Origin: Thermoanaerobaculia bacterium
GTDB lineage: Bacteria > Acidobacteriota > Thermoanaerobaculia > Multivoradales > Multivoraceae
Direction of reading: 5' to 3'
Length of the DNA: 64,000 nucleotides
Assembly: GCA_963664405.1 (NCBI GenBank)
Contig: OY761158.1
Span: forward strand, 5,824,001 to 5,888,000
A program made the translations under genes and the position numbers. The notes below the pieces were generated by a model. The model was not told the DNA's origin. It ran no database searches and saw only the letters and a list, made by a program, of their open reading frames with translations. Numbering within the stretch: the first letter of the stretch is position 1; every line of letters begins with the position of its first letter. Of the stretch, positions 1-64,000 are shown piece after piece.

Positions 1-379
1 CTTCCCCATCGGATCCGAGGCTGCGCGCGGTTGTTACCCCGAAGCGCAGCTGGGACAGAAAGGCGTGGGTGAACCCCTCCTCTCCGTCTCGATAGTGGCA
101 GTGGAGGTCGACGAGACCAGGGATGACCACTTTGCCCTCACCTTCGACGATCACCGCGTCCGCCGGAACCGCGGTGTCGGAGCGAGTACCGACGCTCTCG
201 ATGCGATCGCCGCGGATGACGATGACCGAGTCTTCGATCGGATCGGAGCCGGTGCCGTCGATCAGGGTCGCCCCGGTGATGGCGATGGGTGGCGAGCCGA
301 CTTCGACCGCCGCAGGCGTCTCGCCGCAGGCGATCAAGCACAAAACCGGGACGATGAAACAGAGGCGCTGGCTGCGCAT
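1..379 (-). CDS. Amidohydrolase-family lipoprotein, 5' part (runs off the left edge; not in ORF track)
   Basis: Manual translation from ATG at 379: MRSQRLCFIVPVLCLIAC-GETPAAVEVGSPPIAITGATLIDGTGSDPIEDSVIVIRGDRIESVG...GKVVIPGLVDLHCHY...FGVTTARSLG. Shows the PGLxDxHxH metal motif, GVTT motif and a lipobox LIAC. Confidence 0.85.
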   Translation of the reverse strand, partial: MRSQRLCFIVPVLCLIACGETPAAVEVGSPPIAITGATLIDGTGSDPIEDSVIVIRGDRIESVGTRSDTAVPADAVIVEGEGKVVIPGLVDLHCHYRDGEEGFTHAFLSQLRFGVTTARSLGSDGE

Positions 380-469
380 ACCCGACCCCCCCTTAGGATT
401 GGCGTCTAGTCTAGTCGAAGGACACCTGTAACAATGGGTTGATCTGAAGCAGGGTCGAGGGAGAATTCA

Positions 470-2539
470 GTGCACCACTTCCATCGCGCACCGAAGACCC
501 GATGTCGGCGCATCGTGGTGGCGGCAGTGGCCGCCGGTGCGTGGGCTGCCTGTGGCTTCGGCCAGCAAGGAGCCGTCGATGGCGAGTGGCGCCACCATGG
601 CGGCGACCATGGCTTCACTCGCTACTCGCCGCTGAGCCAGATCGACGCCGGGAACTTCGAGCAGCTCGAAGTGGCTTGGCGCTGGGGGTCTGCAGACGAC
701 CGCGTCGAGGACAGGATCCGGTCGGAACGGGCCGCAGCCTCGTCGCAATCGGCTGCGGGGAGATTGAGCTACGAGGACGCGCCGGCCGCCATGCTGAGGA
801 GACCCTTCCCGCGGACCTACTTCCGAGGCTCCCCGCTGATGATCAAGGGCCGGATCTACGTGCCGACCGAGCTCAGCCAGGTCGCGGCCCTCGACGCCGG
901 CAGCGGTGAGGAGTTCTGGGTCTACGACCCGAAGAGCTACGAGCGGCCGAGACCAGGGCTCGAGAATAATTTCACTCGTGGACTCGAGTACTGGACCGAC
1001 GGAGTCAAAGAGCGCATTCTCATCGCCACGCCCTCGAAACAACTGGTGTCGATCGACCTGGGGACGGGGCTCCCCGACCCCGACTTCGGCGAAGAAGGCA
1101 TGGTCGATCTGTCGCGAGATCTGGGGCGAGAGAACATCAACCTGCGCCACATCAGCCACGGCGCGCCGGGGATCGTGGTCGGTGACACCTATGTCATCGG
1201 GTCTCGGATCTACGATTTCCCGCTGCGCAACAACAATCCGCCGGGCCACGTGCGGGCTTACGATGTGCGCACGGGCGAGCTGCGATGGCGCTTCAACGTC
1301 ATCCCGCAAGAGGGCGAGGACTTCGTCGAGACCTGGGAGAACGAGTCGTGGAAGAAGATGGGCAACGCCAACGTGTGGGCGCCGCTGACCGCCGATGACG
1401 AGCTCGGCTACGTCTATCTCGCTACCAGCACTCCGACCAGCGACTACTACGGCGGCGATCGCCGCGGCGACAATCTCTTCGCCGAGAGCCTGGTCTGTGT
1501 CGACGTGGCCACCGGCAAGCGGGTCTGGCACTTTCAGACCGTGCATCACGGGATCTGGGATTACGACATCGCCTCGGCTCCGAACCTGATCGACGTCGTC
1601 GTCGAGGGCAAGCTGGTCAAGGCCGTAGCGCAGGCGTCGAAAACGGCCTTCACCTATGTCTTCGACCGCGTGACGGGGAAGCCGCTGTGGCCGATCGAAG
1701 AGCGGCCTGTGGACTACAACACTACGGTCCCAGGCGAGAAACTGGCGAGAACGCAACCCTTTCCGACCAAGCCGCCCCCCTTCGACCGCCAGGGGTTCAC
1801 CGTCGACGATCTCATCGACTTCACGCCCGAGCTCCGCAAGGAGGCTCTAGAGATCGCTTCGCAGTACCGAATGGGACCGATGTTCACGCCCTTGATCCTC
1901 GGAGGTGAAGGGGGCAAGTTGGCAACGATCTTCTTGCCGGGGGCCGGTGGAGGAGCCGGCCATGCGGGGTCTTCGGTCGATCCGGCGACCGGTTTCTTCT
2001 ACGTGATGTCGAGGACGGTGCCGACGGCGATGGCTCTGGTCGAGCCGGACCCGGCGCGGACAGAGTGGAGGTACGTGCGCGATCGAGTACCCCTCGAAGG
2101 GCCGCGCGGGCTGCCGCTGACCAAGCCGCCGTATCGGCGCATCACAGCGATCGACTTGAAAACGGGAGAGCAAGCCTGGCAGGTCCCCCTCGGCGAGGGC
2201 CCGACCAACCACCCGGCGATCAAGCATCTCGATCTCGGACCTCTGGGCAGTCACCCGGTCGGCCGCGAAGATGCCGATGGGCTTCTCGTCACTCGAACTT
2301 TGCTCATCACTTCGATCATGCGGGCCGAGGATGAGCGAGAGCGCGGCATCAAGGGGAACTATCTCCAGGCCTTCGACAAGGCTACGGGGAAGCTCCTGGC
2401 CCAGATCGAGGCCGACCCGCGCCTCCACGGCGTGCCCGCGACCTATCTGCACGGAGGCCGTCAGTACATCGTGATCGCGGCGGGCGGGGTGACCGAGAAG
2501 GCGGAGCTTATGGCGTTTGCTCTGCCCGAGGTCCGCTGA
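470..2539 (+). CDS. PQQ-dependent dehydrogenase (glucose/quinate dehydrogenase-like, exported)
   Basis: TRYSPLSQI, RGLEYW, PGHVRAYDVRTG, WHFQTVHHGIWDYD, QPFPTKPPPF and C-terminal YLHGGRQYIVIAAGG motifs; N-terminal signal peptide. Confidence 0.9.
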   Translation: MHHFHRAPKTRCRRIVVAAVAAGAWAACGFGQQGAVDGEWRHHGGDHGFTRYSPLSQIDAGNFEQLEVAWRWGSADDRVEDRIRSERAAASSQSAAGRLSYEDAPAAMLRRPFPRTYFRGSPLMIKGRIYVPTELSQVAALDAGSGEEFWVYDPKSYERPRPGLENNFTRGLEYWTDGVKERILIATPSKQLVSIDLGTGLPDPDFGEEGMVDLSRDLGRENINLRHISHGAPGIVVGDTYVIGSRIYDFPLRNNNPPGHVRAYDVRTGELRWRFNVIPQEGEDFVETWENESWKKMGNANVWAPLTADDELGYVYLATSTPTSDYYGGDRRGDNLFAESLVCVDVATGKRVWHFQTVHHGIWDYDIASAPNLIDVVVEGKLVKAVAQASKTAFTYVFDRVTGKPLWPIEERPVDYNTTVPGEKLARTQPFPTKPPPFDRQGFTVDDLIDFTPELRKEALEIASQYRMGPMFTPLILGGEGGKLATIFLPGAGGGAGHAGSSVDPATGFFYVMSRTVPTAMALVEPDPARTEWRYVRDRVPLEGPRGLPLTKPPYRRITAIDLKTGEQAWQVPLGEGPTNHPAIKHLDLGPLGSHPVGREDADGLLVTRTLLITSIMRAEDERERGIKGNYLQAFDKATGKLLAQIEADPRLHGVPATYLHGGRQYIVIAAGGVTEKAELMAFALPEVR

Positions 2540-2618
2540 GCACAACGACCCCCAAGGGCGGAACCAGCGCGATAGCATTGCTGGCACCGAAAGGAAGCCT
2601 TATACCTTCGCTCGCGTC

Positions 2619-5600
2619 ATGGTTCTAGACTCAGGCACTCGCCTGGCCAGCTACGAGATCCTCTCCGCTCTCGGAGCGGGAGGTATGGGAGAGGTCTATC
2701 GGGCCCGCGATACCAAGCTCGGACGCGAGGTTGCGATCAAGGTGCTGCCCGAGGAGGTGGCCCAGAATGCCGACCGGCTTGCGCGCTTCGAGCGTGAGGC
2801 TCGGGTTCTGGCATCGCTGAATCATCCTCATATCGTCACCATCTACTCCGTCGAGGCGGAAGACGGTGTCCGCTTCTTCACCATGGAGCTGGTCGAAGGC
2901 CGAACGCTGGCGGACCATCTGGTCGGGGGCCCGCTGGCCGTCGATCAGTGCTTCGAGCACGGCGTGGCGATCGCCGACGCACTGAGCGCAGCCCACCGCC
3001 GCGGGGTGACCCATCGCGATCTGAAGCCCGGCAACATCATGGTCAACGACGAAGGCTGGCTCAAAGTGCTCGACTTTGGCCTGGCGAAGGCGGGCGCTCC
3101 CAACCGAGGCGCAGAGGGCAGTGATGCCTCCACCGATACGCTGACCGAAGCCGGCAAAGTGCTCGGCACCGTCCCCTACATGTCGCCCGAGCAACTCCAT
3201 GGTCGTCCGGTCGAGCCGCCCTCGGACGTTTTCTCCCTCGGCGTCGTGCTCTATGAGATGGCCACCGGCAGCAGGCCCTTCCGCGGCAGCAGCCAGGCCG
3301 AGCTGGTCTCTTCGATTCTTCGAGATACGCCCGGCAGGCCGAGCGAGTTGCGCTCGAGCCTGCCGGTGAGCGTCGACGGTCTCGTGCTGCGATGCCTGCA
3401 GAAGGAGCCTGGCCAGCGCTACGAAACGGCCACCGAATTGCTCCAAGAGCTGCGCCGACTCCAAGAAGATTCGAGGTCGAGCGCGGGCCCGCGCTCCCTG
3501 AGCGGTTCGGACGAGATCCAGGCGATCCGGCAGGCCTATCGGACTCCGATGATCGGTCGCGATGCCGAGGCCGCGGAGCTGCGCCAGTTCCTAAGCCGCG
3601 CCAAGGAAGGGGAAGGGGCCCTGGTCAGCCTGACCGGGGAGCCCGGGGTGGGAAAGAGCCGTCTGGCGTGGGATCTCATCGAGGGTGCCCGCGAGGAAGG
3701 ATTCTTCACCCTGGTCGGCAACTGCTACGAGGGCGAGGGAATGGCGGCCTTCACGCCGTGGGTGGAAGTGCTCGAGACCTCGGCCAGGCGCGCCGACCCC
3801 GAGGTTCTGCGTGAGCTGCTCGGCGATGCGGCTCCGGAGCTGGCCCGGCTGCTGCCGGAGCTGCGCCGCCTCTTCCCCGACATGCCGCAGCCTCTCGAGC
3901 TGCCGGCCGAAGAAGCCCGCCGCTACCTCTTCCGCAGCTTCTGCGAGTTCGTGGCCCGGTCGAGCCGATTGCAGCCGCTGCTCATTGTGCTCGAGGACGT
4001 GCACTGGTCCGACGAGCCCAGCCTGATGCTGCTGCAGCACCTGGCGCAACAGGTCGACCAGATGGCGGTGCTGGTGATTGCGACCTATCGCGAGGTCGAG
4101 CTCGACGTGTATCGCCCGCTGGCCGGTGCCCTGCGCGAGCTGGTGCGCAGCCGGTTGGTGCACCGTATCGTTCTGCGCCGCTTGGGCGAGGAGGGGGTGG
4201 CCGGCATCCTCGAGTCTCTCAGCGGTCGCAAGCCGCCCACGGCGCTGATCAGGGCGGTGTACGAGGAGACCGAGGGCAATCCCTTCTTCGTCGAGGAGGT
4301 CTATGCGCATCTAGACGAAGAGAGCCGGCTCTTCGAGGACAGCGGCGAGTGGCGCCAGGACCTCACCCTGGAGGCCCTCGACGTCCCAGAGGGCGTGCGT
4401 CTGGTGGTGGGTCGCCGCCTCGAGCGTCTCGATGACGACGGCCGCAGGGTGCTGACCGCGGCAGCGGTACTCGGTCGTCGCTTCAACTACTCGATCCTCG
4501 AGGAGGTGGTCGGAATCGAGGCCGACGAGCTGCTGAATGGGATCGAGCAGGCGGAGACCCTGCACCTGGTCGAAGCGGAGAGCTCGTCGAGCTCGCGAGA
4601 GGCGCGCTACCACTTCTCGCACGAGCTGATCCGACAAACCTTGTTGCAGGGCCTCTCTTTACCGCGCCGACAGCGCTTGCATCTGCGCATCGCCGAGGTA
4701 CTCGAGGCCAGGCCAGACGCGCAGAAGCGAGCCTCCGCCCTGGCCCATCACCTCTACGAGGCCGGAGCCGCCGCGGACGCTGAGATGACGGTTCGATACC
4801 TGATCCTGGCCGCGGGCGAGGCGATCGAGACAGCGGCCTTCGAGGAGGCGCTGGGCCGGCTCGACCTGGCGATTGACCTGGTCGAAGAGGGCGAGGAGGA
4901 GCGCTGGGCCGAGATCCATCGACTGCGCGGGCTGGCGCACCGCAACCTCGGTGAACTGGAAGAAGCCGTCGACGAATTTGAGGGGGCGTTGGAGATCTAC
5001 CTGCGACGGAAGATGGGCCGTGAAGGTGTCGAGATCGTCCATGATCTCACCTGGCTTTATGGGTGGTCCGCCAGGTTGGAAGCGGCCGACCGGACCGTTC
5101 AGCGAGTCCTCGATGCGCTGCAGCCCGATGGGGCCGACCGTTGCCTCGTGCTGGCGGAAGCTGCGATGGTGACCGCAATCGCGGGAAGACTGAAAGTAGC
5201 CGCTGCCCATGCCGAGGAGGCCGAGGCCCTGTTGGAGCTGGTCGATGACGATGCGATTCGGGCCCGCGTGGCAGTCTGCCTCTACATGCCTGTGCACGCC
5301 AGCGCACGATTTCACGAGGCCGGGCCAGTGGGCACTCGCGCTGCTTCTCTGTTGGAGAGTGCCGGCCTGCTGTGGGATCTGTGCAGTCTCCTGCAGTGGT
5401 TCGGAGAAGCGCATTGTTGGGCTGGTGACTGGCCTGCAGTTCTTGCTAGCGTCAAAGAAGCACGGCCGATAGCCGAGCGATTTGGGCATTGGGAAGTGCT
5501 TCGTTCGCTGAACGAGTTTCAATTGTGGGCAGAGTGGGCCACGAGGGCGGATCGGCAGCGGTTACTGCAGCTGGTCGAGACTGACGTAGCGCTCAGCACC

Positions 5601-6275
5601 GAGCGGCAGCTCGGTTACGGGTGCTTTGCTCTTCACTGGCGCAGCGCGGCTCACCTGTGGACGGGGAACCTCGAGCAGGCGCTCGCCGACGCGGAAGAGG
5701 GAGCGGAGCGGGAGGTCGTGGAAGTGTTTATGTACCCGCTCATCCAGGGCCTGCTCATGCTGTGCCGGGCCTGGGCCGGTGACAGAGACGGGGCTCTCTC
5801 GGTCCTGGAACGGCTTCGGGACCACCTTCCCACAGCCGGAGGACTGAGCTCGACCGGCTCACGCGTGTTCGGTTGCTACGCCGTCGAGGCGCTTGCGCTT
5901 CTCGGTGAGGTCGACGAGGCGGCGAGCCTATACCCAGCCCTCCTCCATTCTCGGACCATCGGCCTTCGAGTGAGTCCTTGCCAACTTCTCGAGACGCTGC
6001 TTGGCGTCTCCGCCGCCTGCGCACGACAGTGGGAGCAAGCCGAGGAGCACTTCGAGGCTGCTCGGAAGCAGGCGGATGAGCTCCCCCACATCCCGTGTGC
6101 CGCTGAGACCCGGCGCTGGCAGGCCTGGGCTCTTCTCGAGCGTGGCGAGGCGGGCGACCGCAAGCGGGCTCACGCCCTCTTGGAAGACGCGATCGAGCGC
6201 TATCGCGAGATCGGCATGCCGATGCACGAAGCGCGCGCTCGGGAGCTCGTGTCGGATCAACGGCCGGCTCCATGA
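2619..6275 (+). CDS. Ser/Thr protein kinase fused to AAA+/STAND-type NTPase and TPR-like repeats
   Basis: GAGGMGEVY, VAIKVL, HRDLKPGN, DFGLAK, GTVPYMSPE; Walker A GEPGVGKS; Walker B-like LIVLEDVHW; GNPFFVEE; helical C-terminus. ATG 2619 preferred to the 2517 start that overlaps the upstream gene. Confidence 0.9.
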   Translation: MVLDSGTRLASYEILSALGAGGMGEVYRARDTKLGREVAIKVLPEEVAQNADRLARFEREARVLASLNHPHIVTIYSVEAEDGVRFFTMELVEGRTLADHLVGGPLAVDQCFEHGVAIADALSAAHRRGVTHRDLKPGNIMVNDEGWLKVLDFGLAKAGAPNRGAEGSDASTDTLTEAGKVLGTVPYMSPEQLHGRPVEPPSDVFSLGVVLYEMATGSRPFRGSSQAELVSSILRDTPGRPSELRSSLPVSVDGLVLRCLQKEPGQRYETATELLQELRRLQEDSRSSAGPRSLSGSDEIQAIRQAYRTPMIGRDAEAAELRQFLSRAKEGEGALVSLTGEPGVGKSRLAWDLIEGAREEGFFTLVGNCYEGEGMAAFTPWVEVLETSARRADPEVLRELLGDAAPELARLLPELRRLFPDMPQPLELPAEEARRYLFRSFCEFVARSSRLQPLLIVLEDVHWSDEPSLMLLQHLAQQVDQMAVLVIATYREVELDVYRPLAGALRELVRSRLVHRIVLRRLGEEGVAGILESLSGRKPPTALIRAVYEETEGNPFFVEEVYAHLDEESRLFEDSGEWRQDLTLEALDVPEGVRLVVGRRLERLDDDGRRVLTAAAVLGRRFNYSILEEVVGIEADELLNGIEQAETLHLVEAESSSSSREARYHFSHELIRQTLLQGLSLPRRQRLHLRIAEVLEARPDAQKRASALAHHLYEAGAAADAEMTVRYLILAAGEAIETAAFEEALGRLDLAIDLVEEGEEERWAEIHRLRGLAHRNLGELEEAVDEFEGALEIYLRRKMGREGVEIVHDLTWLYGWSARLEAADRTVQRVLDALQPDGADRCLVLAEAAMVTAIAGRLKVAAAHAEEAEALLELVDDDAIRARVAVCLYMPVHASARFHEAGPVGTRAASLLESAGLLWDLCSLLQWFGEAHCWAGDWPAVLASVKEARPIAERFGHWEVLRSLNEFQLWAEWATRADRQRLLQLVETDVALSTERQLGYGCFALHWRSAAHLWTGNLEQALADAEEGAEREVVEVFMYPLIQGLLMLCRAWAGDRDGALSVLERLRDHLPTAGGLSSTGSRVFGCYAVEALALLGEVDEAASLYPALLHSRTIGLRVSPCQLLETLLGVSAACARQWEQAEEHFEAARKQADELPHIPCAAETRRWQAWALLERGEAGDRKRAHALLEDAIERYREIGMPMHEARARELVSDQRPAP

Positions 6276-6356
6276 GCAGGCCGTCACGGTGAACAGACCT
6301 GACGTACTTTGAGCTAGGGCGCGGACATCTCCTTCTCGATCAGATGCCCGCGGTCG

Positions 6357-7478
6357 TCAGCGCTCGGTCTCCTGGAACGACTCCTGCTCCAGCAAGCGCG
6401 CACCGCGCAGTACGTTCCCCATTGTGTAGTTGCCTGCGTGACAGGCGTACTCGTAGAGATGTTCGTCGATCCGCGGCCATGGGAACGAGCCGGTGTAGGG
6501 GGCCCTGCGATCGGGGTCCTCGACCGTGAACTCGTAGAACAGAGTGTCGGAGTCCAGCTGTCGGAAGCGCTCGACGAGGCGCAGTCCTTCGTGGGGCGCG
6601 CCAGGCTCTCGCTGGTAGTTGCCCGTGCTGCGGATGAAGCCTGTGGTCTCGATCACCAGGGTGTCGCCCTCCCACCAGCCGATCGAGTCGCCGGCGAAAG
6701 AGCGCACTTCGGCGGGCGGATGCTCGGGGGGGCGCCCCTCGGCGCCGAGTCGGACGATGCGAGCCCAGTGGAACCACTCGGTCAAGATCACGACGTGGGT
6801 CTCGGTTTGGGTGATGGTGTTCACGGAGTTGTATCCGCCGGGCATTACCGGCGCGATCCGTCCCGAGTTGTAGATGCAGCGGGTACCGAGAGACTGCAGC
6901 TCCGGATGGTCGAAGATCAGATGCTCCCCATCGGACTTGGCCAGTAGCTCTCCTTTGTTGCCGACCGGCTCCGCCTCGAGCCACCAGGCGCCCTCAGGAT
7001 CCCGTGGCCCCTGATAGTCGCTGAATTTGAAAGGCGCCTGATGCTTCTTACCCGCTTCGGTTAGCGGTGGCAAGCGGCCGTCAGGTGGGTCGGTGAGGAT
7101 CGAGGTCCGGTACTCTCCGTCGACGGCAAAGGGCATCGTGCCGCGGTCGAAAAACTGGCGGCCGTGTCCACCGACGTTACTCTGGTGGTCTGGAGTGCCT
7201 CCGGGAGGCGGTGCGGCACGATCCGGATCGAGGGGGCTGTTTTCCCTGGCCACAGTCGCCGCCGCTGCTTCCCCGACTTCTCCTGCCTCCTCGGCGCTCA
7301 TGAAGAGGCTGTTGCCGTACTTCGGGTCGCGCTGGTAAGGCGTCAGAGTCTTGACGTCGTAGGTACCGGAGAGGTCCGGTCTGCCACTTGGCATGCGCGG
7401 AGTGCCCTTCTCCGCAGCCAGGCTCGGTAGGCAGATGAGGCCGAGAGTGAGAGTGAGGCTGAAAATAGGGTTCTTCAT
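6357..7478 (-). CDS. Secreted hypothetical protein (PDLSG...GDSIGWWEGDTLV...YEYACHxGNY family), copy 1
   Basis: Signal peptide; motif blocks shared with 19516-20586 and 29411-30481. Confidence 0.8.
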   Translation of the reverse strand: MKNPIFSLTLTLGLICLPSLAAEKGTPRMPSGRPDLSGTYDVKTLTPYQRDPKYGNSLFMSAEEAGEVGEAAAATVARENSPLDPDRAAPPPGGTPDHQSNVGGHGRQFFDRGTMPFAVDGEYRTSILTDPPDGRLPPLTEAGKKHQAPFKFSDYQGPRDPEGAWWLEAEPVGNKGELLAKSDGEHLIFDHPELQSLGTRCIYNSGRIAPVMPGGYNSVNTITQTETHVVILTEWFHWARIVRLGAEGRPPEHPPAEVRSFAGDSIGWWEGDTLVIETTGFIRSTGNYQREPGAPHEGLRLVERFRQLDSDTLFYEFTVEDPDRRAPYTGSFPWPRIDEHLYEYACHAGNYTMGNVLRGARLLEQESFQETER

Positions 7479-7496
7479 TCTGAGGCTCCTGATCGC

Positions 7497-9026
7497 TCAA
7501 CTATCGGGATACTGCCATCTCGGGGGCGGCTCGAAGCCCTCCTGGCCAACGCGGAACGGCGGCACGGGGTTCGGCGGCTGCAGGGAGCGAAAAGCGATGG
7601 CTTTCTCCAGCAGCCGGGCCACCTGCTCGGGATTTTCGGCGGCGAGGTCATGCTCTTCGTAGGGATCTTCGTCGATGCGAAAGAGCAGTTTCCGAGAGGT
7701 TTCTGCGGAGCCCGGACGGGTGAGCGGCTGGCCGATCGTGACCAGCTTCCATTCCGGCTCGATCACCGCCACTTGCTCACGCTCGGGGTCGAGTTGGGCG
7801 ATGAAGGAGTATAGATCCCGGTCCAGAGTGGGATTGCTGCCGTCGAGCACCTTCGAGACGTCCGTGCCGTCGAGAGCCTTGCCACCATGGTCGCTGATGC
7901 CGGCGATTGCCATCAAGGTGGGCAATACGTCGATGTAGGACATCGGTGTCGAGATCGTCCCGCCACCCGTGACCTTTCCCCCCGGCCAGCGGGCCGCGGC
8001 GGCGACCCGGATGCCGCCTTCGAATACACTGCCCTTGGCGCCTCGGAACGCGCCGTTGTCGCTGACTGCGACCGAGCCGCCATTGTCGCTGAAGAAGAGC
8101 ACCAGCGTGTTGTCGGCGATCCCGTTCTCTTCCAGAGCCTGGAGGATACGTCCGATGCCGACATCGAGGGCGTGCACCGCCGAGCCGATGACTCGGCGAG
8201 TGTCACGCCGGCTTTCGACCGGGGGGAGAGGCCTGCCGGCCGTCGACTCCTCCCAGCTCCGCGGCTCTTCGAGCGCAGGTAGGTCGGCATATAGGGGCAG
8301 GTCTTCCTCTTTTGCCTCGATCGGGCCGTGCGGAGCATTGAAGGGGACATAGCAGAGGAAGGGTGTCGCGTCGTCGGCGTGGGCGTTGATGAAGCGCACC
8401 GCATATTCGGCGGTCAGGTCGGTGGCGTAGCCTTCTTCCTCGACGGTCTCGTAGTCGTGCCTCCAGTCGAGCTCGCCGTTGCGCAGGTGGCTGAAGTACT
8501 CGATTCCGCCGTTGAGGTGGCCCACGAACTCGGTGAAGCCGCGGCGCATCGGGTGATAACGGATCGAGGTGTGGCCGAGGTGCCACTTGCCGAAGATGCC
8601 CCGGTGCTCATAACCGGCCTTGGCCAAGATTTCGGGCATCGTGACCTCGCTGAGATCCATCCCGTAGTCACGCCACGGTGGAATGACCGCCCGCATAAGC
8701 CCGAAGCGAATGGGGTAGCGGCCGGTCATCAGTCCTGCGCGGGTGGGGGAGCAGACCGGGGCGGAGTAGAAGCGATCGAGGGTCACCCCCTCCTCTGCGA
8801 TGCGGTCGATATTGGGGGTCGCGATGTCGCCGCTTTCGAAACCGACGTCGTCGTGGCCGAGGTCGTCGGGGAGGAGAATGACGATGTTGGGGAGCCGTTC
8901 CTCGTCTGCTGTCGAGCCCGTATCCGTCGCCGGCGCCGAGGTCGCGACTTCGACCGGCGCAGGCGTCTCGCTGCAGGCGACCGAGAACAGAAACGGGACG
9001 ATGAAAAAGAGGCGCTGGCTGCGCAT
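7497..9026 (-). CDS. Arylsulfatase (Cys-type, lipoprotein)
   Basis: PNIVILLPDDLG, CSPTRAGLMTGRY, GKWHLG, SDNGG, EGGIRV; lipobox SVAC. Confidence 0.92.
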   Translation of the reverse strand: MRSQRLFFIVPFLFSVACSETPAPVEVATSAPATDTGSTADEERLPNIVILLPDDLGHDDVGFESGDIATPNIDRIAEEGVTLDRFYSAPVCSPTRAGLMTGRYPIRFGLMRAVIPPWRDYGMDLSEVTMPEILAKAGYEHRGIFGKWHLGHTSIRYHPMRRGFTEFVGHLNGGIEYFSHLRNGELDWRHDYETVEEEGYATDLTAEYAVRFINAHADDATPFLCYVPFNAPHGPIEAKEEDLPLYADLPALEEPRSWEESTAGRPLPPVESRRDTRRVIGSAVHALDVGIGRILQALEENGIADNTLVLFFSDNGGSVAVSDNGAFRGAKGSVFEGGIRVAAAARWPGGKVTGGGTISTPMSYIDVLPTLMAIAGISDHGGKALDGTDVSKVLDGSNPTLDRDLYSFIAQLDPEREQVAVIEPEWKLVTIGQPLTRPGSAETSRKLLFRIDEDPYEEHDLAAENPEQVARLLEKAIAFRSLQPPNPVPPFRVGQEGFEPPPRWQYPDS

Positions 9027-9115
9027 AACCGACCCCCTCGAGGATTGGCGTCTAGTCTAGTCGAAGGACACCTGTAACAATCGGCTGATCTGAAGCAGGG
9101 TCGAGGGAGAATTCA

Positions 9116-11176
9116 GTGCACCACTTCCATCGCGCACCGAAGGCCCGATGTCGGCGCATCGCGGTAGCGGCAGTGGCCGCCGGTGCGTGGGCTGCCTGTG
9201 TCTTCGGCCAGCAAGGAGCTGTCGATGGCGAGTGGCGCCATCATGGCGGCGACCATGGCTTCACTCGCTACTCGCCGCTGAGCCAGATCGACGCCGGGAA
9301 CTTCGCACGGCTCGAGGTTGCGTGGCGTTGGGAGTCGGCCGATAGTCGAATCGAGAAGGAGCTCAGCTCCGTCGCCCCCGGACAGCAAGGCTCAAGCGGC
9401 GCCGGGTACGAGGACCGTCCTGCAGCCCTCGCCAGAGCTCCGATCCGTCGGCTGGTTTGGCGGGGGGCTGGAGCGCTGATGATCGGCGGTAGGGTGTACG
9501 TACCGACCGAGCTGAGCCAGGTCGCGGCGCTCGCGGCCGGTAGCGGTGAGGAGATCTGGGTCTACGATCCGAAGATCTACGAGCACCCGAGGGCGGTGTT
9601 CCCCAACAACTTCACTCGTGGCCTCGAGTATTGGACCGATGGGGTGGAAGAGCGCATCCTCATCGCCACTCCGGCCAAGCAGCTGGTGTCGATCGATGTC
9701 GCGACCGGCCGACCGGACCCCGCATTCGGCGAGGATGGCATTGTCGATCTGTCCCGAGATCTGGGGCGCGAGGACATTGTTCTCCGTAATATCAACCATG
9801 CTGCCCCTGGAATCGTGGTCGGAGACGTCTTCATCCTAGGCTCGCGGATCTTCGATTTTCCGTTACGGAACAAGAACCCGCCCGGCCACGTGCGAGCTTA
9901 CGACGTGCGCACAGGCGAGCTGCGCTGGCGCTTCCACACCGTCCCGCAGGAGGGCGAGGAGTTCACCGAGACCTGGGAGAACGATTCCTGGAAGACGATG
10001 GGCAATGCCAACGTCTGGGCGTCGCTCACCGCCGATGACGAGCTCGGCTACGTCTATCTCGCCACCAGTACCCCGACCAGCGATTACTACGGGGGAGACC
10101 GGCACGGCGACAACGTTTTCGCGGAGAGTCTGGTCTGCGTCGACGTCGCCACCGGCAAGCGCGTCTGGCACTTTCAGACCGTGCATCACGGCATCTGGGA
10201 CTACGACCTCGCCTCGGCGCCCAATCTGGTCGACGTGGTCGTTGGGGGCCGAGTGAGGAAGGCGGTCGCGCAGGTGTCGAAAACGGCCTTCGCCTATGTC
10301 TTCGATCGGGTGACCGGCGAGCCGTTGTGGCCGATCGAAGAGCGCCCGGTCCCGCTGAGTACGGCGCCGGGTGAGAAGCTTTCCGCAACCCAGCCTTTTC
10401 CGACCAAGCCACCACCTTTCGATCGCCAGGGCACCCGGGTCGAGGATCTCATCGACTTCACCCCGGAGCTGCGCCGCGAGGCTCTCGAGATCGCCGAGCG
10501 GTTCCGTCTCGGGCCGATTTTTACGCCCTTGATCGTCGAAGGTGAGGGAGGCAAACAGGCGACACTGGCGCTACCCGGCGCCGGTGGTGGAGCGAACCAT
10601 CCGGGCGCCTCGGTCGATCCTGTCGCCGGCATCCTCTACGTGCAGTCGAAGACGGCGCCGAGTGGAATGGTTCTGCAGCAACCGGATCCGGCACGCACCG
10701 ACTGGAGATACATCAACGGCAGAGCCTCGACCGCAGGACCACAGGGGCTGCCGCTGTTGAAACCGCCCTATCGACGGATCACGGCGATCGATCTCAAAAC
10801 GGGAGAGCTGGCCTGGCAGGTTCCCCTGGGCGAGGGCCCGACCGATCACCCTGCCATTCGGCATCTCGATCTCGGGCCTCTGGGCAGTCGTGGCTCCAGT
10901 GGCGTCGACGAGGGCGGGCTTCTGATAACGAGAACCCTGCTCATCACCTATGTGCCGAATTGGGAGCACTGGGACGACCGCCTGCCGAAGGGCAGCATCT
11001 TGCAGGCGTACGACAAGGCCACCGGAGCGCTCTTGGCGGAGGTGGAGACCGACCGTACCCTGCACGGGGTGCCGATCACCTATCTCCACCGAGGCCGCCA
11101 GTACATCGCCGTACCGGGCGGCGGCGTCACCGAGAAGGCGGAGCTGATGTCGTTCGCACTGCCCGACGCTCGCTGA
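9116..11176 (+). CDS. PQQ-dependent dehydrogenase, paralog of 470-2539
   Basis: Same motifs; first ~60 aa nearly identical to 470-2539. Confidence 0.9.
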   Translation: MHHFHRAPKARCRRIAVAAVAAGAWAACVFGQQGAVDGEWRHHGGDHGFTRYSPLSQIDAGNFARLEVAWRWESADSRIEKELSSVAPGQQGSSGAGYEDRPAALARAPIRRLVWRGAGALMIGGRVYVPTELSQVAALAAGSGEEIWVYDPKIYEHPRAVFPNNFTRGLEYWTDGVEERILIATPAKQLVSIDVATGRPDPAFGEDGIVDLSRDLGREDIVLRNINHAAPGIVVGDVFILGSRIFDFPLRNKNPPGHVRAYDVRTGELRWRFHTVPQEGEEFTETWENDSWKTMGNANVWASLTADDELGYVYLATSTPTSDYYGGDRHGDNVFAESLVCVDVATGKRVWHFQTVHHGIWDYDLASAPNLVDVVVGGRVRKAVAQVSKTAFAYVFDRVTGEPLWPIEERPVPLSTAPGEKLSATQPFPTKPPPFDRQGTRVEDLIDFTPELRREALEIAERFRLGPIFTPLIVEGEGGKQATLALPGAGGGANHPGASVDPVAGILYVQSKTAPSGMVLQQPDPARTDWRYINGRASTAGPQGLPLLKPPYRRITAIDLKTGELAWQVPLGEGPTDHPAIRHLDLGPLGSRGSSGVDEGGLLITRTLLITYVPNWEHWDDRLPKGSILQAYDKATGALLAEVETDRTLHGVPITYLHRGRQYIAVPGGGVTEKAELMSFALPDAR

Positions 11177-11213
11177 GGGTTTCGCTCCAGCTCACCCCGA
11201 CTAACCGCCGCCG

Positions 11214-13055
11214 CTACTTTGGCCGCGCCGAGACGTCGATCCAGAACCCCTTGTGCGGTGAGCCCGGCTCTCTCGCTTTCAGCTCGCTGATGGGGTAGGG
11301 AGTACAGGGGAGGGGTGCATCTCCGCACTGCTCTCCCTCGCTCGGCACGTGCACTTCGAGTGGCGGCTTCTGCCCGTTCTCGATCCTGACGACTCTGGTG
11401 GGCCGCGAGACCATCTTGCCCAGAGGCCAGGAGGCCGGCAGCCGGCCCGGCACCAGATCGAAGCGAAACGAAGTGAAGAACTGGGCTACGAAGAGAATAC
11501 CGAGCAGCTTCGCGGTATTGGGCCGGACGATGCCTGAGGTGAACAGCATCGAAGCGCCTAGACCCATCCAGGCCCAAAAAAATCCGTCGCCGAAACGTAA
11601 GTCGGGGGCGGTGCTAAACCAGAACAGGAGGTTCAGCGCCGCCAATGCGGTGAGAAAGAGATCCATTCTCACACCCTCTTTACCTTGACGACCCCGACTG
11701 CGGATGTAGAAGTATGCGAAGAAGAATAGAGTCCCTGAGAAGAGGAGCCTGGGCTCCAGCGACTGCCTGAATCTCTGATACCACTGCGGGTACCAAAACG
11801 CGGCCCCCTCGCTGTCCGCCCTCATCGACTCCGCTCCGGGTGCTCGCGCAAAGGCCTTGATCGCTCGGTAGAGCCCGTCGGTGGATTGCAGCTGATGGCC
11901 GTTGTCCTCCGCCAGCGGCTGTGCCGGCACCGCCCAATCCACCGCCAGTCCGCCCACCGGTGCCGGGTATAGGAGCCATCCGGAGAGTACGACGTTGCGG
12001 GCGAAGTAGCCCGTGAGCAAGAGCGCCGGGAGGACGACCCCTGGGACGAGGCGCCGAACTGGGGCGGAAGCAACCACGAACGCCACCGTCAGCCCAAGGG
12101 ACACTGCACCCATGGGCTTGAACAGAAACCCGAGGGTGGCGATCGTGACCAGATAGGAGAGAGCGATCTCACGATTGCGCGGGAGCTCCGCGGAGTTGCC
12201 CGGCGGTGCCGAGAAACTCGACTGATAGCGCAGGAGCTCGAGGACCAGAACCAGGAGCAGGATGTGGGTGGGCGTGTCGTCGTTGAGACCGGGGCCCAGG
12301 TAGGCGAGCTTGAGGAGGAGATAGGGCATTGTGAACAGTGCGAACAGTCGCACCCGAAGGGCTTGTGTGCCTCCCACCGATAGGAGGATCGAGAGCCAGT
12401 GCATACAGGCGAGGACGACGAAGAAGCCCTGGGCGAACCAGGCCGACCGGAGATCCCACCACAGGTTGTCGACAACTGGCGAAAAGAGCAGGAAGCCGGC
12501 ATTGAAGCCCAGCCGGGAGTGGAGGTTGGCGAGACCGGGGACGGCGGGATGCTGGTTCGCCCAGCGCACCCAGCTGGCGTGGTAGAGATCGGTGTCGTAG
12601 GCCACCGTCGAGGCGCTGGTGGCGAGGTTCGCCGCTCCGACCAGAATCACGACGAGAAGCGCGGCAAGAAACAGGAGCAGGGGTCCCCGGCCGAGGGTCT
12701 CTGGTTCAGCCGGGGGCACTGATCGAGCGCGAGCGATTGCCCTGGCCGTAGGCAATCCCAGGAGGCCCAGAACGATCATCGCGATCAATACGCTGCCGTT
12801 GATGGGGGTGAGGAGACTGAGGATCTGCACGATGGCGAGCATTGCTGCCAGGCCGAGCCAAGGCAGACGAAAGAGACCCAGCTGACGCCCGACCTCACAA
12901 CGGGTGATGCGCCCCCAGACAACGCTCAGCAGAGATCCAAGCCCCAGCAGGATCGTGAACAGACACAGCCAGGAAAGAACAATGAAGATCAAGCGGCGCC
13001 TCAGCGATGGTGTCGCGGTGTCATGGAGTCTGGTGCCCGAGAGGCAGGATAGCAA
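11214..13055 (-). CDS. Polytopic membrane protein (LIC_10190-like; possibly GT-C-type)
   Basis: Many hydrophobic segments; YDTDLYH, PGLANLHSRLGFN, SGWLLYP, APDLRFG and C-terminal CGDAPLPCTPY motifs. Start uncertain. Confidence 0.65.
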   Translation of the reverse strand: MLSCLSGTRLHDTATPSLRRRLIFIVLSWLCLFTILLGLGSLLSVVWGRITRCEVGRQLGLFRLPWLGLAAMLAIVQILSLLTPINGSVLIAMIVLGLLGLPTARAIARARSVPPAEPETLGRGPLLLFLAALLVVILVGAANLATSASTVAYDTDLYHASWVRWANQHPAVPGLANLHSRLGFNAGFLLFSPVVDNLWWDLRSAWFAQGFFVVLACMHWLSILLSVGGTQALRVRLFALFTMPYLLLKLAYLGPGLNDDTPTHILLLVLVLELLRYQSSFSAPPGNSAELPRNREIALSYLVTIATLGFLFKPMGAVSLGLTVAFVVASAPVRRLVPGVVLPALLLTGYFARNVVLSGWLLYPAPVGGLAVDWAVPAQPLAEDNGHQLQSTDGLYRAIKAFARAPGAESMRADSEGAAFWYPQWYQRFRQSLEPRLLFSGTLFFFAYFYIRSRGRQGKEGVRMDLFLTALAALNLLFWFSTAPDLRFGDGFFWAWMGLGASMLFTSGIVRPNTAKLLGILFVAQFFTSFRFDLVPGRLPASWPLGKMVSRPTRVVRIENGQKPPLEVHVPSEGEQCGDAPLPCTPYPISELKAREPGSPHKGFWIDVSARPK

Positions 13056-13218
13056 GAAGGCGTTGCGGCGCCGGTGGCCGGAGTGAGGGCGAAGGGGTCT
13101 CTAGTGGTCTCTGATTCGGAGAAAGCGAGGGCTAGGAGCGTGTCCGAGAATTCGGACAGGCGAGTAGTTCTCAGGCGGGGATGGGCCGGAAAACGGGCCG
13201 AAGGCGCGTTTTCTGGGG

Positions 13219-14307
13219 CTAGCGCGCCGTGAGGCGGGCAACAGCGGTCTCATTCAGCTCGATTCCGAGCCCCGGACGATCGGACAGCTCCATGACGCCG
13301 TCCTGTGGGAGCACGTGCTCACCGTAGAGGTCGGCGACGTCATCGAGCGCTCCCGAGAACTCGGTCGAGAACTCGTGCGGCCGGGTCGCGTTTTGCACCG
13401 TGGCGTAGGCGTGTAGCGATGCCATCGAGTTGATGCCTGCCTGCGGGCTGTGCGGCATCACCGGCTTGTCGAGCGTCGTGGCGTAGTCGTAGATCCGCTT
13501 CACTTCGGACGGCCCGCCCGCGTTGAGAATGTCCGGCTGCAGGATGTCGGGATTGCCGAGCAGCACGAGCTGGTGGAACCACCAGCGGAAAGCATCCTGC
13601 TCGCCCGCGGAGACGGCGACGTCGAGAGCCTCGGAGACCTGCTTGAGCCCCGGTAGATCCCAGTTCGGGATCGGCTCCTCGAAATGATCGATGCCGAGCG
13701 CCTCGAAGCGCCGCCCCTGCTGAATCGCGGTCGACACCGAGTAACCGTTATTGGCGTCGAATCCCAGGTAGATCTCGGGTGGAAGAAACTCACGCACCCG
13801 CTCGAAGATGCGGAAGTCCTTGTCGGGGTCGGCGTCCTGGCGCCAGCCTTTCCAGTCCATGCGGATCTTGAAGGCGCGGAAGCCCATCTCCCAGCCCTGC
13901 TCGACCAGGGTGAGCATCTCCGGCGGTTGCATCCGCCATCCCGAGCCGGTGCTCCAGTACAGGGGAATCGTCGTCCGCGCGGCGCCGCCCATCAGCGTGT
14001 AGACCGGCAGGCCCGTTTCCTTGCCGAGGAGATCCCAGAGTGCAACGTCGATGGTGCCGACGACCCATCCCGGAAGCTTGTTCATCCTCTCCCCGCGGCC
14101 GAGCGCCAGGGTCTCCCAGTGACGATCGATCGTGCGAGGGTCTTCGCCGACCAACGCAGGCTCGATCACGCTGTCGAGATAGGCGTTGAAGACCTTGCCG
14201 CTTCGACCCGGGGCCTCGGCCCAGCCTTCGACGCCGGCGTCGGTCTGAATCCTCAGCAGACCCTTGCCGGTGGTGAGCGGGGTGTTCGTGATGTCGGTGA
14301 TCTTCAA
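13219..14307 (-). CDS. Mandelate racemase/muconate lactonizing (enolase superfamily) enzyme
   Basis: DVALWDLLGK, FKIR, DANNGY, EEP, GEQ, PDI, PGLGIEL; TTG start behind AGGAGGT. Confidence 0.9.
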   Translation of the reverse strand: MKITDITNTPLTTGKGLLRIQTDAGVEGWAEAPGRSGKVFNAYLDSVIEPALVGEDPRTIDRHWETLALGRGERMNKLPGWVVGTIDVALWDLLGKETGLPVYTLMGGAARTTIPLYWSTGSGWRMQPPEMLTLVEQGWEMGFRAFKIRMDWKGWRQDADPDKDFRIFERVREFLPPEIYLGFDANNGYSVSTAIQQGRRFEALGIDHFEEPIPNWDLPGLKQVSEALDVAVSAGEQDAFRWWFHQLVLLGNPDILQPDILNAGGPSEVKRIYDYATTLDKPVMPHSPQAGINSMASLHAYATVQNATRPHEFSTEFSGALDDVADLYGEHVLPQDGVMELSDRPGLGIELNETAVARLTAR

Positions 14308-14394
14308 GCTGACACCTCCCTGGATCTTCGGCTAGGTATCTCCAATGGCTCACATCGTGACGTATGAATCAAGTTTTTCTCGAAGCGAACTCGT

Positions 14395-14498
14395 GCCGGC
14401 CGTTCAGGGTGCCCCAGATCGCCGCAGCACAGGAGCGAGGCGACGTAGGCGTACTGAGGAGTACGTTGGCGGCGAGTGGGGTGCCCTGGACGGCCGGC
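14395..14498 (+). repeat. ~104-nt intergenic nested inverted repeat (REP/MITE-like or structured RNA)
   Basis: 14395-14416 pairs with 14477-14498 (22 bp including 3 G-T); inner TCGCCGC/GCGGCGA stem; CGTACT-GAGG-AGTACG hairpin preceded by GTAG. Confidence 0.6.
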
Positions 14499-16012
14499 TA
14501 AGGGCCCGGTCGGCGGACGACGGTGCGGTCGAGATAGCGGTGGGTGCCGACGACGGAGAAGTGGGCGGTGAGCTCGTAGCCCGGCGTCCTGGCGGTGTGC
14601 TGCACCGACTCGACCGCGACTGTGGACGGGTCGGGTCCGCCACTGAGCACCTCCGCCAGCACCCTCCCCGTCATCGTGGCGGGTCGGGTGAGGCCAAGCA
14701 AGTGGCAGAGGGTTGGGGCCAGGTCGACATTGGAGGAGGGGACCGCGGTGCGTAGGGATTTCTTCAGATCGGGACCCGCCGCGACCAGAGTGTTGTGGAT
14801 GTCCCAGGGGCTGGTGGTGCCGTGCCCGGCGACGCCGGGTTGCGTGGTGGAGCCTTTGTAACCGAAACGGTTGGCTTCGTCCGACCAGTCGGCGGACACC
14901 AGGAGATCGCCGGCGCGTTCATGGCTCCAGCCGATGAGATCGAAGGAGAGGGTACCGGCCACGGCGCCAAGCGCGTCACCCGGTCGCACGGCACGGGTGA
15001 AGATGGCGCCTGCCCACTTGGCCTCCTGCAGGGCGCGCACGACTTCGGCGAGTCTCGCCGGCCCTTGTCGCAGATACACGGCTCCGTCAGCGACGACAGC
15101 GCCATCCGGACCCAGCGTCCGCTCGACGATACCCGCTGGGTCTGCACCGCCGCGATGAGTGGAGAAACCGTGATCGGAGGTGACGAAGATGTTCACGCTT
15201 CCGCCGAGGTCGCGCTCTTCTAGGCCGGCGACGAGACGGCCTACTTCGCCATCGACGGCGGCCAGTGCCTGGAGTGTCTCCGGAGCGCCGATGCCGTGAG
15301 CGTGAGCGGTGGAATCGGGATCCGAGAGCCAGAGGATCGCGGCCTCCGCGTCGAGCTGGTCGAGCCCGACTTCGAGATAGGCGTTCACGATCCAGCGGTG
15401 ACGGGAAAAGGCGGGGCTGCTCTCGGCGGGCGGCGGCCCGATCGTCTCCTGCACCTTCGCTCGCAGCTCTTCCGGCAGCACGTAGTCGTAGTGGACGATT
15501 GCCCCGCCCGCAACAGTGTGGTTGAGCAGGTAGGAAGACCCGGTAGAGCCTGAGCTTCCCACCATGAGCTTGCCGCCACTATCCGCAAGCACTTCGCCCA
15601 GAGTGACCGCTTCGAGCAACCGGCCGCCGGTCGCCTTCTCGATCCGTAGCAGGTTGTCGCGCTCGGAGGTCGTGAGGCTGTCCTCGGCGTCGACCTGGGG
15701 GAAGTAGACCGAGTTCCCCATCAGTCCGTGCCGCGCGGGGTAGGTGCCGGTGGAGATGGAGGGGGAGTTGACGCGGGTGACGGTGGGGTAGACGGAGTGG
15801 TGGTTTTCGAAGAAGACGCCGCGCTCGGCGAGACCATGGAGATTGGGCATGAGCTCGGGAGTCACGTAGTCGGGGCGGAGGCCATCGAGAACGACCAAGA
15901 GCTGCTTCGTCTCGGCGGCGGGGGAGAAAGAGGGTGCCAGGAGACATAGGGCGACGGCCCAAGAGAGTGGCCGTTGGGCTGCGACGACTAACCTCGGAGC
16001 GCGGTTGCGCAT
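14498..16012 (-). CDS. Alkaline phosphatase superfamily / type I phosphodiesterase-nucleotide pyrophosphatase, exported
   Basis: VVLDGLRPD, PTVTRVN (Thr nucleophile), DPDSTAH, TSDHGF, GHG; signal peptide. Confidence 0.88.
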   Translation of the reverse strand: MRNRAPRLVVAAQRPLSWAVALCLLAPSFSPAAETKQLLVVLDGLRPDYVTPELMPNLHGLAERGVFFENHHSVYPTVTRVNSPSISTGTYPARHGLMGNSVYFPQVDAEDSLTTSERDNLLRIEKATGGRLLEAVTLGEVLADSGGKLMVGSSGSTGSSYLLNHTVAGGAIVHYDYVLPEELRAKVQETIGPPPAESSPAFSRHRWIVNAYLEVGLDQLDAEAAILWLSDPDSTAHAHGIGAPETLQALAAVDGEVGRLVAGLEERDLGGSVNIFVTSDHGFSTHRGGADPAGIVERTLGPDGAVVADGAVYLRQGPARLAEVVRALQEAKWAGAIFTRAVRPGDALGAVAGTLSFDLIGWSHERAGDLLVSADWSDEANRFGYKGSTTQPGVAGHGTTSPWDIHNTLVAAGPDLKKSLRTAVPSSNVDLAPTLCHLLGLTRPATMTGRVLAEVLSGGPDPSTVAVESVQHTARTPGYELTAHFSVVGTHRYLDRTVVRRPGP

Positions 16013-16037
16013 TCTGGCCGCCCTTTCTCAGGAGAGA

Positions 16038-18186
16038 TCATGGTTCACTCGACTGTCTCTGGAGCTGGGCATCTCTCTTTTCGATCGCTCGCGAAATGAT
16101 GAAGGCGCGGATTGCGCTCAGGGACTCCTCGTCCAGTGAGTCGCCGAAGCCGGGCATACCCAACTCCTGCTTCGTGCCATCGTGAACGATCTCGGAGAAT
16201 TTCTTGTGGGTGTCGAGCGTCATCATTCTGAGGTCGGGCGCCGCGGCGGCGATCACCATGGGCACGCCGAGGCCGCGATGGCAGTTGGCGCAGATCTGGT
16301 GGTAGAGCGCGTTCCCGCGATCCACAGTCTCGGCCGACGCTGTGAGTGTTGGCGGTTGCGGAATCTCGGTACTGCGCAGCGGCGGCTGCGGTAGCGTCTG
16401 CGCGCCGCCGAGCTTGAACACGATCAGCTTCCCAGGCGAGTCGTACTCGGCACCGCTGCCGGCGATCGCCGCGAGATACTGGATGCCATCGATCATGTAG
16501 GTGACAGGCGCTGCAGAGAACGAGCCGTACGCGTCGAATCGCCAGAGTAGCTCACCGCTGTCGGTGTTGTAAGCCGAGAGCTGCCCTTTCCCATCTCCCT
16601 GAAAGAGTAGGCCGGTCACCGTTGCCAGGACTCCGCCGTTGAACCCGGTGGGTAGCTCCAGCTTCCAGCGCGACTCTCCGGAAAGCGGGTCGAAGGCGAT
16701 CAAGAAGCCTCTGGTCTCGGGGCGCGGTGGGGCCTTCGCTTCCAGTGCGGAGCGATAGGGGCCCAATCCCAGGCCGAGACTTAGTCCGATCTTATTGATC
16801 TCGTACTTGCCGGTCGCGACAAAGGTCTCGTCGAGCGAGTAGAAATTCGCGTAGTCGTGGTAATAGAAATACATGATGCCGCTCGCTTCGTCGAACGACA
16901 TCGGCTCCCAGTTGTGGGCGCCCGCGTTTGCGGGGAGGATCCACTGCGGGTCGGTCTCGTACACAACGTCAGGGTTCTCCACCGGTCGTCCGGTCTCCAT
17001 GTCGACGTGGGTCGCCCAGGTGATGCCCTCGGTGTAGGGGTGGGCACGCAGGAGCTCGCCGTCGGTGCGATCGATGACGTAGAAGAAGCCGTTCTTCGGT
17101 GCCTGGAGGAGTACCTTGCGCTCTACTCCGTCGACGGTCATGTCCCCGAGAGCGATAGGCATGGCAGAGCTGTAGTCCCAGTTGTCGCCAGGCACGGTCT
17201 GGTAGTACCAGTTCATTCGGCCGCTCTCGACGTCGACCGAGACGATGGCGGTCAGAAACAGATCGTCGCCGCCACCGGGCGAGCGGATCTGGCGAGGCCA
17301 GGGAGCGCCGTTGCCGACGCCGATGTAGAGGCTTCCCAGCTCCTCGTCATAGACCAGCGAGCTCCACGCGGTCCCTCCTCCGCCGTACTTCCACCACTCT
17401 CCCCCCCCAGGTCTTGGCGGCGAGCTCCATCTCCGGGTGCTCGAAAGGCTTGGAGGGGTCCCCGGGTACCAGGTAGAAGCGCCATGCCACTTCTCCGCTG
17501 TCGGCATCGTAAGCGGTGACATAGCCGCGGCGGTGGCCGCTCTCGGAGCTGCCCTGGCCGATGAAGACCTTGCCCGCTGCGGCGCGAGGTGCACCGGTGA
17601 TGTTGAAGCGACCCAGCGCGGACGGGTGATAGGTGTCGACGTCCCAGACCTCCTCGCCGGTAGCGGCATCGACCGAGATCAAGCGGCCGTCGAAAGTGGC
17701 GACGTAGACCCTACCCTTGTAAACCGCGACGCCTCGATTCGCGGCCCCACCACAGCAGGCGTATTTGATGTACTCGCGGTCGGTCTTGGGGTCGTAAGTC
17801 CAGATCTCCGCCCCGGTGCCGGCATCGAGCGCGTAAATCACGCTCCAACCGTTGGTCACGTACATGACGCCGTCGACGATGAGGGGCGTGCTTTGCATTT
17901 TGTCTCGGCCATCGCCGATGGCCTTGAACCAGGCGACGCCGAGCTCCTGCAAGCCGTCTCGGCCGATCTGGGTCAGCGTGGAGAAGCGCTGCTCTTTGTA
18001 GGTTTGCCCGTAGGTCAGCCAACTGCCGGGCTCGTCCATGGCCGCGCGCTTGATGCGCTCGTCGTCGACTCGACCGGCAGGCGGCGACTCTGTCGGCTCG
18101 GTCGAGCGCCCGACGTCCACTTCTGAGCGCCCGCCGCAGCAAACGAGGGAGAGTGCAACCAGGGCTGTGACGGCTCTTGTCGTCAA
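16038..18186 (-). pseudogene. Type II quinohemoprotein alcohol dehydrogenase (PQQ + cytochrome c), frameshifted at a G8 run (17401-17408)
   Basis: N-half has vicinal YACCGG and TGAPR; C-half has EWWKYGGGGTAW, DNWDY, GAHNW and heme motif CANCH. Removing one G restores KTWGGEWWKY. May be intact in vivo. Confidence 0.85.
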
Positions 18187-19322
18187 CGGTATGACTTGAC
18201 AGGTGGCAAGCGGGCCCCGTTCTCGCCCTCGGGCCGTTGGCCGGCCTCGGCGGTCAGCCGCAGGGTGCCGATGCCGTCGATGCTGGCCTCGATCAACTCG
18301 CCCGGCTTGAGGTAGCGGTCCTCTTTGCCGCGGGTTGCGGCAGAGCCGGCCGCGGTGCCGCCGGACGTTCCGTTGTTGATCACATCGCCGGGATACAGGG
18401 TAATGATGGAGGAGGCATACTCGATGAGCTCCCAGAGGGAATGGATCATGTCGCCGGCTCTCGCCTCCTGCAGCTGCTGGCCGTCGACACTCAGCGTCTG
18501 GCGAAGCTTCTCCATCGGGTCTCCGTAGAACTCCTTCGGTACGATCCAGGGGCCCTGCGGCGCGAAAGTGTCGTGACCCTTGCCCACGAACCAGTCCGAG
18601 GTCATTGGGTTCCCTCCAGGCGGCCGTCCTCCACGGTCGGAGACGTCGATCGATACCGTGTAGCCGAATACATAGTCCTGCGCGTCGGAGGCTGACACGT
18701 ACTTGGCCGTTCGCCCGATCACAGTCCCCAGCTCGACCTCCCAGTCGGTTCGGTCACGACCGTAGGGAATCACGATCGAATCGTCGGTGCCGATGACCGC
18801 GCCTCTAGAGGGTTTCAGGAATAGGTAGGGTACGCCGCGCTGCTCGCGTCTCTGGCGCCGGGCTGACGCCTGCTTTTCGGGAGTGTCGGCCTCATTGACG
18901 TGGCTGTAGAAGTTGACCGCCGCGTTGAGGATCTTGCCCGGATACATGATCGGGGGCAGCGTGCGGATCTCGCTCACATTGTGAATGTAGGCCGCCCGAC
19001 CGCTACCGGTTACCTGATTGTTCGCCACCAGGTGGTTGACGATTTCGTAGAGTCGATACTTGAAGCCGTAGTCATAGAGACCGATCAGCTCGAGCATGTC
19101 CTCGGGCAGCGGAACCTTGGGATAGGCCGGATCCGCCTCGAGGGCCATATTGGCCGACTCGAGATCGACGACCAGGCTGTCGCGAAGCACCAGGCCCAAG
19201 TGGGGAACGCCGTGGAGCTCGAAAGTACCGAGCTTGAACGGCTCGGCTGAGTCCGTTGCCTGAGCCGGCACGAAGGCAGGGCTCGCCAGCGCTACGAGCA
19301 GAATGAGAAAAAGTGATCGCAT
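18183..19322 (-). CDS. Fumarylacetoacetate hydrolase family protein with N-terminal signal peptide
   Basis: PYLFLKP, DWEVELG, DVSDRG, GKGHDTFAPQGP, LYPGDVI; ATG 19322 behind GAGGA gives MRSLFLILLVALASPAFVPA. Confidence 0.88.
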   Translation of the reverse strand: MRSLFLILLVALASPAFVPAQATDSAEPFKLGTFELHGVPHLGLVLRDSLVVDLESANMALEADPAYPKVPLPEDMLELIGLYDYGFKYRLYEIVNHLVANNQVTGSGRAAYIHNVSEIRTLPPIMYPGKILNAAVNFYSHVNEADTPEKQASARRQRREQRGVPYLFLKPSRGAVIGTDDSIVIPYGRDRTDWEVELGTVIGRTAKYVSASDAQDYVFGYTVSIDVSDRGGRPPGGNPMTSDWFVGKGHDTFAPQGPWIVPKEFYGDPMEKLRQTLSVDGQQLQEARAGDMIHSLWELIEYASSIITLYPGDVINNGTSGGTAAGSAATRGKEDRYLKPGELIEASIDGIGTLRLTAEAGQRPEGENGARLPPVKSYR

Positions 19323-19515
19323 GAGCTTCCTCCTCTGGGATCTCGACCGAAACCAATGACGGCTCGATTGCTGAGATTGGCAAATCCGATTTCTACGCCT
19401 GCACGCCCGGCCTGTCAAGCTCGATTCGGCGCCCAGCGCGAGTGCTTCGTGGCGAAGAGGTACTATCTATGCACGCCACTATGCACGCCACGGTGTCGGC
19501 AGGAGGAGGTTTTTC

Positions 19516-20586
19516 ATGCGCAGACGAATTCTGAGCTCGATCTTTGTCGTCGCCCTACTTGCTCTGACCGGAACAGCGGTCCTGGCCGCCGCGGCCGACG
19601 AGAGCTGGACGGTCTCTCGTAACGACTACGGCCATCCCGACCTCGAGGGCGTCTGGGCGAATAACAATGCAATCCCGATGGAGCGGCCCGCGGAGTGGGA
19701 GGGCAAAGACCGCCTGACCGAAGCCGAGCTCCAGGAGCTCGTCGAGGCGGCGAAGGAAGCCTCCAACCCCGGAGAGGATGCGCTCTTTGGCGACCAGTTG
19801 GTGCTCGCCGCCATCGCCAAGACGAAAGCCGAGAGCTACGATCCGGCGACCGGCAATTACAATCAGTTCTGGGTGGCCGAGCGCGACTTCTCGAACCGCA
19901 CATCTCTCGTCGTGGAGCCGCCGGACGGGAGGATCCCGCCGCTGACGGAGGCGGCGCGGCGCAAGATGTGCGCGCAGATCGAGTACGCGAGCGAGCACCC
20001 TGCCGACTCGTGGCTGGATCGGTCGCTGTCGGAGCGCTGTGTCAGCTTCGGCGTACCCTTCGTCGGAGCCGGCTACAACGGTTATTTCCAGATCTTTCAG
20101 AGCTTGGACCACGTCGTCATCGTGCAAGAGATGATCCACGACGCGCGCATCATTCCCCTCGTCGACAGGCCATCCCTCAGCGACGACATCCGCCTCTTAC
20201 ACGGCGATTCCCGGGGCCACTGGGACGGAGACACCCTGGTCGTGGAGACCAGGAATTACTCTCCCAAGAGCAGCTTCAGGGGCTCGTCGGAGAATCTACA
20301 ACTGACCGAGCGCTTCACTCGTCTCGGGCCTACGCACCTCGAGTGGGAGCTCACGATCAGCGATCCCAGCACTTGGACGGCTCCTTGGAGCATCTCGATA
20401 CCGCTCAAGGGTACCGACGAGGCGATCTTCGAGTACGCCTGTCACGAGGGCAACTACGGCATGTCCGGCATCTTGGCCGGCCATCGCGCGCACGAGGCCC
20501 AAGGGAAGGCTCCACAACAGGCCCCGCTCAACCTCCGCTACCAGACTCTCGGTTGTGAAGAGACGCCCTCCGCGGGCGCCGACTAG
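19516..20586 (+). CDS. Secreted hypothetical protein (YACHEGN family), copy 2
   Basis: RBS AGGAGGAGG; signal peptide; PDLEGVW, RTSLVVEPPDGRIPPLT, GDSRGHWDGDTLVVET, FEYACHEGNY. Confidence 0.82.
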   Translation: MRRRILSSIFVVALLALTGTAVLAAAADESWTVSRNDYGHPDLEGVWANNNAIPMERPAEWEGKDRLTEAELQELVEAAKEASNPGEDALFGDQLVLAAIAKTKAESYDPATGNYNQFWVAERDFSNRTSLVVEPPDGRIPPLTEAARRKMCAQIEYASEHPADSWLDRSLSERCVSFGVPFVGAGYNGYFQIFQSLDHVVIVQEMIHDARIIPLVDRPSLSDDIRLLHGDSRGHWDGDTLVVETRNYSPKSSFRGSSENLQLTERFTRLGPTHLEWELTISDPSTWTAPWSISIPLKGTDEAIFEYACHEGNYGMSGILAGHRAHEAQGKAPQQAPLNLRYQTLGCEETPSAGAD

Positions 20587-22265
20587 TTGGGAAGCGCGAA
20601 GACGAATAGGTTGTTGCCTGAGCTCGGGCGCAGCTCGGGTGTGAGCCCGGCGCCAAGCGCTGCCGATCTAGAGCCGGTCGAGGCGACGACATACTGGCGT
20701 CCGTTTACGGCATAGCTGATCGGAAAGCCGGTGACCGCCGAGCCCAGATTGATCTCCCACAGCACGTCGCCCGTTTCTTGGTCCAAGGCCTTGAAGCGTC
20801 CATTGGAATCGCCTACGAAAACGAGCCCACCACCGCTCGTAAAGAGCGACTGGGTAGCGGCTCGCTGCTCGTAGGTCCACTTCGTCTTTCCTGTTTTCAC
20901 CGAAACCGCGTAAACGGTCCCCAGCTGGTCGGTGCCGGGGGCGATCTCGTGCTCCGCGCGGAGCGCGTAGATGGCGAGTCGTTGTCCCTCGTTGGTAGCT
21001 GTCATGCGCGCGCAGGTGTTGCGAAGGGGGAAGTACATGGTGCCCGTCAGGGGGCTGTAGGCGCCGGCCTGCCAATCTTTACCTCCTATATAGGTCGGAC
21101 AGACGAGGACCTCCTGGCCCAGCTCGCTGAACACGACCTCCGCGTTCTCGGTCACCTCACCGGTAGCGCCGTCGATATCGCTGATCACGTTCTGCGGCAC
21201 GGTGGGGGTGGCCCACAGAAACTCCCCGGTCTCGCGGTCGAGGGTGTAGACCACCCCGGTCTTGCCGGGAATGCCGGTCACTACCTTGCGGACCTCACCC
21301 GGCACGAGGCGCGGATTGGTCCACCGGACTTCGCTCTGGTCGGGCTCGACCGCGGTGTCGACAAGGAGGCGCTCGAAGGGGTGGTCCAGATCCCAGTGGT
21401 CGACGAGATGTTGGTAGTACCACGCGATCTCGCCGGTGCCGGCCTCGAGCGCGAGCGTCGAGTTGTGGTAGAGGTGCTTGTGGTCTGAGCCCCCCAGCAG
21501 GAACTTGGGTGCCGGCGAAGTCACACTCGTTCCGATGTAGATGAGGTCCAGGCCCGGCTCGCCCGGCGCCGGAATCGTGCGCCGTCGCCAAAGCTCCTTG
21601 CCGGTCATCGCGTCGTGGGCGGTAATGACACACGCATCAGGTCCGCCGCGATCCGAACAGGAGCGCCCTGAGATCACCTTGCCGTTGGCGATGATGGGCC
21701 CGGAGCTTTGGAGGACGGGCAGCTTCTTGTAATCGACGATCTCGGTTTCCCAGGCGAGCGCCCCGGTGGTCGCATCGAGGGCGAAGACGTAGGCGTCGGC
21801 GCTGGTGTCGATGATCAGATGGCCGTAGATCGCGATATTCCGGTTGTTTTCAGCCAGCCCACGGCCGGTGCCGTCCGGAAGCTCCCGGCGATACTCCCAG
21901 ACGAGGTCACCGGTGACCGCGTCGATCGCCTGGATCACATCCTTCGGGTTCGGCATATAGAGGACGCCGTCGTAGACCAGCGGCGTGCCCTGTTGGCGAC
22001 CCTCGTTCATGCCCCGCGACCAGACCAGTTGCAGGTCCTTCACGTTGTCGCGGGTAATCTCGTCGAGGGGGCTGTAGCCCCAACCGTCGAGGGTGCGACG
22101 CCACATCAGCCAGTCGTCATCGCTGGGGCTCTGCAGCATCGCGTCGGTGACCGGGACGAATTCGTCCACTGAGTTGCGTCGGGCGGTGATGGGAGCTGAG
22201 GCGGCTGTGGCGACGGCTATTGAGATCAGAAAGACATGGGGGGCCGTAAAATACCGACTCGTCAT
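20583..22265 (-). CDS. PQQ-binding beta-propeller dehydrogenase with an internal in-frame deletion
   Basis: WGYSPLDEI, TPLVYDG, DHWDLDHPFER, GKTGVVYTLDRETG, GFPISYAVNGRQYV; lacks 26 aa present in paralog 38280-40136. Confidence 0.85.
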   Translation of the reverse strand: MTSRYFTAPHVFLISIAVATAASAPITARRNSVDEFVPVTDAMLQSPSDDDWLMWRRTLDGWGYSPLDEITRDNVKDLQLVWSRGMNEGRQQGTPLVYDGVLYMPNPKDVIQAIDAVTGDLVWEYRRELPDGTGRGLAENNRNIAIYGHLIIDTSADAYVFALDATTGALAWETEIVDYKKLPVLQSSGPIIANGKVISGRSCSDRGGPDACVITAHDAMTGKELWRRRTIPAPGEPGLDLIYIGTSVTSPAPKFLLGGSDHKHLYHNSTLALEAGTGEIAWYYQHLVDHWDLDHPFERLLVDTAVEPDQSEVRWTNPRLVPGEVRKVVTGIPGKTGVVYTLDRETGEFLWATPTVPQNVISDIDGATGEVTENAEVVFSELGQEVLVCPTYIGGKDWQAGAYSPLTGTMYFPLRNTCARMTATNEGQRLAIYALRAEHEIAPGTDQLGTVYAVSVKTGKTKWTYEQRAATQSLFTSGGGLVFVGDSNGRFKALDQETGDVLWEINLGSAVTGFPISYAVNGRQYVVASTGSRSAALGAGLTPELRPSSGNNLFVFALPN

Positions 22266-22301
22266 TCGAGGCTCCTTCGCGGAAGGTGCGGGAAGGTGCG
22301 A

Positions 22302-23456
22302 TTATGCACGAACGGAGGGGCCAGTGCTCCCGTCCGATGTATCTCCGTCACGCGGGATCTTCCGCCTCTCTGATCGTGCCTCGGCGAGCAATCGTTTCGC
22401 CCGAATCTCTTCTCCCTCGGGATTCGACCGTTCTGCCTGCCGCAGATACTCCAGGGCCTTATCGGGCTGCCCTTTGATCAGCCAGATCGTGCCCAGGAGG
22501 CCCCATGCGTACTCGCCGAAGAGTCGGCGGTCATAGCCGAGATCGCGCGGCCGATCGGGATCGCCTCGATCGATCAGATCCTCGAGGTATCGGCAGGCTA
22601 TATCCCAACGGCTTTCAGCGACTCTTTGGCGAGCCGCCCACCAAAGGATCAGGGGATCGCTAGGGTGCCGTTCCAGGGCCTCGTCGACCAACGCGGCGGC
22701 GTCCATCAGCTCGGTGTCGTCGGAGAAGTGCAGGGCGAGCAGGTCAGAGTAGGCGAGCGCGTCACCGGGTGATGGCTCGCCGGCTCGCACCACTGCTAGA
22801 CCTTGTCGAAAGGCGATCTCTGCCGCCGCGGCGTCGCCCAGTGCCAGCTCCGCTTCACCCAGGGCATGCCACAGATAAGGTCGCTCGGGGTCGCTCTTGA
22901 TGGCTTTTCTCAGCAGAGGAAGGTTACGAACGTGCTTCGCGGTGAGATCTCCCTCATAGCCGAGGTGCTCGATGAATATCGGCGCGTCGATGATGCGAGC
23001 GGATTCTTCGCGCACGATTCGGTGAACATCTGGGAGCACCGTCTCGTGGATTGCTCCCCTGAAGCGCAGGTCGGCGCGATTTCTGAACAGGCGATATTCG
23101 AGATAGGGAGTCAGGCCGCTTGCGGCTCGAAATCCGACCCGCGCCGCGACGATGCCGGGATCCTCGAGGGCTTGCCTCAGATCTCCTTGAAGATCGATTC
23201 GCTCGTCGGCGTCAATGTAGAGAATCCACTCTGTGCCCGCGGCGTCGAGACCCGTGTTTCGAGCCTGAGAGAAGTCGTCACGCCAAGGCTGTTGGAGCAC
23301 TGTGGCCCCGAACGAACGGCAGATCTCTACGCTCGAGTCCTGGGAGCCGGTGTCGACGACTACGACTTCATCGACGATGTCTTGCAGAGCACCGAGGCAG
23401 GCAGGGAGGTGTCGGGCCTCGTCGCGGACGATCAGTGCAGCAGCGATCCCGGCCAA
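22302..23456 (-). CDS. GT2 glycosyltransferase with C-terminal TPR repeats (SunS-like architecture)
   Basis: IVRDEARHL, VVVDTGSQDSS, WRDDFSQARN, WILYIDADE, RLFRN...FRGAIHE, HLGY, then TPR-like helices. Confidence 0.88.
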   Translation of the reverse strand: MAGIAAALIVRDEARHLPACLGALQDIVDEVVVVDTGSQDSSVEICRSFGATVLQQPWRDDFSQARNTGLDAAGTEWILYIDADERIDLQGDLRQALEDPGIVAARVGFRAASGLTPYLEYRLFRNRADLRFRGAIHETVLPDVHRIVREESARIIDAPIFIEHLGYEGDLTAKHVRNLPLLRKAIKSDPERPYLWHALGEAELALGDAAAAEIAFRQGLAVVRAGEPSPGDALAYSDLLALHFSDDTELMDAAALVDEALERHPSDPLILWWAARQRVAESRWDIACRYLEDLIDRGDPDRPRDLGYDRRLFGEYAWGLLGTIWLIKGQPDKALEYLRQAERSNPEGEEIRAKRLLAEARSERRKIPRDGDTSDGSTGPSVRA

Positions 23457-23463
23457 GGCGGCT

Positions 23464-23631
23464 CTACGCTGGGATCGAAGAATTCGACTGCGCCGCGGCA
23501 GGGCGGCTCATCAGACCCGCCATCGTGAAGCTTGCGACGACAGGAGCTACGAAGCTTGTCGATGCGGCCTTACGAATGAAGTCACGGCGCGATTCGTCGA
23601 ACTCTTTGAGGATCTCGTCGTTCTTTGGCAT
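23464..23631 (-). CDS. 55-aa putative precursor peptide MPKNDEILKEFDESRRDFIRKAASTSFVAPVVASFTMAGLMSRPAAAQSNSSIPA (not in ORF track)
   Basis: ATG at 23631 with GGAG 8 nt upstream; TAG at 23464-23466; fills the gap between kinase and GT2 in the same orientation; SRRDFIRK twin-Arg-like motif, hydrophobic stretch, AAA site. Confidence 0.8.
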   Translation of the reverse strand: MPKNDEILKEFDESRRDFIRKAASTSFVAPVVASFTMAGLMSRPAAAQSNSSIPA

Positions 23632-23670
23632 CAGCTGAGCTCCGGGTTGCAGGTTCTCGATGGAACTATT

Positions 23671-24540
23671 CTAGCGCAAGAAGGTGTCCTGTTCCCAGGC
23701 CTTCAGGATGGGACTGTAGCTCTCGTGGGCGACCTCTTCGAGGTGAGCGACCCCGTCCTTGGGCTCTCCGAGCTTCAACCTGTGGCCTCCGTACCGGCTC
23801 AGACGGGTCGCTGCCGCGACCAGCGTCGACGGGGACTGAACCCAACCCAGCGAGCTTTCGACCAGGCTCCGGAGCGTTTCGAAGATCGGAAGGCGCTGAC
23901 TCTCGGTCGCGCCATCATGATTGGCTTCGAGGACGATGACTCCGTCTATGGGATGCGGAGAGATGACCCACTCGAAGCCGGCTTCACCCGGGTCGAAACC
24001 CACGACTCTTTGACCGACTGTCGAAGCGATGGGCTGGTCCGCCAACAAGGGGGCGATTTCCGGGACCAGGCTTTCGATACCTGTCTTGAGATGCAGTCGG
24101 CGGGGTACAGCCAAGACCTGGCTGTCGCGCTCGAGCACCATCTCATCGCCCTCGATGGTGTAGCCGCTGTAGAGGAGGGCCGTAGCCAGTGTCGTTTTGC
24201 CTACTCCCTTCTCTCCTAACAGCAAGAGTCTTGCGCCGCGGATGTTGACGAGGGCGCCGTGGAACACCGACCACCCGGCGAGCGAGTATCGCTCGAGCAC
24301 GCGGCTGTGAAGTCGGAGGTAGATCGTCCACAAGACATCGTCGACCTGGTGTAGGACATCGACGAGATCGCCGTCCTCCCGCACCAGCCAAGGCCCTTCG
24401 CCTTCGACTTGATAGCGCATCACCTTCCGAACTTCGACATCCTGCCGCGCGCTCGTCGGCAAGTAGTTGAGGCGCTCGGCCAGGTTCGGGTCGTCGACCT
24501 CCAGCTCGACCCGCACACTGAGGAGTTGAAAGGAGGTCAC
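23671..24540 (-). CDS. HprK-related kinase (P-loop)
   Basis: FHGALVNIRG...LLGEKGVGKTTLA...IEGDEMV; GTG start overlaps the stop of the PqqD-family gene (GTGA). Confidence 0.85.
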   Translation of the reverse strand: MTSFQLLSVRVELEVDDPNLAERLNYLPTSARQDVEVRKVMRYQVEGEGPWLVREDGDLVDVLHQVDDVLWTIYLRLHSRVLERYSLAGWSVFHGALVNIRGARLLLLGEKGVGKTTLATALLYSGYTIEGDEMVLERDSQVLAVPRRLHLKTGIESLVPEIAPLLADQPIASTVGQRVVGFDPGEAGFEWVISPHPIDGVIVLEANHDGATESQRLPIFETLRSLVESSLGWVQSPSTLVAAATRLSRYGGHRLKLGEPKDGVAHLEEVAHESYSPILKAWEQDTFLR

Positions 24541-24839
24541 TCGCTGCCGGTGTCGATCTGTCGCACCACACCCTCGCGTAACAGCAGATCCAGGCCGTCT
24601 TCGAGGGTGCTGAGTGGCGAAGCGTCAAGGGAGAATAGCTCGGTGACGATTCGGCCCATCTCCTCGAGACTGCGAGAACCGTCGCAGAGCTCGAAGAGAA
24701 CCGCTGCTGTCGCATTCAAGTGATGAATGCGATCGGTCCGGGGGTCGAAGACCACCATCCCCTCCTCGGCCTCGTGAGCCTCGAGACCGGGGATTCGCTC
24801 GAATGTTCTGGCGTCACTCAATTTGCGAGAGGCTATCAT
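24537..24839 (-). CDS. PqqD-family / RiPP recognition element (RRE) protein
   Basis: 100 aa; MVVFDPRTDRIHHLNATAAVLFELCDGSRSLEEM...LLREGVV has the PqqD pattern; ATGA overlap with the upstream GT4. Confidence 0.9.
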   Translation of the reverse strand: MIASRKLSDARTFERIPGLEAHEAEEGMVVFDPRTDRIHHLNATAAVLFELCDGSRSLEEMGRIVTELFSLDASPLSTLEDGLDLLLREGVVRQIDTGSE

Positions 24840-26103
24840 CGAGATCGGAGCCGTGAGGCCAGTGCGCTCCGGGTCCAGTCGGCGATTGAGCGAGAGACTT
24901 GCTCTACTTGGTAGCGCTCCTCGACTGCTCTTCGAGCGTTGCGAACGAGCCGGGCCGAGAGCTCCGGGTCTTTCAGAACACGAACCGCTGCCTGGGCCAG
25001 ATCGTCGTTCGAAGAGGCGAGCAGGAGATCGGTGTCGTTGCGCAGATCCAGGCCAGCGGCGGCTAATGGCGTCGCCACCACCGGCACTGCATTCGCAGCC
25101 GCCTCCAGGATCTTGAGGCGGCTTCCACCGCCAGCACGGAGGGGCACGACAGCTACGTCGGCTTGCCGGTACTGTGGGCTGAGATCGTTCACGGCTCCGG
25201 TCGACTGGACCCCAGGCAAGCGAGAAAGCTGGTCCAGAGCTTCCTTTCGTCCGCCCCCGACGAGCGTCAGGTCCGCGCTTGCAATTCGCTCCCTAGTGCG
25301 CGGCAGAATCTCGCACGCGAGCCGCTGCGCCGCGTCGAGGTTCGGGAGGTAGCCGAAGTTGCCGACGTAGAGCAGTCGTTTACCGCCGACGCTTCTAGCC
25401 TCTCTGGGCGGGCATCGAACTGCGTTCGGCAATACCGCGACCTTCTCGATGAGGCAAGACCGTGCCAGTGATCTGGAGTCGGATTCGGCTGCTGCCGCAA
25501 CACCGTCGAAGAGTGGCGAGCAGACCGCGCCGAAGCGGCGAAAACTCTCTGCTTCAGCTAGACACTTGAACGACGAGGTGTGCTCATTGCGAAGTTGGTG
25601 GAGGGCGGCGATCGACTCCAGGGTGGCGACGTCGTCTTCGTCCGCGTCGAGCAGCAGGCAGGGTCGCGATTCAGACTCTGCGAAGGGTAGAGCGGCCCCA
25701 GCCATATACAGGCGCAAGATCACGACGACATCGAAGCTCTCCTCAAAAACATGCTGCGAAGCCGGTGGCCGAGAGCCGGCGATGCTTGCCTGGCCCTTTC
25801 TGGCAGTGCCCGAGAGGCTCTTACGATGCTTCGACCGAGTCCGCTCTGCAACCAGCCGACCGCGGACTCATGCGGCCCAAGAAGCGGTACGACTTCGACG
25901 CGGTCGCAGTGCTGTGAAGCCCACTCCGAATTACCGATCTCGGCTTCCGGGTCAGACACAGGTAGCACGGCGACGCTCAGCGCTCCGACTTGCGCGAGTC
26001 CCTCCACCGCGAGGGCGGCCCGCATCGCCAGGCCATTGCCCGTTGGCGACGGGATGATCGGCGAGATCAGCAGAAGGCGGGTGGCCCCCGATGCTAAGCT
26101 CAA
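24836..26103 (-). pseudogene. GT4 glycosyltransferase split by a frameshift at an A5 run (25745-25749)
   Basis: N-part RLLLISPIIPSPTGNGLAMR; C-part FDVVVILRLY, LLYVGNFGYLPNLDA, PLRAGGGSRLKILEA. One extra T restores the frame. Start uncertain (TTG 26103). Confidence 0.8.
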
Positions 26104-26114
26104 CGCGCTCTCCG

Positions 26115-26974
26115 ATGCCCGGTATCCCCCGCATTGCGCACTTTGTTTTCGGGCTGCGTCAGCAGCACGAGCCCTTTCATCCGCTCCACTTTTTGGCATT
26201 GGAGACCTGTCGCCGGGTGCTTCAGCCCGATGCCATCTACCTCCACTACCATTGGCTTCCTTTCGGGGCGCTGTGGGACACCATCCGGCCGCATCTCACC
26301 CTGGTGCGTGTTGATCGGGTCGAGGCTGTCGACCGCGCAACCTACGACGATCGGCTGGTGCCGGAAGAATACCGTTATGCGCACCACGCAGACTTTTTGC
26401 GCCTCGATGCTCTGATCGAGCACGGAGGTATTTACGCCGATATCGATACGCTTTTTTTGCGACCGCTTCCCGAGTCGCTGTGGCGCCAGCCCTTCGTGAT
26501 CGGCCGCGAGCCTGACGTGGTCGATGAGCACACCGGCGAAAGGCGTGCGTCACTCTGCAATGCGCTTCTGATGTCGAGGCCGCCGCCGACTTCGCTCGAG
26601 CCTGGCGAGAGGAGATGGCGTCGGAGCTGGATGGCTCTTGGAGCAACCACTCTGGATTTCTCGCCCAGCGCTTGAGCGAGGAGCGGCCGCAGTCTGTCCA
26701 CGTAGAGCCGGAGGAGTCGTTCTTTCCTGTGCCCTCGACGCCCGCGGGACTGGCCTCGCTGTTCTCCGTAGAGCCGCTCTCCATAGGGTCCAGCTACTCC
26801 ATCCACCTCTGGGAGCACTTGTGGTGGCGGCACGAGCGGACGGACTTTTCTCAGCACCACGGTGATGAGATCACCTTCGCTTTCCTGCGCCGGTCGACGA
26901 CGGCGCTGGCTCGTTTGGCGAGGCCTTGCTTGCCCGAGCTCGACGTCGACGACTTGATCCGGCGCACCCCGTGA
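26115..26974 (+). pseudogene. DXD-motif (GT32/Gly_transf_sug-like) glycosyltransferase split by a frameshift near 26583
   Basis: IPRIAHFVFG, AHHADFLRLDALIEHGGIYADID, LCNALLMS; continues in another frame as ADFARAW...WSNHS...SYSIHLWEHLWW. Confidence 0.8.
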
Positions 26975-29403
26975 GCTCGGCGGGACGAGGAATCCGCTGG
27001 GTGTCCCTGATGCCCGGTTGTGGGTACGGTGATGCGGCAGCGCTATACCTCTCTGGTCTCGACCGGCTCGGAGTTCCCATCAGCTGGACACCGATCTCAC
27101 GCGGGCTCGAGACTGTCGGCGCGAGAGATCGCCTGCCGGGATCGAGCCCTGTTGTCGACGAACGCATGGTGGATCTGTGGCAGAAGCCGATAGTGGCGGA
27201 CACTCTAGTGATCGACGTTCCTCCCCCGAAGCTCCACAAGCACTGGCTTGCGAAATACCCCGATCTGACGCCCTACGCATACGTAGCCTGGGAGATGGAC
27301 CGGCTCCCTCGCGGATGGGCCCGGGTTCTCAATCGCTTCGAGAGCATCTTTGTTCCGTCGGAGTTCAACCGCAGCGTGATGAGAGAGTGTGGGATCGATC
27401 GCCCGATCGACGTCATCCCGCACATCGCCCGACGGGTCGAGCCGGTGGCGACACCGAGACTGCTCAGCACTCTCGCCGATGATGACTTCGTCTTCTACAC
27501 GATTGGAACGTGGACCGATCGCAAGGCGATGGCGGAAACAGTACGGGCTTACCTGGAGACGTTTCGTGGCGACGAGCGTGTCGTTCTGGTGGTCAAGACC
27601 GATTCGGTCGACAGGACTCAGCGGAGTGGATCGAGTGTCTGGCGGCGTAACAGCTCTGCGTCTCGGTCGAGGATGGTCTGGTGGACGCTGGCGCGGCTCC
27701 TGGCCGAGTATCCGGGGGCCGGCAGAGTGCATCTCGTCGCGGGGGAAGTGAGCCCTCGCACCATCGACGGGATCCACAGCCGAGGCGATTGCTTTTTGTC
27801 CCTCACCCGCAGCGAAGGGTGGGGCCTGGGTCCTTTCGAGGCCCTGCTGTTCGGCAATCCGGCAATTGTGACGGGTTGGGGCGGGCAGATGGACTACCTG
27901 GGTTCGGACTATCCTCTCGCGCTTCGCTATCAGCTCGAGGATGCGCCGGCCGACGAGTACGATCGAGGAGTCCCTGCGCCGCGTTGGGCGCGAGCCGATC
28001 GCGGGCACGCCGGCGAGCTGCTGCGATGGGTCTTCGAGCATCGAGCCGAGGCTCGAGCTGATGCTGACTCCCTGCGCCGGTCGCTGTCGACGACCTATTC
28101 GGCCGATGCCGTCTGTCGGGAGCTCGCTCGGGGACTGGGCTTTCCGACAGGGACACTCACCGATGGCAACCCGCCAATCTCGTGGGATCGATACCAACCC
28201 GTCTCTGTCGACGCTGCTGTCGATGACTTGATGGATGCCTGCAGTAAGTATCTCGCGGGCGAAAGGGCCAAGGTGACCCGCGTTTGGAAAGGCGATCCAA
28301 AGCGCATCGCCGAGTTGGCGTCGGCTCATCGCCTACAGCCCTTGTTGAGCTCGCTGGTGCGGAGCGGGCGGCTGGAGCAGAATCTCCCACAGGATCTGCT
28401 CGACGACTGGTTCGGCGCCTACTGTTTGACGGCGTTGCGAAACGGCCGCTTGTTGCAGGTGCTTGGCGAGCTCACCGCGCGCTGCCACGCCGCGGGTCTT
28501 CGACCCCTCGCCCTGAAGGGGCCGGTAGACATCGCTCGCGGCTACCGCGACCCGGGGCTTCGTCCCATGGTCGATCTCGATATTCTCTGCCGGGCCCTCG
28601 AAGTGGAGCCCGTGCTCGGTCATTGCTACGATCTCGGGTTTCGCTACAAACGTCAGACAACTCCCTTTCATGTCGAGCTTTGCCATCCCGACAACGACGC
28701 CACAGTAGAAGTCCATTTCGACCTCTGGGAAGAGGTCGCGAATCGAGAGCGTTTTCTCGAGGAGCTGTGGCGCGACGCCGAAAGTTGCGAGGTCGCCGGT
28801 GTTTGTTTCGAGGCCCCATCGGCCGCGTGCTCCCTAGTTCTCGGCGTCGCGCACCTTGTGCATCACGACTTCCTGATCGGCATGAAGCCCATCCTCGATT
28901 TCGCCCTCCTGCTCACCAAGAGCCCTGCAACGGATGGAGACCGTGTCCTCTCCATGGCTAGACTCGGTGATCTCCACAAAGAGTTAGGCAGTCTCAGTAG
29001 GGCGCTCATTCGGGACCTCGCCTGGAGCTCCACAGAGCCGCCCTGGCTCGAGTCGGGCTTGATCGCCGGCGAAGAGGGCCTCGACCGGACCCTTGCCATC
29101 CAACTCCTTGCTCACTGGCGCCGGCTGCCCGAGTGGGCTGGCCCCGGCGCCTTCGACGAGATCGCGACCCGGCCCGGTCTCGTCGGCAAGCTCGGCTTCG
29201 CGCGCCGTGTACTTTTACCGCCACCAAGAGAGTTCCGACTTGCTTCGAGAGAGAGAGGTGCCGCGGGCGCTCGTCTCAAGCACGTCGCGGCGGCGGTGGC
29301 GGCTGTGGTAGACGCAGCGTTGCATCGCAGCTGGCGCGCGCGTAGGCGGGGCGGCTCACTGAAGCGCGAGCTTCATCATCGCCGGGCCGCCAGGCGAGAG
29401 TGA
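26971..29403 (+). CDS. GT4 glycosyltransferase fused to a nucleotidyltransferase (NTP_transf_5-like) domain
   Basis: GTG overlapping the upstream TGA; N-half GYG, WEMDRLP, VPSEFN, RKA, RSEGWGLGPFEA; C-half LALKGP...YRDPGLRPMVDLDILC...VEVHFDL. Confidence 0.85.
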   Translation: MSSAGRGIRWVSLMPGCGYGDAAALYLSGLDRLGVPISWTPISRGLETVGARDRLPGSSPVVDERMVDLWQKPIVADTLVIDVPPPKLHKHWLAKYPDLTPYAYVAWEMDRLPRGWARVLNRFESIFVPSEFNRSVMRECGIDRPIDVIPHIARRVEPVATPRLLSTLADDDFVFYTIGTWTDRKAMAETVRAYLETFRGDERVVLVVKTDSVDRTQRSGSSVWRRNSSASRSRMVWWTLARLLAEYPGAGRVHLVAGEVSPRTIDGIHSRGDCFLSLTRSEGWGLGPFEALLFGNPAIVTGWGGQMDYLGSDYPLALRYQLEDAPADEYDRGVPAPRWARADRGHAGELLRWVFEHRAEARADADSLRRSLSTTYSADAVCRELARGLGFPTGTLTDGNPPISWDRYQPVSVDAAVDDLMDACSKYLAGERAKVTRVWKGDPKRIAELASAHRLQPLLSSLVRSGRLEQNLPQDLLDDWFGAYCLTALRNGRLLQVLGELTARCHAAGLRPLALKGPVDIARGYRDPGLRPMVDLDILCRALEVEPVLGHCYDLGFRYKRQTTPFHVELCHPDNDATVEVHFDLWEEVANRERFLEELWRDAESCEVAGVCFEAPSAACSLVLGVAHLVHHDFLIGMKPILDFALLLTKSPATDGDRVLSMARLGDLHKELGSLSRALIRDLAWSSTEPPWLESGLIAGEEGLDRTLAIQLLAHWRRLPEWAGPGAFDEIATRPGLVGKLGFARRVLLPPPREFRLASRERGAAGARLKHVAAAVAAVVDAALHRSWRARRRGGSLKRELHHRRAARRE

Positions 29404-29410
29404 CAGATCG

Positions 29411-30481
29411 CTACCGGCCCGAGTCAGGAGTGGCTCGCACTTGATTCTCTTCGAAACGGGCGCCACGCAGAGTGTTGCCCATAGAGTAGTTTCCTTCGTG
29501 GCATGCGTACTCGTACATCTTGTCTGGAGTCGCCGGCCAGCTGTATTCGCCGCTGTAGGGCGTCTCGTAGTCGCCGTTTTCGAGCGTGAACTGGTACAAC
29601 AGCGTGTCCTCGTCGGTGAGGGTCAAGCGCTCGACGACGCGCTGATCGCGAGGTGGGGAGGGCTCGCCGAAGAGAGTGGTGGCCAGCCACTCTTCTTCGA
29701 GAAAGTTTGTGGTTTCGACGACCAAAGTGTCGCCCTCCCACCAGCCGATCGAGTCTCCGCCTCGCGAAAGCAGCCCCGGCGGTCTGTGCTCGGGCTTGGC
29801 CGATGGAGTGCCCAAGCGAATGATCCGCGCCTCGTGCATCCACTCGACCAGGATCATGACGTAGCTCTCCGTTTGCATGATGGTCTTGATGTTGTTGTAG
29901 TTCTTGGGCAGCACCGGGATCGTCGCCTCTAGCGAAAAGATGCAGCGATCGGCGATCGACAGCGACTCGGGCCCGTCATAAGGGCCGACTTCGCGGTCGA
30001 GCCACCAAGCCGTACCGGTGTTTTTCTTGGAGAAGGGATAGAGACCGCCTCTGCGCTCTCGGCCCCTCTCGGTGAGTGGCGGAAAGCGACCGTTGGGTGG
30101 ATCGGTGATGAGAGAGGTCCGGAACCTGCCATCTACGGCAACGGCCTGGGTGCCTCGGTCCATGTAGAAGTCGTTGTAGGCGCCTATGCTGCCACCAGCG
30201 GGGGGTGCCTGGCGATTCGGATCGCTGGCTTTCGCACGCTGCGCGCTCCTGGTGGCTGCGCTCTGCTGGATCTCCTCAGCCTCGGCTGGCGTCAGGAAGA
30301 GTCGATTCCCGTACTCGGGAAGCCTCTGCATCGGTGTCAGGGTGCCGATGTCGTAATTTCCCGAGAGGTTGGGTCTGCCCTGGAGCGTTCTCGGGATGTC
30401 GCCTGCCGATGCAATCTCGAGCGGGCAGATTACGAACATGAATACGAAACCAAGTAGCCAGCGAGTTGCGCTGTCGTTCAT
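29411..30481 (-). CDS. Secreted hypothetical protein (YACHEGN family), copy 3
   Basis: PNLSGNYD, RTSLITDPPNGRFPPLT, GDSIGWWEGDTLVVETTNF, YEYACHEGNY; closest to 6357-7478. Confidence 0.82.
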   Translation of the reverse strand: MNDSATRWLLGFVFMFVICPLEIASAGDIPRTLQGRPNLSGNYDIGTLTPMQRLPEYGNRLFLTPAEAEEIQQSAATRSAQRAKASDPNRQAPPAGGSIGAYNDFYMDRGTQAVAVDGRFRTSLITDPPNGRFPPLTERGRERRGGLYPFSKKNTGTAWWLDREVGPYDGPESLSIADRCIFSLEATIPVLPKNYNNIKTIMQTESYVMILVEWMHEARIIRLGTPSAKPEHRPPGLLSRGGDSIGWWEGDTLVVETTNFLEEEWLATTLFGEPSPPRDQRVVERLTLTDEDTLLYQFTLENGDYETPYSGEYSWPATPDKMYEYACHEGNYSMGNTLRGARFEENQVRATPDSGR

Positions 30482-30588
30482 GAGGCCTCCAGCGTTTTCC
30501 GAAAGTCGAGGCGTGGCCGTGTGCGTTCTCGCGATTCTATCTCTCCGCTGGGGGTGGAGGGGCGCGAGTCCGGTACGATTGAATAAAG

Positions 30589-31247
30589 ATGCCCGAGCCC
30601 CTAGAGATCGACGTCTACTGGTCCTTCCGCAGTCCCTGGTCCTATCTCGCGACGCCGCGGCTTGCCGAGTGGCAGCGCCGCTACGATCTTCAGGTCCGCT
30701 TTCGGCCGGTTTACCCGATCGCGATCCGTACGCCTGAGTTCTTTGGATCGGTGGACCCTCTGTGGTTCTCCTACTTCGTCCAGGACGTCGTCCGTGTCGC
30801 CAAGTTTCTCGATCTGAGCTTCGCCCGACCCAGCCCTGACCCGGTAGTAGAGGAGCAGCGGGACGGCGAACGCTTCTTTCCCGCCGAGCAGCCCCATATC
30901 CATCGCCTGACGCGTTTGGGCGTACTGGCTGAGGAGCGTAGTCACGGTATCGACTTCGCGGACAGCGTGTCCCGTTGATCTGGGGTGGAACTGAGGGCTG
31001 GAACGAGGGTAAGCAAGAGGCGGCGGCTCGAGCCGGTCTCGATCTTGCGGAGATCGATGCGGCTGCGGTGGCCGAGTGCGAACGTCTCGCCGCGGTGATC
31101 GAGGGAAACCAAGCGGATCATCGGGCTGCCGGTCATTGGGGTGTACCCACCTGTGCTTTCCGGTGTGAGCCCTTCTTTGGTCAGGACCGGCTCGACGTCC
31201 TGCTTTGGCGGCTGAAGAAATGCGGGCTCAGGGAGCGCGTGGGCTAG
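30589..31247 (+). pseudogene. 2-hydroxychromene-2-carboxylate isomerase / DsbA family, frameshifted at ~30975
   Basis: YWSFRSPWSYL at the N-terminus and GHWGVPT...EPFFGQDRL at the C-terminus; one missing T in cgt-(t)tg-atc. Confidence 0.8.
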
Positions 31248-31352
31248 GCTCTCTGTGCGCAGAATCGCCACTTCTCCGAGAGCGCCGTGCTCCCCCAGGG
31301 CAGCTCCATCTTGCGCATAGTCGTTCACGTCGTGAGGGGAGGAGGGGAGCAC

Positions 31353-31750
31353 GTGCCGAGCAACATCCGCATCCGTCAGATCTGCATGGTCGCCCACGAC
31401 CTCGAGCGTGTCCGCGGCCAGTTTGAGTTTGTTTTGGCGTCGAGGTCTGCTACCACGCCCCGGGGGGCCTTGGTTTCACGACTGCTTGATCCCGATCGGG
31501 AACCAGTTTCTCGAGATCGTCTCGCCGAAGCAGCACGACACTGCAGCCGGCCGGTACCTTGAAGTCTCGTGGCGGAGAAGGAGGTGCCATGGTGATCATT
31601 CAGGTCTCGGCGGCCTGCGATCACGCCCTTCGAAGGCGGATCGAAGCCAGGGGCGTGCCCATCGTGTCCGCGAGTCTGGCGGCCAGCACACTGGCGATGG
31701 TTTTCGTCTGATCCTCGTGACGTACCGGGTGCCATTCCCGAAGTTCAGTC
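31353..31750 (+). pseudogene. Degraded VOC/glyoxalase-like gene
   Basis: Strong RBS then MPSNIRIRQICMVAHDL; fragments IPIGNQFLEIVSP, TAAGRYL and GGEGGAMVIIQV lie in different frames. Confidence 0.6.
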
Positions 31751-31886
31751 TCTAGTCCACCCACGCCGAGGTCCCACCCGATTAGTCGGAGGAAGCCCCG
31801 GAGAAGGTGGCTCAAGAAGTCGAGCGTTCTACGCAAGGGCCTAGTCCTCACTTACGTCTATTGATGTCAGGAGGAATTGCAAAGAA

Positions 31887-32822
31887 GTGCGGAAACCCAG
31901 AGGACTGGTCGCAAACCGCCTGGTGGAGATTACCTGCCGGACACAGCAGGGACGCTTTCTCCTGTGCCCCTCGCCGGAGGTGAATCGGATCATCCTCGGC
32001 GTCATAGGTCGCGCTCAGCGTCGCATGGGAATGACGATATGCGGGCTCGCCGTTCTCTCGAACCACTACCACATGCTGGTGATTCCCGAGAGCACGGAGC
32101 ATCTGAGCGACTTCATGGAGTTCGTGAACGGTAACATCGCTCGCAAGGTCGGTGTGCTTCACGGCTGGTCGGGGAAGTTCTGGAGCAAGCCCTACAGTCA
32201 CATCATAGTTTCGGATGAGGAGGAGGCCCAGATCGGGCGTCTTTACTACCTTCTCTCTCACGGAGCGAAGGAGGGTTTGGTCCGCGACCCCAGGGACTGG
32301 CCCGGTGTTCATTGTGCAGGTCATCTCCGACGCGGCTACTCGGAAATGTTGGGCGGGGAGTGGCACGACGAGACTCAAGAGTACAACGCTCGTCGTAGAG
32401 GTAAAGAGCTGAATCTAGGCGACTTTCTGTACGAGGAGTCGGTCGTGTTGACGCCTCTTCCCTGCGCGAAGGATTGGAGCTTCAGGAAGAAGATCGAGTT
32501 GGTCCGGGGTCAGCTACGAGAGATCAGTGGGGTGGTCCGGCAGCGGATTGAGGAAACCGGGAGGCCTCCGTTGGGAGTGAAGAAGATTCTGCGGCAGGAT
32601 CCCCACTTCCGGCCGGAGAAGCTGAGCAAGTCGCCGGCTCCCGCCTTTCACGCGGCCTCGAGAGAGCACTACGAGAAGCTCCGAGAGATGTATCGGGACT
32701 TTGTCAATGCTTACCGTGAGGCTGCGGAGAAGCTCAAAGAGGGAGTGCTGGATGCGGTATTCCCGCCGGGTTGTTTCCCTCCCGGACTACCTTACGTGCC
32801 CGAGGTGCGGGCCGGACCCTAG
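31887..32822 (+). mobile_element. Y1 HUH transposase (IS200-like / REP-associated RAYT-like)
   Basis: ITCRT, VLSNHYHMLV (HUH), FWSKPY, YLLSHGAKEGLV...DWPG. Confidence 0.82.
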
Positions 32823-33165
32823 CGGCGGGATTCGACCGCAGAATCGACGAACCTGGCGAGCTCCCTTTCGGAAATTGAGCGGCGGTTGAGGGACCGGTTC
32901 GTCAAGCAGTCGCCGTTCGAGTTCTTCGTCAACCCATCACCCGCGCTGCGTTTTCAGGATGGCCTGGTTGGGGTACTCAGAGGCTTCGTTCTCATGTCTT
33001 GAGCCGCACTTCGCGAGAGGTGTGACATGGAGAAGGGCGTCTCTGAGAGTCTTTCTTCGAAGTGGGTGAGACTCTCTCGGTCCGGACTCTCTCGGTCCGT
33101 GGAGGAGGGCGTAGTAGCGTGGTGGTTGGACTGAGCGTAGTTCTGAAAGCACGGGGCGCTTCCTT

Positions 33166-33189
33166 TCGAGGCCAGGATCCTGGCCTCGA
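33166..33189. repeat. Perfect 24-bp palindrome downstream of the transposase
   Basis: TCGAGGCCAGGATCCTGGCCTCGA equals its own reverse complement. Confidence 0.85.
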
Positions 33190-33275
33190 GTTGTGGGGGA
33201 GCATGCTATCCACAACAGTCAGAAAGGGTTGCCGAGCGGCAGGGCGCGTGCAGGGAAGGTGGCGAGAGGAGTCTG

Positions 33276-34055
33276 ATGAACATTGAAGGCAAGGTAGCGG
33301 TGGTGACCGGCGGTGCCAGCGGGATCGGGAGGTCGCTGTGTCGCCTCCTCGACGCCAAGGGAGCGCGCGGGGTGGTTGTTGCAGACTTGAACGGGGAAGG
33401 AGCGGCGCTGGTCGCAGGCGAAGTCGGCGGGCTCGCCGTGATCTGTGACATCGGCAGGGAAGAGGAGTGTAGGAAGCTCGTAGACGAGGCTATGGCTCTG
33501 TACGGCCGGATCGACCGCTTCTTCTCCAATGCCGGGATCGGCAGCGGCGGAGATCCCATCGATACACCTCTTGAAGTCTGGCAGCAGCAATGGGACGTCA
33601 ATCTGATGGCCCACGTACACGCCGTGCACACAGTTCTACCCGACAGGCTCGAGCGCGGCGACGGCTATCTCATTCACACCTCGTCGATGGCCGGCATCTT
33701 GTCGACCCACGGCAACGTGCACTACGCCGTCTCCAAGCACGCCGTCGTTGGCCTTGCCGAATGGCTTGCTTTCACCTACGCCCACCGCGGTATCAAAGTG
33801 TCCTGCCTCTGTCCGCTCGGTGTTCGCACCCCCATGCTCCCCGATCCCACCGGTGCCTGGGCCCAGGCGGCCGCGGGCAACGTGCGCGAGCCCGAAGAGG
33901 TGGCCGAGATGGTGGTCGACGCGATCGAAGAAGAGAGGTTCCTCATCCTCACGGACTCCATAGCCCAAGAGTGGATGGAAGGGAAGACCGCGGACCCTGA
34001 CCGATGGCTTCGCGGTATGAATCGGCTGCAACAGCGTATGGAAGAGGTCGAGTAG
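33276..34055 (+). CDS. Short-chain dehydrogenase/reductase
   Basis: TGGASGIG, NAGIG, YAVSK. Confidence 0.92.
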   Translation: MNIEGKVAVVTGGASGIGRSLCRLLDAKGARGVVVADLNGEGAALVAGEVGGLAVICDIGREEECRKLVDEAMALYGRIDRFFSNAGIGSGGDPIDTPLEVWQQQWDVNLMAHVHAVHTVLPDRLERGDGYLIHTSSMAGILSTHGNVHYAVSKHAVVGLAEWLAFTYAHRGIKVSCLCPLGVRTPMLPDPTGAWAQAAAGNVREPEEVAEMVVDAIEEERFLILTDSIAQEWMEGKTADPDRWLRGMNRLQQRMEEVE

Positions 34056-34159
34056 AGGTCGGCACCAGAGGCCTCCTCCTCGAAGAGTTTTCGAGATACT
34101 CTCCATGTCCACCGACCTATTGACGGAAGCTGGTATTTGAAGAAGGAGTCAAGGAAGAA

Positions 34160-34942
34160 ATGAAATCAACAAAGGAACTATTCGATCTCAGCGGCAAGGT
34201 AGCGCTTCTTACCGGCGCCTCGAAGGGCATGGGCAGAGCGATGGCCGAGGGTTTGGCCGAGCAGGGCGCCAAAGTGGTGGTTTCTAGCCGCAAACTGGAT
34301 CAGTGTGAAATCGCAGCCGAAGAGATCAACGCCATATGCGGCGAAGGGTCGGCGATCGCTCTCGCATGCAACATCGGCGACAAAGAGCAGCTGCAGGCGC
34401 TCGTCGATGGTACTCACGAAAAGCTCGGCCCGATCGACATCTTGATCGGCAACGCAGGGGTCAATCCTTTCTACGGGCCGATGTCCGAGATCCCCGACTG
34501 GGCCTTCGACAAAATCATGGGCAGCAATGTGAGATCGAACCACTGGCTGTGTCAGATGGTTGCTCCCGACATGATCGAAAAGGGTTCGGGCTCGATGATG
34601 ATCACCGCCAGCACGGGTGCCTTCAACGCGTCGCTCACCCTCGGCACGTACAGCATCTCCAAGCTCGCCGACATCGCTCTGGTGAGGAACCTGGCCGCCG
34701 AGTTGGGCCCTCATGGTGTTCGCGTCAACGCCATTTGCCCTGGCTTGATCAAGACCGACTTTGCCAAGGCGCTCTGGGACAACCCCGAGGCGAAGGCCCG
34801 TGCCGAAACACAGATTCCGCTGAGGCGGCTGGGGGAGTCCGAAGATTTCAAGGGAGTGGTTGTTTTTCTCGCCTCCGAGGCCAGCTCGTTCATGACCGGT
34901 CAGGCGATCACCGTCTGCGGCGGCGCCAATATGTGGAGCTGA
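34160..34942 (+). CDS. Short-chain dehydrogenase/reductase (DHRS4-like)
   Basis: TGASKGMG, NAGVNP, YSISK, VNAICPGLIKTDFAKALW. Confidence 0.92.
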   Translation: MKSTKELFDLSGKVALLTGASKGMGRAMAEGLAEQGAKVVVSSRKLDQCEIAAEEINAICGEGSAIALACNIGDKEQLQALVDGTHEKLGPIDILIGNAGVNPFYGPMSEIPDWAFDKIMGSNVRSNHWLCQMVAPDMIEKGSGSMMITASTGAFNASLTLGTYSISKLADIALVRNLAAELGPHGVRVNAICPGLIKTDFAKALWDNPEAKARAETQIPLRRLGESEDFKGVVVFLASEASSFMTGQAITVCGGANMWS

Positions 34943-34945
34943 TTC

Positions 34946-36421
34946 GTGCGGCGAGGCCCCTTCTGTGTTGTAGCGGCGCTACTCGCTTGCGCCGTGGCAG
35001 CCGGGGCCCAGCGCCCCTCCGCCGGGCGCCCCAATGCTGGGCGCCCCAACGTAGTCTTGATGATCGCCGATGATCAGACCTGGACGGATTCGGGCGCCTA
35101 CGGCAACTCGGACGTACCGACGCCGAATATCGACCGGCTGGCACGTGAGGGGATGCTTTTCACTCACGCTTTTACCAGCACGGCGATGTGCTCGCCCACC
35201 CGGCAGCAGTTGTATTCGGGGATCTACCCGGTGCGCAGCGGTGCGTACCCCAATCACAGCTTCGTTCTCGATGGCACGAAGAGTCTGGTGCACCACTTCC
35301 AGGCCCTCGGCTATCGAGTCGGCCTGACCGGCAAGACCCACTTCGGGCCGCCTGAGTCTTTCCCCTTCGAGGTGGTTAGCGATGCGATCGTCGAAGGCCC
35401 AACCTCGGTTTCGGCGCCCAGAAACGTGGCCGACGTCGATCTCGAGGCGGCGCGCGCGTTCATCATGGGTGACGAGAGTGAGCCCTTCTTCCTGGTCATG
35501 GCATCTCACGACCCTCACTCGCCCTGTCCCCAGGGCGACGCCTCCCAGTTCGATCGGGCAAAGCTCACGGTGCCTCCGTACCTCGTCGACACCCCGGAGA
35601 TGCGCGAGACCCTTGCTCGGTACTACGCCGAGATCACCCATCTCGACACACAGATCGGCGCCGTGCTGACCGCTCTCGATGCGGCGGGGGTCGCTCGTGA
35701 GACCATCGTCATCTATACCAGCGAGCAGGGCGCGTCGTTTCCCTTCGGCAAGTGGACCTTGTATGACGCCGGTCTTCGTACCGCGCTGATCGTGCGCTGG
35801 CCGGGGCATATTCGAGCGGGCTCTCGCAGCGACGCGCTGGTGCAGTATGTCGATGTCGTGCCCACGCTCCTCGCTGCGGCGGGTAGCGGGGCGGTCGCCG
35901 GTCTCGACGGCAAGAGCTTTCTGCCGGTGCTCAGCGGCGATACGACCGAGCATCGGGATTACGTATACGGCGTCCATACCAACCGCGGCATCATCTATGG
36001 TAACGACTATCCGATCCGCTCGGTGCGCGATCGGCGCTACAAGCTGATCTGGAATCTCAGACCCGATGTGGTCTACCGAAACGTCATCACGGTCGCACCG
36101 AGTAACAGCGTGCTCGCTTCTTGGCAGAAGAAGGCCGAGGCCGGCGACGCCCAGGCAAGGGCGCGTCACGATGCCTATCTACAGCGCCCTGAGTGGGAGC
36201 TCTATGACCTGCAGATCGATCCGGTGGAGACCCCCGAGAACCTGGTTGACGAGCCTTCCATGGCAGGAGAGCGAAGGCGCCTGCAGGTGGAGCTCGAAGC
36301 TTGGATGGAGCAGCAGGGCGATAGGGGGTCAGGTACCGAGAGCGAGGCCACTGAGCATATGAACCCTGTGATGCTCGACCGCATCGTCGCGGGATTCGGG
36401 GAGGCGGCGCGTCCCGAGTGA
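34946..36421 (+). CDS. Sulfatase (sulfamidase-like), exported
   Basis: PNVVLMIADD, CSPTR, GKTH, DPH, K-WTLYDAGLR. Confidence 0.9.
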   Translation: MRRGPFCVVAALLACAVAAGAQRPSAGRPNAGRPNVVLMIADDQTWTDSGAYGNSDVPTPNIDRLAREGMLFTHAFTSTAMCSPTRQQLYSGIYPVRSGAYPNHSFVLDGTKSLVHHFQALGYRVGLTGKTHFGPPESFPFEVVSDAIVEGPTSVSAPRNVADVDLEAARAFIMGDESEPFFLVMASHDPHSPCPQGDASQFDRAKLTVPPYLVDTPEMRETLARYYAEITHLDTQIGAVLTALDAAGVARETIVIYTSEQGASFPFGKWTLYDAGLRTALIVRWPGHIRAGSRSDALVQYVDVVPTLLAAAGSGAVAGLDGKSFLPVLSGDTTEHRDYVYGVHTNRGIIYGNDYPIRSVRDRRYKLIWNLRPDVVYRNVITVAPSNSVLASWQKKAEAGDAQARARHDAYLQRPEWELYDLQIDPVETPENLVDEPSMAGERRRLQVELEAWMEQQGDRGSGTESEATEHMNPVMLDRIVAGFGEAARPE

Positions 36422-36459
36422 CACACAGAACACTGGCTCTGGTCTTGGTGTTTGGCTGT

Positions 36460-36787
36460 GGGTGCTTTCAACGCGTCGCTGACCCTGGGCACCTACAGCA
36501 TTTCCAAGCTCGCCGACATCGCCCTGGTGTGAAATCTCGCCTCCGAGCTCGGCCCGCATGGCATTCGCGTCAACGCCGTCTGTCCGGGCCTGATCAAGAC
36601 TGACTTCGCCAAGGCGCTATGGGACAATCCCGAAGCCAAGGCTCGTGCCGAAACACAGATCCCGCTGCGGCGCCTGGGAGAGTGTGAAGATTTCAAGGGC
36701 GTGGCCGTCTACCTCGCCTCAGAGGCGAGCTCTTTCATGACCGGTCAGGCCGTCACCGTGTGCGGCGGCGCCAATATGTGGAGTTGA
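36460..36787 (+). pseudogene. Diverged copy of the 3' part of SDR 34160-34942
   Basis: Colinear with 34615-34942 (GAFNASLTLGTYSISK...GGANMWS*); in-frame TGA at 36530 where the intact gene has Arg. Confidence 0.85.
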
Positions 36788-36809
36788 TTCGCCCGCCGAG
36801 GCTTCTTGG

Positions 36810-38103
36810 TCTGATCAGGTGAGCCTCACGCCGCCGCGATGGCGGCGGCTGGTCTGCGATTCGACCGCTTCTATGCCGGGGCGCCGGTTTGCTCGCCGAC
36901 TCGCGCGACGGTGATGACCGGCCGCACGAACGACCGAACCGGGGTGCGGGATCACGGTTACGGCCTGCGTCTCGAGGAGCACACCGTCGCTCAGGCCCTG
37001 CGCGAGGTGGGCTACGCGACCGGGCACTTCGGCAAATGGCACCTCAACGGTATCCGCGGGCCTGGCGTTCCTATCTTCGCCGATGACGACCAGAGCCCCT
37101 CTGTATTCGGCTTCGACGAGTGGCTGTCGGTGACGAATTTCTTCGATCGAGACCCGATCATGAGCCGGATGGGCGTATTTGAAGAGTTCGCGGGGGACTC
37201 TCCTCGGAGATCATCGTTCGTGAGGCGATGAAGTTCATTCGCAAGCAAGCGGCGTCTGAGCAGCCCTTCTTTACCGTGATCTGGTACGGAACGCCGCATG
37301 ACCCCATGGTCGCCACCGAAGAGGACATGAAAGGGTTCGAGGGTCTCGATGATCGCTCACGAAACCAGCTCGGAGAGTTGGTCGCGATGGATCGCAGCAT
37401 AGGCGCGCTTCGCAAGGGTTTGCGGGACCTCGGTATCGAGCGCGAGACCTTGGTTTGGTACACGAGCGACAACGGCGGACTCGAGAATGTCCAACCCGAC
37501 TCCGTCGGCGGGCTTCGCGGCTTCAAGGGCGAAGTCTATGAGGGCGGTCTTCGAGTACCCGCGATCATCGAGTGGCCGGAGACGATCACAGAGCCGCGGA
37601 TCACTCATTATCCGGCGACCACGATGGACATCTTCCCGACCTTGGCGGAGATCGTCGGCCTTCCCGACTCGGTACTCGAGCAGCCTCGAGACGGGCTCAG
37701 CCTGGCGGCGCTCTTCCACAAAGAGCTCGATCGTCGCAAGAAGCCCTTGGGGTTTCGCTATTCACACCCGGGAAGAGGGGGCGCTGCGCTGATCGACAAT
37801 GACATGAAGTTGGTCAGTCTCCACAGTGGCGAGTACGAGCTCTACGACCTCGGCAAGGACGAGAGGGAGACGACCGATCTATACGCCTCGAAGCCGGCCG
37901 AAGCCCGACGCATGCGCAGGGCGTTCGAAGCCTGGAACGCTTCGGTGGAGGCCAGCGTCGCCGGCGAGGATTATCCGGAAGGCACCACCGATCCTTCCCA
38001 GTCCGAGCCCATCTTCTGGATGGAGCTAGAGAAGTACGAGCCTTACTTCGACGAGTGGCGAAAGCGTCCCGAGTACGCCGAGAGGCTCGAGGGCAAGCCC
38101 TAG
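36810..38103 (+). pseudogene. Sulfatase lacking its N-terminus, frameshifted at ~37200
   Basis: [30 protein letters not shown]; extra TC at 37199-37200; PNIxxxxADD segment absent; an orphan signal-peptide start at 36418. Confidence 0.8.
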
Positions 38104-38279
38104 GCTCCAGAAATGATGGCTATCATTTCCTCCGCTGGGCGCGCCCCGCCTAGTTGTCTTTTGGCGCCGAGGACGGCGCACTTGGGCGTTGCTTCCTATT
38201 CGCTCACGGAAACGGCTCAGGACGAATACTCGGACACAGTCCTAGGCCCTTCGGAGCCCACGCCGGGCAGCGATGCGAT

Positions 38280-40136
38280 TCAGTCGCGGCGGGGAAGCGC
38301 GAAAACGAACAGATTACTGCCGCGGCTGGTTTTGAGCTCGGGCGTCATCCGGGCGTTGGTCAGCCTTCCCGAGCCGGTGTTGACCGCCACGTACTGCTGC
38401 CCGTCGACCGCGTAGGTGATCGGGAAACCCATCACCGGCGATCCGAGGTTGATCTCCCACAGCACTTCGCCGGTCTCGTCGTCGAGGGCTCTGAACCGCC
38501 CCCCTTGGTCGCCGCCGAAGAGGAGGCCGCCGCCGGTGCTCAGAAGAGAGAAGGTGGCTGCCCGGGTTTCGAAGAGCCACTTGGTCTCGCCGGTCTCGGC
38601 CGAGATCGCGCGTACAGTTCCGAGCTGGTCGGTACCTGGCGCCAGCTGGTGATCGGCGGCGAGCGAGTAGAGGGGGTTGGGATGAACCATGGACATGGCC
38701 CGCTCACTGCGGAAGTTGTCGGTCGCCAACATCACGGCACAGGCCTGTCGCAGCGGGAAGTACATCGTCTTGGTCCGGGGGCTGTAGGTGCCGGCCTCCC
38801 AGTCCTTGCCGCCCGCCCAGGTCGGGCAGATCAGCGCCTCCTGCTCCATCTCGGTGAAGATGACCTCCGGATTCTCGGTCACCTTGCCGGTGGCCGGATC
38901 GATGTCGCTGATCACGTTTTGCGCGATGGTCGGCGTGGCCCAGAGAAACTCGCCGGTCTCGCGGTCGAGGGTGTAGACCAGACCGGTCTTGCCCGGGATT
39001 CCGGTCACGACCTTGCGCACCTCGCCGGGCTGAAGTCGCGGGTTGATCCAGCGGACGCTGTCGGGGTCGGGGCTGACAGCGGTGTCGAGGAGGATGCGCT
39101 CGAAGACATGGTCGAGGTCCCAGTGATCGTTGAGGTGCTGGTAGTACCAACGGACCTCGCCAGTGTCGACCGCGAGAGCGAGGGTCGAGTTGTGGTAGAG
39201 GTGGGTCTTGTCGGTGCCGCCGAGCATGAACTTCGGCGCCGGCGAGGTGACCCCCGTGCCGATATAGACCAGCCTCAGCTCGGAGTCGTAGCTCGGCGGC
39301 ATCCAGGTGCCGACATGGCGTCGCCTCTCCTGGGGCACGTCGCCCCAGGTCTCGTCGCCGGGCTCGCCGGCTGCGGGTATCGTGCGCCGTCGCCAGACTT
39401 CTTCGCCCGTGCGTGCATCATGGGCGATGATGACGCAGGCGTCCGGGCCTCCGCGGGGTCGGCAGCTGCGTCCCGAGACCAACTTGCCGTCGGCGACGAT
39501 GGGGCCCGCGCTGTGATGGGCCGGATTGAGCTTGTAGTCGAGGATCTTGGTCTCCCAGGCGAGCTCACCGGTGGTGGCATCGAGCGCGTAGGCGTAGAGG
39601 TCGGCACTGGTGTTGAGGATGAGCCGGTCGTAGATGGCGATGTTGCGCGACTTCTTGGCCAGAGAGCCGACGTGGCCCCAGACGTCGTCCGGAAGGTCTC
39701 GTTTGTACTCCCACAACAAATCTCCCGTCGTGGCGGAGAGGGCCTGGATGACGTCCTCCGAGTTGGGCACAAAAAGGACGCCTTCGTAGGCGAGTGGCGT
39801 GAGCTCCGCGGTTCCAGACGCGAGAGCTCGCGACCAGACCATGCGGATCTCATCGACGTTCTCTCGGGTGATCTGGTCGAGCGGGCTGTAGCCCCAGCTG
39901 TCGAGCGTCCGGCGATAGTTGATCCAGTCCTCCGGGGCCGGGTTCGCGAGCATGGCGTCGGTGACCGGAGTGAGCTGGATCGAGGGCTGCCCTAGGGCGG
40001 CCGAGGCCATTACGCCGGCTGCGATCACAGCCGTGGCAAACTGTCTCCAGCAGGTTCTCACGGTCTTCCTCGTCCTTGCTTTCCCCCAAACGCTGCTCGG
40101 GTCGGGGCTGGTCTTGTACTTCGTGCCACGGATCAT
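38280..40136 (-). CDS. PQQ-binding beta-propeller dehydrogenase, paralog of 20583-22265
   Basis: WGYSPLDQI, HVGTWMPPSYD, DHWDLDHVFER, GFPITYAVDGQQYV; start may lie further downstream. Confidence 0.88.
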   Translation of the reverse strand: MIRGTKYKTSPDPSSVWGKARTRKTVRTCWRQFATAVIAAGVMASAALGQPSIQLTPVTDAMLANPAPEDWINYRRTLDSWGYSPLDQITRENVDEIRMVWSRALASGTAELTPLAYEGVLFVPNSEDVIQALSATTGDLLWEYKRDLPDDVWGHVGSLAKKSRNIAIYDRLILNTSADLYAYALDATTGELAWETKILDYKLNPAHHSAGPIVADGKLVSGRSCRPRGGPDACVIIAHDARTGEEVWRRRTIPAAGEPGDETWGDVPQERRRHVGTWMPPSYDSELRLVYIGTGVTSPAPKFMLGGTDKTHLYHNSTLALAVDTGEVRWYYQHLNDHWDLDHVFERILLDTAVSPDPDSVRWINPRLQPGEVRKVVTGIPGKTGLVYTLDRETGEFLWATPTIAQNVISDIDPATGKVTENPEVIFTEMEQEALICPTWAGGKDWEAGTYSPRTKTMYFPLRQACAVMLATDNFRSERAMSMVHPNPLYSLAADHQLAPGTDQLGTVRAISAETGETKWLFETRAATFSLLSTGGGLLFGGDQGGRFRALDDETGEVLWEINLGSPVMGFPITYAVDGQQYVAVNTGSGRLTNARMTPELKTSRGSNLFVFALPRRD

Positions 40137-40244
40137 TGTATGTCGGCGTGGCCGTCGTCAAGGAGACTCCCACCACTGCCGGCCACCGCCCTCGACTTCA
40201 GCTGGCTTAGCCTTTTGCGGGGCGCAACGCTAAAGTGGTGCGAC

Positions 40245-42170
40245 ATGGGCCGTAGTCACCAAGAGACTGACCGCAAGCCGGGTCGTAGTTCAGAGCTCGG
40301 AGAGCGCCAGCCGTTGCCGATGACGATGGCGGAGGCGCGAGCTCGCGGGTGGAGCGAGCTCGATGTGGTGTTGGTATCGGGAGACGCCTATGTCGACCAT
40401 CCTAGCTTCGGGACCGCCATTATCGGTCGAGTCCTCGAGGCGGCCGGCTATCGGGTCGCGATCCTGGCACAGCCGGACTGGCGGTCGTGTGAGCCGTGGA
40501 AGCGCTTCGGGCGACCCAGGCTCTTTTTCGGTGTCGGCGCCGGCAACATGGACTCAATGATCAATCATTACACCGCCAACAAGAAGGTGCGCAACGACGA
40601 CGCCTATTCGCCGGCGGGCAAGATCGGGCTGCGCCCGGATCGGGCGACATTGGCCTACTGCCAGCGGGCGCGAGAGGCTTTTAAGGGCGTGCTTGTCATT
40701 GCCGGCGCCGTCGAGGCCTCACTACGGCGGCTCGCTCACTTCGACTACTGGAGCGAGAAGGTGCGCGGCTCGATTCTGCTCGACGCCAAGGCCGACCTGA
40801 TCGTTTACGGCATGGCGGAGAGCACGATCCTCGAAGTCGCCGCCGGCCTCAGTGCCGGCAAGGATCTGTCCGACCTGCGGCATCTGCGCGGAGTGGTGTA
40901 TGCCCTCGGTGCCAAGGACAAGGAACCCGAGGGCGAAGGGATCGAACGGCTGCCGAGCTTCGAAGATGTGCGCTCCGACAAGGTCGCTTTCGCCAAGGCT
41001 ACGCGCCGGATTCACCACCACAGCAACCCGCTCAACGCAGCCACCCTGGTGCAGATGCACGGCCGACGCGCTGTAGTACAAACACCGCCCGCCCTGCCCC
41101 TGGACGAAGCGGAGCTGGACAGGATTCATGACCTGCCCTACACCCGCCGCCCTCACCCGAGCTACACGGGAGCAATCCCCGCCTATGAAGTGGTCAAGCA
41201 CTCGGTGCAGATCATGCGCGGTTGTTTCGGCGGCTGTACCTTCTGTTCGATCACGACCCACCAGGGGCGGACGATCCAGTCCCGCTCCGAAGCCTCAGTG
41301 CTTGGCGAGATCGAGCTGATGCGTGGGGATCCGGCCTTCAAGGGCATCGTTTCGGACATCGGCGGCCCGACCGCCAATATGTACCGGATGCGATGCAAGG
41401 ACCCGGAGGTCGAGGCCGTGTGCCGTAGGCTCTCGTGCGTTCACCCCAAGGTGTGCAAGCTGCTTGACACCGATCACGGCCCGCTGATCCAGCTGATGCG
41501 CAAATCGCGCGAGCTGCCCGGCGTGCGCAAGGTGCACGTGGCCTCCGGCGTGCGAATCGACCTTGCCGCCGACTCGCCGGAGTACCTGCTCGAGCTCGCC
41601 GGGCACCACGTCAGTGGACGCTTGACGGTGGCCCCCGAGCACACGAGCGCAAAGGTGCTCGAGTGTATGAAGAAGCCTCCCCTCGACTCGTGGGACGACT
41701 TCGAGAAGGGCTTCAAGAAGGCCAGCGCTGACGCCGGAAAACGTCAGCAGCTGATGCCCTACTTCATCAGCGGCCACCCAGGCTCGGATCTCGAAGCGAT
41801 GATCGAGCTGGCGCAGTTTCTCAAAGGTAGTGGCTACCGTCCGGACCAGGTGCAGGATTTCATCCCAGCGCCGATGGACGTGGCGACAGCCATGTACCAT
41901 ACCGGAATCAACCCGTTGACGATGAAAGAGGTCACTGTCGCTCGAGGCATGCGCGACCGACGGCTCCAGCGTGCGCTGTTGCAGTTCTTCAAGCCGGAGA
42001 ACTACTTTCAGGTCCGCGAGGCGCTGAGCAAGGCCGGCCGTGGTGATCTGATCGGGCACGGGCAAGACTGTTTGATCCCCACGCATCCACCTCGCGAGGC
42101 GATCGAGGCAAGGAGGCAGGCGGCCCAGAGGGGCGCCGGCGACATTCACCGCATGGATGGAGGGAGATGA
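40245..42170 (+). CDS. ygiQ: YgiQ/UPF0313 family radical SAM protein
   Basis: GDAYVDHPSFG, GNMDSMINHYT, EASLRR, RGCFGGCTFCSITTHQG, PYFISGHPG, DQVQDFIPAP. Confidence 0.92.
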   Translation: MGRSHQETDRKPGRSSELGERQPLPMTMAEARARGWSELDVVLVSGDAYVDHPSFGTAIIGRVLEAAGYRVAILAQPDWRSCEPWKRFGRPRLFFGVGAGNMDSMINHYTANKKVRNDDAYSPAGKIGLRPDRATLAYCQRAREAFKGVLVIAGAVEASLRRLAHFDYWSEKVRGSILLDAKADLIVYGMAESTILEVAAGLSAGKDLSDLRHLRGVVYALGAKDKEPEGEGIERLPSFEDVRSDKVAFAKATRRIHHHSNPLNAATLVQMHGRRAVVQTPPALPLDEAELDRIHDLPYTRRPHPSYTGAIPAYEVVKHSVQIMRGCFGGCTFCSITTHQGRTIQSRSEASVLGEIELMRGDPAFKGIVSDIGGPTANMYRMRCKDPEVEAVCRRLSCVHPKVCKLLDTDHGPLIQLMRKSRELPGVRKVHVASGVRIDLAADSPEYLLELAGHHVSGRLTVAPEHTSAKVLECMKKPPLDSWDDFEKGFKKASADAGKRQQLMPYFISGHPGSDLEAMIELAQFLKGSGYRPDQVQDFIPAPMDVATAMYHTGINPLTMKEVTVARGMRDRRLQRALLQFFKPENYFQVREALSKAGRGDLIGHGQDCLIPTHPPREAIEARRQAAQRGAGDIHRMDGGR

Positions 42171-43957
42171 TGAGAATCAGAACGAGCAACGGCGCGGCCC
42201 TGTCGGTAGTTGTGGTCCTAGCGTCCGCCAGCGTGATTTGCGCGGAAGAAGCGCCGGACCGATCGGCCTTCTTCGGCGACATCCACATCCACACGATGTA
42301 TTCCCACGACGCCTTCATGGGTAACGTGAGGACGACTCCTGACGACGCCTATCGCTTCGCCAAAGGCGAGGCGATCCCTCATCCAGCGGGCAAGATGGTC
42401 AGGCTCTCAGGCTCGCCACTCGACTTTCTGATGGTCAGCGACCATGCCGCGTATCTGGGTGTGTTCGCCGGCTTCTCGGATCCACGGAGTCCTAATTACA
42501 ATCACCCCGCCAAGTCTCAGCCCCCCCCGGAAGTCCAAGCGCTTGTTCGGCAAGGCAGCGAGCTCGGCGGCGAGGCCGTGATTGGAGACGCTTGGCAGAG
42601 AGAGATCGAGGCCGCTGAGCGTCACAACGACCCAGGGAAGTTCACCGCGTTCATCGGCTACGAATACACTCCTTCGCGCGGCTCGCGCCACATGCATCGC
42701 AACGTTGTGTTCCGGAGCAACAACGTTCCGGATCTTCCTTTCAGCTCCCGTGACTCCGGCGATCCGGAAGACCTCTGGACCTGGCTCGATCAGTTGCGCG
42801 CCGACGGCATCGAGGCGTTGGCCGTTCCGCACAATATGAACCAGAGCGACGGGCTTGCCTTTCCCGACACGACTTGGAAGGGCGAGCCGATCACCAGGGC
42901 GTTTGCGGAAAAGCGCATGCGCAACGAGCCGATCGCCGAGATCAGCCAGAAGAAGGGAACCTCTGAGGTCCACCCTTCGCTGTCGCCAAACGATGAATGG
43001 GCCGACTTCCAGATCGTTCGGTACTACCTGGATCGGGCCAACAACAAGGATCCGATCTCGATCTTCAAGGGCGGCTACTGGCGCGACGCGCTGAAGACCG
43101 GCCTCGAGATGGAGGCCAAGCGGGGCTTCAATCCGTACCAGCAGGGCGCGATCGGTTCGAGTGATGCCCATGTCAGCGCCGGCTCCTACGAGGAGGACAA
43201 CCTCTTCGGTAATCGAGCCGACACCCCGCAGTCGCGCTCCACGGCCTATACCCCGGAGCAGGGGGGCTGGGAAGGGTTCTACACCAGCCGGGTCGCGACC
43301 CACGGGACGGGTGGGTTGGCCGGAGTCTGGGCGGACGAGAACACGCGCGCATCGCTCTATGACGCGATGCGCCGCCGCGAGACTTTTGCGACCTCTGGAC
43401 CGCGAATTCGTGTCCGCCTCTTTGGCGGCTTCGACCTCAGCGATCGGCTCGTGGGCTCCTCGGGCGCGGCATCGGAAGCCTATGCCCACGGCGTGCCGAT
43501 GGGCGGGGTTCTCTCCGACGGATTCAAAGGCGCGCCGAGCTTTCTGGTCTGGGCCCTGCGCGACCCCGATGCCGGCTGGCTGCAGCGGGCGCAGATCGTC
43601 AAAGGTTGGGTCGAGAACGGCAAGGCGCAAGAGGAGATCTATGATGTTGCTTGCTCCGACGGCCTGGAACCGGATCCCGAAACTCATCGCTGCCCCGACA
43701 ACGGAGCCCGGGTCAATCTGGCGGATTGCTCAGTGAGTCGCGACAAGGGGGCGGTGGAGCTCGAGACGGTGTGGACCGATCCCAGCTTCGATCCCGATCA
43801 GCTGGCCTTCTACTACACTCGTGTGCTGGAGAATCCGACCTGTCGTTTCTCGACCTGGGATGCGGTTCGTCTCGGCATCGAGCCCAATCCCGACCTTGCC
43901 AAGACGGTCCAGGAGCGGGCTTGGAGCTCGCCAATCTGGTACAAGCCCGGCGATTGA
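42167..43957 (+). CDS. DUF3604 PHP-fold metallohydrolase, exported
   Basis: FGDIHIHTMYSHDA, SDHA, GYEYT, HRNVVF, PHN, SSDAH, ETFATSGPRI, ERAWSSPIWY. Confidence 0.88.
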   Translation: MMRIRTSNGAALSVVVVLASASVICAEEAPDRSAFFGDIHIHTMYSHDAFMGNVRTTPDDAYRFAKGEAIPHPAGKMVRLSGSPLDFLMVSDHAAYLGVFAGFSDPRSPNYNHPAKSQPPPEVQALVRQGSELGGEAVIGDAWQREIEAAERHNDPGKFTAFIGYEYTPSRGSRHMHRNVVFRSNNVPDLPFSSRDSGDPEDLWTWLDQLRADGIEALAVPHNMNQSDGLAFPDTTWKGEPITRAFAEKRMRNEPIAEISQKKGTSEVHPSLSPNDEWADFQIVRYYLDRANNKDPISIFKGGYWRDALKTGLEMEAKRGFNPYQQGAIGSSDAHVSAGSYEEDNLFGNRADTPQSRSTAYTPEQGGWEGFYTSRVATHGTGGLAGVWADENTRASLYDAMRRRETFATSGPRIRVRLFGGFDLSDRLVGSSGAASEAYAHGVPMGGVLSDGFKGAPSFLVWALRDPDAGWLQRAQIVKGWVENGKAQEEIYDVACSDGLEPDPETHRCPDNGARVNLADCSVSRDKGAVELETVWTDPSFDPDQLAFYYTRVLENPTCRFSTWDAVRLGIEPNPDLAKTVQERAWSSPIWYKPGD

Positions 43958-43990
43958 GGCCACGTTCGACGAAAGATTGGCCGCCCTCCA

Positions 43991-46606
43991 ATGCAGCATT
44001 CGATATCGATGGGAAGGCTTTCGAGCTTCTCGGCCCGGGGAGCCGTCGTCGTTACCCTCCTCAGCTCGCTCTTTGCCTGTGCCGGGTCGTCCGATAGTGA
44101 TGACCCCCTTTCGACGGAGCTTCGACGGCAAGTCGAGCATTTCAAGGCCGAAGGGCTCGAGATCGCGACCAGGGCCGATACGCTTCAGCAGCGCAGCGAG
44201 CTGTTGTGGAGGTGGGCCAATGCCTGGGCGCTGGCCGGCCACCAGCTTCCCGTGCGTCTGCCGCTCGCCGTCCAACAGGTCAGCCAGATTGCAATCCCTG
44301 GCAGGGAAGCGACGCCGGCTCTGTTCCGCGAGATCGACACATATCTTCGCCAGCTCGCGATCGAAGATGAGGACCCTGCGGCGCTGGGGGGAACACGCTT
44401 CGCCAAGGGCGACTCGCTCGTCGCCGACAGCTGGGCCACCGTCGAGCAGATCTACACCGCTGGCTCGCGGCCTCCTCAACAAGGTGGGGTCTTTGCGATC
44501 GCTGGCCACTTCATGTCCGATCAGGGGCCTCTGCAGAATCAGGATCCGGAGGCCGATGGCTTCGTCTCCATCCGCAGCGATCGCGCTGGGGTCGCCTTCG
44601 AGACTCTGACCGTGCCCTGGTCCGGCATGCACAGCGGTGCGCAGTCACGAGATGCCCAGATACCCGCCTTCCGTCTCGGTGGCGCCGACCTCCAGCCGGG
44701 TGACACGGTCACGGTGGTTTACGGCGACCCTGCGGGAGGCTCTCGCGGCTTCCGAGTGCAGACCATGTCGACCGAGCGTCTACTCTTTCCCTTCTATGTC
44801 GACCTCGATGGCAGCGGCCATTTCTTCACTCCGTCGTGGGGCTCGCGGCGGGTCACCGGCCTGGCCGAGGTGGCCTCGCTCGATGTCTTCGTTCCCTCGG
44901 TGGTAGTTGTCGGGGAGTCGTTCGAGATCGCGGTGCGCTCGGCGGACGTTTGGTACAACCGGCCCACAGGCTCGATCCCCGCTTTCGAAGTGCGCCTGGA
45001 AGGCGAGACCGTGGCGCAGATTCCTGCCGGTACCGCCGCGGTCAGCGAGGTGCCGGACCTGAGCCTGAAGGCGGCCGGTGTCTACCGTTTCGAGGTCCTC
45101 TCCTCCGATGGCGCGCTGCGTGCTCTCTCTAACCCGATTCGAGTAGTAGAGGAGCCCGGCCAAAGGGTCTTTTGGGGTGAGCTGCATGCGCACACGGACT
45201 TTGCCGAGGCGCAGGGAACTCCCGAGGAGTTCTTCGCCTACGCCCACGAGGACGCGAGACTCGACTTCTTCTCACTCACCGAGCACGACGCCTGGCTCGA
45301 CGATCTGGAGTGGCAGGTGCTGCAGGGGCTAGCGGACCAGACCAACGAGAGCGGTGATCTGGTCGCCTTTCTCGGCTATGAGTGGACCTCGGCGCGAGAC
45401 CTCGGTGGCCATCACAACGTCGTCTTTCGGAACAGCGACAGGCAGCGGGTTCCGGTGCAAGTGGCCCCCTCGCTTGCCGAGCTCTACCGCGGCCTCGACG
45501 CCGAGGGTAGTGCAGATGACGTGTTGGTCATTCCTCATGCCCACGAGGCCGGCGACTGGACCCTGAGTGACCCGGAGCTCGAGCGCTTGGTGGAGATCTA
45601 CTCGATGCATGGCAGCTTCGAGTGGTTCGGTAACCTCTACCTCCAGAATGGCTGGGAAGTCGGCTTCATCGCCGCATCCGACGACCATCGCTCGAAGCCT
45701 GGCCTCGCACGGCCGATCTTCATGCAGGGAGCCCTCGGTCAGCGTGGCGGCCTAGCGGCGGCGGTCGCTGCGGAGCGCAGTGCCGACGCGATCTTCGATG
45801 CGCTGCGATCTCTCTCCTCCTACGCCACCTCTGGGGAGCGTATTCTCCTCGAGGCCGAGCTCAACGGCTTCCCGATGGGGAGCCGACAGCCGCAGGTGGA
45901 GGAGCGGCGTCTGCGGGCTCGGGTCGCTGGCACCGCCCCGATCCAGCGCATCGACGTCATCAAGAACGGCGACATCGCTCTGTCACGGTCATATCTTGGC
46001 CCCCAGCCGCCTAGAGCAACGTTGCTCCAGGTCTCTTTCGAGTCCTCGTCAGAGGTCTTCCCGCCGCCACGAGACAACCCGCGTCTTTATCGGTTCTGGG
46101 ACGGTACTTTGACCGTAGAGGGCGGCGAGATCGCCGCCGTCTCTCGGGTCGGACTCGACAGTCACTATCGCGACCAACTCACCGTCGACGAGACGAGCAG
46201 AACGAGCCTACAGTTCCGGATCCAGACTCGAGGCCGCCGCGATTCGTTCCTTTTGAGCTTGGCGGGTGCACGCTCGGCGACGCGCCTGCGACTCGAGCTC
46301 GAGCCCGGGCGGGAGGCCGGCATCGCGGGCCGTCTGGTGCGCCAGCCGCGCGGCGACTTGCCGCCCGCCGAGCTGTCGCTCCGGATGTTGGACCTAGCCA
46401 GGGGCCCTTCTGAGCACCCGATCGAGGTCGGCCCGTTCACCGATCGCATCACCTTCGAGCTCGTGGATGTCGAAGGTAGGATGGATCAGGATCTGGAGTG
46501 GACTGACACCGGAGCCACCGCACCGGGCGATTACTACTACGTCCGCGTCACCCAGCTCGATGGCGCCCGCGCCTGGTCCAGCCCGTTCTGGGTCGGCGGG
46601 CCCTAG
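43991..46606 (+). CDS. Large DUF3604/PHP-fold metallohydrolase (lipoprotein)
   Basis: FWGELHAHT, TEHD, GYEWT, GHHNV, PHAH, SDDH, YYYVRVTQLDG.RAWSSPFWV; lipobox LFAC. Confidence 0.85.
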   Translation: MQHSISMGRLSSFSARGAVVVTLLSSLFACAGSSDSDDPLSTELRRQVEHFKAEGLEIATRADTLQQRSELLWRWANAWALAGHQLPVRLPLAVQQVSQIAIPGREATPALFREIDTYLRQLAIEDEDPAALGGTRFAKGDSLVADSWATVEQIYTAGSRPPQQGGVFAIAGHFMSDQGPLQNQDPEADGFVSIRSDRAGVAFETLTVPWSGMHSGAQSRDAQIPAFRLGGADLQPGDTVTVVYGDPAGGSRGFRVQTMSTERLLFPFYVDLDGSGHFFTPSWGSRRVTGLAEVASLDVFVPSVVVVGESFEIAVRSADVWYNRPTGSIPAFEVRLEGETVAQIPAGTAAVSEVPDLSLKAAGVYRFEVLSSDGALRALSNPIRVVEEPGQRVFWGELHAHTDFAEAQGTPEEFFAYAHEDARLDFFSLTEHDAWLDDLEWQVLQGLADQTNESGDLVAFLGYEWTSARDLGGHHNVVFRNSDRQRVPVQVAPSLAELYRGLDAEGSADDVLVIPHAHEAGDWTLSDPELERLVEIYSMHGSFEWFGNLYLQNGWEVGFIAASDDHRSKPGLARPIFMQGALGQRGGLAAAVAAERSADAIFDALRSLSSYATSGERILLEAELNGFPMGSRQPQVEERRLRARVAGTAPIQRIDVIKNGDIALSRSYLGPQPPRATLLQVSFESSSEVFPPPRDNPRLYRFWDGTLTVEGGEIAAVSRVGLDSHYRDQLTVDETSRTSLQFRIQTRGRRDSFLLSLAGARSATRLRLELEPGREAGIAGRLVRQPRGDLPPAELSLRMLDLARGPSEHPIEVGPFTDRITFELVDVEGRMDQDLEWTDTGATAPGDYYYVRVTQLDGARAWSSPFWVGGP

Positions 46607-47277
46607 ACCCCCAGGATCTTCTGCAGGGCTTCTCTGGCCTCGTCGGGATCGAAGTCGTAGGGGCCGTGGCCGCCCTTGTAGGCAATGTTTCCATCACCGG
46701 CAGCGAGGATGTAGATGCGCTCCGGCCAGGCCGAAAAGGCGGTGCCTGTGGCGTCGCTCATGTCATCGACCAGCATCGGGATTTCCATCTCGAGCTCGGC
46801 TGCGCAGCGTCGAGCCGCCGCTTGGCGCTCCTCGAGGTTGGTGTGTTGGTTGATGTCGATACCGGCCTCTTCGTTCACCTGCAAGTTCCAGCCGTCGTCG
46901 GAGTGTGCTTCGGCAATGTAGATGACGAAAAAGTCCGCTCGGTCGCGGAACGCTTCGTACATAGCCACGAGGTCGCCGGCCCGGCGACGGAAGGGCGGTC
47001 ACGTATAGCTGCCGAAGAAGAGCACCAGAGGCCGATCGCCCACCACCTCCGGCAGGCGCACGGAGCCGGAGCTCAGGCCATGAAGCTGGACATCGGGAGG
47101 CGGATCGCCTTCGACCAGGATGTCAGGATGACGATAGGTGACCAGGGTGCAGACCACCGCCTCCTGCTCCGTGCCTTCGGTGCCCAACATGTACTTTAGG
47201 TCTCGCTCGTCGACCACTTTCTCGACTCCCAACTCGCGGAGTCGCTGGTCTTGATCCTTGGGGGCAGGCTCCGTCAA
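46603..47277 (-). CDS. Iodothyronine deiodinase-like thioredoxin-fold selenoprotein (Sec at TGA 46999-47001)
   Basis: Two in-frame ORFs join across one TGA: RPLVLFFGSYT-U-PPF...FFVIYIAEAHSDDGW...VDDMSD...AWPERIYI, the deiodinase signature. Confidence 0.88.
46972..46988 (-). promoter_or_regulatory. Candidate bacterial SECIS hairpin
   Basis: GTCGCCG-GGC-CGGCGAC stem-loop after a 10-nt spacer 3' of the in-frame UGA, with G in the apical loop. Confidence 0.65.
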
Positions 47278-47297
47278 CTTCTTTCCTCCTTCGCAGC

Positions 47298-48806
47298 TCA
47301 GGCGCGCGACAATGCCACCGGGCGGAAACTACCGGCGCGCAGCATCTGTTCAAGGCGTTGGCAGCGCTCGGGGTCTTTCGCCGCCAGATCGACGTCCTCC
47401 CAGGGGTCCTCGTCGAGATCGAAGAGCAGGCGGTCGTGGCCGTCGTAGTTGGCGATGTATTTGAAACGGCCGTCAAAGACCGAGCGCCAGTCGTCGAGTC
47501 CGGACAGTACGTACTCGCGGTGGCTGTCGGTTTCTCCCTCGAGGAGAGGACGCAGCGACAGACCGTCCATTTCGCTCGGCGGGGTGACGCCGCCGTAGTC
47601 GAGGAAGGTAGCTGTCAGATCGATCAGGCTCACCAAGGATGGATTGACGTGCCCTGCGCGAATGCCGGGGCCGGCGATCGCGAGGGGCACGCCGGCGGAG
47701 GCGTGGAAGGGGACCGTCTTTCCCCACTTACCTCGATCGCCGAGCATGTCGCCATGGTCGCTGGCGTAGACCACGATCGTGTTGTCGAGCTCGCCGCGCT
47801 CTTCGAGGCGGTCGATATAGACGCCGAGCCAGTGGTCGATGTTCTCGATGATGGCAGCGTAATTCTGGCGAATATGCTGGTGCTTGGCCTGATCGTAGCT
47901 GCCTATGTAGCCATGGGGCTGGGGAAAGTCGTTGATCACCCGCTGAGGACCCCGGTATGAAGCCTCGAGCCGGGTCGGAATGTCGACCGGCGAGTGCGGT
48001 CCGGCGAAGTTCACGACCAGCGACCAGGGCTCACCGGGTGTTACCTCATCGAGCAGTGCGAGGCCGTTGCGGGCGATCCAGTTGTCGAGATAATGCTCCT
48101 CGGGCAGAGGCGAGGGGCGAGTGTCACCCCACTGCCACTCTTTCGGTCTGGAGCGCTTCTGCATATCCTCGGCGCAGACACGACCCAGCGGAGGGGCCAG
48201 ACGGTCGAGGTAGTCGTAGTAGTGATCCTTCGGCCCCACCGGGTCTGAGAGGTAAATGAACGAGCCCGCCTGCTTGCCGGCGTTGTGCAGGACCGTGTCG
48301 AAGCCCCACTCGCGAGAGAACTTCTGGCCATCGATGCCGAGGCCTCGCCCAGCCACCAGCTCGCCGGTGGCAAGATCGATCTTGCCGCAGCCGAGGGAGT
48401 GGTAGCCGGCGTCGCGCAATCGCCCGTAGTAGGTGGGTTGCTCCAGGGGGTAGTTGTCTCGGTTGGAAGGAACGCCGCAGTGATCGTATTCGCGCCCGGT
48501 GGCCAGGCAGGCCCGCGACGGTGCACACACCGGAGCGGCGCAGAACGCCTGCTCGAAGCGCACACCCCTAGCCGCCAGACGCTCGAAATTGGGCATGGGA
48601 ACCGGTACTGCGGGGTTGGCCGGGGTCCAGTCCGGGCGCTGCTGATCGGGGAAGATGAAGAGGAAGTTGGGGCGTGCGGTATTCGCGGGAGCGACCGCAG
48701 GCTCCTCGCCAGACGGCTCAGGCCCGGAGCGACACGCACCAGCGGCCAGCGCCGAAGTGGCAAGGGAAGCTTGTCGGATGAACTCGCGGCGACTCTTTTC
48801 TGACAT
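47298..48806 (-). CDS. Sulfatase (choline-sulfatase-like) with Tat lipoprotein signal
   Basis: SRREFIRQ...AAGAC; PNFLFIFPDQQR, CAPSRA, GPH, SDHGDMLG. Confidence 0.9.
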   Translation of the reverse strand: MSEKSRREFIRQASLATSALAAGACRSGPEPSGEEPAVAPANTARPNFLFIFPDQQRPDWTPANPAVPVPMPNFERLAARGVRFEQAFCAAPVCAPSRACLATGREYDHCGVPSNRDNYPLEQPTYYGRLRDAGYHSLGCGKIDLATGELVAGRGLGIDGQKFSREWGFDTVLHNAGKQAGSFIYLSDPVGPKDHYYDYLDRLAPPLGRVCAEDMQKRSRPKEWQWGDTRPSPLPEEHYLDNWIARNGLALLDEVTPGEPWSLVVNFAGPHSPVDIPTRLEASYRGPQRVINDFPQPHGYIGSYDQAKHQHIRQNYAAIIENIDHWLGVYIDRLEERGELDNTIVVYASDHGDMLGDRGKWGKTVPFHASAGVPLAIAGPGIRAGHVNPSLVSLIDLTATFLDYGGVTPPSEMDGLSLRPLLEGETDSHREYVLSGLDDWRSVFDGRFKYIANYDGHDRLLFDLDEDPWEDVDLAAKDPERCQRLEQMLRAGSFRPVALSRA

Positions 48807-48917
48807 ACCCAGCGCCCTCTCCGGCCTTCCTCGAACGACGGAGACCTGCCTGGAAATAGACCGACCAGTCTAAGAAGATTAGCACAGCCGATTGAGGTCT
48901 CGAGCTCGCAGCGCCGA

Positions 48918-51602
48918 CTAGGGGGCGGCGCTCCTCGCCTCTCCTCCCACCCAGAAGGGGCTCGACCAGGCTCGCTCGCCGTCGAGCTGAGTGACGCGCA
49001 CATAGTAGTAGTCGCCCTCGTTGGTTGGACCCATATCGGTCCACTCGAGCTCCTGGTCGAGCGAGCCCTGTGGGTCGATCAGCTGAAGAGAGATGGTGTC
49101 GTTGTTGGGCTCGCCGGTGGAGCTCAGGGCGTGAACCAGGGTCGCCTGGCGGGCGTCTACGAGGCGGAGCGAGAGATCCTCACCAGGGAGGACGGTATCG
49201 TCACCCTGAATGCGACCGGGCTCGAGGTGGACCGTGATCGCCGACTCGGAGTGGGCGCCCGAGAGCTGGAGAAGAATCGTGTTTGCCCGGCCGCGCGTGA
49301 ACAGAGTGAAGTCCACCCGATCACGATCGCGAGAGCTCCTGGTGACGCTCTCGCGGTGGGTATTCTCGAGCACAGGCGCCCGTAGCTCCTCGAGGCGCGC
49401 ACCTTCGACCTCGAGCCAACCCTCGAAGACCCGGAAGTTGCGAGGGGCCTTGTGCTCGAGCACTTCCGAGCTCGAGGCGAAGCTCACCTGCACCCAGCGG
49501 TTCGGCGTCAGGTCTGCCTGTAGGTAAGGGTGGTGGTAGGCCACTTCGCCGTTTTTGATCACGTCGATGGCCTCGATGGGTGCTGTGCCAGAAGCACGGG
49601 CGACGATGCGACGCCTGGCGTCGGCGGCGAGTCGGGTTCCCACCAGAGCCCCGTCGAGGCGGGCGTCGAGAAGAATCCTGGTGCCACCGGTCGCGTAGGC
49701 GCGGATGTCGCGCATGGCGTCGAAGATATCGTTCGAAGTGGCGGCCGGGGCGAGCACCGCCGCGATCCCGTTGCGCTCGGTGTGGAAAGTGGTGCCGGTG
49801 TCTGGGTAGCCGGGGTGGCCGTGATGGTTGTCGGTCGAGCCGATGAAGCCCACCTGCCATCCGCGTTCGAGGTAGCGGTTGCCGAAGAACTCGAAGGTCC
49901 CGTGGGTGGAGGTGATCTCGATCAGACGTTCCACCGCCGGGTCGCTCTGGCTCCAATCTCCGGGTGCATGGGCATGGGGTACGACCAGCACGTCCTCCTC
50001 GGCGTAGGCTCGACGAAGGGCCTGGTAAAGGCGGGCCAGCTCCGGTGCGATCTGGGCGCTCACGCGATAGGCCACATCGTGACGGAAGAAGACATTGTGG
50101 TGACCGCCGCTGCTGGTTGCTCGGGTCCACTCGTAGCCGAGAAAGGGTACGAAGCGGCCTTCATCGAGAAAGCTCTTGGCATTCTCGCGCATCACCTGCC
50201 ACTCGCGGTCGTCGGTCCAGATGTCGTGCTCGGAGAGCACGACGAAATCGAGGCGGGCGTCGTCGCGGGCGAATCGGAAATAGTGCTCGGGGCTCCCTTG
50301 TCCCTCCGAGTACTGGGTGTGGCCGTGTGTATCTCCCCAGAACACACGAAAGTCGGGCGTCTCTTCTACCCAGATCGGGTTCGAGAGCCCCTGCAGGCGG
50401 CTGTCGGTCGAGCGCAGTCCGAGACGGAAGACACCGGGCTCCTCCAACCGCAAGCTCTCGATCACGGTCAATCCGTCGTCGCCCGCCGGAACCACCGCGA
50501 AGCTGTTGCTCTCACCGCTGCCGGTGGTGGCGTCGGGCGCCTCGGCGCCACGCCTACGAGCGGAACGGGTGCTGGTCCTGACGTTTGTCGCTGCCGCGGA
50601 GTGATATACCTGCGGCGCGTCGGCAGCTGTGACCACGTGGACCTCGTAAGCGGGGATCTTGCCGGACGAGCGGTTGTAGTAGCGGTCTTCGGATCGGACC
50701 GCCAACTCGAAGCTCTCTCCTGGGCGGACGACTGAGGGTGCGACACCTCTCACTCTCACCACCTCCGCCATACCGCTGATCTCGAGGGAGCTCCAGGCCG
50801 GAGTGAAGAAGTTTCCCTGGGCTTCGAGGTCGAGATAGAGAGGAAGCAGGAGCTGGTCGATGGACCAGCTCTGGAGCAGGAAGCCTCGCGAGCCGCCGCT
50901 GCGGTCGCCGTAGGTCAGCGTGATCGTGTCGCCCGGCTCCACGTTCTCTCCTTCGAGAGTGAAGCTCACAAGGACGCGGGCGGGCAAGGAGAGGCCGGAG
51001 TAGCCGGGGCCCGGAACGAAGCGCGCGCCGGGCCGCGAGCTACGGATCGAGATGTAGTTTTCGCCCGCCGGGTCGGTGGCTTGAAGTGGTCCCTGATCGT
51101 TGAACCCGTCGATGCCGACTCGGATCCCGCCTCCGACCCTCATCCCCAAGGCGCCAGCGGTCCACGTCTGCTCGATCGTCTGCCAGCTTCGCGCGGGAAG
51201 CGGCCCGCGGTGGGAGAGGCGGATCGAGCCCAGAGCGTTCGCGATCTCCTCTTTGACCTCCAGCTCTCGAACCCAGCCGTCAACGGCGCGGATCCAGGGC
51301 TCGGGATCGCCACGCTCGGCGATCGAGTCGCGCACCGAGATCAGTAGTGGCAGATTCTGCGGAATCGGCTGACCGGTCAAGGACACGGCGTTGGCCCAGG
51401 GCCATAGCACCTCGGCCCGCCGAGCCACGTTCTCTCGGCTCGTCGGTTCGGCTCGGACCTCGCGCTTCAACTGTTCGATCTTCGCGCGCAGTTCGGGAGG
51501 GACGATGTCGTGTCCCCGGTCCTGTGCCTTGGCTGCAGTCGAAGCCGTAGCGAGAGAAAGAGCGAGCAGGCTAGCAGGAAGGTGCAGAGTGGCTCTGGTC
51601 AT
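48918..51602 (-). CDS. Large DUF3604/PHP-fold metallohydrolase, paralog of 43991-46606
   Basis: LWPWANA, FWGDTHGHT, SEHD, GYEWT, TDNH, YYYVRVTQLDGERAWSSPFWV. Confidence 0.85.
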   Translation of the reverse strand: MTRATLHLPASLLALSLATASTAAKAQDRGHDIVPPELRAKIEQLKREVRAEPTSRENVARRAEVLWPWANAVSLTGQPIPQNLPLLISVRDSIAERGDPEPWIRAVDGWVRELEVKEEIANALGSIRLSHRGPLPARSWQTIEQTWTAGALGMRVGGGIRVGIDGFNDQGPLQATDPAGENYISIRSSRPGARFVPGPGYSGLSLPARVLVSFTLEGENVEPGDTITLTYGDRSGGSRGFLLQSWSIDQLLLPLYLDLEAQGNFFTPAWSSLEISGMAEVVRVRGVAPSVVRPGESFELAVRSEDRYYNRSSGKIPAYEVHVVTAADAPQVYHSAAATNVRTSTRSARRRGAEAPDATTGSGESNSFAVVPAGDDGLTVIESLRLEEPGVFRLGLRSTDSRLQGLSNPIWVEETPDFRVFWGDTHGHTQYSEGQGSPEHYFRFARDDARLDFVVLSEHDIWTDDREWQVMRENAKSFLDEGRFVPFLGYEWTRATSSGGHHNVFFRHDVAYRVSAQIAPELARLYQALRRAYAEEDVLVVPHAHAPGDWSQSDPAVERLIEITSTHGTFEFFGNRYLERGWQVGFIGSTDNHHGHPGYPDTGTTFHTERNGIAAVLAPAATSNDIFDAMRDIRAYATGGTRILLDARLDGALVGTRLAADARRRIVARASGTAPIEAIDVIKNGEVAYHHPYLQADLTPNRWVQVSFASSSEVLEHKAPRNFRVFEGWLEVEGARLEELRAPVLENTHRESVTRSSRDRDRVDFTLFTRGRANTILLQLSGAHSESAITVHLEPGRIQGDDTVLPGEDLSLRLVDARQATLVHALSSTGEPNNDTISLQLIDPQGSLDQELEWTDMGPTNEGDYYYVRVTQLDGERAWSSPFWVGGEARSAAP

Positions 51603-51627
51603 GGTCCCATTATGGCAGCCCCCTCCT

Positions 51628-51729
51628 CACTGCCCACTGCCTACTTCATACTTCATACTTCATACTTCTTACTTCTTACTTCTTACTGTTTACTGCTTAC
51701 TGTTTACTTCCTATTCTTACTTCCTACTG
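51628..51729. repeat. Degenerate heptamer tandem array (about 14 units, TACTTCW/TACTGYT)
   Basis: CACTGCC x2, TACTTCA x3, TACTTCT x3, TACTGTT, TACTGCT, TACTGTT, TACTTCC, TATTCT, TACTTCC. Confidence 0.9.
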
Positions 51730-51745
51730 GAGGCTGAGGAGGACC

Positions 51746-52240
51746 GTGGCTGCAATCGACTGGGATCTTCCCGATCCCTTCACCCTCGACCTCGAAGTTC
51801 AAGAGAGCGACATCGATGGTCTCGGTCACACCAACAACACGGTCTACCTCTCCTGGTGTGGACAGGTAGCGTGGGCCCATACGGTGGCTGTGGGCCTCGA
51901 TCTCGTTGACTGGCGACGGTTGAATCGGGCGATGGCCCTGCGAAAGTCAGAGCTGCACTTTTTGGCCCCGTCGTTTCTGGGCGAGCGCATTCGGGTTGCC
52001 AACTGGATCGTCGCCTGTGAAGGGCGAGTGCGCGCCACCCGGCGGTTTCAGATCTGCCGCGTCGACGATGGCATCACCCTCGCCCGGGTCCTCTCCCAAT
52101 ACGCGTGCATCGATCTGGCCTCGGGACGACCGCGCCGCATGCCGGCGCTCTTCGGTGAGCGCTACGTCGTGGAGCCGAGTGTGAAGTCGGCCCTCGCCGA
52201 GGAGGGCTCTCCCTTCGCTCTGCCCCCCGACCGCGGCTAA
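51746..52240 (+). CDS. Acyl-CoA thioesterase (hotdog fold)
   Basis: DIDGLGHTNNTVYLSW...AWAH; GRPRRMP. Confidence 0.9.
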   Translation: MAAIDWDLPDPFTLDLEVQESDIDGLGHTNNTVYLSWCGQVAWAHTVAVGLDLVDWRRLNRAMALRKSELHFLAPSFLGERIRVANWIVACEGRVRATRRFQICRVDDGITLARVLSQYACIDLASGRPRRMPALFGERYVVEPSVKSALAEEGSPFALPPDRG

Positions 52241-52246
52241 GACCCT

Positions 52247-53206
52247 CTAGCGTGGTCCAGGCCGAGTGGTTGTGCCCGCTCCTGCGGCGGGAGTGGCCCC
52301 CTTGATGACGCTCATCGCGGTGGCGATCATTCCCGCTACGTCGGTGAGATTGGCGGGCAGGAGAATGGTGTTGTTCGTCTTGGCGAGCTCTCCGAACTTT
52401 TCTATGTAATCCTGCGCCACTCGCAACTGGACGGCCTCGAGACCGCCTTCCGCGCCGATCGCCGCGGCCACCCGGGTGATGCCGTCGCCGGTCGCTTCGG
52501 CGACGGCACGAATCGCCGCAGCCTCGCCCGCGGCTTCGTTGATCTGCCGCTGCTTGGCGGCTTCGGAGGCCTTGATGACTTGTTGCTTTTCGCCTTCTGC
52601 GGCGTTGATGGCAGCGTCGCGCTCGCCTTCGGAAGTGAGGATGACCGCGCGCTTCTCGCGCTCGGCGCGCATCTGTTTTTCCATCGCCGCGAGAACGTCT
52701 CCCGGCGGACTGATGTTTTTGATCTCGTAGCGAAGCACTTTGATGCCCCAGGGGTCCGAGGCCTTGTCGACCTCGTTGACGACCTGAACATTGATGTGAG
52801 TGCGCTCTTCGAAGGTGCGATCGAGATCTATTTTTCCGATCTCGCTTCGCAGAGTCGTCTGCGCCAGCTGTGAGATGGCGAAGAGATAGTCCGCGACCCC
52901 GTAGGAAGCTCGCTTGGGGTCCATGACCTTGAGGTAGAGCACCCCGTCGACACCAACCTGGACATTGTCGCGAGTTATGCAGATCTGCTCCGGTATGTCG
53001 ACCGCTCTCTCTTTGAGGCTGTGCTTGTAGCGGATCACCTCGATGAAGGGAAGAAGAATGTGAAAGCCCGCGCTCAGACTCTTCTGGAACTTGCCGAGCC
53101 GCTCGACGACGAAGGCGTTCTGCTGCGGCACCACGATCGCGGTTTTGGCGATCACGATGATGACGACAAAAGCAAGGAATGCGAAAACGACGATCGTGGT
53201 AGTCAC
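52247..53206 (-). CDS. SPFH/stomatin-like (paraslipin/QmcA-type) protein
   Basis: VVERLGKF, QICITRDNV, LAQTTLRSEIG, MEKQMRAEREKRA. Confidence 0.92.
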   Translation of the reverse strand: MTTTIVVFAFLAFVVIIVIAKTAIVVPQQNAFVVERLGKFQKSLSAGFHILLPFIEVIRYKHSLKERAVDIPEQICITRDNVQVGVDGVLYLKVMDPKRASYGVADYLFAISQLAQTTLRSEIGKIDLDRTFEERTHINVQVVNEVDKASDPWGIKVLRYEIKNISPPGDVLAAMEKQMRAEREKRAVILTSEGERDAAINAAEGEKQQVIKASEAAKQRQINEAAGEAAAIRAVAEATGDGITRVAAAIGAEGGLEAVQLRVAQDYIEKFGELAKTNNTILLPANLTDVAGMIATAMSVIKGATPAAGAGTTTRPGPR

Positions 53207-53643
53207 GTGGGGATCCTCCGTACCAGTAGTTTCAGGCCATCTAGCTGCTCTATTGCACAGGACTCGCCTCGAGCCAGAGGCACATCGCCGACGTTGCGAG
53301 CGGTCCAGGAGGTTCCTCTGAGCTCTGCCTTACCCTCCGCGCCGGGCGCCAGGCCCTCGGCGAGAAGAACAGTCTTGCCGAGCAGTGAGTCGATAGCATC
53401 GGAGGCGTCGGCCCCGCGGTGTAGCCAGCGCAGGATGGGGCTGCGAAGGGTCAGCAGCGAGAACACCGAAAGGACTGAGAAGAGGCCCCATTGGAACCAG
53501 GCGGGACCGCCGATGCCGATCGCTGTCAGCCCCCCGAGGAGCAGGGCCGCTGCGCCGAAGAACAGCATGAAGATGCCGCCGGGGAGTAGGACCTCGGCGG
53601 CAAGACAACCGAGCCCGACCAGCAACCACATCCACCAGAGCAT
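53203..53643 (-). CDS. nfeD: Short NfeD-family membrane protein
   Basis: Hydrophobic N-half, C-terminal GKAELRGTSWTA OB-fold; coupled to the SPFH gene. Confidence 0.88.
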   Translation of the reverse strand: MLWWMWLLVGLGCLAAEVLLPGGIFMLFFGAAALLLGGLTAIGIGGPAWFQWGLFSVLSVFSLLTLRSPILRWLHRGADASDAIDSLLGKTVLLAEGLAPGAEGKAELRGTSWTARNVGDVPLARGESCAIEQLDGLKLLVRRIPT

Positions 53644-53678
53644 TAGGTGTCCTCCGTGGGCTCATCATATATGCACTG

Positions 53679-53718
53679 CCGCCACCGCCACCGCCACCGC
53701 CACCGCCACCGCCACCGC
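53679..53718. repeat. (CCGCCA)6 hexamer tandem repeat upstream of nfeD
   Basis: Six perfect units plus a partial CCGC. Confidence 0.9.
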
Positions 53719-53773
53719 GGCCGGCGGCGGAGGCGCGCCCTACGCCGACGCTACTGCGCACGGGACAGTGGAG

Positions 53774-55174
53774 TTAGAGAGGCGACGGTAGAGTGTCTGA
53801 GTGCCTCTTTATCTCTTCAATGGCCTTTGCGGCCCTCAACAAGCCGGCATCGTCGCGCAACGGAGCGACGAGCTGCGCTCCAACGGGCAAGCCATTCTCG
53901 AAGCCCGCGGGGATCGACAGCGCGGGTGAGCAGGTGACAGTGATGAAGCTACATGCCTCCATCCATTCGATATAGGTCGTCATTGCCTTCCCCTCGACTT
54001 CTCGAACCCAGTCCGTTGTCAGGTCGAAGGGAAGAACCTGAGTTGTCGGGCCGAGGATCAAGTCGTAGCTCTCGAATAGCGTCGCCATTCGCGCGATCAG
54101 CGCCATGCGTGCGTCGGGAACCCAGTCGAGCTCCTGCACGCGAAGGCCTTTGCCGGCATCCAGATTCCACCGAATCGTATCTTTCAGCTGGGCCTGCTCA
54201 TCGCTGCTCATCGCCCCGAAACGAGCTCTGAACCCGTTGGCGCGCAGAATGTGGAAAATGCGGGCCGCGTCACTGAAGTCCGGGCTGATCTCCTCGATCC
54301 GTACACCTGCATCCATCAGCTCGGCGGCAAAACGCCGCAGCGCTTCGCGCACCGGGCGGTCGACGGGCAGAGCTCCAAAATCTTCGGTGAAGCCGATCTT
54401 GAGTGTCTTGGGGTCCATTGGCTCGACCTGTCGAAACGAAGCACCCGACTCGGGAAGGACGTTAGGCACTGTGGGAAGGGGTCCGGCCAAGACCGAAAAC
54501 AACAGAGCGACATCATCGACAGTGCGGGCCATGGGCCCCGCGGTACTAAGGTCATTCCACGGATTCGGGCCGCCGGGAACGCGACCCGGGGAAGGGCGGA
54601 AGCCGACGACGTTACAAAACGCAGCCGGATTCCTGAGCGAGCCGCCGGTGTCGCTACCGTCGGCGATGGGAATCATTCGAGCGGAGAGTGCTGCCGCGGC
54701 ACCGCCACTACTGCCGCCGCAGGTCTTGGTCTGGTCGTAGGGGTTCTTGGTCGCACCGAACACGCGATTGAAGGTCTGTGAGCCGGCACCGAACTCTGGC
54801 GTGTTTGTCTTGCCGACGGTGATGGCATCGGCGTCGCGCAAGCGGGTCACGATAAGCGCGTCTTCCGCCGGCACGTTGTCGGCAAAGAGCGGCGAGCCAA
54901 AGGTTGTGCGGATGCCCTTGGTCGCTACCAGGTCCTTGTGGGCGATGGGGAGCCCGGCGAGCGGGCCGACCTGCTCGCCGTCGTGGATGCGTTGGTCGAG
55001 TCTCTTGGCTTGTTCGACGGCCTGCTCGAAGGCGGTCGTTACGATGGCGTTGAGCGGTGGGTTCGTGATCTCGATGTGGTCGATGAAGGCGGTGAGCACC
55101 TCGTGGCAGCTCACGCTACGAGAATCGATCCGCGCTCGTAGGGCCGTTGCGGTCAACAGGCAGAGCTCATTCAT
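53774..55174 (-). CDS. Amidase signature family protein
   Basis: GLPIAHKD, GKTNTPEFG, GGSSGGAAAA, GSDTGGSLRNPA. Confidence 0.93.
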   Translation of the reverse strand: MNELCLLTATALRARIDSRSVSCHEVLTAFIDHIEITNPPLNAIVTTAFEQAVEQAKRLDQRIHDGEQVGPLAGLPIAHKDLVATKGIRTTFGSPLFADNVPAEDALIVTRLRDADAITVGKTNTPEFGAGSQTFNRVFGATKNPYDQTKTCGGSSGGAAAALSARMIPIADGSDTGGSLRNPAAFCNVVGFRPSPGRVPGGPNPWNDLSTAGPMARTVDDVALLFSVLAGPLPTVPNVLPESGASFRQVEPMDPKTLKIGFTEDFGALPVDRPVREALRRFAAELMDAGVRIEEISPDFSDAARIFHILRANGFRARFGAMSSDEQAQLKDTIRWNLDAGKGLRVQELDWVPDARMALIARMATLFESYDLILGPTTQVLPFDLTTDWVREVEGKAMTTYIEWMEACSFITVTCSPALSIPAGFENGLPVGAQLVAPLRDDAGLLRAAKAIEEIKRHSDTLPSPL

Positions 55175-55290
55175 CGTGATGGCATCCTTGGCTCGCTGTC
55201 GATAGATGAGAGTCTAGCAAGCGTCCGGCGCCGCTCGAATAGCGGCGGGGCTGGCGGCGAGATGCCATTTGGTCGATACAATGTGAACGG

Positions 55291-55648
55291 ATGAAGGGCG
55301 CCACCGGCAACTCGAACCAGAGTCTCGAAGACTCGATCCATAGGGTCGCCAGCGACCTCAACGAGGGCATCCAGAATTGGATCAACGGTTCTGTACCGGA
55401 GACGGATGCCGCCTTCGCCGCGATCCGCGCGGCCACCCATCGCGGGTTCTCCTACGTTTTCACCGACGGTGGCACGAGTGTCGATGGCGCCTTTTGGAGT
55501 GATCTCCGCCCCTCCTGGGGTAAGAACCCTGAGTTTCGTCTGGCCACCCCTCGCCGTAGAGGGCCTCCTGCTATCGCGTTTGCACGAGTCGATGATTCCG
55601 CCCGAAGAGGAGCAGCTCCTCGAATGGAGTGAGCTCGAGGCCTCTTAG
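55291..55648 (+). pseudogene. Possible SnoaL/NTF2-like protein remnant
   Basis: Protein-like ORF up to WGKNPEFRL, with a plausible C-terminus (LSRLHESMIP) in another frame; family call weak. Confidence 0.35.
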
Positions 55649-57423
55649 GCGTTGATCGGAGCTTCGCTCCGGGGTCTGGCGAATTGGCGCTCGACGAGGC
55701 GGCTGTAGAGGCCGCCGCGGGCCATCAGATGCTCGTGGGTTCCGACTTCGGCGACGGCTCCCTCCTCCAGCACTACCACTCGATCTGCGCCGCGGACCGT
55801 AGAGAGGCGATGCGCGATCACGATCGTCGTGCGGCCCTTCATCAGGCGGTCCAGCGCCTCTTGCACCAGGTGCTCACTCTCGGCGTCGAGCGCCGAGGTT
55901 GCCTCGTCGAGAATCAGGATGCGAGGGTCCTTGAGCACCGCACGAGCAATCGCGATGCGCTGCTTCTGGCCACCAGACAGGCGCACCCCGCGCTCGCCGA
56001 CCAGAGTCTCATAGGCCTCAGGGAAGTCCGCGATGAACCCGTCCGCGTTTGCAAGGGCGGCTGCGCTGTGAACTTCGCCGTCTTCGGCGCTAGGGCGGCC
56101 GTAGCGAATGTTGTCGGCAATGGAGCCAGCGAAGAGAACGGGCTCTTGCATGACTGCGCCGATTTTTCCCCGGAGGGATTGCGGCGCCAGATCGCGCAGA
56201 TCTCGGCCGTCGAGAGTGATCCTGCCTGCGCCGGGATCGTAGAAGCGCGGAATGAGAGTTGCCACGGTGGACTTTCCTCCCCCAGAGGGCCCGACCAGGG
56301 CTACGACCTCGCCTGGACTGAGCTGGAGGTCGAAGGAGCGAAGCACGGGAACGTCCGGCCGGGAGGGGTAGGCGAAGTCGACCTTCTCGAAGCGTAGGGC
56401 TCCCTTGGTCTCGCCCAGTGGCTCCCCGCCTCGACTCTCGAGCTTGCCGCTCTGGTCGAGGAGCTCGAAGATGCGCTGCGAGGCCCCCACTGCGCGCATG
56501 AAGTCGCCATACAGACTCGCGAGCGATCCCAGCGAAACGGCCACGATGCCGGTGTAGAGGAGGAAAGCCGTGAGCTGGCCGATCGACAGCTGGTCGATCG
56601 TGACCAGGCGCCCGCCGTACCAGACCACCAGGGCCACGGCGCCGTAGCCGACAAAGCCCATGACTCCGCTGAAGCCCCCTACCGCGAGAGCGCGCTTGGA
56701 AGCGAGCTGGAAGGAGTGATCGATCGCGGCATCGTAGCGACCCTCTTCATGCCCCTCTCGCGCGAAAGATCGAACGGTGCGGATACCTGAAATGGCCTCT
56801 TCGGCCACCACTGTAGAAGCGGCCAGCGCATCCTGCACTTTCATCGATAGGCGACGGATCATCCGGCCATAGAGCACCGCGGCAGTGACTCCAATCGGCA
56901 CGATCGCCATCGCGATTCCGGTCAGGCGGGGGCTCATCCATAACAGAAGGCCGATCCCCCCGACGGCGCCGAGGATGTGACGCAGGGACATCGATACGTT
57001 GAGGGTCACGGTGTTTTGCAGAACTGTGGTGTCAGCGGTCAGGCGATTGGTGAGCTCGCCGGTGCGCCGGTGGTCGAAGAACTCGATGTCCTGGCCCAGG
57101 ATGGCGCCGAAGAGCCGGGTGCGAAGGTTGGCTACGATGCTCTCGCCTGCGACCGTGAATAGCCATGCTCGAAGCATCGCGAAGGTCGCCTGGACGGCAA
57201 AAAGAACGACCAGCAGAACCGCTCCTGTGTCGAAGGAGAAGGGTGCCTCGCCGCCGGTGAGCGAGTCGACCATGAATCGAATCGCCTGGGGATAGATGAG
57301 AGTCATTCCCGAGCTGACGAGCAGCGCGAAGGTGGCAAGCGAGAGCCGCGGAAGCTCCGGGCGAGCCAGGGCCAGAATACGCCCAATCTGTGGCCGGGTC
57401 TTGCTCTGTGCCTCTTCCGTCAT
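55645..57423 (-). CDS. ABC exporter, fused permease/ATPase (MsbA/ABCB-like)
   Basis: GPSGGGKST, LSGGQKQR, LILDEATSALD, IAHRLST; N-terminal TM domain. Confidence 0.93.
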   Translation of the reverse strand: MTEEAQSKTRPQIGRILALARPELPRLSLATFALLVSSGMTLIYPQAIRFMVDSLTGGEAPFSFDTGAVLLVVLFAVQATFAMLRAWLFTVAGESIVANLRTRLFGAILGQDIEFFDHRRTGELTNRLTADTTVLQNTVTLNVSMSLRHILGAVGGIGLLLWMSPRLTGIAMAIVPIGVTAAVLYGRMIRRLSMKVQDALAASTVVAEEAISGIRTVRSFAREGHEEGRYDAAIDHSFQLASKRALAVGGFSGVMGFVGYGAVALVVWYGGRLVTIDQLSIGQLTAFLLYTGIVAVSLGSLASLYGDFMRAVGASQRIFELLDQSGKLESRGGEPLGETKGALRFEKVDFAYPSRPDVPVLRSFDLQLSPGEVVALVGPSGGGKSTVATLIPRFYDPGAGRITLDGRDLRDLAPQSLRGKIGAVMQEPVLFAGSIADNIRYGRPSAEDGEVHSAAALANADGFIADFPEAYETLVGERGVRLSGGQKQRIAIARAVLKDPRILILDEATSALDAESEHLVQEALDRLMKGRTTIVIAHRLSTVRGADRVVVLEEGAVAEVGTHEHLMARGGLYSRLVERQFARPRSEAPINA

Positions 57424-57436
57424 CGGCCTGACTCCT

Positions 57437-58108
57437 CTACCTCGAGGCGAGGAAGATGGTGTGGCGGTGACCCTTGCGCCCGTTGGAACGCGCGGTTTCG
57501 GCTCTTACTTTGAAGCCGCTGTTGGAGAGGCGCTGGACGAACGCCGGGTCCGGGCTGGACGACCATACTGCCAAGACTCCACTGGCGGTGAGCATGCCGC
57601 CGCGAATGCGAGTGAGGGCCTCGTGAGAGTAGAGGCGTTCGTTGGACTTCAGGCACAGGGCTTGAGGACCGTTGTCCACGTCGAGGAGGATCGCGTCATA
57701 GGGGCGACGCCCGGGCTCCTCGAAGAGAGGCCAAGAGACGTCGCGCTCCACGAAGCGAACCCGTGGGTCCTCCATCGCCCCGCCCTGGAGATCGGCGAGG
57801 TAGCTTCGGTTCCAGGCGATAACACTGGAGGAGATCTCGGCGACGACGACCTCCGCCTGGGGCGGAAGCAGGTCGAGCGCCTTGCGCAGCGTGTAGCCAA
57901 AGCCGAGGCCTCCGATGAGAAGACGCGGCCGTAGGCCGGCGACTCGGCTGCACCCGAGCGCTGCGAGCGCCGACTCCGAGCCGGTGGCTCGAGTCGACAT
58001 CAGCTGCTCGCCGTCGAGCTGAATAAAGTAGTCGCCGTCTCGGCGCAGCAGGCGAAGCCGACCCCCGTCGGCAGTCGCGGCGGTTTCAAGCACTTCTAGC
58101 GGACGCAT
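57437..58108 (-). CDS. Spermidine synthase-like SAM-dependent methyltransferase-fold protein
   Basis: LIGGLGFGYTL, YDAILLDVDNGP, GVLAVWS. Confidence 0.85.
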   Translation of the reverse strand: MRPLEVLETAATADGGRLRLLRRDGDYFIQLDGEQLMSTRATGSESALAALGCSRVAGLRPRLLIGGLGFGYTLRKALDLLPPQAEVVVAEISSSVIAWNRSYLADLQGGAMEDPRVRFVERDVSWPLFEEPGRRPYDAILLDVDNGPQALCLKSNERLYSHEALTRIRGGMLTASGVLAVWSSSPDPAFVQRLSNSGFKVRAETARSNGRKGHRHTIFLASR

Positions 58109-58165
58109 GTCGCGCTCCGTTCAAAGGACCCGCTGCCGTCGGGGGCTCGGCTCTCGCGATGCCTG

Positions 58166-58447
58166 TTACCAGCGAGGACGGCGGTCGCCGCCGCCGCCGC
58201 CGCGGTTGTCGTTGCGCGGACGAGCCTCGTTGACGGTCAGAGTCCGTCCACCCATCTCGGTCTGGTTGAGGGCGTTGATGGCCGCATCGGCGCCTTCCAT
58301 TTCGACAAAACCGAAGCCACGGGGGCGACCGGTCTCGCGATCGGTGATTAGGTTGACAGAGCTGACCTCGCCGTGCTCTGCGAAAATACCGCGGAGCTCA
58401 TCTTCTGTAGTGCTGAATGGCAGGTTGCCAACGTAGATTCTCTTCAT
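58166..58447 (-). CDS. RRM RNA-binding protein
   Basis: RNP2 IYVGNLPF, RNP1 RGFGFVEM, Gly-rich tail. Confidence 0.95.
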   Translation of the reverse strand: MKRIYVGNLPFSTTEDELRGIFAEHGEVSSVNLITDRETGRPRGFGFVEMEGADAAINALNQTEMGGRTLTVNEARPRNDNRGGGGGDRRPRW

Positions 58448-58782
58448 GATTCACTGTCCTCGTACTGGTGCCGGGTTTCCCAAGGGGTTTCGGCGGGATT
58501 TCTTTCGCCCGATCATTATGAGCGGATACGACTAGGTTCGCGCCTTCAGACGGCGCGGGGGAATCGGCTAGATCTCGGAAAAGCTGATCGAAGGAAAAAA
58601 AGGCTTCGGTAGGCTTAGGAGGGAGACTGGCTAACAACACCCAGCGTGGCAATCGAACCAGCGTTTATCATAGCACGTCTTCGATTCGAAGTAGGGAATC
58701 CGGGCAATCGCGGTAATAATAGCGTCTGGTCGGCTTCCGATATAACCGCTGCTGGATCCTGTGTTGTTTTTGGAGGGCTGCT

Positions 58783-59130
58783 TTGACGAAGGATACGTCT
58801 TCGAAGAGAGCGCCAGAGGAAGGTGTTGGGTCACCGACTCATGCTTCGCATTTGGGACCTGAACCCGAGCGCCGTGGGCTACCGCGCTTCAACTCTCGCG
58901 GGAGAGTCCGGATCGTCGTGCCCGGCGAGCTCAGCGAAAGAACGGGTGAGCTGGTGAATATCTCCGGCTTGGGGGCTCTGATGCATGGCGATCTACTGGC
59001 CGAGGGGACACAACTCACGATCTCCTACGACGGTGAGCCCGGTCTCGTGATCGAGGCCGTTGTAGTGCGCAAGACGCCGGAAGGGGTTGCGGTTCGTTTC
59101 GTCGAGCCCCCGGACGAGGGCAGCGGCTAA
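58783..59130 (+). CDS. PilZ-domain protein
   Basis: ERRGLPRF (RxxxR) and NISGLG (D/NxSxxG); start uncertain. Confidence 0.78.
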   Translation: MTKDTSSKRAPEEGVGSPTHASHLGPEPERRGLPRFNSRGRVRIVVPGELSERTGELVNISGLGALMHGDLLAEGTQLTISYDGEPGLVIEAVVVRKTPEGVAVRFVEPPDEGSG

Positions 59131-59144
59131 CGCGCTGTCGCTCG

Positions 59145-61407
59145 CTACGAAACTCTTGTCCTCGCCTCTTCCTGTCTTTCGGAGAGCCAGCGGTTGACGA
59201 TCGAGAGCAGATCTTCCTGAGTGAAGGGCTTGCTTAGATAGTCGTCCATCCCAGCGGTCAGACAACGCTCGCGGTCACCGGTCATCGCGTTCGCGGTGAG
59301 AGCGATGATCGGTAACCCCGAGGAAGCGCCCGAGGAGCTCGAGGCAGTCAGACTCTCCTGCGCGCGAATGGCGCGTGTGGCCTCGAATCCGTCCATCGCC
59401 GGCATTTGACAGTCCATCAGAATGAGGTCGTAGCGCGTGCTCGCGACGGCGTGAACCGCTTCCATGCCGGTCGCCGCCAGGTCCACATCCCAGCCTGTCC
59501 TTCCGAGCATGTGAACAACGAGCTGCTGGTTGACAGCATTGTCCTCGGCGACCAGGATCCTCGCTGGGACGAAGTACTCCTCGCCGGTCTCTGTTGGCGG
59601 GGACGTCGAGAGAGGAGGCTGCTCCGTTGCCACGCACTCTCCCAACGCGAGCAGGAGGCGGCTGCGTCGAATCGGACGGTGGAGGATGGCCTCGACCCCA
59701 GCGTCGCGGTACGCGGCCGGCTCCTTCAGGTCGTCGACCGCCGTCACGGCAACGAAGAGTGGCTCAGGTGGCGGTGCCACCCGACGCAGGCTCTCGACCA
59801 AGGAGGGTCCCCTCTCCTTCGCCGCGAATGTTGATGACGACTGCGGCGAATCGCCTTTCAGGATCGACCCACAAGGCTTTGTTCGACGCACCCGCTATAT
59901 CGACATCTTCGGACTCGAATCCCGCCGCGGCGAGGTGGCCCTTTAGGATGCGACGACTGATCGGATGGTCGTCAACGACGAGGGCTCGCAGCGCGGAAGG
60001 TCTCTCAGACCTACCTGGAGGTGCCTGAGACTGCAGCGGAAGGCTGACGGGCAGTGTGAACCAGAACTTCGACCCCTTTCCTTGCGTGCTCTCTGCGTTG
60101 ATCTTTCCGCCCATTCGCTTGACCAGGTGTTTGCTTATGGCAAGTCCAAGACCGGTTCCTTCGTGGCTGCGAGTGGTCGAGGCATCGAGTTGGGTGAAGG
60201 GCGAGAAGAGGTCGGTGATCCTCTCCCGTGCTATGCCGATGCCGGTGTCTTCGACTTCGAAGCGGAGGACAGCGGAGCTCTGCTGTTGCTCTAGGGCACT
60301 GACCCTTACGAGGACTACTCCGGATTGGGTGAACTTGACGGCGTTGTGAGTGAGGTTGGTCAAGATCTGGCGGACGCGGGCGGGATCGGTGTTCACCACA
60401 TCCGGCACGTCGTCGTCGATCGCAGCAAGAATCTCCAGCCCTTTGCGCTGTGCGGGGACGGCAACCAGCTCCACCGAGGTCTCCACCAGCTCTCTCAGGT
60501 TGCTTTGCTCTTCCTCGATGGTCAGCTTGCCGGCCTCGATCTTCGAGAAGTCGAGAATGTCGTTGAGAATGTCGAGGAGTCCGCGGGACGAGGCGAACAC
60601 ATGCTCGGAGAGCTCCCGCTGCTCGGCGTCGAGATCGGTCCGAAGAAGGAGCTCGGTCATCCCGATCGTGGCGCTCATGGGAGTACGGATCTCGTGACTG
60701 ATATTCGCCACGAACTCGCTCTTCGCTCGACTTGCCTCTTGGGCAAGGTCGCGGGCGATGGCGAGCTCTTGATTGGCGCTGCCTAGTTCGCGGATGGCTC
60801 TGTTCTGTTGGGCGCGAAAGAGCAGAACGAAGCTGAGGATGACGCCGATCAGACCCGCGAGGGCCGCCGCGTACAGAGTGGTCTGCTGATCGGCTGTCAT
60901 CTCGTGCCGCGGCAAGGCACCGGCGTGCGAGGCGAAGGAGAAAGCTGCCAGCTCAAGGAGAGCACCGACGGTCCAGATCACGCCGCTCCGAGTGCCGGCG
61001 AAGGAGAAAGCCGCGATCGGCGGTACCACGATCCAGGTCAATCCGGGGGAGTAGAGCCCGCCCATTTCGAGACCTTGATGGGTGACGATCACGAACAGGG
61101 TCGCAGCGGCCACATTACCGGCGAGGGCCAGAGACGAGGTCATCCGCAGCAGCAGGGGCGTCGCCACCAGCAGGAGGGTGGCGATCCCATTTGCCATGGC
61201 AAGGTCCGGTAGACCTGCCTGAATGTAGATCCCCACATAGAAAGGCCCCCAGCCGACCGCCGTGGCCATGAGCAGAACCAGCAGGCGTGCCTGGGCGAGG
61301 GCCTCCGGGCCCGTCTGTCGGAGGGATTGCGGAATGAACCAATCGACGAGCGCGAGAAGTGTCTTCGGGCTGGCCTTGCGGCGGTCCGTTGGGTTCTTCA
61401 GCTCAAT
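59145..61407 (-). pseudogene. Membrane hybrid histidine kinase with two receiver domains, frameshifted at a C4 run (59809-59812)
   Basis: [40 protein letters not shown]; receivers LVVDDHP and LVAEDNAVNQ...LMDCQMP. Frame is open 46 codons upstream of ATG 61269. Confidence 0.82.
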
Positions 61408-61435
61408 ACCTGAGTTTACCTCAAGGGCGTTTGAG

Positions 61436-61951
61436 CTAGCTCAGGCCTTCTGCGTCTAGACCTTCAAAGAGCTCCTGCACGGCTTGGGCCGGGACCTCCT
61501 CATCGACCTCGAGGCTCAGAGAGATGCGCCCTTCCGCGACGGCCCCGTCGGCGGCCGAAGCTGAGTGGCGTCGCGGCAGGCGGCACTCCCAGATCACCGC
61601 CAGAGTGGTGGCGAGAACCGCTCCCAGAGCGATCCCTTCGTAGGTGATGATGCCGACCGGCGGAGCTGCCACGATCGGCATATGGCCGGTGATGAGGGGG
61701 TACGCCTTGGCGGTGAGGGTGGCGATCAAGAAGGCCGCAAGACCGCCGAGGGCGCCACCCATGATCCCCATCAGAGGCACTCGTGAGGCGCGGGTCGCGA
61801 CCAGCCCATTGAGCTCTTCGGACAGTGGCGCACTCGAACGAATCTCGAGGATGCGCACCTTGGAGTCCTGCTTCTCGAGCCGCTCGAGAGCGACTCGTAG
61901 TGCGGCCTCATCGTTGAAGACGGTGGTCACGGCTCCCGCGGTCAGGCTCAT
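61436..61951 (-). CDS. actD: Alternative complex III subunit ActD-like (DUF3341)
   Basis: ATG 61951 overlaps the actC stop; two TM helices around YPLITGHMP...PPVGIITYE. Confidence 0.75.
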
Positions 61952-63342
61952 GTCGTGGTTCCCCCCAGCGCCGAGGACGGTACTCCTCGCCGCGCGTTGC
62001 TGTTCTCGGGCTGCGCGTCGCTTCCTCCTCCCGATGGGTGGTGGCGACCCTCGCGGATCTCCCACATCGAGATGATCGGCGCACTCTGGACGAATGCGAA
62101 ATAGAAGAAGATGAAGAGACCCACCGAGCCGATGAGTACAGAGATCTCCACCCAACTCGGCGAGTAGTGCCCGAGGGTATAGGCCAGGCGCGGGGTCTTC
62201 AGCGAAGGCACGATGATCAGGAAGCGCTCGAGCCACATTCCCACCAGTACGCCGCAACCGACGATCGCGGTTGGCAGAGGCTTGCGTCCCCAGCGGAAGG
62301 GAAGCACGAGCATCGGCACGATGAAGTTGAGAACGACCATGGTCCAGAAGAGCACGGCGGCCTCACCGAGGAACCTGTCCCATAGAACTCGGGCCTCGGC
62401 GGTTTCGTTGGCGTACCACACTGTGATGTGCTCGGCGAAAGTGAAGTAGCCCCAGGCCAGGGTCATTACCAGGAAGATGAGACCGAGGTTGTTGAAGACC
62501 TGGTCACTCAGGTAGTCGCCGAGTTTCATTCCGCGGCGCAAGAGCGCCATCGCTACCATCAACACGGCTACACCCGAGTAGATCGCCCCGACCACGAAGT
62601 AGGGGCCGAAGATCGTCGAGGTCCACATCGGCACCGTGGTCATGGCGAAGTCCCATGAAACGATGGTGTGGACCGAGATGGCGAGCGGGATGATGATGAT
62701 CGCCATCGCCTTGATGCCCGCTTCGAGCGAACGCCACTGTTGGGGCGTACCGCGCCAGCCCAGGGCCAGAAGACCGTAGATGTGTCGGCGCCAGCCCTTC
62801 GACTGATCGCGCAGGATGGCCATGTCGGGCATCAGCGGCAGGAAGAGGTAGAGGCAGCTGCCGAGAAGATACGCGGTGATCGCTGCCGCGTCCCACATCA
62901 GCGGCGATCGAAAGTTCGGCCACAGGCCGCGGTGGTTGGGCAGCGGGAACATGTAGTAGACCTTCCAGGCCCGTCCCATGTGCAGAATCGGGAAGATGCC
63001 GCCGACCGACAGAGCAAACACCGTTATCGCTTCGGCACAGCGAGTGACGGGGCGGCGCCACTCGGCTCCAGTGACACGCAGGATTGCGGAGATCAGGGTT
63101 CCGGCGTGGCTGATGCCGATCCAGAAAACGAAAGTGGTGATGTAGACGCCCCAAAAGACCGGGCGGTTGATGCCAGCGACTCCGATGCCGTCACGAAGCT
63201 GGATGCCCCAGGCGTAGAAGAGAAGTAGAGCCAGCGAGCCCGCAAGCGCGGTGCCGACCAAGAGACCGGGTCGGAGGCGGTCGAGGGCCAATCGCCTGAG
63301 CAATCTGGCGTCTTGCTCCGCTGCGGCGCTACGGTCCATCAC
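61948..63342 (-). CDS. actC: Alternative complex III subunit ActC (NrfD/PsrC family)
   Basis: FWIGISHAGTLISAILR, HMGR, NFRSPLMWD, SVHTIVSWDFA, FGPYFVVGAIYSG, GMWLERF. Confidence 0.9.
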   Translation of the reverse strand: MMDRSAAAEQDARLLRRLALDRLRPGLLVGTALAGSLALLLFYAWGIQLRDGIGVAGINRPVFWGVYITTFVFWIGISHAGTLISAILRVTGAEWRRPVTRCAEAITVFALSVGGIFPILHMGRAWKVYYMFPLPNHRGLWPNFRSPLMWDAAAITAYLLGSCLYLFLPLMPDMAILRDQSKGWRRHIYGLLALGWRGTPQQWRSLEAGIKAMAIIIIPLAISVHTIVSWDFAMTTVPMWTSTIFGPYFVVGAIYSGVAVLMVAMALLRRGMKLGDYLSDQVFNNLGLIFLVMTLAWGYFTFAEHITVWYANETAEARVLWDRFLGEAAVLFWTMVVLNFIVPMLVLPFRWGRKPLPTAIVGCGVLVGMWLERFLIIVPSLKTPRLAYTLGHYSPSWVEISVLIGSVGLFIFFYFAFVQSAPIISMWEIREGRHHPSGGGSDAQPENSNARRGVPSSALGGTTT

Positions 63343-64000
63343 TATCTTCTTCCTCGGGCGGCGGTGTCCAATCTCTGCCTTCGAGATAGATGACTCCGGG
63401 TAGCGTGCCGAGATCGCCGAGAAGGTGGCTCGCTCGCGCGCCCTCGGCCAATTTGGAGACCCGACTCTCCGGGTCTTCGAGGTCGCCGAAGTTGAACACC
63501 TCTGCGGCGCAGGCGGACGCGCAGGCGGGTCGAATCTCTCCGTCCCTCAGCTCGCGATCCTCGGCGTCGGCTTGGCGCTGTTTGTCCTGGATCCGCTGCA
63601 CGCAGAAAGTGCACTTTTCCATGATCCCGTCGGTGCGAGGGCTGACGTCCGGATTGAGCTGCTGTTCGAGAGGCTCCGGCCACTCGGGGTCGAACCAGTT
63701 GAAGAAACGCACGGTGTAGGGACAGTTGTTGGCACAGTATCGAGTGCCGACGCAGCGGCTATAGACCATTGCGTTGAGGCCCTCGTCGGTATGGTAGGTC
63801 GCGTAGACCGGGCAGACAGGCTCGCATGGCGCCTCGCCGCACTGCTGACACATCACTGGGCGGAAGCGCACTTTGGCGTGTGGAAAGTGTCCTTCCACAT
63901 AGCGCTCGATCCGCAGCCAGTGCATGGCCCGCCCCTTCTTCGCCTCCTCCTCGCCCACCGTCTGGATGTTGTTCTCCTCGTGGCAGGCCACGACGCAGGC
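63329..64000 (-). CDS. actB: 4Fe-4S subunit ActB (C-terminal Fe-S domain; runs off the right edge)
   Basis: ACHEENN, MHWLRIERY, CQQCGEAPCEPVCP, RCVGTRYCANNCPY, GIMEKCTFCVQRI. Confidence 0.88.
   Translation of the reverse strand, partial: ACVVACHEENNIQTVGEEEAKKGRAMHWLRIERYVEGHFPHAKVRFRPVMCQQCGEAPCEPVCPVYATYHTDEGLNAMVYSRCVGTRYCANNCPYTVRFFNWFDPEWPEPLEQQLNPDVSPRTDGIMEKCTFCVQRIQDKQRQADAEDRELRDGEIRPACASACAAEVFNFGDLEDPESRVSKLAEGARASHLLGDLGTLPGVIYLEGRDWTPPPEEEDSDGP

What the first reader, a model, noticed from the sequence alone, without database searches (positions are those of the whole stretch)
22302..29403. Candidate new RiPP-like system: RRE, HprK-like kinase, four glycosyltransferase domains and a nucleotidyltransferase around a Tat-like micro-peptide
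Seen: minus-strand operon GT4 > PqqD/RRE > HprK-like kinase (ATGA and GTGA overlaps) > 55-aa peptide > GT2-TPR, back to back with DXD-GT > GT4-nucleotidyltransferase. No asparagine-synthetase-like cyclase, transglutaminase-like B2 protease, radical SAM, YcaO, LanM or peptidase-transporter is in the locus. Known: RREs bind RiPP leaders; HprK-like kinases phosphorylate a Ser in paeninodin-type lasso peptides; kinase plus nucleotidyltransferase yield glycosylated pseudomycoidin; SunS is a GT2-TPR peptide glycosyltransferase. Inference: these tailoring enzymes act here without a class-defining cyclase, producing a linear phospho-glycopeptide or a peptide-primed glycan. I cannot confirm novelty; PqqD/HprK-related/nucleotidyltransferase cassettes are known near polysaccharide loci.
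Basis: partly seen in the sequence, partly recalled or inferred. Interest (0 to 1): 0.9.

Follow-up and report, generated by a model that had tools for sequence, protein, structure and literature searches.

The report
Export-signal peptide with dedicated glycosylation enzymes
A tiny conserved gene encodes a peptide that is nearly all export signal plus a short Ser/Asn tail, and the neighbouring enzymes probably add sugar and phosphate to that tail before export, a variant of a peptide-modification system first described in 2026.

Summary
The locus encodes GT4, PqqD/RRE, an HprK/PEPCK-fold kinase, a 55-aa ORF and GT2-TPR on the minus strand. It is back to back with a DXD-GT and a GT4-like/NTP_transf_5 fusion. 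No lasso cyclase or B2 protease was found in the locus. In this genome the GT4 and the DXD-GT are each split by a frameshift.

The small ORF is a real gene. Homologues lie directly upstream of the orthologous GT2-TPR in 18 of 25 metagenome loci, and in none of 24 loci with a more distant GT2. A profile of the ORF finds 1083 protein clusters.

The leader combines a near-perfect Tat consensus (S-R-R-x-F-L-K/R) with a lasso/LPP-type F/YxxPxV docking motif and an AxA site. Tails centre on S-N-x-S/T, and sequons are enriched about twofold. The conserved core is PqqD + peptide + GT2-TPR, whose nearest solved relatives are GmaR and SunS. Kinase and NTP_transf_5 are accessories.

Best reading: leader-guided cytoplasmic glycosylation and phosphorylation, then signal-peptide export. 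This would be a non-Bacillota cousin of the linear polyphosphorylated peptides (Popov 2026). It has no dedicated peptidase or exporter, and a glycosyltransferase is the constant enzyme. No chemistry is shown. This scan has noted similar Tat-leader cassettes on other DNA.

The parts
23464..23631 (-). Precursor peptide gene, 55 aa. It has an acidic N-region, S-R-R-D-F-I-R-K (Tat consensus), F-V-A-P-V-V-A-S-F-T-M (F/YxxPxV docking-type motif inside the hydrophobic region), A-A-A then Q-S-N-S-S-I-P-A. GGAG lies 9 nt upstream of the ATG.
   Evidence: Orthologues. Profile hits. Motif counts.
22302..23456 (-). GT2-TPR glycosyltransferase, the enzyme most constantly linked to the peptide. No signal peptide or membrane segment is evident by eye in its sequence.
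   Evidence: Pfam and NCBIfam. PDB profile search: GmaR 5.6e-36, SunS about 1e-25. Orthologues are 40-53% identical. Adjacency counts.
23671..24540 (-). HprK/PEPCK-fold P-loop kinase (Walker A GEKGVGKT), an accessory enzyme.
   Evidence: AF2 pLDDT 92. Foldseek hits PEPCK at about 1e-7 and HprK/P 1kkl_B at 7e-7.
24537..24839 (-). Discrete PqqD-family RRE (peptide-binding adapter).
   Evidence: PF05402 33 bits. The profile hits the lasso RRE TfuB1 (6jx3_B) at 4e-5. Complex prediction with the peptide gives weak support.
24836..26199 (-). GT4 glycosyltransferase, read in two frames here (25720-26199 and 24836-25723). The frame change is near 25750.
   Evidence: An environmental near-identical contig has one extra base behind 25750 that gives one frame.
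26091..26974 (+). DXD-motif glycosyltransferase (Gly_transf_sug plus Gb3_synth-like tail), read in two frames here (26091-26675 and 26615-26974). The frame change is near 26570-26575.
   Evidence: It is a single 331-aa ORF in G008.
26926..29403 (+). Fusion of a weak GT4-like N-terminal domain with NTP_transf_5 (the PsmN/LppN-type nucleotidyltransferase family). The start codon is uncertain.
   Evidence: PF14907 128 bits at residues 457-688. It is 53% identical to the G008 orthologue. These are separate genes in other loci.

Best explanation
The 55-aa gene encodes the substrate of the surrounding enzymes. Its first ~47 residues do two jobs at once.

- They act as a RiPP-type leader. An aromatic-x-x-Pro-x-Val motif is bound by the discrete PqqD/RRE protein.
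- They act as a twin-arginine-type signal peptide ending in Ala-x-Ala.

Proposed steps:
1. In the cytoplasm the RRE holds the leader.
2. The GmaR/SunS-like GT2-TPR enzyme glycosylates the short tail at the conserved S-N-x-S/T motif, on Asn or on the neighbouring Ser/Thr.
3. Where present, the HprK-like kinase phosphorylates a tail Ser. This parallels Ser3 of the AQSN core start in LPP.
4. The NTP_transf_5 enzyme and the extra glycosyltransferases then extend the decoration. The precedent is PsmK/PsmN making phospho-hexose.
5. The modified product leaves through the general Tat (or Sec) route and signal peptidase I. This would explain why no dedicated peptidase or exporter is in the loci.

Shown here: the gene is conserved, its linkage to PqqD and GT2-TPR, the motifs and the folds.

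Inferred: binding, the modified residue, the kind of sugar, the order of steps and export.

In this genome the pathway may be partly disabled, because two accessory glycosyltransferase genes are frameshifted.
For: **Conservation.** The peptide is 69% identical between the window and G008. The kinase is 49-50% identical and GT2-TPR 53%. The same gene order is seen in G008, L035 and L059.

**Linkage.** Of 29 metagenome loci whose GT2-TPR match is at least 35% identical and reaches the TPR part, 25 have at least 250 nt upstream.
- 18 of the 25 carry the peptide directly upstream, and 20 carry it somewhere.
- 17 carry PqqD and 8 carry a kinase.
- Of 24 loci under 35% identity with the same upstream room, none has a peptide, a PqqD or a kinase.

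**Tandem copies.** There are 3-5 peptide genes with varying tails in L047, L050, L052 and L061.

**Family size.** 1083 cluster representatives at E<=1e-3 and 125 at <=1e-10, out of 1.84 billion proteins.

**Motifs in the best 150.**
- RR 129, KR 19.
- F two residues after RR in 104.
- L/V/I then K/R, K/R.
- F (133) or Y (16) three residues before an invariant Pro.

**Tails.**
- Asn in 131 of 149.
- 127 N-x-S/T sequons against 55.3 +/- 6.6 in 500 shuffles (maximum 76).

**Export.** Longer members carry PEP-CTERM, He_PIG, DUF11, Hint or Peptidase_S74 parts and have no other signal peptide. An exosortase sits in the PEP-CTERM locus L058. TatC is present in the genome. The nearest named ESM Atlas clusters are Tat-signal proteins, at scores 0.87-0.90, which are leads only.

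**Enzymes.** GT2-TPR is nearest to GmaR and SunS. PqqD is nearest to TfuB1.

**Complex of PqqD and peptide: weak support.**
- ipSAE 0.55; best of 3 controls 0.02.
- The runs agree in at least 95% of contacts; partner pLDDT is 65-66.
- The mark was reached by 116 of 157 solved complexes and by 2 of 215 mismatched pairs.
- At 0.60 or under it was reached by only 18 of the 157, and by both mismatches that passed.
- RRE-leader complexes are solved, so the pass may come from likeness.

**Precedents read.**
- PMC13381572, sections 6, 7 and 12: RRE, HprK kinase and NTP transferase act on linear peptides. Ser3 of the AQSNWK core is polyphosphorylated. The leader motif is [Y/W]xxP.
- PMC6993621, passages: PsmK phosphorylates the C-terminal Ser, and PsmN is needed for +162 Da hexoses.
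Against: - No modification, binding or export has been measured.
- The peptide was not found in 7 of 25 orthologous GT2-TPR loci by the profile. By eye, 3 of these hold a cut or divergent candidate and 4 hold none.
- The kinase and NTP_transf_5 are missing from several loci, so phosphorylation is not general.
- Tat-signal models score at or under their cut-offs. TIGR01409 gives 15.5 for the G008 peptide and 17.6 for P0028 against a cut-off of 16.7. Pfam TAT_signal gives 17.1 against 22.7.
- A hydrophobic region this conserved is unusual for a signal peptide.
- G048 and P0144 have His in place of the Asn, and L057 has no Asn in its tail.
- 57 of 149 tails have no sequon.
- The complex score is only a weak pass.
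- The window's GT4 and DXD-GT are frameshifted. The same sequence appears in contigs of 3 runs from 2 studies.
Confidence: 0.6

Rival explanations
1. The N-terminal region is only a RiPP leader and recognition sequence, and its likeness to a Tat signal is incidental. On this view the peptide is cut and exported by a peptidase and pump encoded elsewhere, as LppS and LppD do in Bacillota, or it stays in the cell.
For: The hydrophobic stretch is far more conserved than ordinary signal peptides and holds the F/YxxPxV motif that lasso and LPP RREs bind (PMC13381572, sections 6 and 12). Tat HMMs score only at or below their cut-offs.
Against: S-R-R-x-F-L-K/R is kept in nearly all of 150 members: R at the second Arg position in 148 and F at +2 in 104. 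An AxA-type site follows. Members with PEP-CTERM, Ig-like, DUF11, Hint and S74 parts need an N-terminal export signal and have no other. No peptidase or transporter recurs in the 10 larger loci whose ORFs were scanned.
Confidence: 0.17
2. The peptide is not a released product. It stays in the membrane as a signal-anchor, and its tail serves as a primer or carrier on which the glycosyltransferases build a glycan.
For: Many glycosyltransferases of several families cluster in the loci: GT4, GT2, DXD, Mannosyl_trans3, Anp1 and Stealth. Some members end in membrane-anchoring sorting signals. LPP loci sit in capsule loci (PMC13381572, section 6).
Against: The AxA site is well conserved, which argues for cleavage. 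Tandem genes with varied tails look like product diversity. No polymerase or flippase recurs.
Confidence: 0.1
3. The enzymes act on LPS, EPS or other proteins, and the small ORF is an unrelated neighbour.
For: The GT4 gives a sub-threshold match to a PEP-CTERM/XrtA-system glycosyltransferase (TIGR03087, 122 bits against a cut-off of 316.65). PqqD/HprK-like/NTP_transf_5 cassettes are known beside polysaccharide loci (NCBIfam names; PMC13381572, section 6).
Against: The peptide is tightly adjacent to GT2-TPR across phyla and absent beside more distant GT2s. A PqqD-family peptide binder is present. GT2-TPR's nearest solved relatives modify proteins and peptides.
Confidence: 0.06

Closest known systems
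Linear polyphosphorylated peptides (LPP; lppA-K-B-S-D-N of Paenibacillus alginolyticus), Popov et al., Nat Commun 2026, PMC13381572 (sections 6, 7 and 12 read)
   Same: [quoted passage not shown]
- Precursors have a conserved N-terminus and variable C-terminus (35-200 aa there, 54-429 aa here).
- The leader has an aromatic-x-x-Pro motif.
- The LPP core starts A-Q-S-N with Ser3 phosphorylated. The window reads A-A-A-Q-S-N-S-S.
- Both sit among glycosyltransferase genes.
- Distribution is patchy.
   Different: - No SpI-like leader peptidase and no MsbA-like exporter is in the loci.
- The leader carries a Tat consensus and an AxA site instead.
- F replaces Y/W in 133 of 150 members, and the rest of the LPP motif is not seen.
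- The constant enzyme is GT2-TPR, and the kinase and NTP transferase are optional.
- It is found in an Acidobacteriota-related genome, a Syntrophobacteraceae MAG and many metagenomes, while the paper calls LPP restricted to Bacillota.
Phosphorylated and phosphoglycosylated lasso peptides (paeninodin; pseudomycoidin PsmK/PsmN), PMC6993621 (passages read)
   Same: The HprK-type kinase plus NTP_transf-type enzyme pair. The PqqD is nearest to lasso B1 RREs.
   Different: No Asn-synthetase-like cyclase is in the locus. No B2 protease is in the genome. The peptide has no ring-forming core.
Glycocin and protein glycosyltransferases of the GT2-TPR type: SunS and ThuS (7msp, 7msn, 7msk) and GmaR of Listeria (22ao)
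   Same: An N-terminal GT2 domain followed by a helical/TPR domain. These are the nearest solved relatives. They are cytoplasmic enzymes that glycosylate a ribosomal peptide or protein.
   Different: - The SunS family model scores 70.7 against a cut-off of 350.
- The window peptide has no Cys and no helix-loop-helix disulfide core.
- An RRE is present here.
- There is no C39-peptidase ABC exporter.
- The target motif is S-N-x-S/T.
HPr-rel-A system of NCBIfam (TIGR04352 kinase A, TIGR04353 PqqD chaperone)
   Same: A PqqD-family chaperone paired with an HprK-related kinase.
   Different: Scores are far below the cut-offs: 26.1 against 200, and 21.1 against 35. A closer but IS21-disrupted cassette lies elsewhere in the same genome.
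Cytoplasmic N-glycosyltransferases (HMW1C/NGT, GT41). This comparison is recalled and rests on no call.
   Same: Cytoplasmic glycosylation of N-x-S/T sequons on proteins that are then secreted.
   Different: A different glycosyltransferase family and fold. No RRE and no leader. Asn as the acceptor is only a hypothesis here.

Membership tests
LPP (linear polyphosphorylated peptides) | Discrete RRE, HprK-like kinase and NTP transferase in one cluster, without a macrolactam cyclase | tested here: met
LPP (linear polyphosphorylated peptides) | SpI-like (SipW-type) leader peptidase LppS and MsbA-like exporter LppD in the cluster | tested here: not met
   Neither a peptidase nor an ABC exporter is among the window's 9 locus ORFs. 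None recurs in the 130 ORFs of 10 related loci.
LPP (linear polyphosphorylated peptides) | Leader motif YxxPxVLxHQxIxFETxxS | tested here: not met
   Only the F/YxxPx[V/I] part is shared. It is followed by A-S-F-S-M and preceded by a Tat consensus.
LPP (linear polyphosphorylated peptides) | Polyphosphorylation of a Ser at the start of the core | not testable with these tools
   The sequence parallel is A-Q-S-N in both (PMC13381572, section 7).
Lasso peptides | Asn-synthetase-like cyclase and transglutaminase-like B2 protease | tested here: not met
   The 5 PF00733 matches are all 1.4 Mb or more from the locus. PF13471 has 0 matches in the genome.
Glycocins (SunS-family S/O-glycosyltransferase systems) | Membership of TIGR04195 | tested here: not met
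   70.7 bits against a cut-off of 350. The fold-level relatives are GmaR and SunS.
Glycocins (SunS-family S/O-glycosyltransferase systems) | Cys-containing disulfide-stapled core | tested here: not met
   There is no Cys in the 55-aa peptide.
HPr-rel-A system (NCBIfam) | Kinase over the TIGR04352 cut-off and PqqD over the TIGR04353 cut-off | tested here: not met
   26.1 against 200, and 21.1 against 35.
PqqD-family RRE | PF05402 over the gathering score, with likeness to solved RREs | tested here: met
   33 bits against 23.4. TfuB1 at 4e-5.
Twin-arginine signal peptide | S/T-R-R-x-F-L-K motif, a moderately hydrophobic region, an AxA site and Tat machinery in the genome | tested here: met
   for the motifs. 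TatC at 232.7 bits.
Twin-arginine signal peptide | Score over the curated Tat-signal models | tested here: inconclusive
   TIGR01409 gives 15.5 (G008 peptide) and 17.6 (P0028) against a cut-off of 16.7. PF10518 gives 17.1 against 22.7.
Twin-arginine signal peptide | Tat-dependent export | not testable with these tools
   Needs a reporter or tat mutant experiment.

The most novel reading that the evidence does not exclude
This is a widespread, unnamed pathway in which one N-terminal module is both a Tat signal and a RiPP leader.

- An RRE-guided GT2-TPR enzyme acts as a new kind of cytoplasmic N-glycosyltransferase on Asn of S-N-x-S/T.
- Substrates run from 6-8-residue micro-peptides to PEP-CTERM and Ig-domain surface proteins.
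- The finished glyco- or phosphoglyco-product crosses the membrane through Tat already decorated.

That would be a third route of bacterial N-glycosylation, and the first RiPP class defined by a glycosyltransferase plus a Tat leader.
Probability: 0.25. Interest if true: 0.88.

Novelty: new variant of a known kind. Interest (0 to 1): 0.7.

Why it matters
If the reading holds, a signal peptide can serve at the same time as the address for peptide-modifying enzymes. The general export machinery would then replace the dedicated protease and pump of classical RiPP clusters.

It would extend the 2026 LPP discovery beyond Bacillota. It would put a GmaR/SunS-type glycosyltransferase at the centre of an RRE-dependent pathway. 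It would also make a family of over a thousand unannotated small proteins testable.

The sequon-like S-N-x-S/T cores point to a possible new cytoplasmic glycosylation chemistry and to short secreted glycopeptides of unknown role, which might be signals, matrix components or metal or surface modifiers. Gene callers miss many of these genes: the G008 copy was not in the 5.8-billion-protein set.

Tried and rejected
- **Word-index protein search with the peptide.** It found only the peptide itself. The 69%-identical G008 copy was not in that collection, so the blank says nothing about rarity.
- **Genome-contig scan with the kinase.** 80 stretches matched a pattern and only 2 encode a relative. The patterns were narrow.
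- **Kinase protein against 41 related genomes.** 24 have a match at E<=1e-3, but apart from G008 these cover only part of the query around the P-loop, so that tally was not used.
- **RNA evidence.** No RNA holder is listed.
- **X8 coverage.** X8 has no contig over the DXD-GT frameshift, so it cannot be said whether that one varies in nature.
- **Lasso reading.** Rejected: no cyclase in the locus and no B2 in the genome.
- **Glycocin membership and HPr-rel-A membership.** Rejected on model scores.
- **Literature.** I found no paper describing a Tat-type leader with PqqD and GT2-TPR. This rests on the searches and on passages of PMC12710340. Subscription-only papers and supplements were not seen. 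Supplementary Data 1-2 of PMC13381572 were not opened and might list non-Bacillota relatives.
- **Second structure job and a GT2-TPR-peptide complex.** Not run. The single complex job went to PqqD and the peptide.

Full report
**What is there**

The window lies at 5.824-5.888 Mb of a single-contig 6.78-Mb genome with about 63% G+C. A genome of the same family is titled an Acidobacteriota MAG.

On the minus strand:
- a GT4 (Glyco_trans_1_4, 82.5 bits);
- a 100-aa PqqD (PF05402, 33 bits, over its cut-off);
- a 289-aa P-loop protein with sub-threshold HprK matches;
- a 55-aa ORF;
- a 384-aa GT2 with TPRs.

On the plus strand:
- a DXD-type glycosyltransferase;
- an 825-aa protein with NTP_transf_5 (128 bits) behind a weak GT4-like part.

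An AF2 model of the P-loop protein (pLDDT 92) matches PEP carboxykinases (E about 1e-7) and HprK/P (1kkl_B, 7e-7). "HprK-like kinase" therefore holds at fold level.

There is no lasso machinery. The five Asn_synthase matches of the genome lie 1.4 Mb or more away. The B2-protease family PF13471 has no match in the genome.

**A flaw in this copy**

The GT4 and the DXD-GT are each read in two frames in the window. They are single ORFs of 430 and 331 aa in the orthologous locus of genome G008.

Contigs of three runs from two studies are identical to the window over 22300-27000. A contig of a marine-sediment run from a third study has one extra base behind 25750, which gives the GT4 one frame. The GT4 break is therefore a difference from an environmental allele. 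It is either a real lesion or a reproducible sequencing error. The DXD-GT break near 26570-26575 was not covered by that run.

**The small ORF is a gene**

The peptide has a GGAG 9 nt before its ATG.

G008, the only genome among 40 relatives with a full-length kinase match (50% identity), has the whole locus in the same order. It has a 54-aa ORF in the same place that is 69% identical, against 49-50% for the kinase and 53% for GT2-TPR.

Two more distant loci have it too:
- G048, of the same phylum (kinase 35% identical);
- a Syntrophobacteraceae MAG (kinase 26% identical), where the ORF has a strong AAGGAGG site.

In both, the ORF sits right before the GT2-TPR gene.

**Linkage in metagenomes**

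A scan with the GT2-TPR alignment kept the best 80 of 564 relatives. A profile of the peptide was run over all six-frame ORFs, tblastn was run with the locus proteins, and the results were counted.

| GT2-TPR match | Loci | With >=250 nt upstream | Peptide directly upstream | Peptide anywhere | PqqD | Kinase |
|---|---|---|---|---|---|---|
| >=35% identical, reaches the TPR part | 29 | 25 | 18 | 20 | 17 | 8 |
| >=35% identical, partial match | 24 | 24 | 10 | 10 | 5 | 1 |
| <35% identical | 27 | 24 | 0 | 0 | 0 | 0 |

Of the 7 full-length loci without an adjacent profile hit, inspection by eye showed:
- L036, a cut-off C-terminal piece of a longer precursor;
- L040, a Peptidase_S74-like piece;
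- L046, a divergent candidate;
- L043 and L061, which have the peptide elsewhere in the locus;
- L042 and L053, which have nothing.

In L045, L049, L051, L054, L062, L067 and L077 the PqqD gene abuts the peptide gene with no kinase between them. The constant set is therefore PqqD + peptide + GT2-TPR.

Kinase and NTP_transf_5 occur together in the window, G008, L028, L035, L037, L050, L057 and L061.

Several loci carry 3-5 tandem peptide genes with the same leader and different tails.

No peptidase, pump or Tat gene recurs among the 130 ORFs of the 10 larger loci scanned. The PEP-CTERM locus L058 holds an exosortase.

**The family**

A profile of 27 peptides finds 1083 cluster representatives at E<=1e-3, 125 at <=1e-10 and none at <=1e-30, among 1.84 billion proteins. 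The match is at the N-terminus in most of the 150 listed (start residue 1-13 in 144), and lengths run from 54 to 429 aa.

No Pfam or NCBIfam model covers the leader. Only Tat-signal models score, at or under their cut-offs. The nearest ESM Atlas clusters are unnamed hypothetical proteins.

The family is rare in the phylum sample. The peptide profile hit 2 of 401 genomes and the kinase profile 5 of 401 (one strong besides the window's own). The own genome has one copy.

**The leader (best 150)**

- [S]-R-R-x-F-L-[KR]-[KR]: RR 129, KR 19; R at the second position in 148; F in 104.
- Some seven residues further on, [F 133 / Y 16]-x-x-P-x-[V/I]-A-S-F-S-M.
- An Ala-x-Ala-like site follows.

The first part is the textbook Tat consensus. 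The second has the form of the [Y/W]xxPx[L/V/I/F/A] motif that discrete lasso and LPP RREs bind (PMC13381572, sections 6 and 12).

The PqqD profile's best solved relative is the lasso RRE TfuB1 (4e-5).

A complex prediction of PqqD with the peptide gave weak support.
- ipSAE was 0.55, and the best of 3 controls was 0.02.
- The runs agreed in at least 95% of contacts, and partner pLDDT was 65-66.
- The mark was reached by 116 of 157 solved complexes and 2 of 215 mismatches.
- At 0.60 or under it was reached by only 18 of the 157, and by both passing mismatches.
- Similar RRE-leader complexes are solved, so likeness may explain the pass.

**The tails**

- An Asn lies in 131 of 149 tails.
- The residue before the first Asn is most often Ser (43 of 132).
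- N-x-S/T sequons number 127 against 55.3 +/- 6.6 in shuffles (maximum 76 of 500), and 92 of 149 tails have at least one.
- Some tails repeat the unit: P-N-Q-T/S seven times in L074, E-P-N-Q-G/C about fifteen times in L100, and G-S-N-M four times in L039.
- The window has Q-S-N-S-S-I-P-A after A-A-A.
- Exceptions exist: His for Asn in G048 and P0144, and no Asn in the tail of L057.

Longer members end in PEP-CTERM, an IPTL/XrtH-like anchor, He_PIG, DUF11, Hint or Peptidase_S74 parts. These are parts of exported or self-processing proteins, and the shared leader is their only N-terminal signal.

**How it most likely works**

GT2-TPR's nearest solved relatives are GmaR, the Listeria flagellin O-GlcNAc transferase (5.6e-36), and the peptide S-glycosyltransferases SunS and ThuS (about 1e-25). 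A peptide or protein acceptor is therefore the natural expectation.

I propose this sequence:
1. PqqD binds the F/YxxPxV part of the leader.
2. GT2-TPR glycosylates the S-N-x-S/T core.
3. Where present, the kinase phosphorylates a core Ser.
4. NTP_transf_5 and further glycosyltransferases extend the decoration.
5. The product then uses the general Tat or Sec route and signal peptidase I.

Two published precedents bear on steps 3 and 4.
- In LPP, LppK polyphosphorylates Ser3 of a core that begins A-Q-S-N-W-K, and the leader is removed by a signal-peptidase-I-like enzyme (PMC13381572, section 7).
- In pseudomycoidin, PsmK phosphorylates the C-terminal Ser, and the NTP-transferase PsmN is needed for one or two hexoses on the phosphate (PMC6993621, passages).

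In L039 a Stealth-family protein stands next to the peptide gene where no kinase was found. Stealth proteins are recalled to be hexose-1-phosphate transferases, which would give the same kind of linkage. That is inference.

Everything from binding onward is inferred. Only conservation, linkage, motifs and folds are shown.

**Comparison and novelty**

This locus fails LPP membership on the dedicated peptidase, the exporter and most of the leader motif. It also fails lasso, glycocin (SunS model 70.7 against 350) and HPr-rel-A (26.1 against 200; 21.1 against 35) membership.

Three things differ from LPP:
- the Tat-type leader;
- the RRE-linked GT2-TPR as the constant enzyme;
- the sequon-like cores, on substrates from micro-peptides to surface proteins.

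My searches found no paper on this.

This scan has noted similar Tat-leader/RRE cassettes on other genomes. One of those notes led me to the LPP paper, which I then read.

I class this as a new variant of a known kind.

Noticed in passing
G000:C1:1545200-1553000 (own genome, outside the window; L122 4211-11458): A second PqqD / HprK-related-kinase-A-like cassette: TIGR04352 at 78 bits (under the 200 cut-off), and a 97-aa PqqD. NTP_transf_5 matches lie on both sides of an IS21 element (IstA/IstB), so it looks disrupted. The peptide profile finds no copy there.
   Followed up: partly
window 16038-18186 (-): A PQQ-dependent dehydrogenase-like gene seems split into two overlapping frames (17347-18186 and 16038-17669, the latter with a nonsense-looking N-terminus). 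This is another apparent frameshift within 6 kb of the locus. It hints at frequent indels in this assembly, or at gene decay.
   Followed up: no
L047:5047-5658 (+), and P0101: The leader plus an S-N-L-P-P core is fused directly to a Hint/intein-type domain that starts with Cys. TIGR01445 gives 21.1 bits, under its cut-off. P0101 matches Hom_end_hint at 42.7 bits. A self-cleaving domain could release the short modified peptide.
   Followed up: partly
L065:9-416 (+); partial ORFs upstream of GT2-TPR in L040 and L056; P0026: The leader and core are followed by a Peptidase_S74-type intramolecular-chaperone autoprocessing domain (P0026: PF13884 at 23 bits, over the 22 cut-off). This is another self-releasing form.
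   Followed up: partly
L039:1769-2620 (+): A Stealth CR2/CR4 protein lies directly upstream of the peptide gene in a locus where no kinase was found. It may be an alternative way to make a phospho-sugar linkage.
   Followed up: no
window 19516-20586 (+) and 29411-30481 (-): Two 356-aa paralogous ORFs with signal-like N-termini and a shared C-terminal E-Y-A-C-H-E-G-N-Y motif flank the region. Their family was not looked up.
   Followed up: no

Follow-up and report, generated by a model that had tools for sequence, protein, structure and literature searches.

On the minus strand of a 64,000-nucleotide stretch of a Thermoanaerobaculia bacterium genome (contig OY761158.1), which was analysed as a whole and is here called the window, a 55-aa open reading frame runs from an ATG at 23631 to a TAG at 23464 and translates as MPKNDEILKEFDESRRDFIRKAASTSFVAPVVASFTMAGLMSRPAAAQSNSSIPA. 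Within this peptide SRRDFIRK occupies residues 14-21, FVAPVVASFTMAGLM residues 27-41, PAAA residues 44-47 and QSNSSIPA residues 48-55. Three longer antisense ORFs on the plus strand (22803-23528, 23120-23638 and 23302-24219) overlie it, which explains why the gene is 'hidden'. A first-pass annotation of this DNA, made from the sequence alone, had picked out the hidden ORF and compared its twin-arginine stretch with the Tat signal of a sulfatase; the ORF is borne out, every motif quoted is present in the translation, and the product of 47298-48806 does start MSEKSRREFIRQ. The peptide stop codon lies 7 nt ahead of the TTG at which the next gene starts, that of a GT2 glycosyltransferase with TPR families (GT2-TPR), and the further features of the cluster are collected in Table 1.

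Table 1 Features of the peptide gene and of the neighbouring genes, in window coordinates
Feature	Position	Strand	Basis or remark
Precursor peptide gene, 55 aa	23464..23631 (stop codon included)	minus	ORF and translation, syntenic orthologues, family profile, dN/dS ~0.2
S14-R-R-D-F-I-R-K21, twin-arginine (Tat consensus) motif	23569..23592	minus	Family conservation
F27-V-A-P-V-V-A-S-F35, [FY]xxPxVxSF block	23527..23553	minus	Hydrophobic core of the signal and probable RRE recognition sequence
A45-A-A47, A-x-A site	23491..23499	minus	Predicted signal peptidase I cut before Q48 (cleavage inferred)
Q48-S-N-S-S-I-P-A55, 8-residue tail (core)	23467..23490	minus	Asn50 conserved; Ser49, Ser51 and Ser52 candidate acceptors
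Shine-Dalgarno-like GGAG	23640..23643	minus	8 nt 5' of the peptide ATG
GT2 + TPR glycosyltransferase, SunS/GmaR type	22302..23456	minus	Translationally coupled to the peptide gene
HprK-like P-loop kinase	23671..24540	minus	Pfam Hpr_kinase_C 2.5e-6, 27.6 bits, below the 33.3-bit cut-off
PqqD-family RRE (peptide chaperone)	24537..24839	minus	Pfam PqqD 7.9e-8, 33 bits, above the 23.4-bit cut-off
GT4 glycosyltransferase	24836..26199	minus	Frameshift splits it into 25720-26199 and 24836-25723
GT32-like glycosyltransferase	26019..26974	plus	Split over two frames near 26576-26582
GT4-like domain fused to NTP_transf_5 nucleotidyltransferase	26926..29403	plus	Pfam NTP_transf_5 5.3e-37

The peptide gene and its neighbours

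Judged from its sequence and that of its relatives, the 55-aa ORF is a real gene under purifying selection. A genome of another genus (G008) encodes a 54-aa orthologue (E=2.3e-19, 69% identity) between like flanking genes, and over 48 leader codons dN is 0.20 and dS 1.00. Purine-rich GGAG-type sites also precede the orthologues in two related loci (L009 and L010). The identical protein is already present as a called gene on two contigs of the protein collection; a word-index homologue search with the peptide returned only the query, and the family emerged in a full HMMER scan. Scanning of 22000-27200 gave no promoter-like site and one terminator-like site, against 2.7 expected from shuffled sequences. 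Of the sequencing runs listed as containing this DNA none is recorded as RNA, which bears on expression in neither direction.

The GT2-TPR protein matches Pfam Glycos_transf_2 (2e-15) and TPR families, as well as the NCBIfam SunS family TIGR04195 (1e-19) at 70.7 bits, the cut-off being 350. Its best sequence matches in the PDB are GmaR (1.7e-34), 7msk (1.2e-23) and SunS (7msp/7msn, ~1e-22), those to 7msk and SunS extending over the GT domain, and a D82-A-D84-E85 motif is invariant in three sequences. On these matches it is to be regarded as a related GT2 enzyme and not as a SunS equivalog. In the HprK-like protein the Walker A residues G109, G114, K115 and T117 are invariant in 13 sequences; the AlphaFold model (pLDDT 91.5) retrieves PEP carboxykinases and HprK/P in Foldseek (for instance 1kkl_B, E 9e-7, TM(target) 0.53), and weak sequence matches together with the modelled fold assign it to the HprK/PEPCK type. 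The PqqD-family protein has as its best PDB match by profile the lasso RRE TfuB1 (6jx3_B, E 0.0012) and as its best NCBIfam match the lasso RRE family NF033530 (24 bits, below the cut-off of 70).

Three further glycosyltransferase genes lie beyond. The GT4 orthologue in locus L009 is a single 430-aa protein that matches two frames in the window, and a contig from run X8 carries an extra G behind 25750 which, by frame arithmetic, joins both frames. In the GT32-like gene the Pfam matches to Gly_transf_sug and Gb3_synth are spread over two overlapping ORFs, and its 331-aa orthologue in the same locus matches frames 1 and 3. The fusion protein has weak matches to Glycos_transf_1 and GT4-conflict and shares 53% identity with its L009 orthologue; between the window and this locus the peptide is 68.5% identical and the enzymes are 42-67% identical. 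Because two accessory glycosyltransferase genes are frameshifted in this strain, the pathway may not operate in full here.

The peptide family and its loci elsewhere

The same arrangement recurs in other genomes and in metagenomes. The order PqqD, HprK, peptide, GT2-TPR is found again in the genomes G008 and G068, a Syntrophobacteraceae MAG carries these same genes, and a kinase-based search of genome contigs gave two related loci. An alignment of the GT2-TPR protein, rather than the peptide, served to gather a set of 80 metagenomic loci; 50 of them have a peptide-family ORF on the same strand whose end lies 5-354 nt ahead of the GT2-TPR start, and in nine more such an ORF lies elsewhere in the locus, the nearest PqqD gene being ~50-750 nt from the peptide in eight of these and none being found within 1 kb in the ninth (L050). 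Seven of the 21 loci without an HMM match hold a divergent peptide at the same spot that lacks the RR pair. PqqD is co-located in 52/80 loci, which supports the RRE role that had been proposed for a partner of this leader, HprK in 30/80 and NTP_transf_5 in 4/80.

Enzymes for removing a leader or pumping out a product form no part of this recurrent set. By Pfam the window cluster holds no cyclase, B2 protease, peptidase family or ABC transporter, and none of the cyclase, peptidase or ABC families matches two or more of the 105 ORFs that surround 14 related loci; the Pfam families that recur there are glycosyltransferases and TPR. The earlier remark that a protease and a transporter are missing holds for the window cluster and for the related loci: no dedicated one is present in the former and none is recurrent across the latter.

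The peptide family is large and largely undescribed, and it spans Acidobacteriota, a Syntrophobacteraceae MAG (Desulfobacterota) and many metagenome contigs. A profile search yielded 779 representatives at E<=1e-3, of which 41 pass E<=1e-10, and at least seven of 401 genomes of the phylum match the profile at E<=1e-4, with up to 16 candidates scored in each genome. Motif counts were taken from the best 149 of the 779 matches; one of the 150 best (P0004, 4133 aa with 29 repeats of EPPVVSSVTM) was left out as a repeat protein that aligned to profile positions 30-42 only. No more than 80 aa long in 78 of the 149, these representatives have in common S-R-R-x-F-L-K, then [FY]xxPxVxSF, then A-x-A-Q, and usually a conserved Asn with flanking Ser/Thr comes next. 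The Tat motif noticed at first is a consensus at the N-terminus that is conserved across the family, its second Arg being present in 149/149, its first position being R in 130/149 and K in 18/149, and F18 recurring in 123/149. The best-conserved block is the one around FVAPVV, with [FY] in 138/148, P30 in 149/149 and V/I in 131/149, and it is extended by S34 (129/149) and F35 (136/149). Ahead of the tail, Ala occupies position -3 in 130/148 and position -1 in 136/147, and the next residue is Q in 77/147.

The tail had been seen as a core with three modifiable Ser, and the conservation of RR, P30 and the C-terminal Ser had been named as a check. Whereas the second Arg and P30 are invariant, individual Ser positions vary and none is conserved; the conserved tail residue is Asn50, present in 111 of 132 aligned representatives. 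What stands of the Ser claim is that a Ser or Thr lies within two residues of the conserved Asn in 98/119. Among peptides taken from their genomic context, 53 of 56 have an Asn in the first seven tail residues, against 4 of 22 in a control window, and 49 of the 53 have a Ser/Thr within two residues of it, as do all 20 where the locus holds HprK. A strict N-x-S/T sequon was considered as the key feature and rejected: it starts within the first seven tail residues of just 27/56 context peptides and 70/147 representatives, so that the constant feature is the Asn and not the sequon. Nor is the Asn universal, as the tails QVPHGS (L012) and LAAHGPTSS (L092) illustrate.

Tails are short in many members (no more than 15 residues in 23/56 context peptides), and longer ones repeat an S-N-x-S/T unit. 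Tandem arrays of peptides with variant tails occur, with five copies in L068 and three each in L042 and L087. Some longer family members bear features of exported proteins, namely DUF11, PEP-CTERM (P0016 and P0104) or IPTL-CTERM (P0147), and where PEP-CTERM or IPTL-CTERM anchors are present they stand at the C-terminus directly behind the S-N motif. A divergent subfamily has neither RR nor a hydrophobic stretch; its members retain the PxVxSF block together with a G-N-S tail and lie among the same neighbours.

The leader, the proposed pathway and its alternatives

Two functions can be ascribed to the leader. The likeness of FVAPVV to an RRE-binding motif, remarked on from the start, is genuine in that it has the form [Y/W]xxPx[L/V/I], which the available text of PMC13381572 gives as the leader motif bound by the RREs of lasso peptides and of linear polyphosphorylated peptides (LPPs); in the RR-less subfamily the [FY]xxPxVxSF block survives. 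A predicted complex of the PqqD protein with the peptide scores 0.54, the best of three controls scoring 0.00, and lends weak support to such binding: in calibration 58 of 80 solved complexes attained 0.54, as did 2 of 110 mismatched pairs, and among these, scores of no more than 0.60 belonged to 7 of those 80 solved complexes and to both mismatches. The prediction runs share at least 91% of contacts, with a partner pLDDT of at least 66.

As an export signal the peptide presents the full Tat sequence pattern, S-R-R-D-F-I-R-K, a maximal 19-residue hydropathy of 1.43 and A-A-A before Q, all three family-conserved, and the hydropathy of its hydrophobic core averages 1.76. Among named ESM-Atlas clusters those nearest to it are Tat-signal families (score 0.87-0.90), which serves as a lead only. 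The Pfam and NCBIfam Tat-signal models PF10518 and TIGR01409 gave no match to the peptide at E<=0.01, and the sole such model matched was TIGR02811, with 17.7 bits against a cut-off of 48.45. An Asp or Glu stands immediately behind the hydrophobic core in 102 of the 149 representatives, and the stretch preceding RR is net acidic. The genome encodes TatC (one match), TatA/B/E (three) and signal peptidase I (three), and its three Peptidase_S26 genes sit far from the window. An A-x-A conserved ahead of the tail is what cleavage by signal peptidase I would predict, and, judged by the sequence pattern, a Tat-type signal seems to stand here in place of the dedicated peptidase and pump.

We propose, with confidence slightly better than even, that the product of the ORF is the precursor (carrier) peptide of a RiPP-like pathway that is linear and not of the lasso type, related to the LPPs and coupled to Tat export. 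What the sequences show is the gene, its relatives, the selection on it and its genomic neighbours; the binding, the chemistry and its site, the export and the cleavage are steps that we infer. In the cytoplasm the PqqD-type RRE would bind the leader through the [FY]xxPxVxSF block, and the tail around Asn50 (Q-S-N-S-S) would be modified, the HprK-like kinase phosphorylating a neighbouring Ser and the SunS/GmaR-like GT2-TPR protein, the NTP_transf_5 enzyme and the accessory glycosyltransferases adding one or more sugars. The same leader, with its twin-arginine consensus, moderately hydrophobic core and A-x-A, would then carry the modified peptide through Tat, and housekeeping signal peptidase I would cut before Gln48 and free a phospho/glyco-peptide of about eight residues. 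The product would probably be a tiny secreted peptide that is phosphorylated or decorated with sugar; the many glycosyltransferases and the PEP-CTERM and IPTL-CTERM variants hint at a role in a cell-surface or matrix glycoconjugate. The first-pass idea of a leader that doubles as RRE handle and Tat signal is largely upheld, in that leader motifs of both types are present and a dedicated protease and exporter are absent, with the correction that the conserved tail residue is Asn50 and not Ser.

A broader and more speculative form of this proposal, which we hold to be on balance unlikely, is that of a widespread Tat-coupled cytoplasmic peptide glycosylation. Here the leader would again be RRE handle and Tat signal in one, the RRE would act as a Tat 'proofreading' chaperone, and the Asn-x-Ser/Thr behind the cut would bear an N-linked glycan, or the adjacent Ser a phospho-linked glycan, built by GT2-TPR; the peptides would be minimal glycan carriers, of which short forms are released and PEP-CTERM/IPTL-CTERM forms anchored at the surface. 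To our knowledge, GT2 enzymes of the SunS/GmaR type are named or known for S- and O-linkage, not for N-linkage.

The leader might instead, as the first-pass annotation offered by way of alternative, stay uncleaved in the membrane (N-in), so that a signal-anchored mini-protein displays its modified tail or a primed glycan on the inner membrane's outer face. A tail of just eight residues, and the shortness of so many tails among the context peptides, would suit this, the many glycosyltransferases suggest a larger glycan, and relatives in which the S-N motif runs straight into PEP-CTERM or IPTL-CTERM indicate that surface retention of the motif is evidently selected in the family. We nevertheless think an anchor unlikely: the A-x-A, so well conserved at both Ala positions, is unneeded for one, the hydrophobic core is short and moderate, and relatives anchored at their C-terminus would need no second, N-terminal anchor.

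Export might, alternatively, play no part in the leader at all. The hydrophobic stretch could be an RRE strand only, since the RR-less subfamily keeps PxVxSF and G-N-S, with the same neighbours and no hydrophobic core, and since a similar motif works in the purely cytoplasmic leaders of LPPs, which according to the available text of PMC13381572 carry YxxPxV and undergo cleavage by a SpI-like, soluble-facing enzyme acting jointly with the RRE. The peptide would then have an LPP- or lasso-type RRE handle that is merely Tat-like, and unlinked factors would process and release it or retain it inside the cell; that Tat-signal HMMs leave the peptide unmatched is in keeping with this. We consider it quite unlikely, given the invariant second Arg and the full S-R-R-x-F-L-K plus A-x-A. 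The same leader, moreover, stands at the front of DUF11, PEP-CTERM and IPTL-CTERM proteins, which have to pass through the membrane, and no leader peptidase or pump is recurrent in the clusters.

It is highly improbable that the peptide is a Tat escort, a signal-only protein that binds the TPR domain of GT2-TPR or another signal-less partner and exports it by hitch-hiking: the protein is nearly all signal, its gene lies 7 nt from that of a TPR protein, and it bears a weak likeness to TIGR02811, which covers small Tat-signal proteins of unknown role, but an escort leaves unexplained the position-specific tail Asn with its Ser/Thr, the tandem arrays with variant tails, the S-N-x-S/T repeats and the RRE. 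A lasso core requires an Asp or Glu at position 7-9 for its ring. A lasso precursor with cyclase and protease encoded elsewhere is barely credible and was ruled out, for although the best NCBIfam and PDB matches of the RRE are lasso RREs and HprK-type kinases and NTP_transf_5 proteins are known as accessory enzymes of lasso clusters (PMC13381572, in its available text), no Asn-synthase-like cyclase or transglutaminase-like B2 protease is present in the window cluster or recurrent among the 105 ORFs of 14 loci, and QSNSSIPA is without Asp or Glu for a macrolactam and too short for a threaded ring.

Comparison with known systems

The closest published system to the window peptide cluster is that of the LPPs (LppA/B/K/S/D/N) of Bacillota (Popov et al., Nat Commun 2026; PMC13381572), in which, in the available part of that text, an RRE, an HprK kinase and an NTP-transferase occur together with a YxxPxV leader and a leader peptidase that resembles signal peptidase. 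The window cluster likewise has a stand-alone RRE together with an HprK-like kinase and an NTP transferase, and it shares with the described LPPs a [Y/F]xxPxV block, a conserved precursor N-terminus with highly variable C-termini, one to several precursor genes per cluster and leader removal through signal-peptidase-I chemistry, here predicted. The LPP core begins A-Q-S-N and the predicted core here Q-S-N; polyphosphorylation of LppA falls on S3 of its core, A-Q-S-N-W-K (PMC13381572, same text).

The differences lie in the leader, the enzymes and the hosts. Where the available account defines LPP clusters by a dedicated SipW-type peptidase (LppS) and an MsbA-like pump (PMC13381572), an archaeal/SipW-type peptidase and an MsbA-like exporter are absent from the window cluster and not recurrent in related loci. 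LPP leaders are described there as ending F-E-T, whereas the leader here combines a twin-arginine motif with a hydrophobic core and A-x-A; of the LPP motif YxxPxVLxHQxIxFETxxS the first part, [FY]xxPxV, is shared, and the sequence then continues here as SFSMxGL...AxAQ. GT2-TPR, the most tightly linked enzyme here, does not belong to the LPP core; the kinase, found in fewer than half of the metagenomic loci, is optional here, and NTP_transf_5 is inconstant among the related loci. LPPs are described as restricted to Bacillota in the available text (PMC13381572), in contrast to the acidobacterial, Syntrophobacteraceae and metagenomic distribution of the present family. If our proposal is correct, LPP-type linear phospho/glyco-peptides would extend past Bacillota into Gram-negative phyla and a large family from metagenomes, and leader removal and export would have been solved in a second way, in which the leader itself is made a Tat signal and replaces the signal-peptidase-like enzyme and the pump. 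The leader followed by Q-x-S-N-x-S/T might then also serve as a short portable tag for enzyme-directed phosphorylation or glycosylation.

A signal peptide as RiPP leader has a parallel in the bufferins and oxazolins, whose leader is, in the available part of PMC12452194, a general-secretion (Sec) signal peptide and in which MNIO turns Cys into thiooxazole; a DUF2063-type RRE-like partner is proposed there to mask the signal until modification is finished. They share with the present system a signal peptide that acts as leader, without need of a dedicated protease or pump, and differ from it in their Sec rather than Tat signals, their MNIO chemistry and their DUF2063-type partners (PMC12452194, same text). 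Should the RRE mask the Tat signal in a comparable way, the family would offer a compact model of modification completed before export. In RiPP precursors, according to the same source, signal peptides are 'highly unusual', and the word Tat does not occur in its available part (PMC12452194). A literature search, with subscription journals outside its coverage, turned up no account of a Tat-signal RiPP precursor or of this Tat-leader family, and the RRE-Finder article (PMC7470986) does not mention HPr, a kinase or a signal peptide.

More distant likenesses concern single components. Paeninodin-type phosphorylated lasso peptides, as they appear in the available text of PMC13381572, have an HprK-like kinase acting on Ser, an NTP transferase and the same form of RRE motif. 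The window system differs from them in having no cyclase, B2 protease or lariat. Glycocins such as sublancin (SunA/SunS) also place a small precursor gene beside a GT2 with a helical or TPR-like C-terminal part that glycosylates the peptide in the cytoplasm. Their cores are Cys-containing helix-loop-helix structures with disulfides, preceded by a double-glycine leader and exported by a C39-ABC transporter, and we know of no RRE in glycocin systems. In contrast to these, the GT2 here scores far under the SunS-family cut-off, the peptide has no Cys, GG motif or helix-loop-helix disulfide core, and the cluster has no C39-ABC exporter.

Tat proofreading chaperones (TorD, DmsD and NapD) are small cytoplasmic proteins that hold their substrate via its specific Tat signal until it has matured. 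The predicted binding of a small protein to a Tat-type signal before maturation is complete would resemble them, by analogy only; the partner here is a PqqD winged helix, and maturation would consist of peptide modification, not of cofactor insertion.

The short reading frame and its neighbourhood

The 55-aa ORF on the minus strand translates to MPKNDEILKEFDESRRDFIRKAASTSFVAPVVASFTMAGLMSRPAAAQSNSSIPA, and all the peptide motifs quoted in the first-pass annotation are present in it. It is hidden in a naive ORF list because it is masked by three longer antisense ORFs of the kind typical of DNA with 64% G+C; a GGAG lies 8 nt 5' of its ATG, and downstream 7 nt separate its stop codon from the TTG at which the following gene starts. 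The exact peptide is already a called gene in a large protein collection. A search of 60 related genomes yielded two significant matches. In G008, a 54-aa orthologue (E=2.3e-19, 69% identity) is flanked by the same kinase-like and GT2-TPR genes as in the window, and the peptides of the two loci are 68.5% identical, compared to 42-67% for the surrounding enzymes. In G041 the same leader heads a 165-aa DUF11 protein, and there too a GT2-TPR gene is next downstream. Comparison of the 48 leader codons gives a dN of 0.20 against a dS of 1.00. Judged on this comparative evidence, the ORF is a real gene under selection and the observation of a hidden signal-like ORF is confirmed; peptide expression, leader binding, tail chemistry, export and cleavage are predicted only.

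Features of the window discussed in the text
Feature	Position	Strand	Remarks
Peptide	23464-23631	-	55 aa
PqqD-family protein	24537-24839	-	Pfam 33 bits, cut-off 23.4
HprK-like P-loop protein	23671-24540	-	Pfam/NCBIfam domain scan
GT2 + TPR glycosyltransferase	22302-23456	-	domain scan
GT4 glycosyltransferase	24836-26199	-	ORFs 25720-26199 and 24836-25723
GT32-like glycosyltransferase	26019-26974	+	frame change near 26576-26582
Sulfatase	47298-48806	-	Tat-type start
Overlapping ORF pair	16038-17669, 17347-18186	-	overlap >100 nt
Overlapping ORF pair	59145-59891, 59764-61269	-	overlap >100 nt

On the minus strand the genes are ordered PqqD, HprK-like, peptide and GT2-TPR, and the flanks encode the GT4 and GT32-like enzymes and a fusion of GT4-like and NTP_transf_5 domains (NTP_transf_5 5.3e-37). 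Domain scans of the cluster and the next genes outward detected no Asn-synthase-like cyclase, transglutaminase-like protease, peptidase or ABC exporter. The best solved relative of the PqqD profile is the lasso RRE (leader-binding PqqD-type domain) TfuB1 (E 0.0012). A confident structure model of the HprK-like protein (pLDDT 91.5) resembles PEP carboxykinases and HprK/P in fold, and the protein's Walker A residues are invariant across 13 sequences. The GT2-TPR protein, in which D-x-D-E is conserved, matches GmaR (1.7e-34), 7msk (1.2e-23) and SunS (about 1e-22) amongst solved structures. GmaR functions in flagellin glycosylation, and the peptide-glycosylation role of SunS is stated in its NCBIfam family name; by profile comparison, the closest solved relatives are enzymes acting on proteins or peptides as glycosylation substrates.

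The peptide, PqqD, kinase, GT2-TPR and GT4-NTP_transf_5 fusion genes are intact. A break in the GT4 gene leaves two overlapping ORFs, each in its own frame, and the GT32-like gene is probably frameshifted because its 331-aa G008 orthologue matches two different frames; in G008 each of the two enzymes is one unbroken protein. Over 22300-27000, contigs of three runs from two studies match the window exactly, and the window may derive from them. A short, near-identical contig of run X8, a marine-sediment metagenome from a different study, carries an extra G behind 25750, which by frame arithmetic puts both GT4 parts in one frame. Two further same-strand ORF overlaps (Table) may reflect additional frameshifts or mis-set starts. 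Third-position G+C is somewhat lower in the cluster genes (0.70-0.77) than in most flanking genes (0.78-0.86), and an IS200-like transposase gene lies near the cluster (stretches 22302-29403 and 31887-32822). The distribution of the cluster amongst relatives is patchy; it was not found in the 22 genomes of genus g11.

A peptide family linked to GT2-TPR enzymes

A four-sequence peptide profile scanned against 1.84 billion representative proteins returned 779 matches at E≤1e-3, 41 of them at E≤1e-10. We inspected the best 150 of the 779 and removed the repeat protein P0004, leaving 149: 78 of ≤80 aa, 33 of 81-130 aa and 38 above that length. The RR pair and Pro30, whose conservation had been proposed as a check, are retained: the second Arg and Pro30 are each present in 149/149, and the first position of the pair is R in 130 and K in 18 of 149. 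Phe follows the pair in 123/149. The block [FY]xxPxVxSF retains its [FY] in 138/148, Ser34 in 129/149 and Phe35 in 136/149; Ala occupies position -3 in 130/148 and -1 in 136/147, and Gln follows the predicted cut site in 77/147. Pfam gave no match for the peptide and NCBIfam only TIGR02811 (17.7 bits, cut-off 48.45); neither has a model for the family. In the ESM Atlas the 30 nearest clusters listed all bear the name 'hypothetical protein' and have no Pfam family assigned, and the nearest named clusters, a lead only, are Tat-signal families (score 0.87-0.90).

The linkage was also approached from the enzyme side, by searching metagenome contigs with a GT2-TPR alignment rather than with the peptide. 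The best 80 loci of 467 relatives were kept, and peptides and enzymes were called by our own HMMs on stop-to-stop ORFs (enzymes at E≤1e-10). In 50/80 of these best loci the GT gene is preceded on its own strand by a peptide-family ORF whose end lies 5-354 nt from the GT start. A further nine loci have the ORF elsewhere, and eight of these contain PqqD as well, with the closest within about 50-750 nt (L050 excepted). No peptide was found by HMM in 21/80. Seven of these 21 (L029, L036, L069, L078, L083, L086, L089) hold a divergent ORF of the form ...RYEPPKVISFPIDG...SLAGNSY between the kinase and GT genes, without RR and hydrophobic stretch and with the PxVxSF block and G-N-S/T tail kept; three more have contig-edge fragments resembling family tails, and one has only ~100 nt of upstream DNA. 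Next to the GT itself, the gene seen most regularly is PqqD (52 of the 80 loci, 34 of the 39 that are ≥8 kb), followed by kinase (30, and 13 of the 39), GT4 (29), GT32 (10) and NTP_transf_5 (4).

A Pfam scan of 105 ORFs within ~5 kb of 14 long loci recovered, as recurrent families, essentially glycosyltransferases (GT2 16, GT1 11, Gly_transf_sug 5 members) and TPR, besides unrelated families with just two members each (MmgE/PrpD, IclR, Abhydrolase_6, Glucodextran_B); none of the families with two or more members was a cyclase, peptidase or ABC family. Tandem arrays of peptide genes occur in L068 (five copies, 316-2900), L042 and L087 (three each), with near-identical leaders and differing short tails such as SNMTVP, SNDQQAPG, SNDADPV, SNDRAES and SNDFE. 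In L015 (1414-2085, -) and L016 (1405-2790, -) a PqqD-like domain apparently lies in frame ahead of an RR-type leader and Cys-rich tail, a fusion that would place RRE and substrate in one polypeptide.

Two readings of the leader and known systems

The leader may be an RRE handle, an export signal or, as the first-pass annotation proposed, both at once. As a predicted RRE handle, its block fits [Y/W]xxPx[L/V/I/F/A], the motif to which the RREs of lasso peptides and of linear polyphosphorylated peptides (LPPs) bind (PMC13381572); the block persists in the RR-less subfamily, and the PqqD gene is the constant neighbour noted for the metagenomic loci. Complex prediction lends weak support: PqqD and peptide score 0.54, the best of three controls 0.00, with contacts agreeing at ≥91% between runs and partner pLDDT ≥66. 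In calibration the mark was reached by 58/80 solved complexes and 2/110 mismatches, with only 7/80 and both mismatches at ≤0.60.

As a predicted export signal, the leader conserves the full Tat consensus and an A-x-A site across the family, and its core is only moderately hydrophobic (mean hydropathy 1.76 across the family, 1.43 over 19 residues in the window peptide; a Sec-type signal in the window reaches 2.03). The same leader heads proteins that must be exported, and genes for TatC (one), TatA/B/E (three) and signal peptidase I (three) are present in the genome. However, an acidic residue after the core in 102/149 members, the lack of a match of the peptide to any curated Tat-signal HMM and the existence of the RR-less subfamily speak against a canonical Tat signal. 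The sulfatase drawn on for comparison does begin MSEKSRREFIRQ; at its N-terminus, MSEKSRREFIRQASLATSALAAGAC, a Tat motif is joined by an apparent lipobox Cys.

LPPs (Popov et al. 2026, PMC13381572) are the closest published system. Their clusters sit in glycosyltransferase-rich polysaccharide loci and are, according to the authors, restricted to Bacillota; precursors of 35-200 aa share the leader YxxPxVLxHQxIxFETxxS and vary at the C-terminus, an RRE presents the leader to a peptidase, and a kinase polyphosphorylates Ser3 of the core A-Q-S-N-W-K. On this description both systems have an RRE, kinase and NTP transferase, lie among many glycosyltransferase genes, and share the opening half of the leader motif, variable tails and S-N at the core start. 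The window system would work like an LPP system but is not a member, because it lacks the dedicated peptidase and the pump, both defining for LPPs, and adds a twin-arginine signal and tightly coupled GT2-TPR enzyme. The general Tat route together with signal peptidase I would plausibly take the place of LppS and LppD. The dual-use leader with missing protease and transporter, as first proposed, is consistent with all comparative evidence and with this 2026 precedent, and the earlier interpretation as a whole is partly supported. Bufferins provide a precedent for a general-secretion (Sec) signal as RiPP leader, which is described as highly unusual; the partner protein is proposed to mask the signal, and Tat is not mentioned in the paper (PMC12452194). 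Glycocins have only the GT2 enzyme type in common with the window system. The lasso analogy holds for the RRE motif and no further; a lasso peptide is excluded by the absent cyclase and protease and by a tail without an acidic residue.

The variable tails

The constant tail residue is Asn50 with neighbouring Ser/Thr, rather than the C-terminal Ser first expected to be conserved. Amongst the 149, Asn lies two to three residues past Gln in 111/132 aligned, a count that is partly circular because the selecting profile already contained Asn, and Ser/Thr occupies Asn+2 in 72/117. The family peptides of the metagenomic loci form an independent set, in which Asn occurs within seven residues past the aligned -1 Ala in 53/56, compared to 4/22 in a control window (tail residues 21-27). 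Strict N-x-S/T sequons start there in only 27/56; Ser/Thr is no more than two residues from that Asn in 49/53, and in 20/20 where the locus has a kinase gene. Tails lacking Asn do occur, such as QVPHGS (genome G068) and LAAHGPTSS (L092).

Tails range from 5 to >250 residues and include [SP]-N-x-x unit repeats, His-rich tails, pentapeptide repeats, Hint-like domains and PEP-CTERM/IPTL-CTERM anchors. The eight-residue tail of the window peptide is typical of a short class (≤15 residues, 23/56). In minimal members the leader and S-N motif run directly into a PEP-CTERM or IPTL-CTERM sorting signal (L037, L046, L052, L063, L067, L072, L074, L081, L085, L088, L095, L096; P0016, P0104, P0147), above cut-offs for PEP-CTERM in P0016 and P0104 and for IPTL-CTERM in P0147. 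In L042 (359-970), L051 (4934-5518), L057 (5689-6342) and P0091, a Cys and Hint/intein-N-like domain directly follow the leader and S-N tail (Hint_2 25.8 bits, intein_Nterm 21.8 bits, both just under cut-offs); autoprocessing of such a domain might free the N-terminal piece or transfer it.
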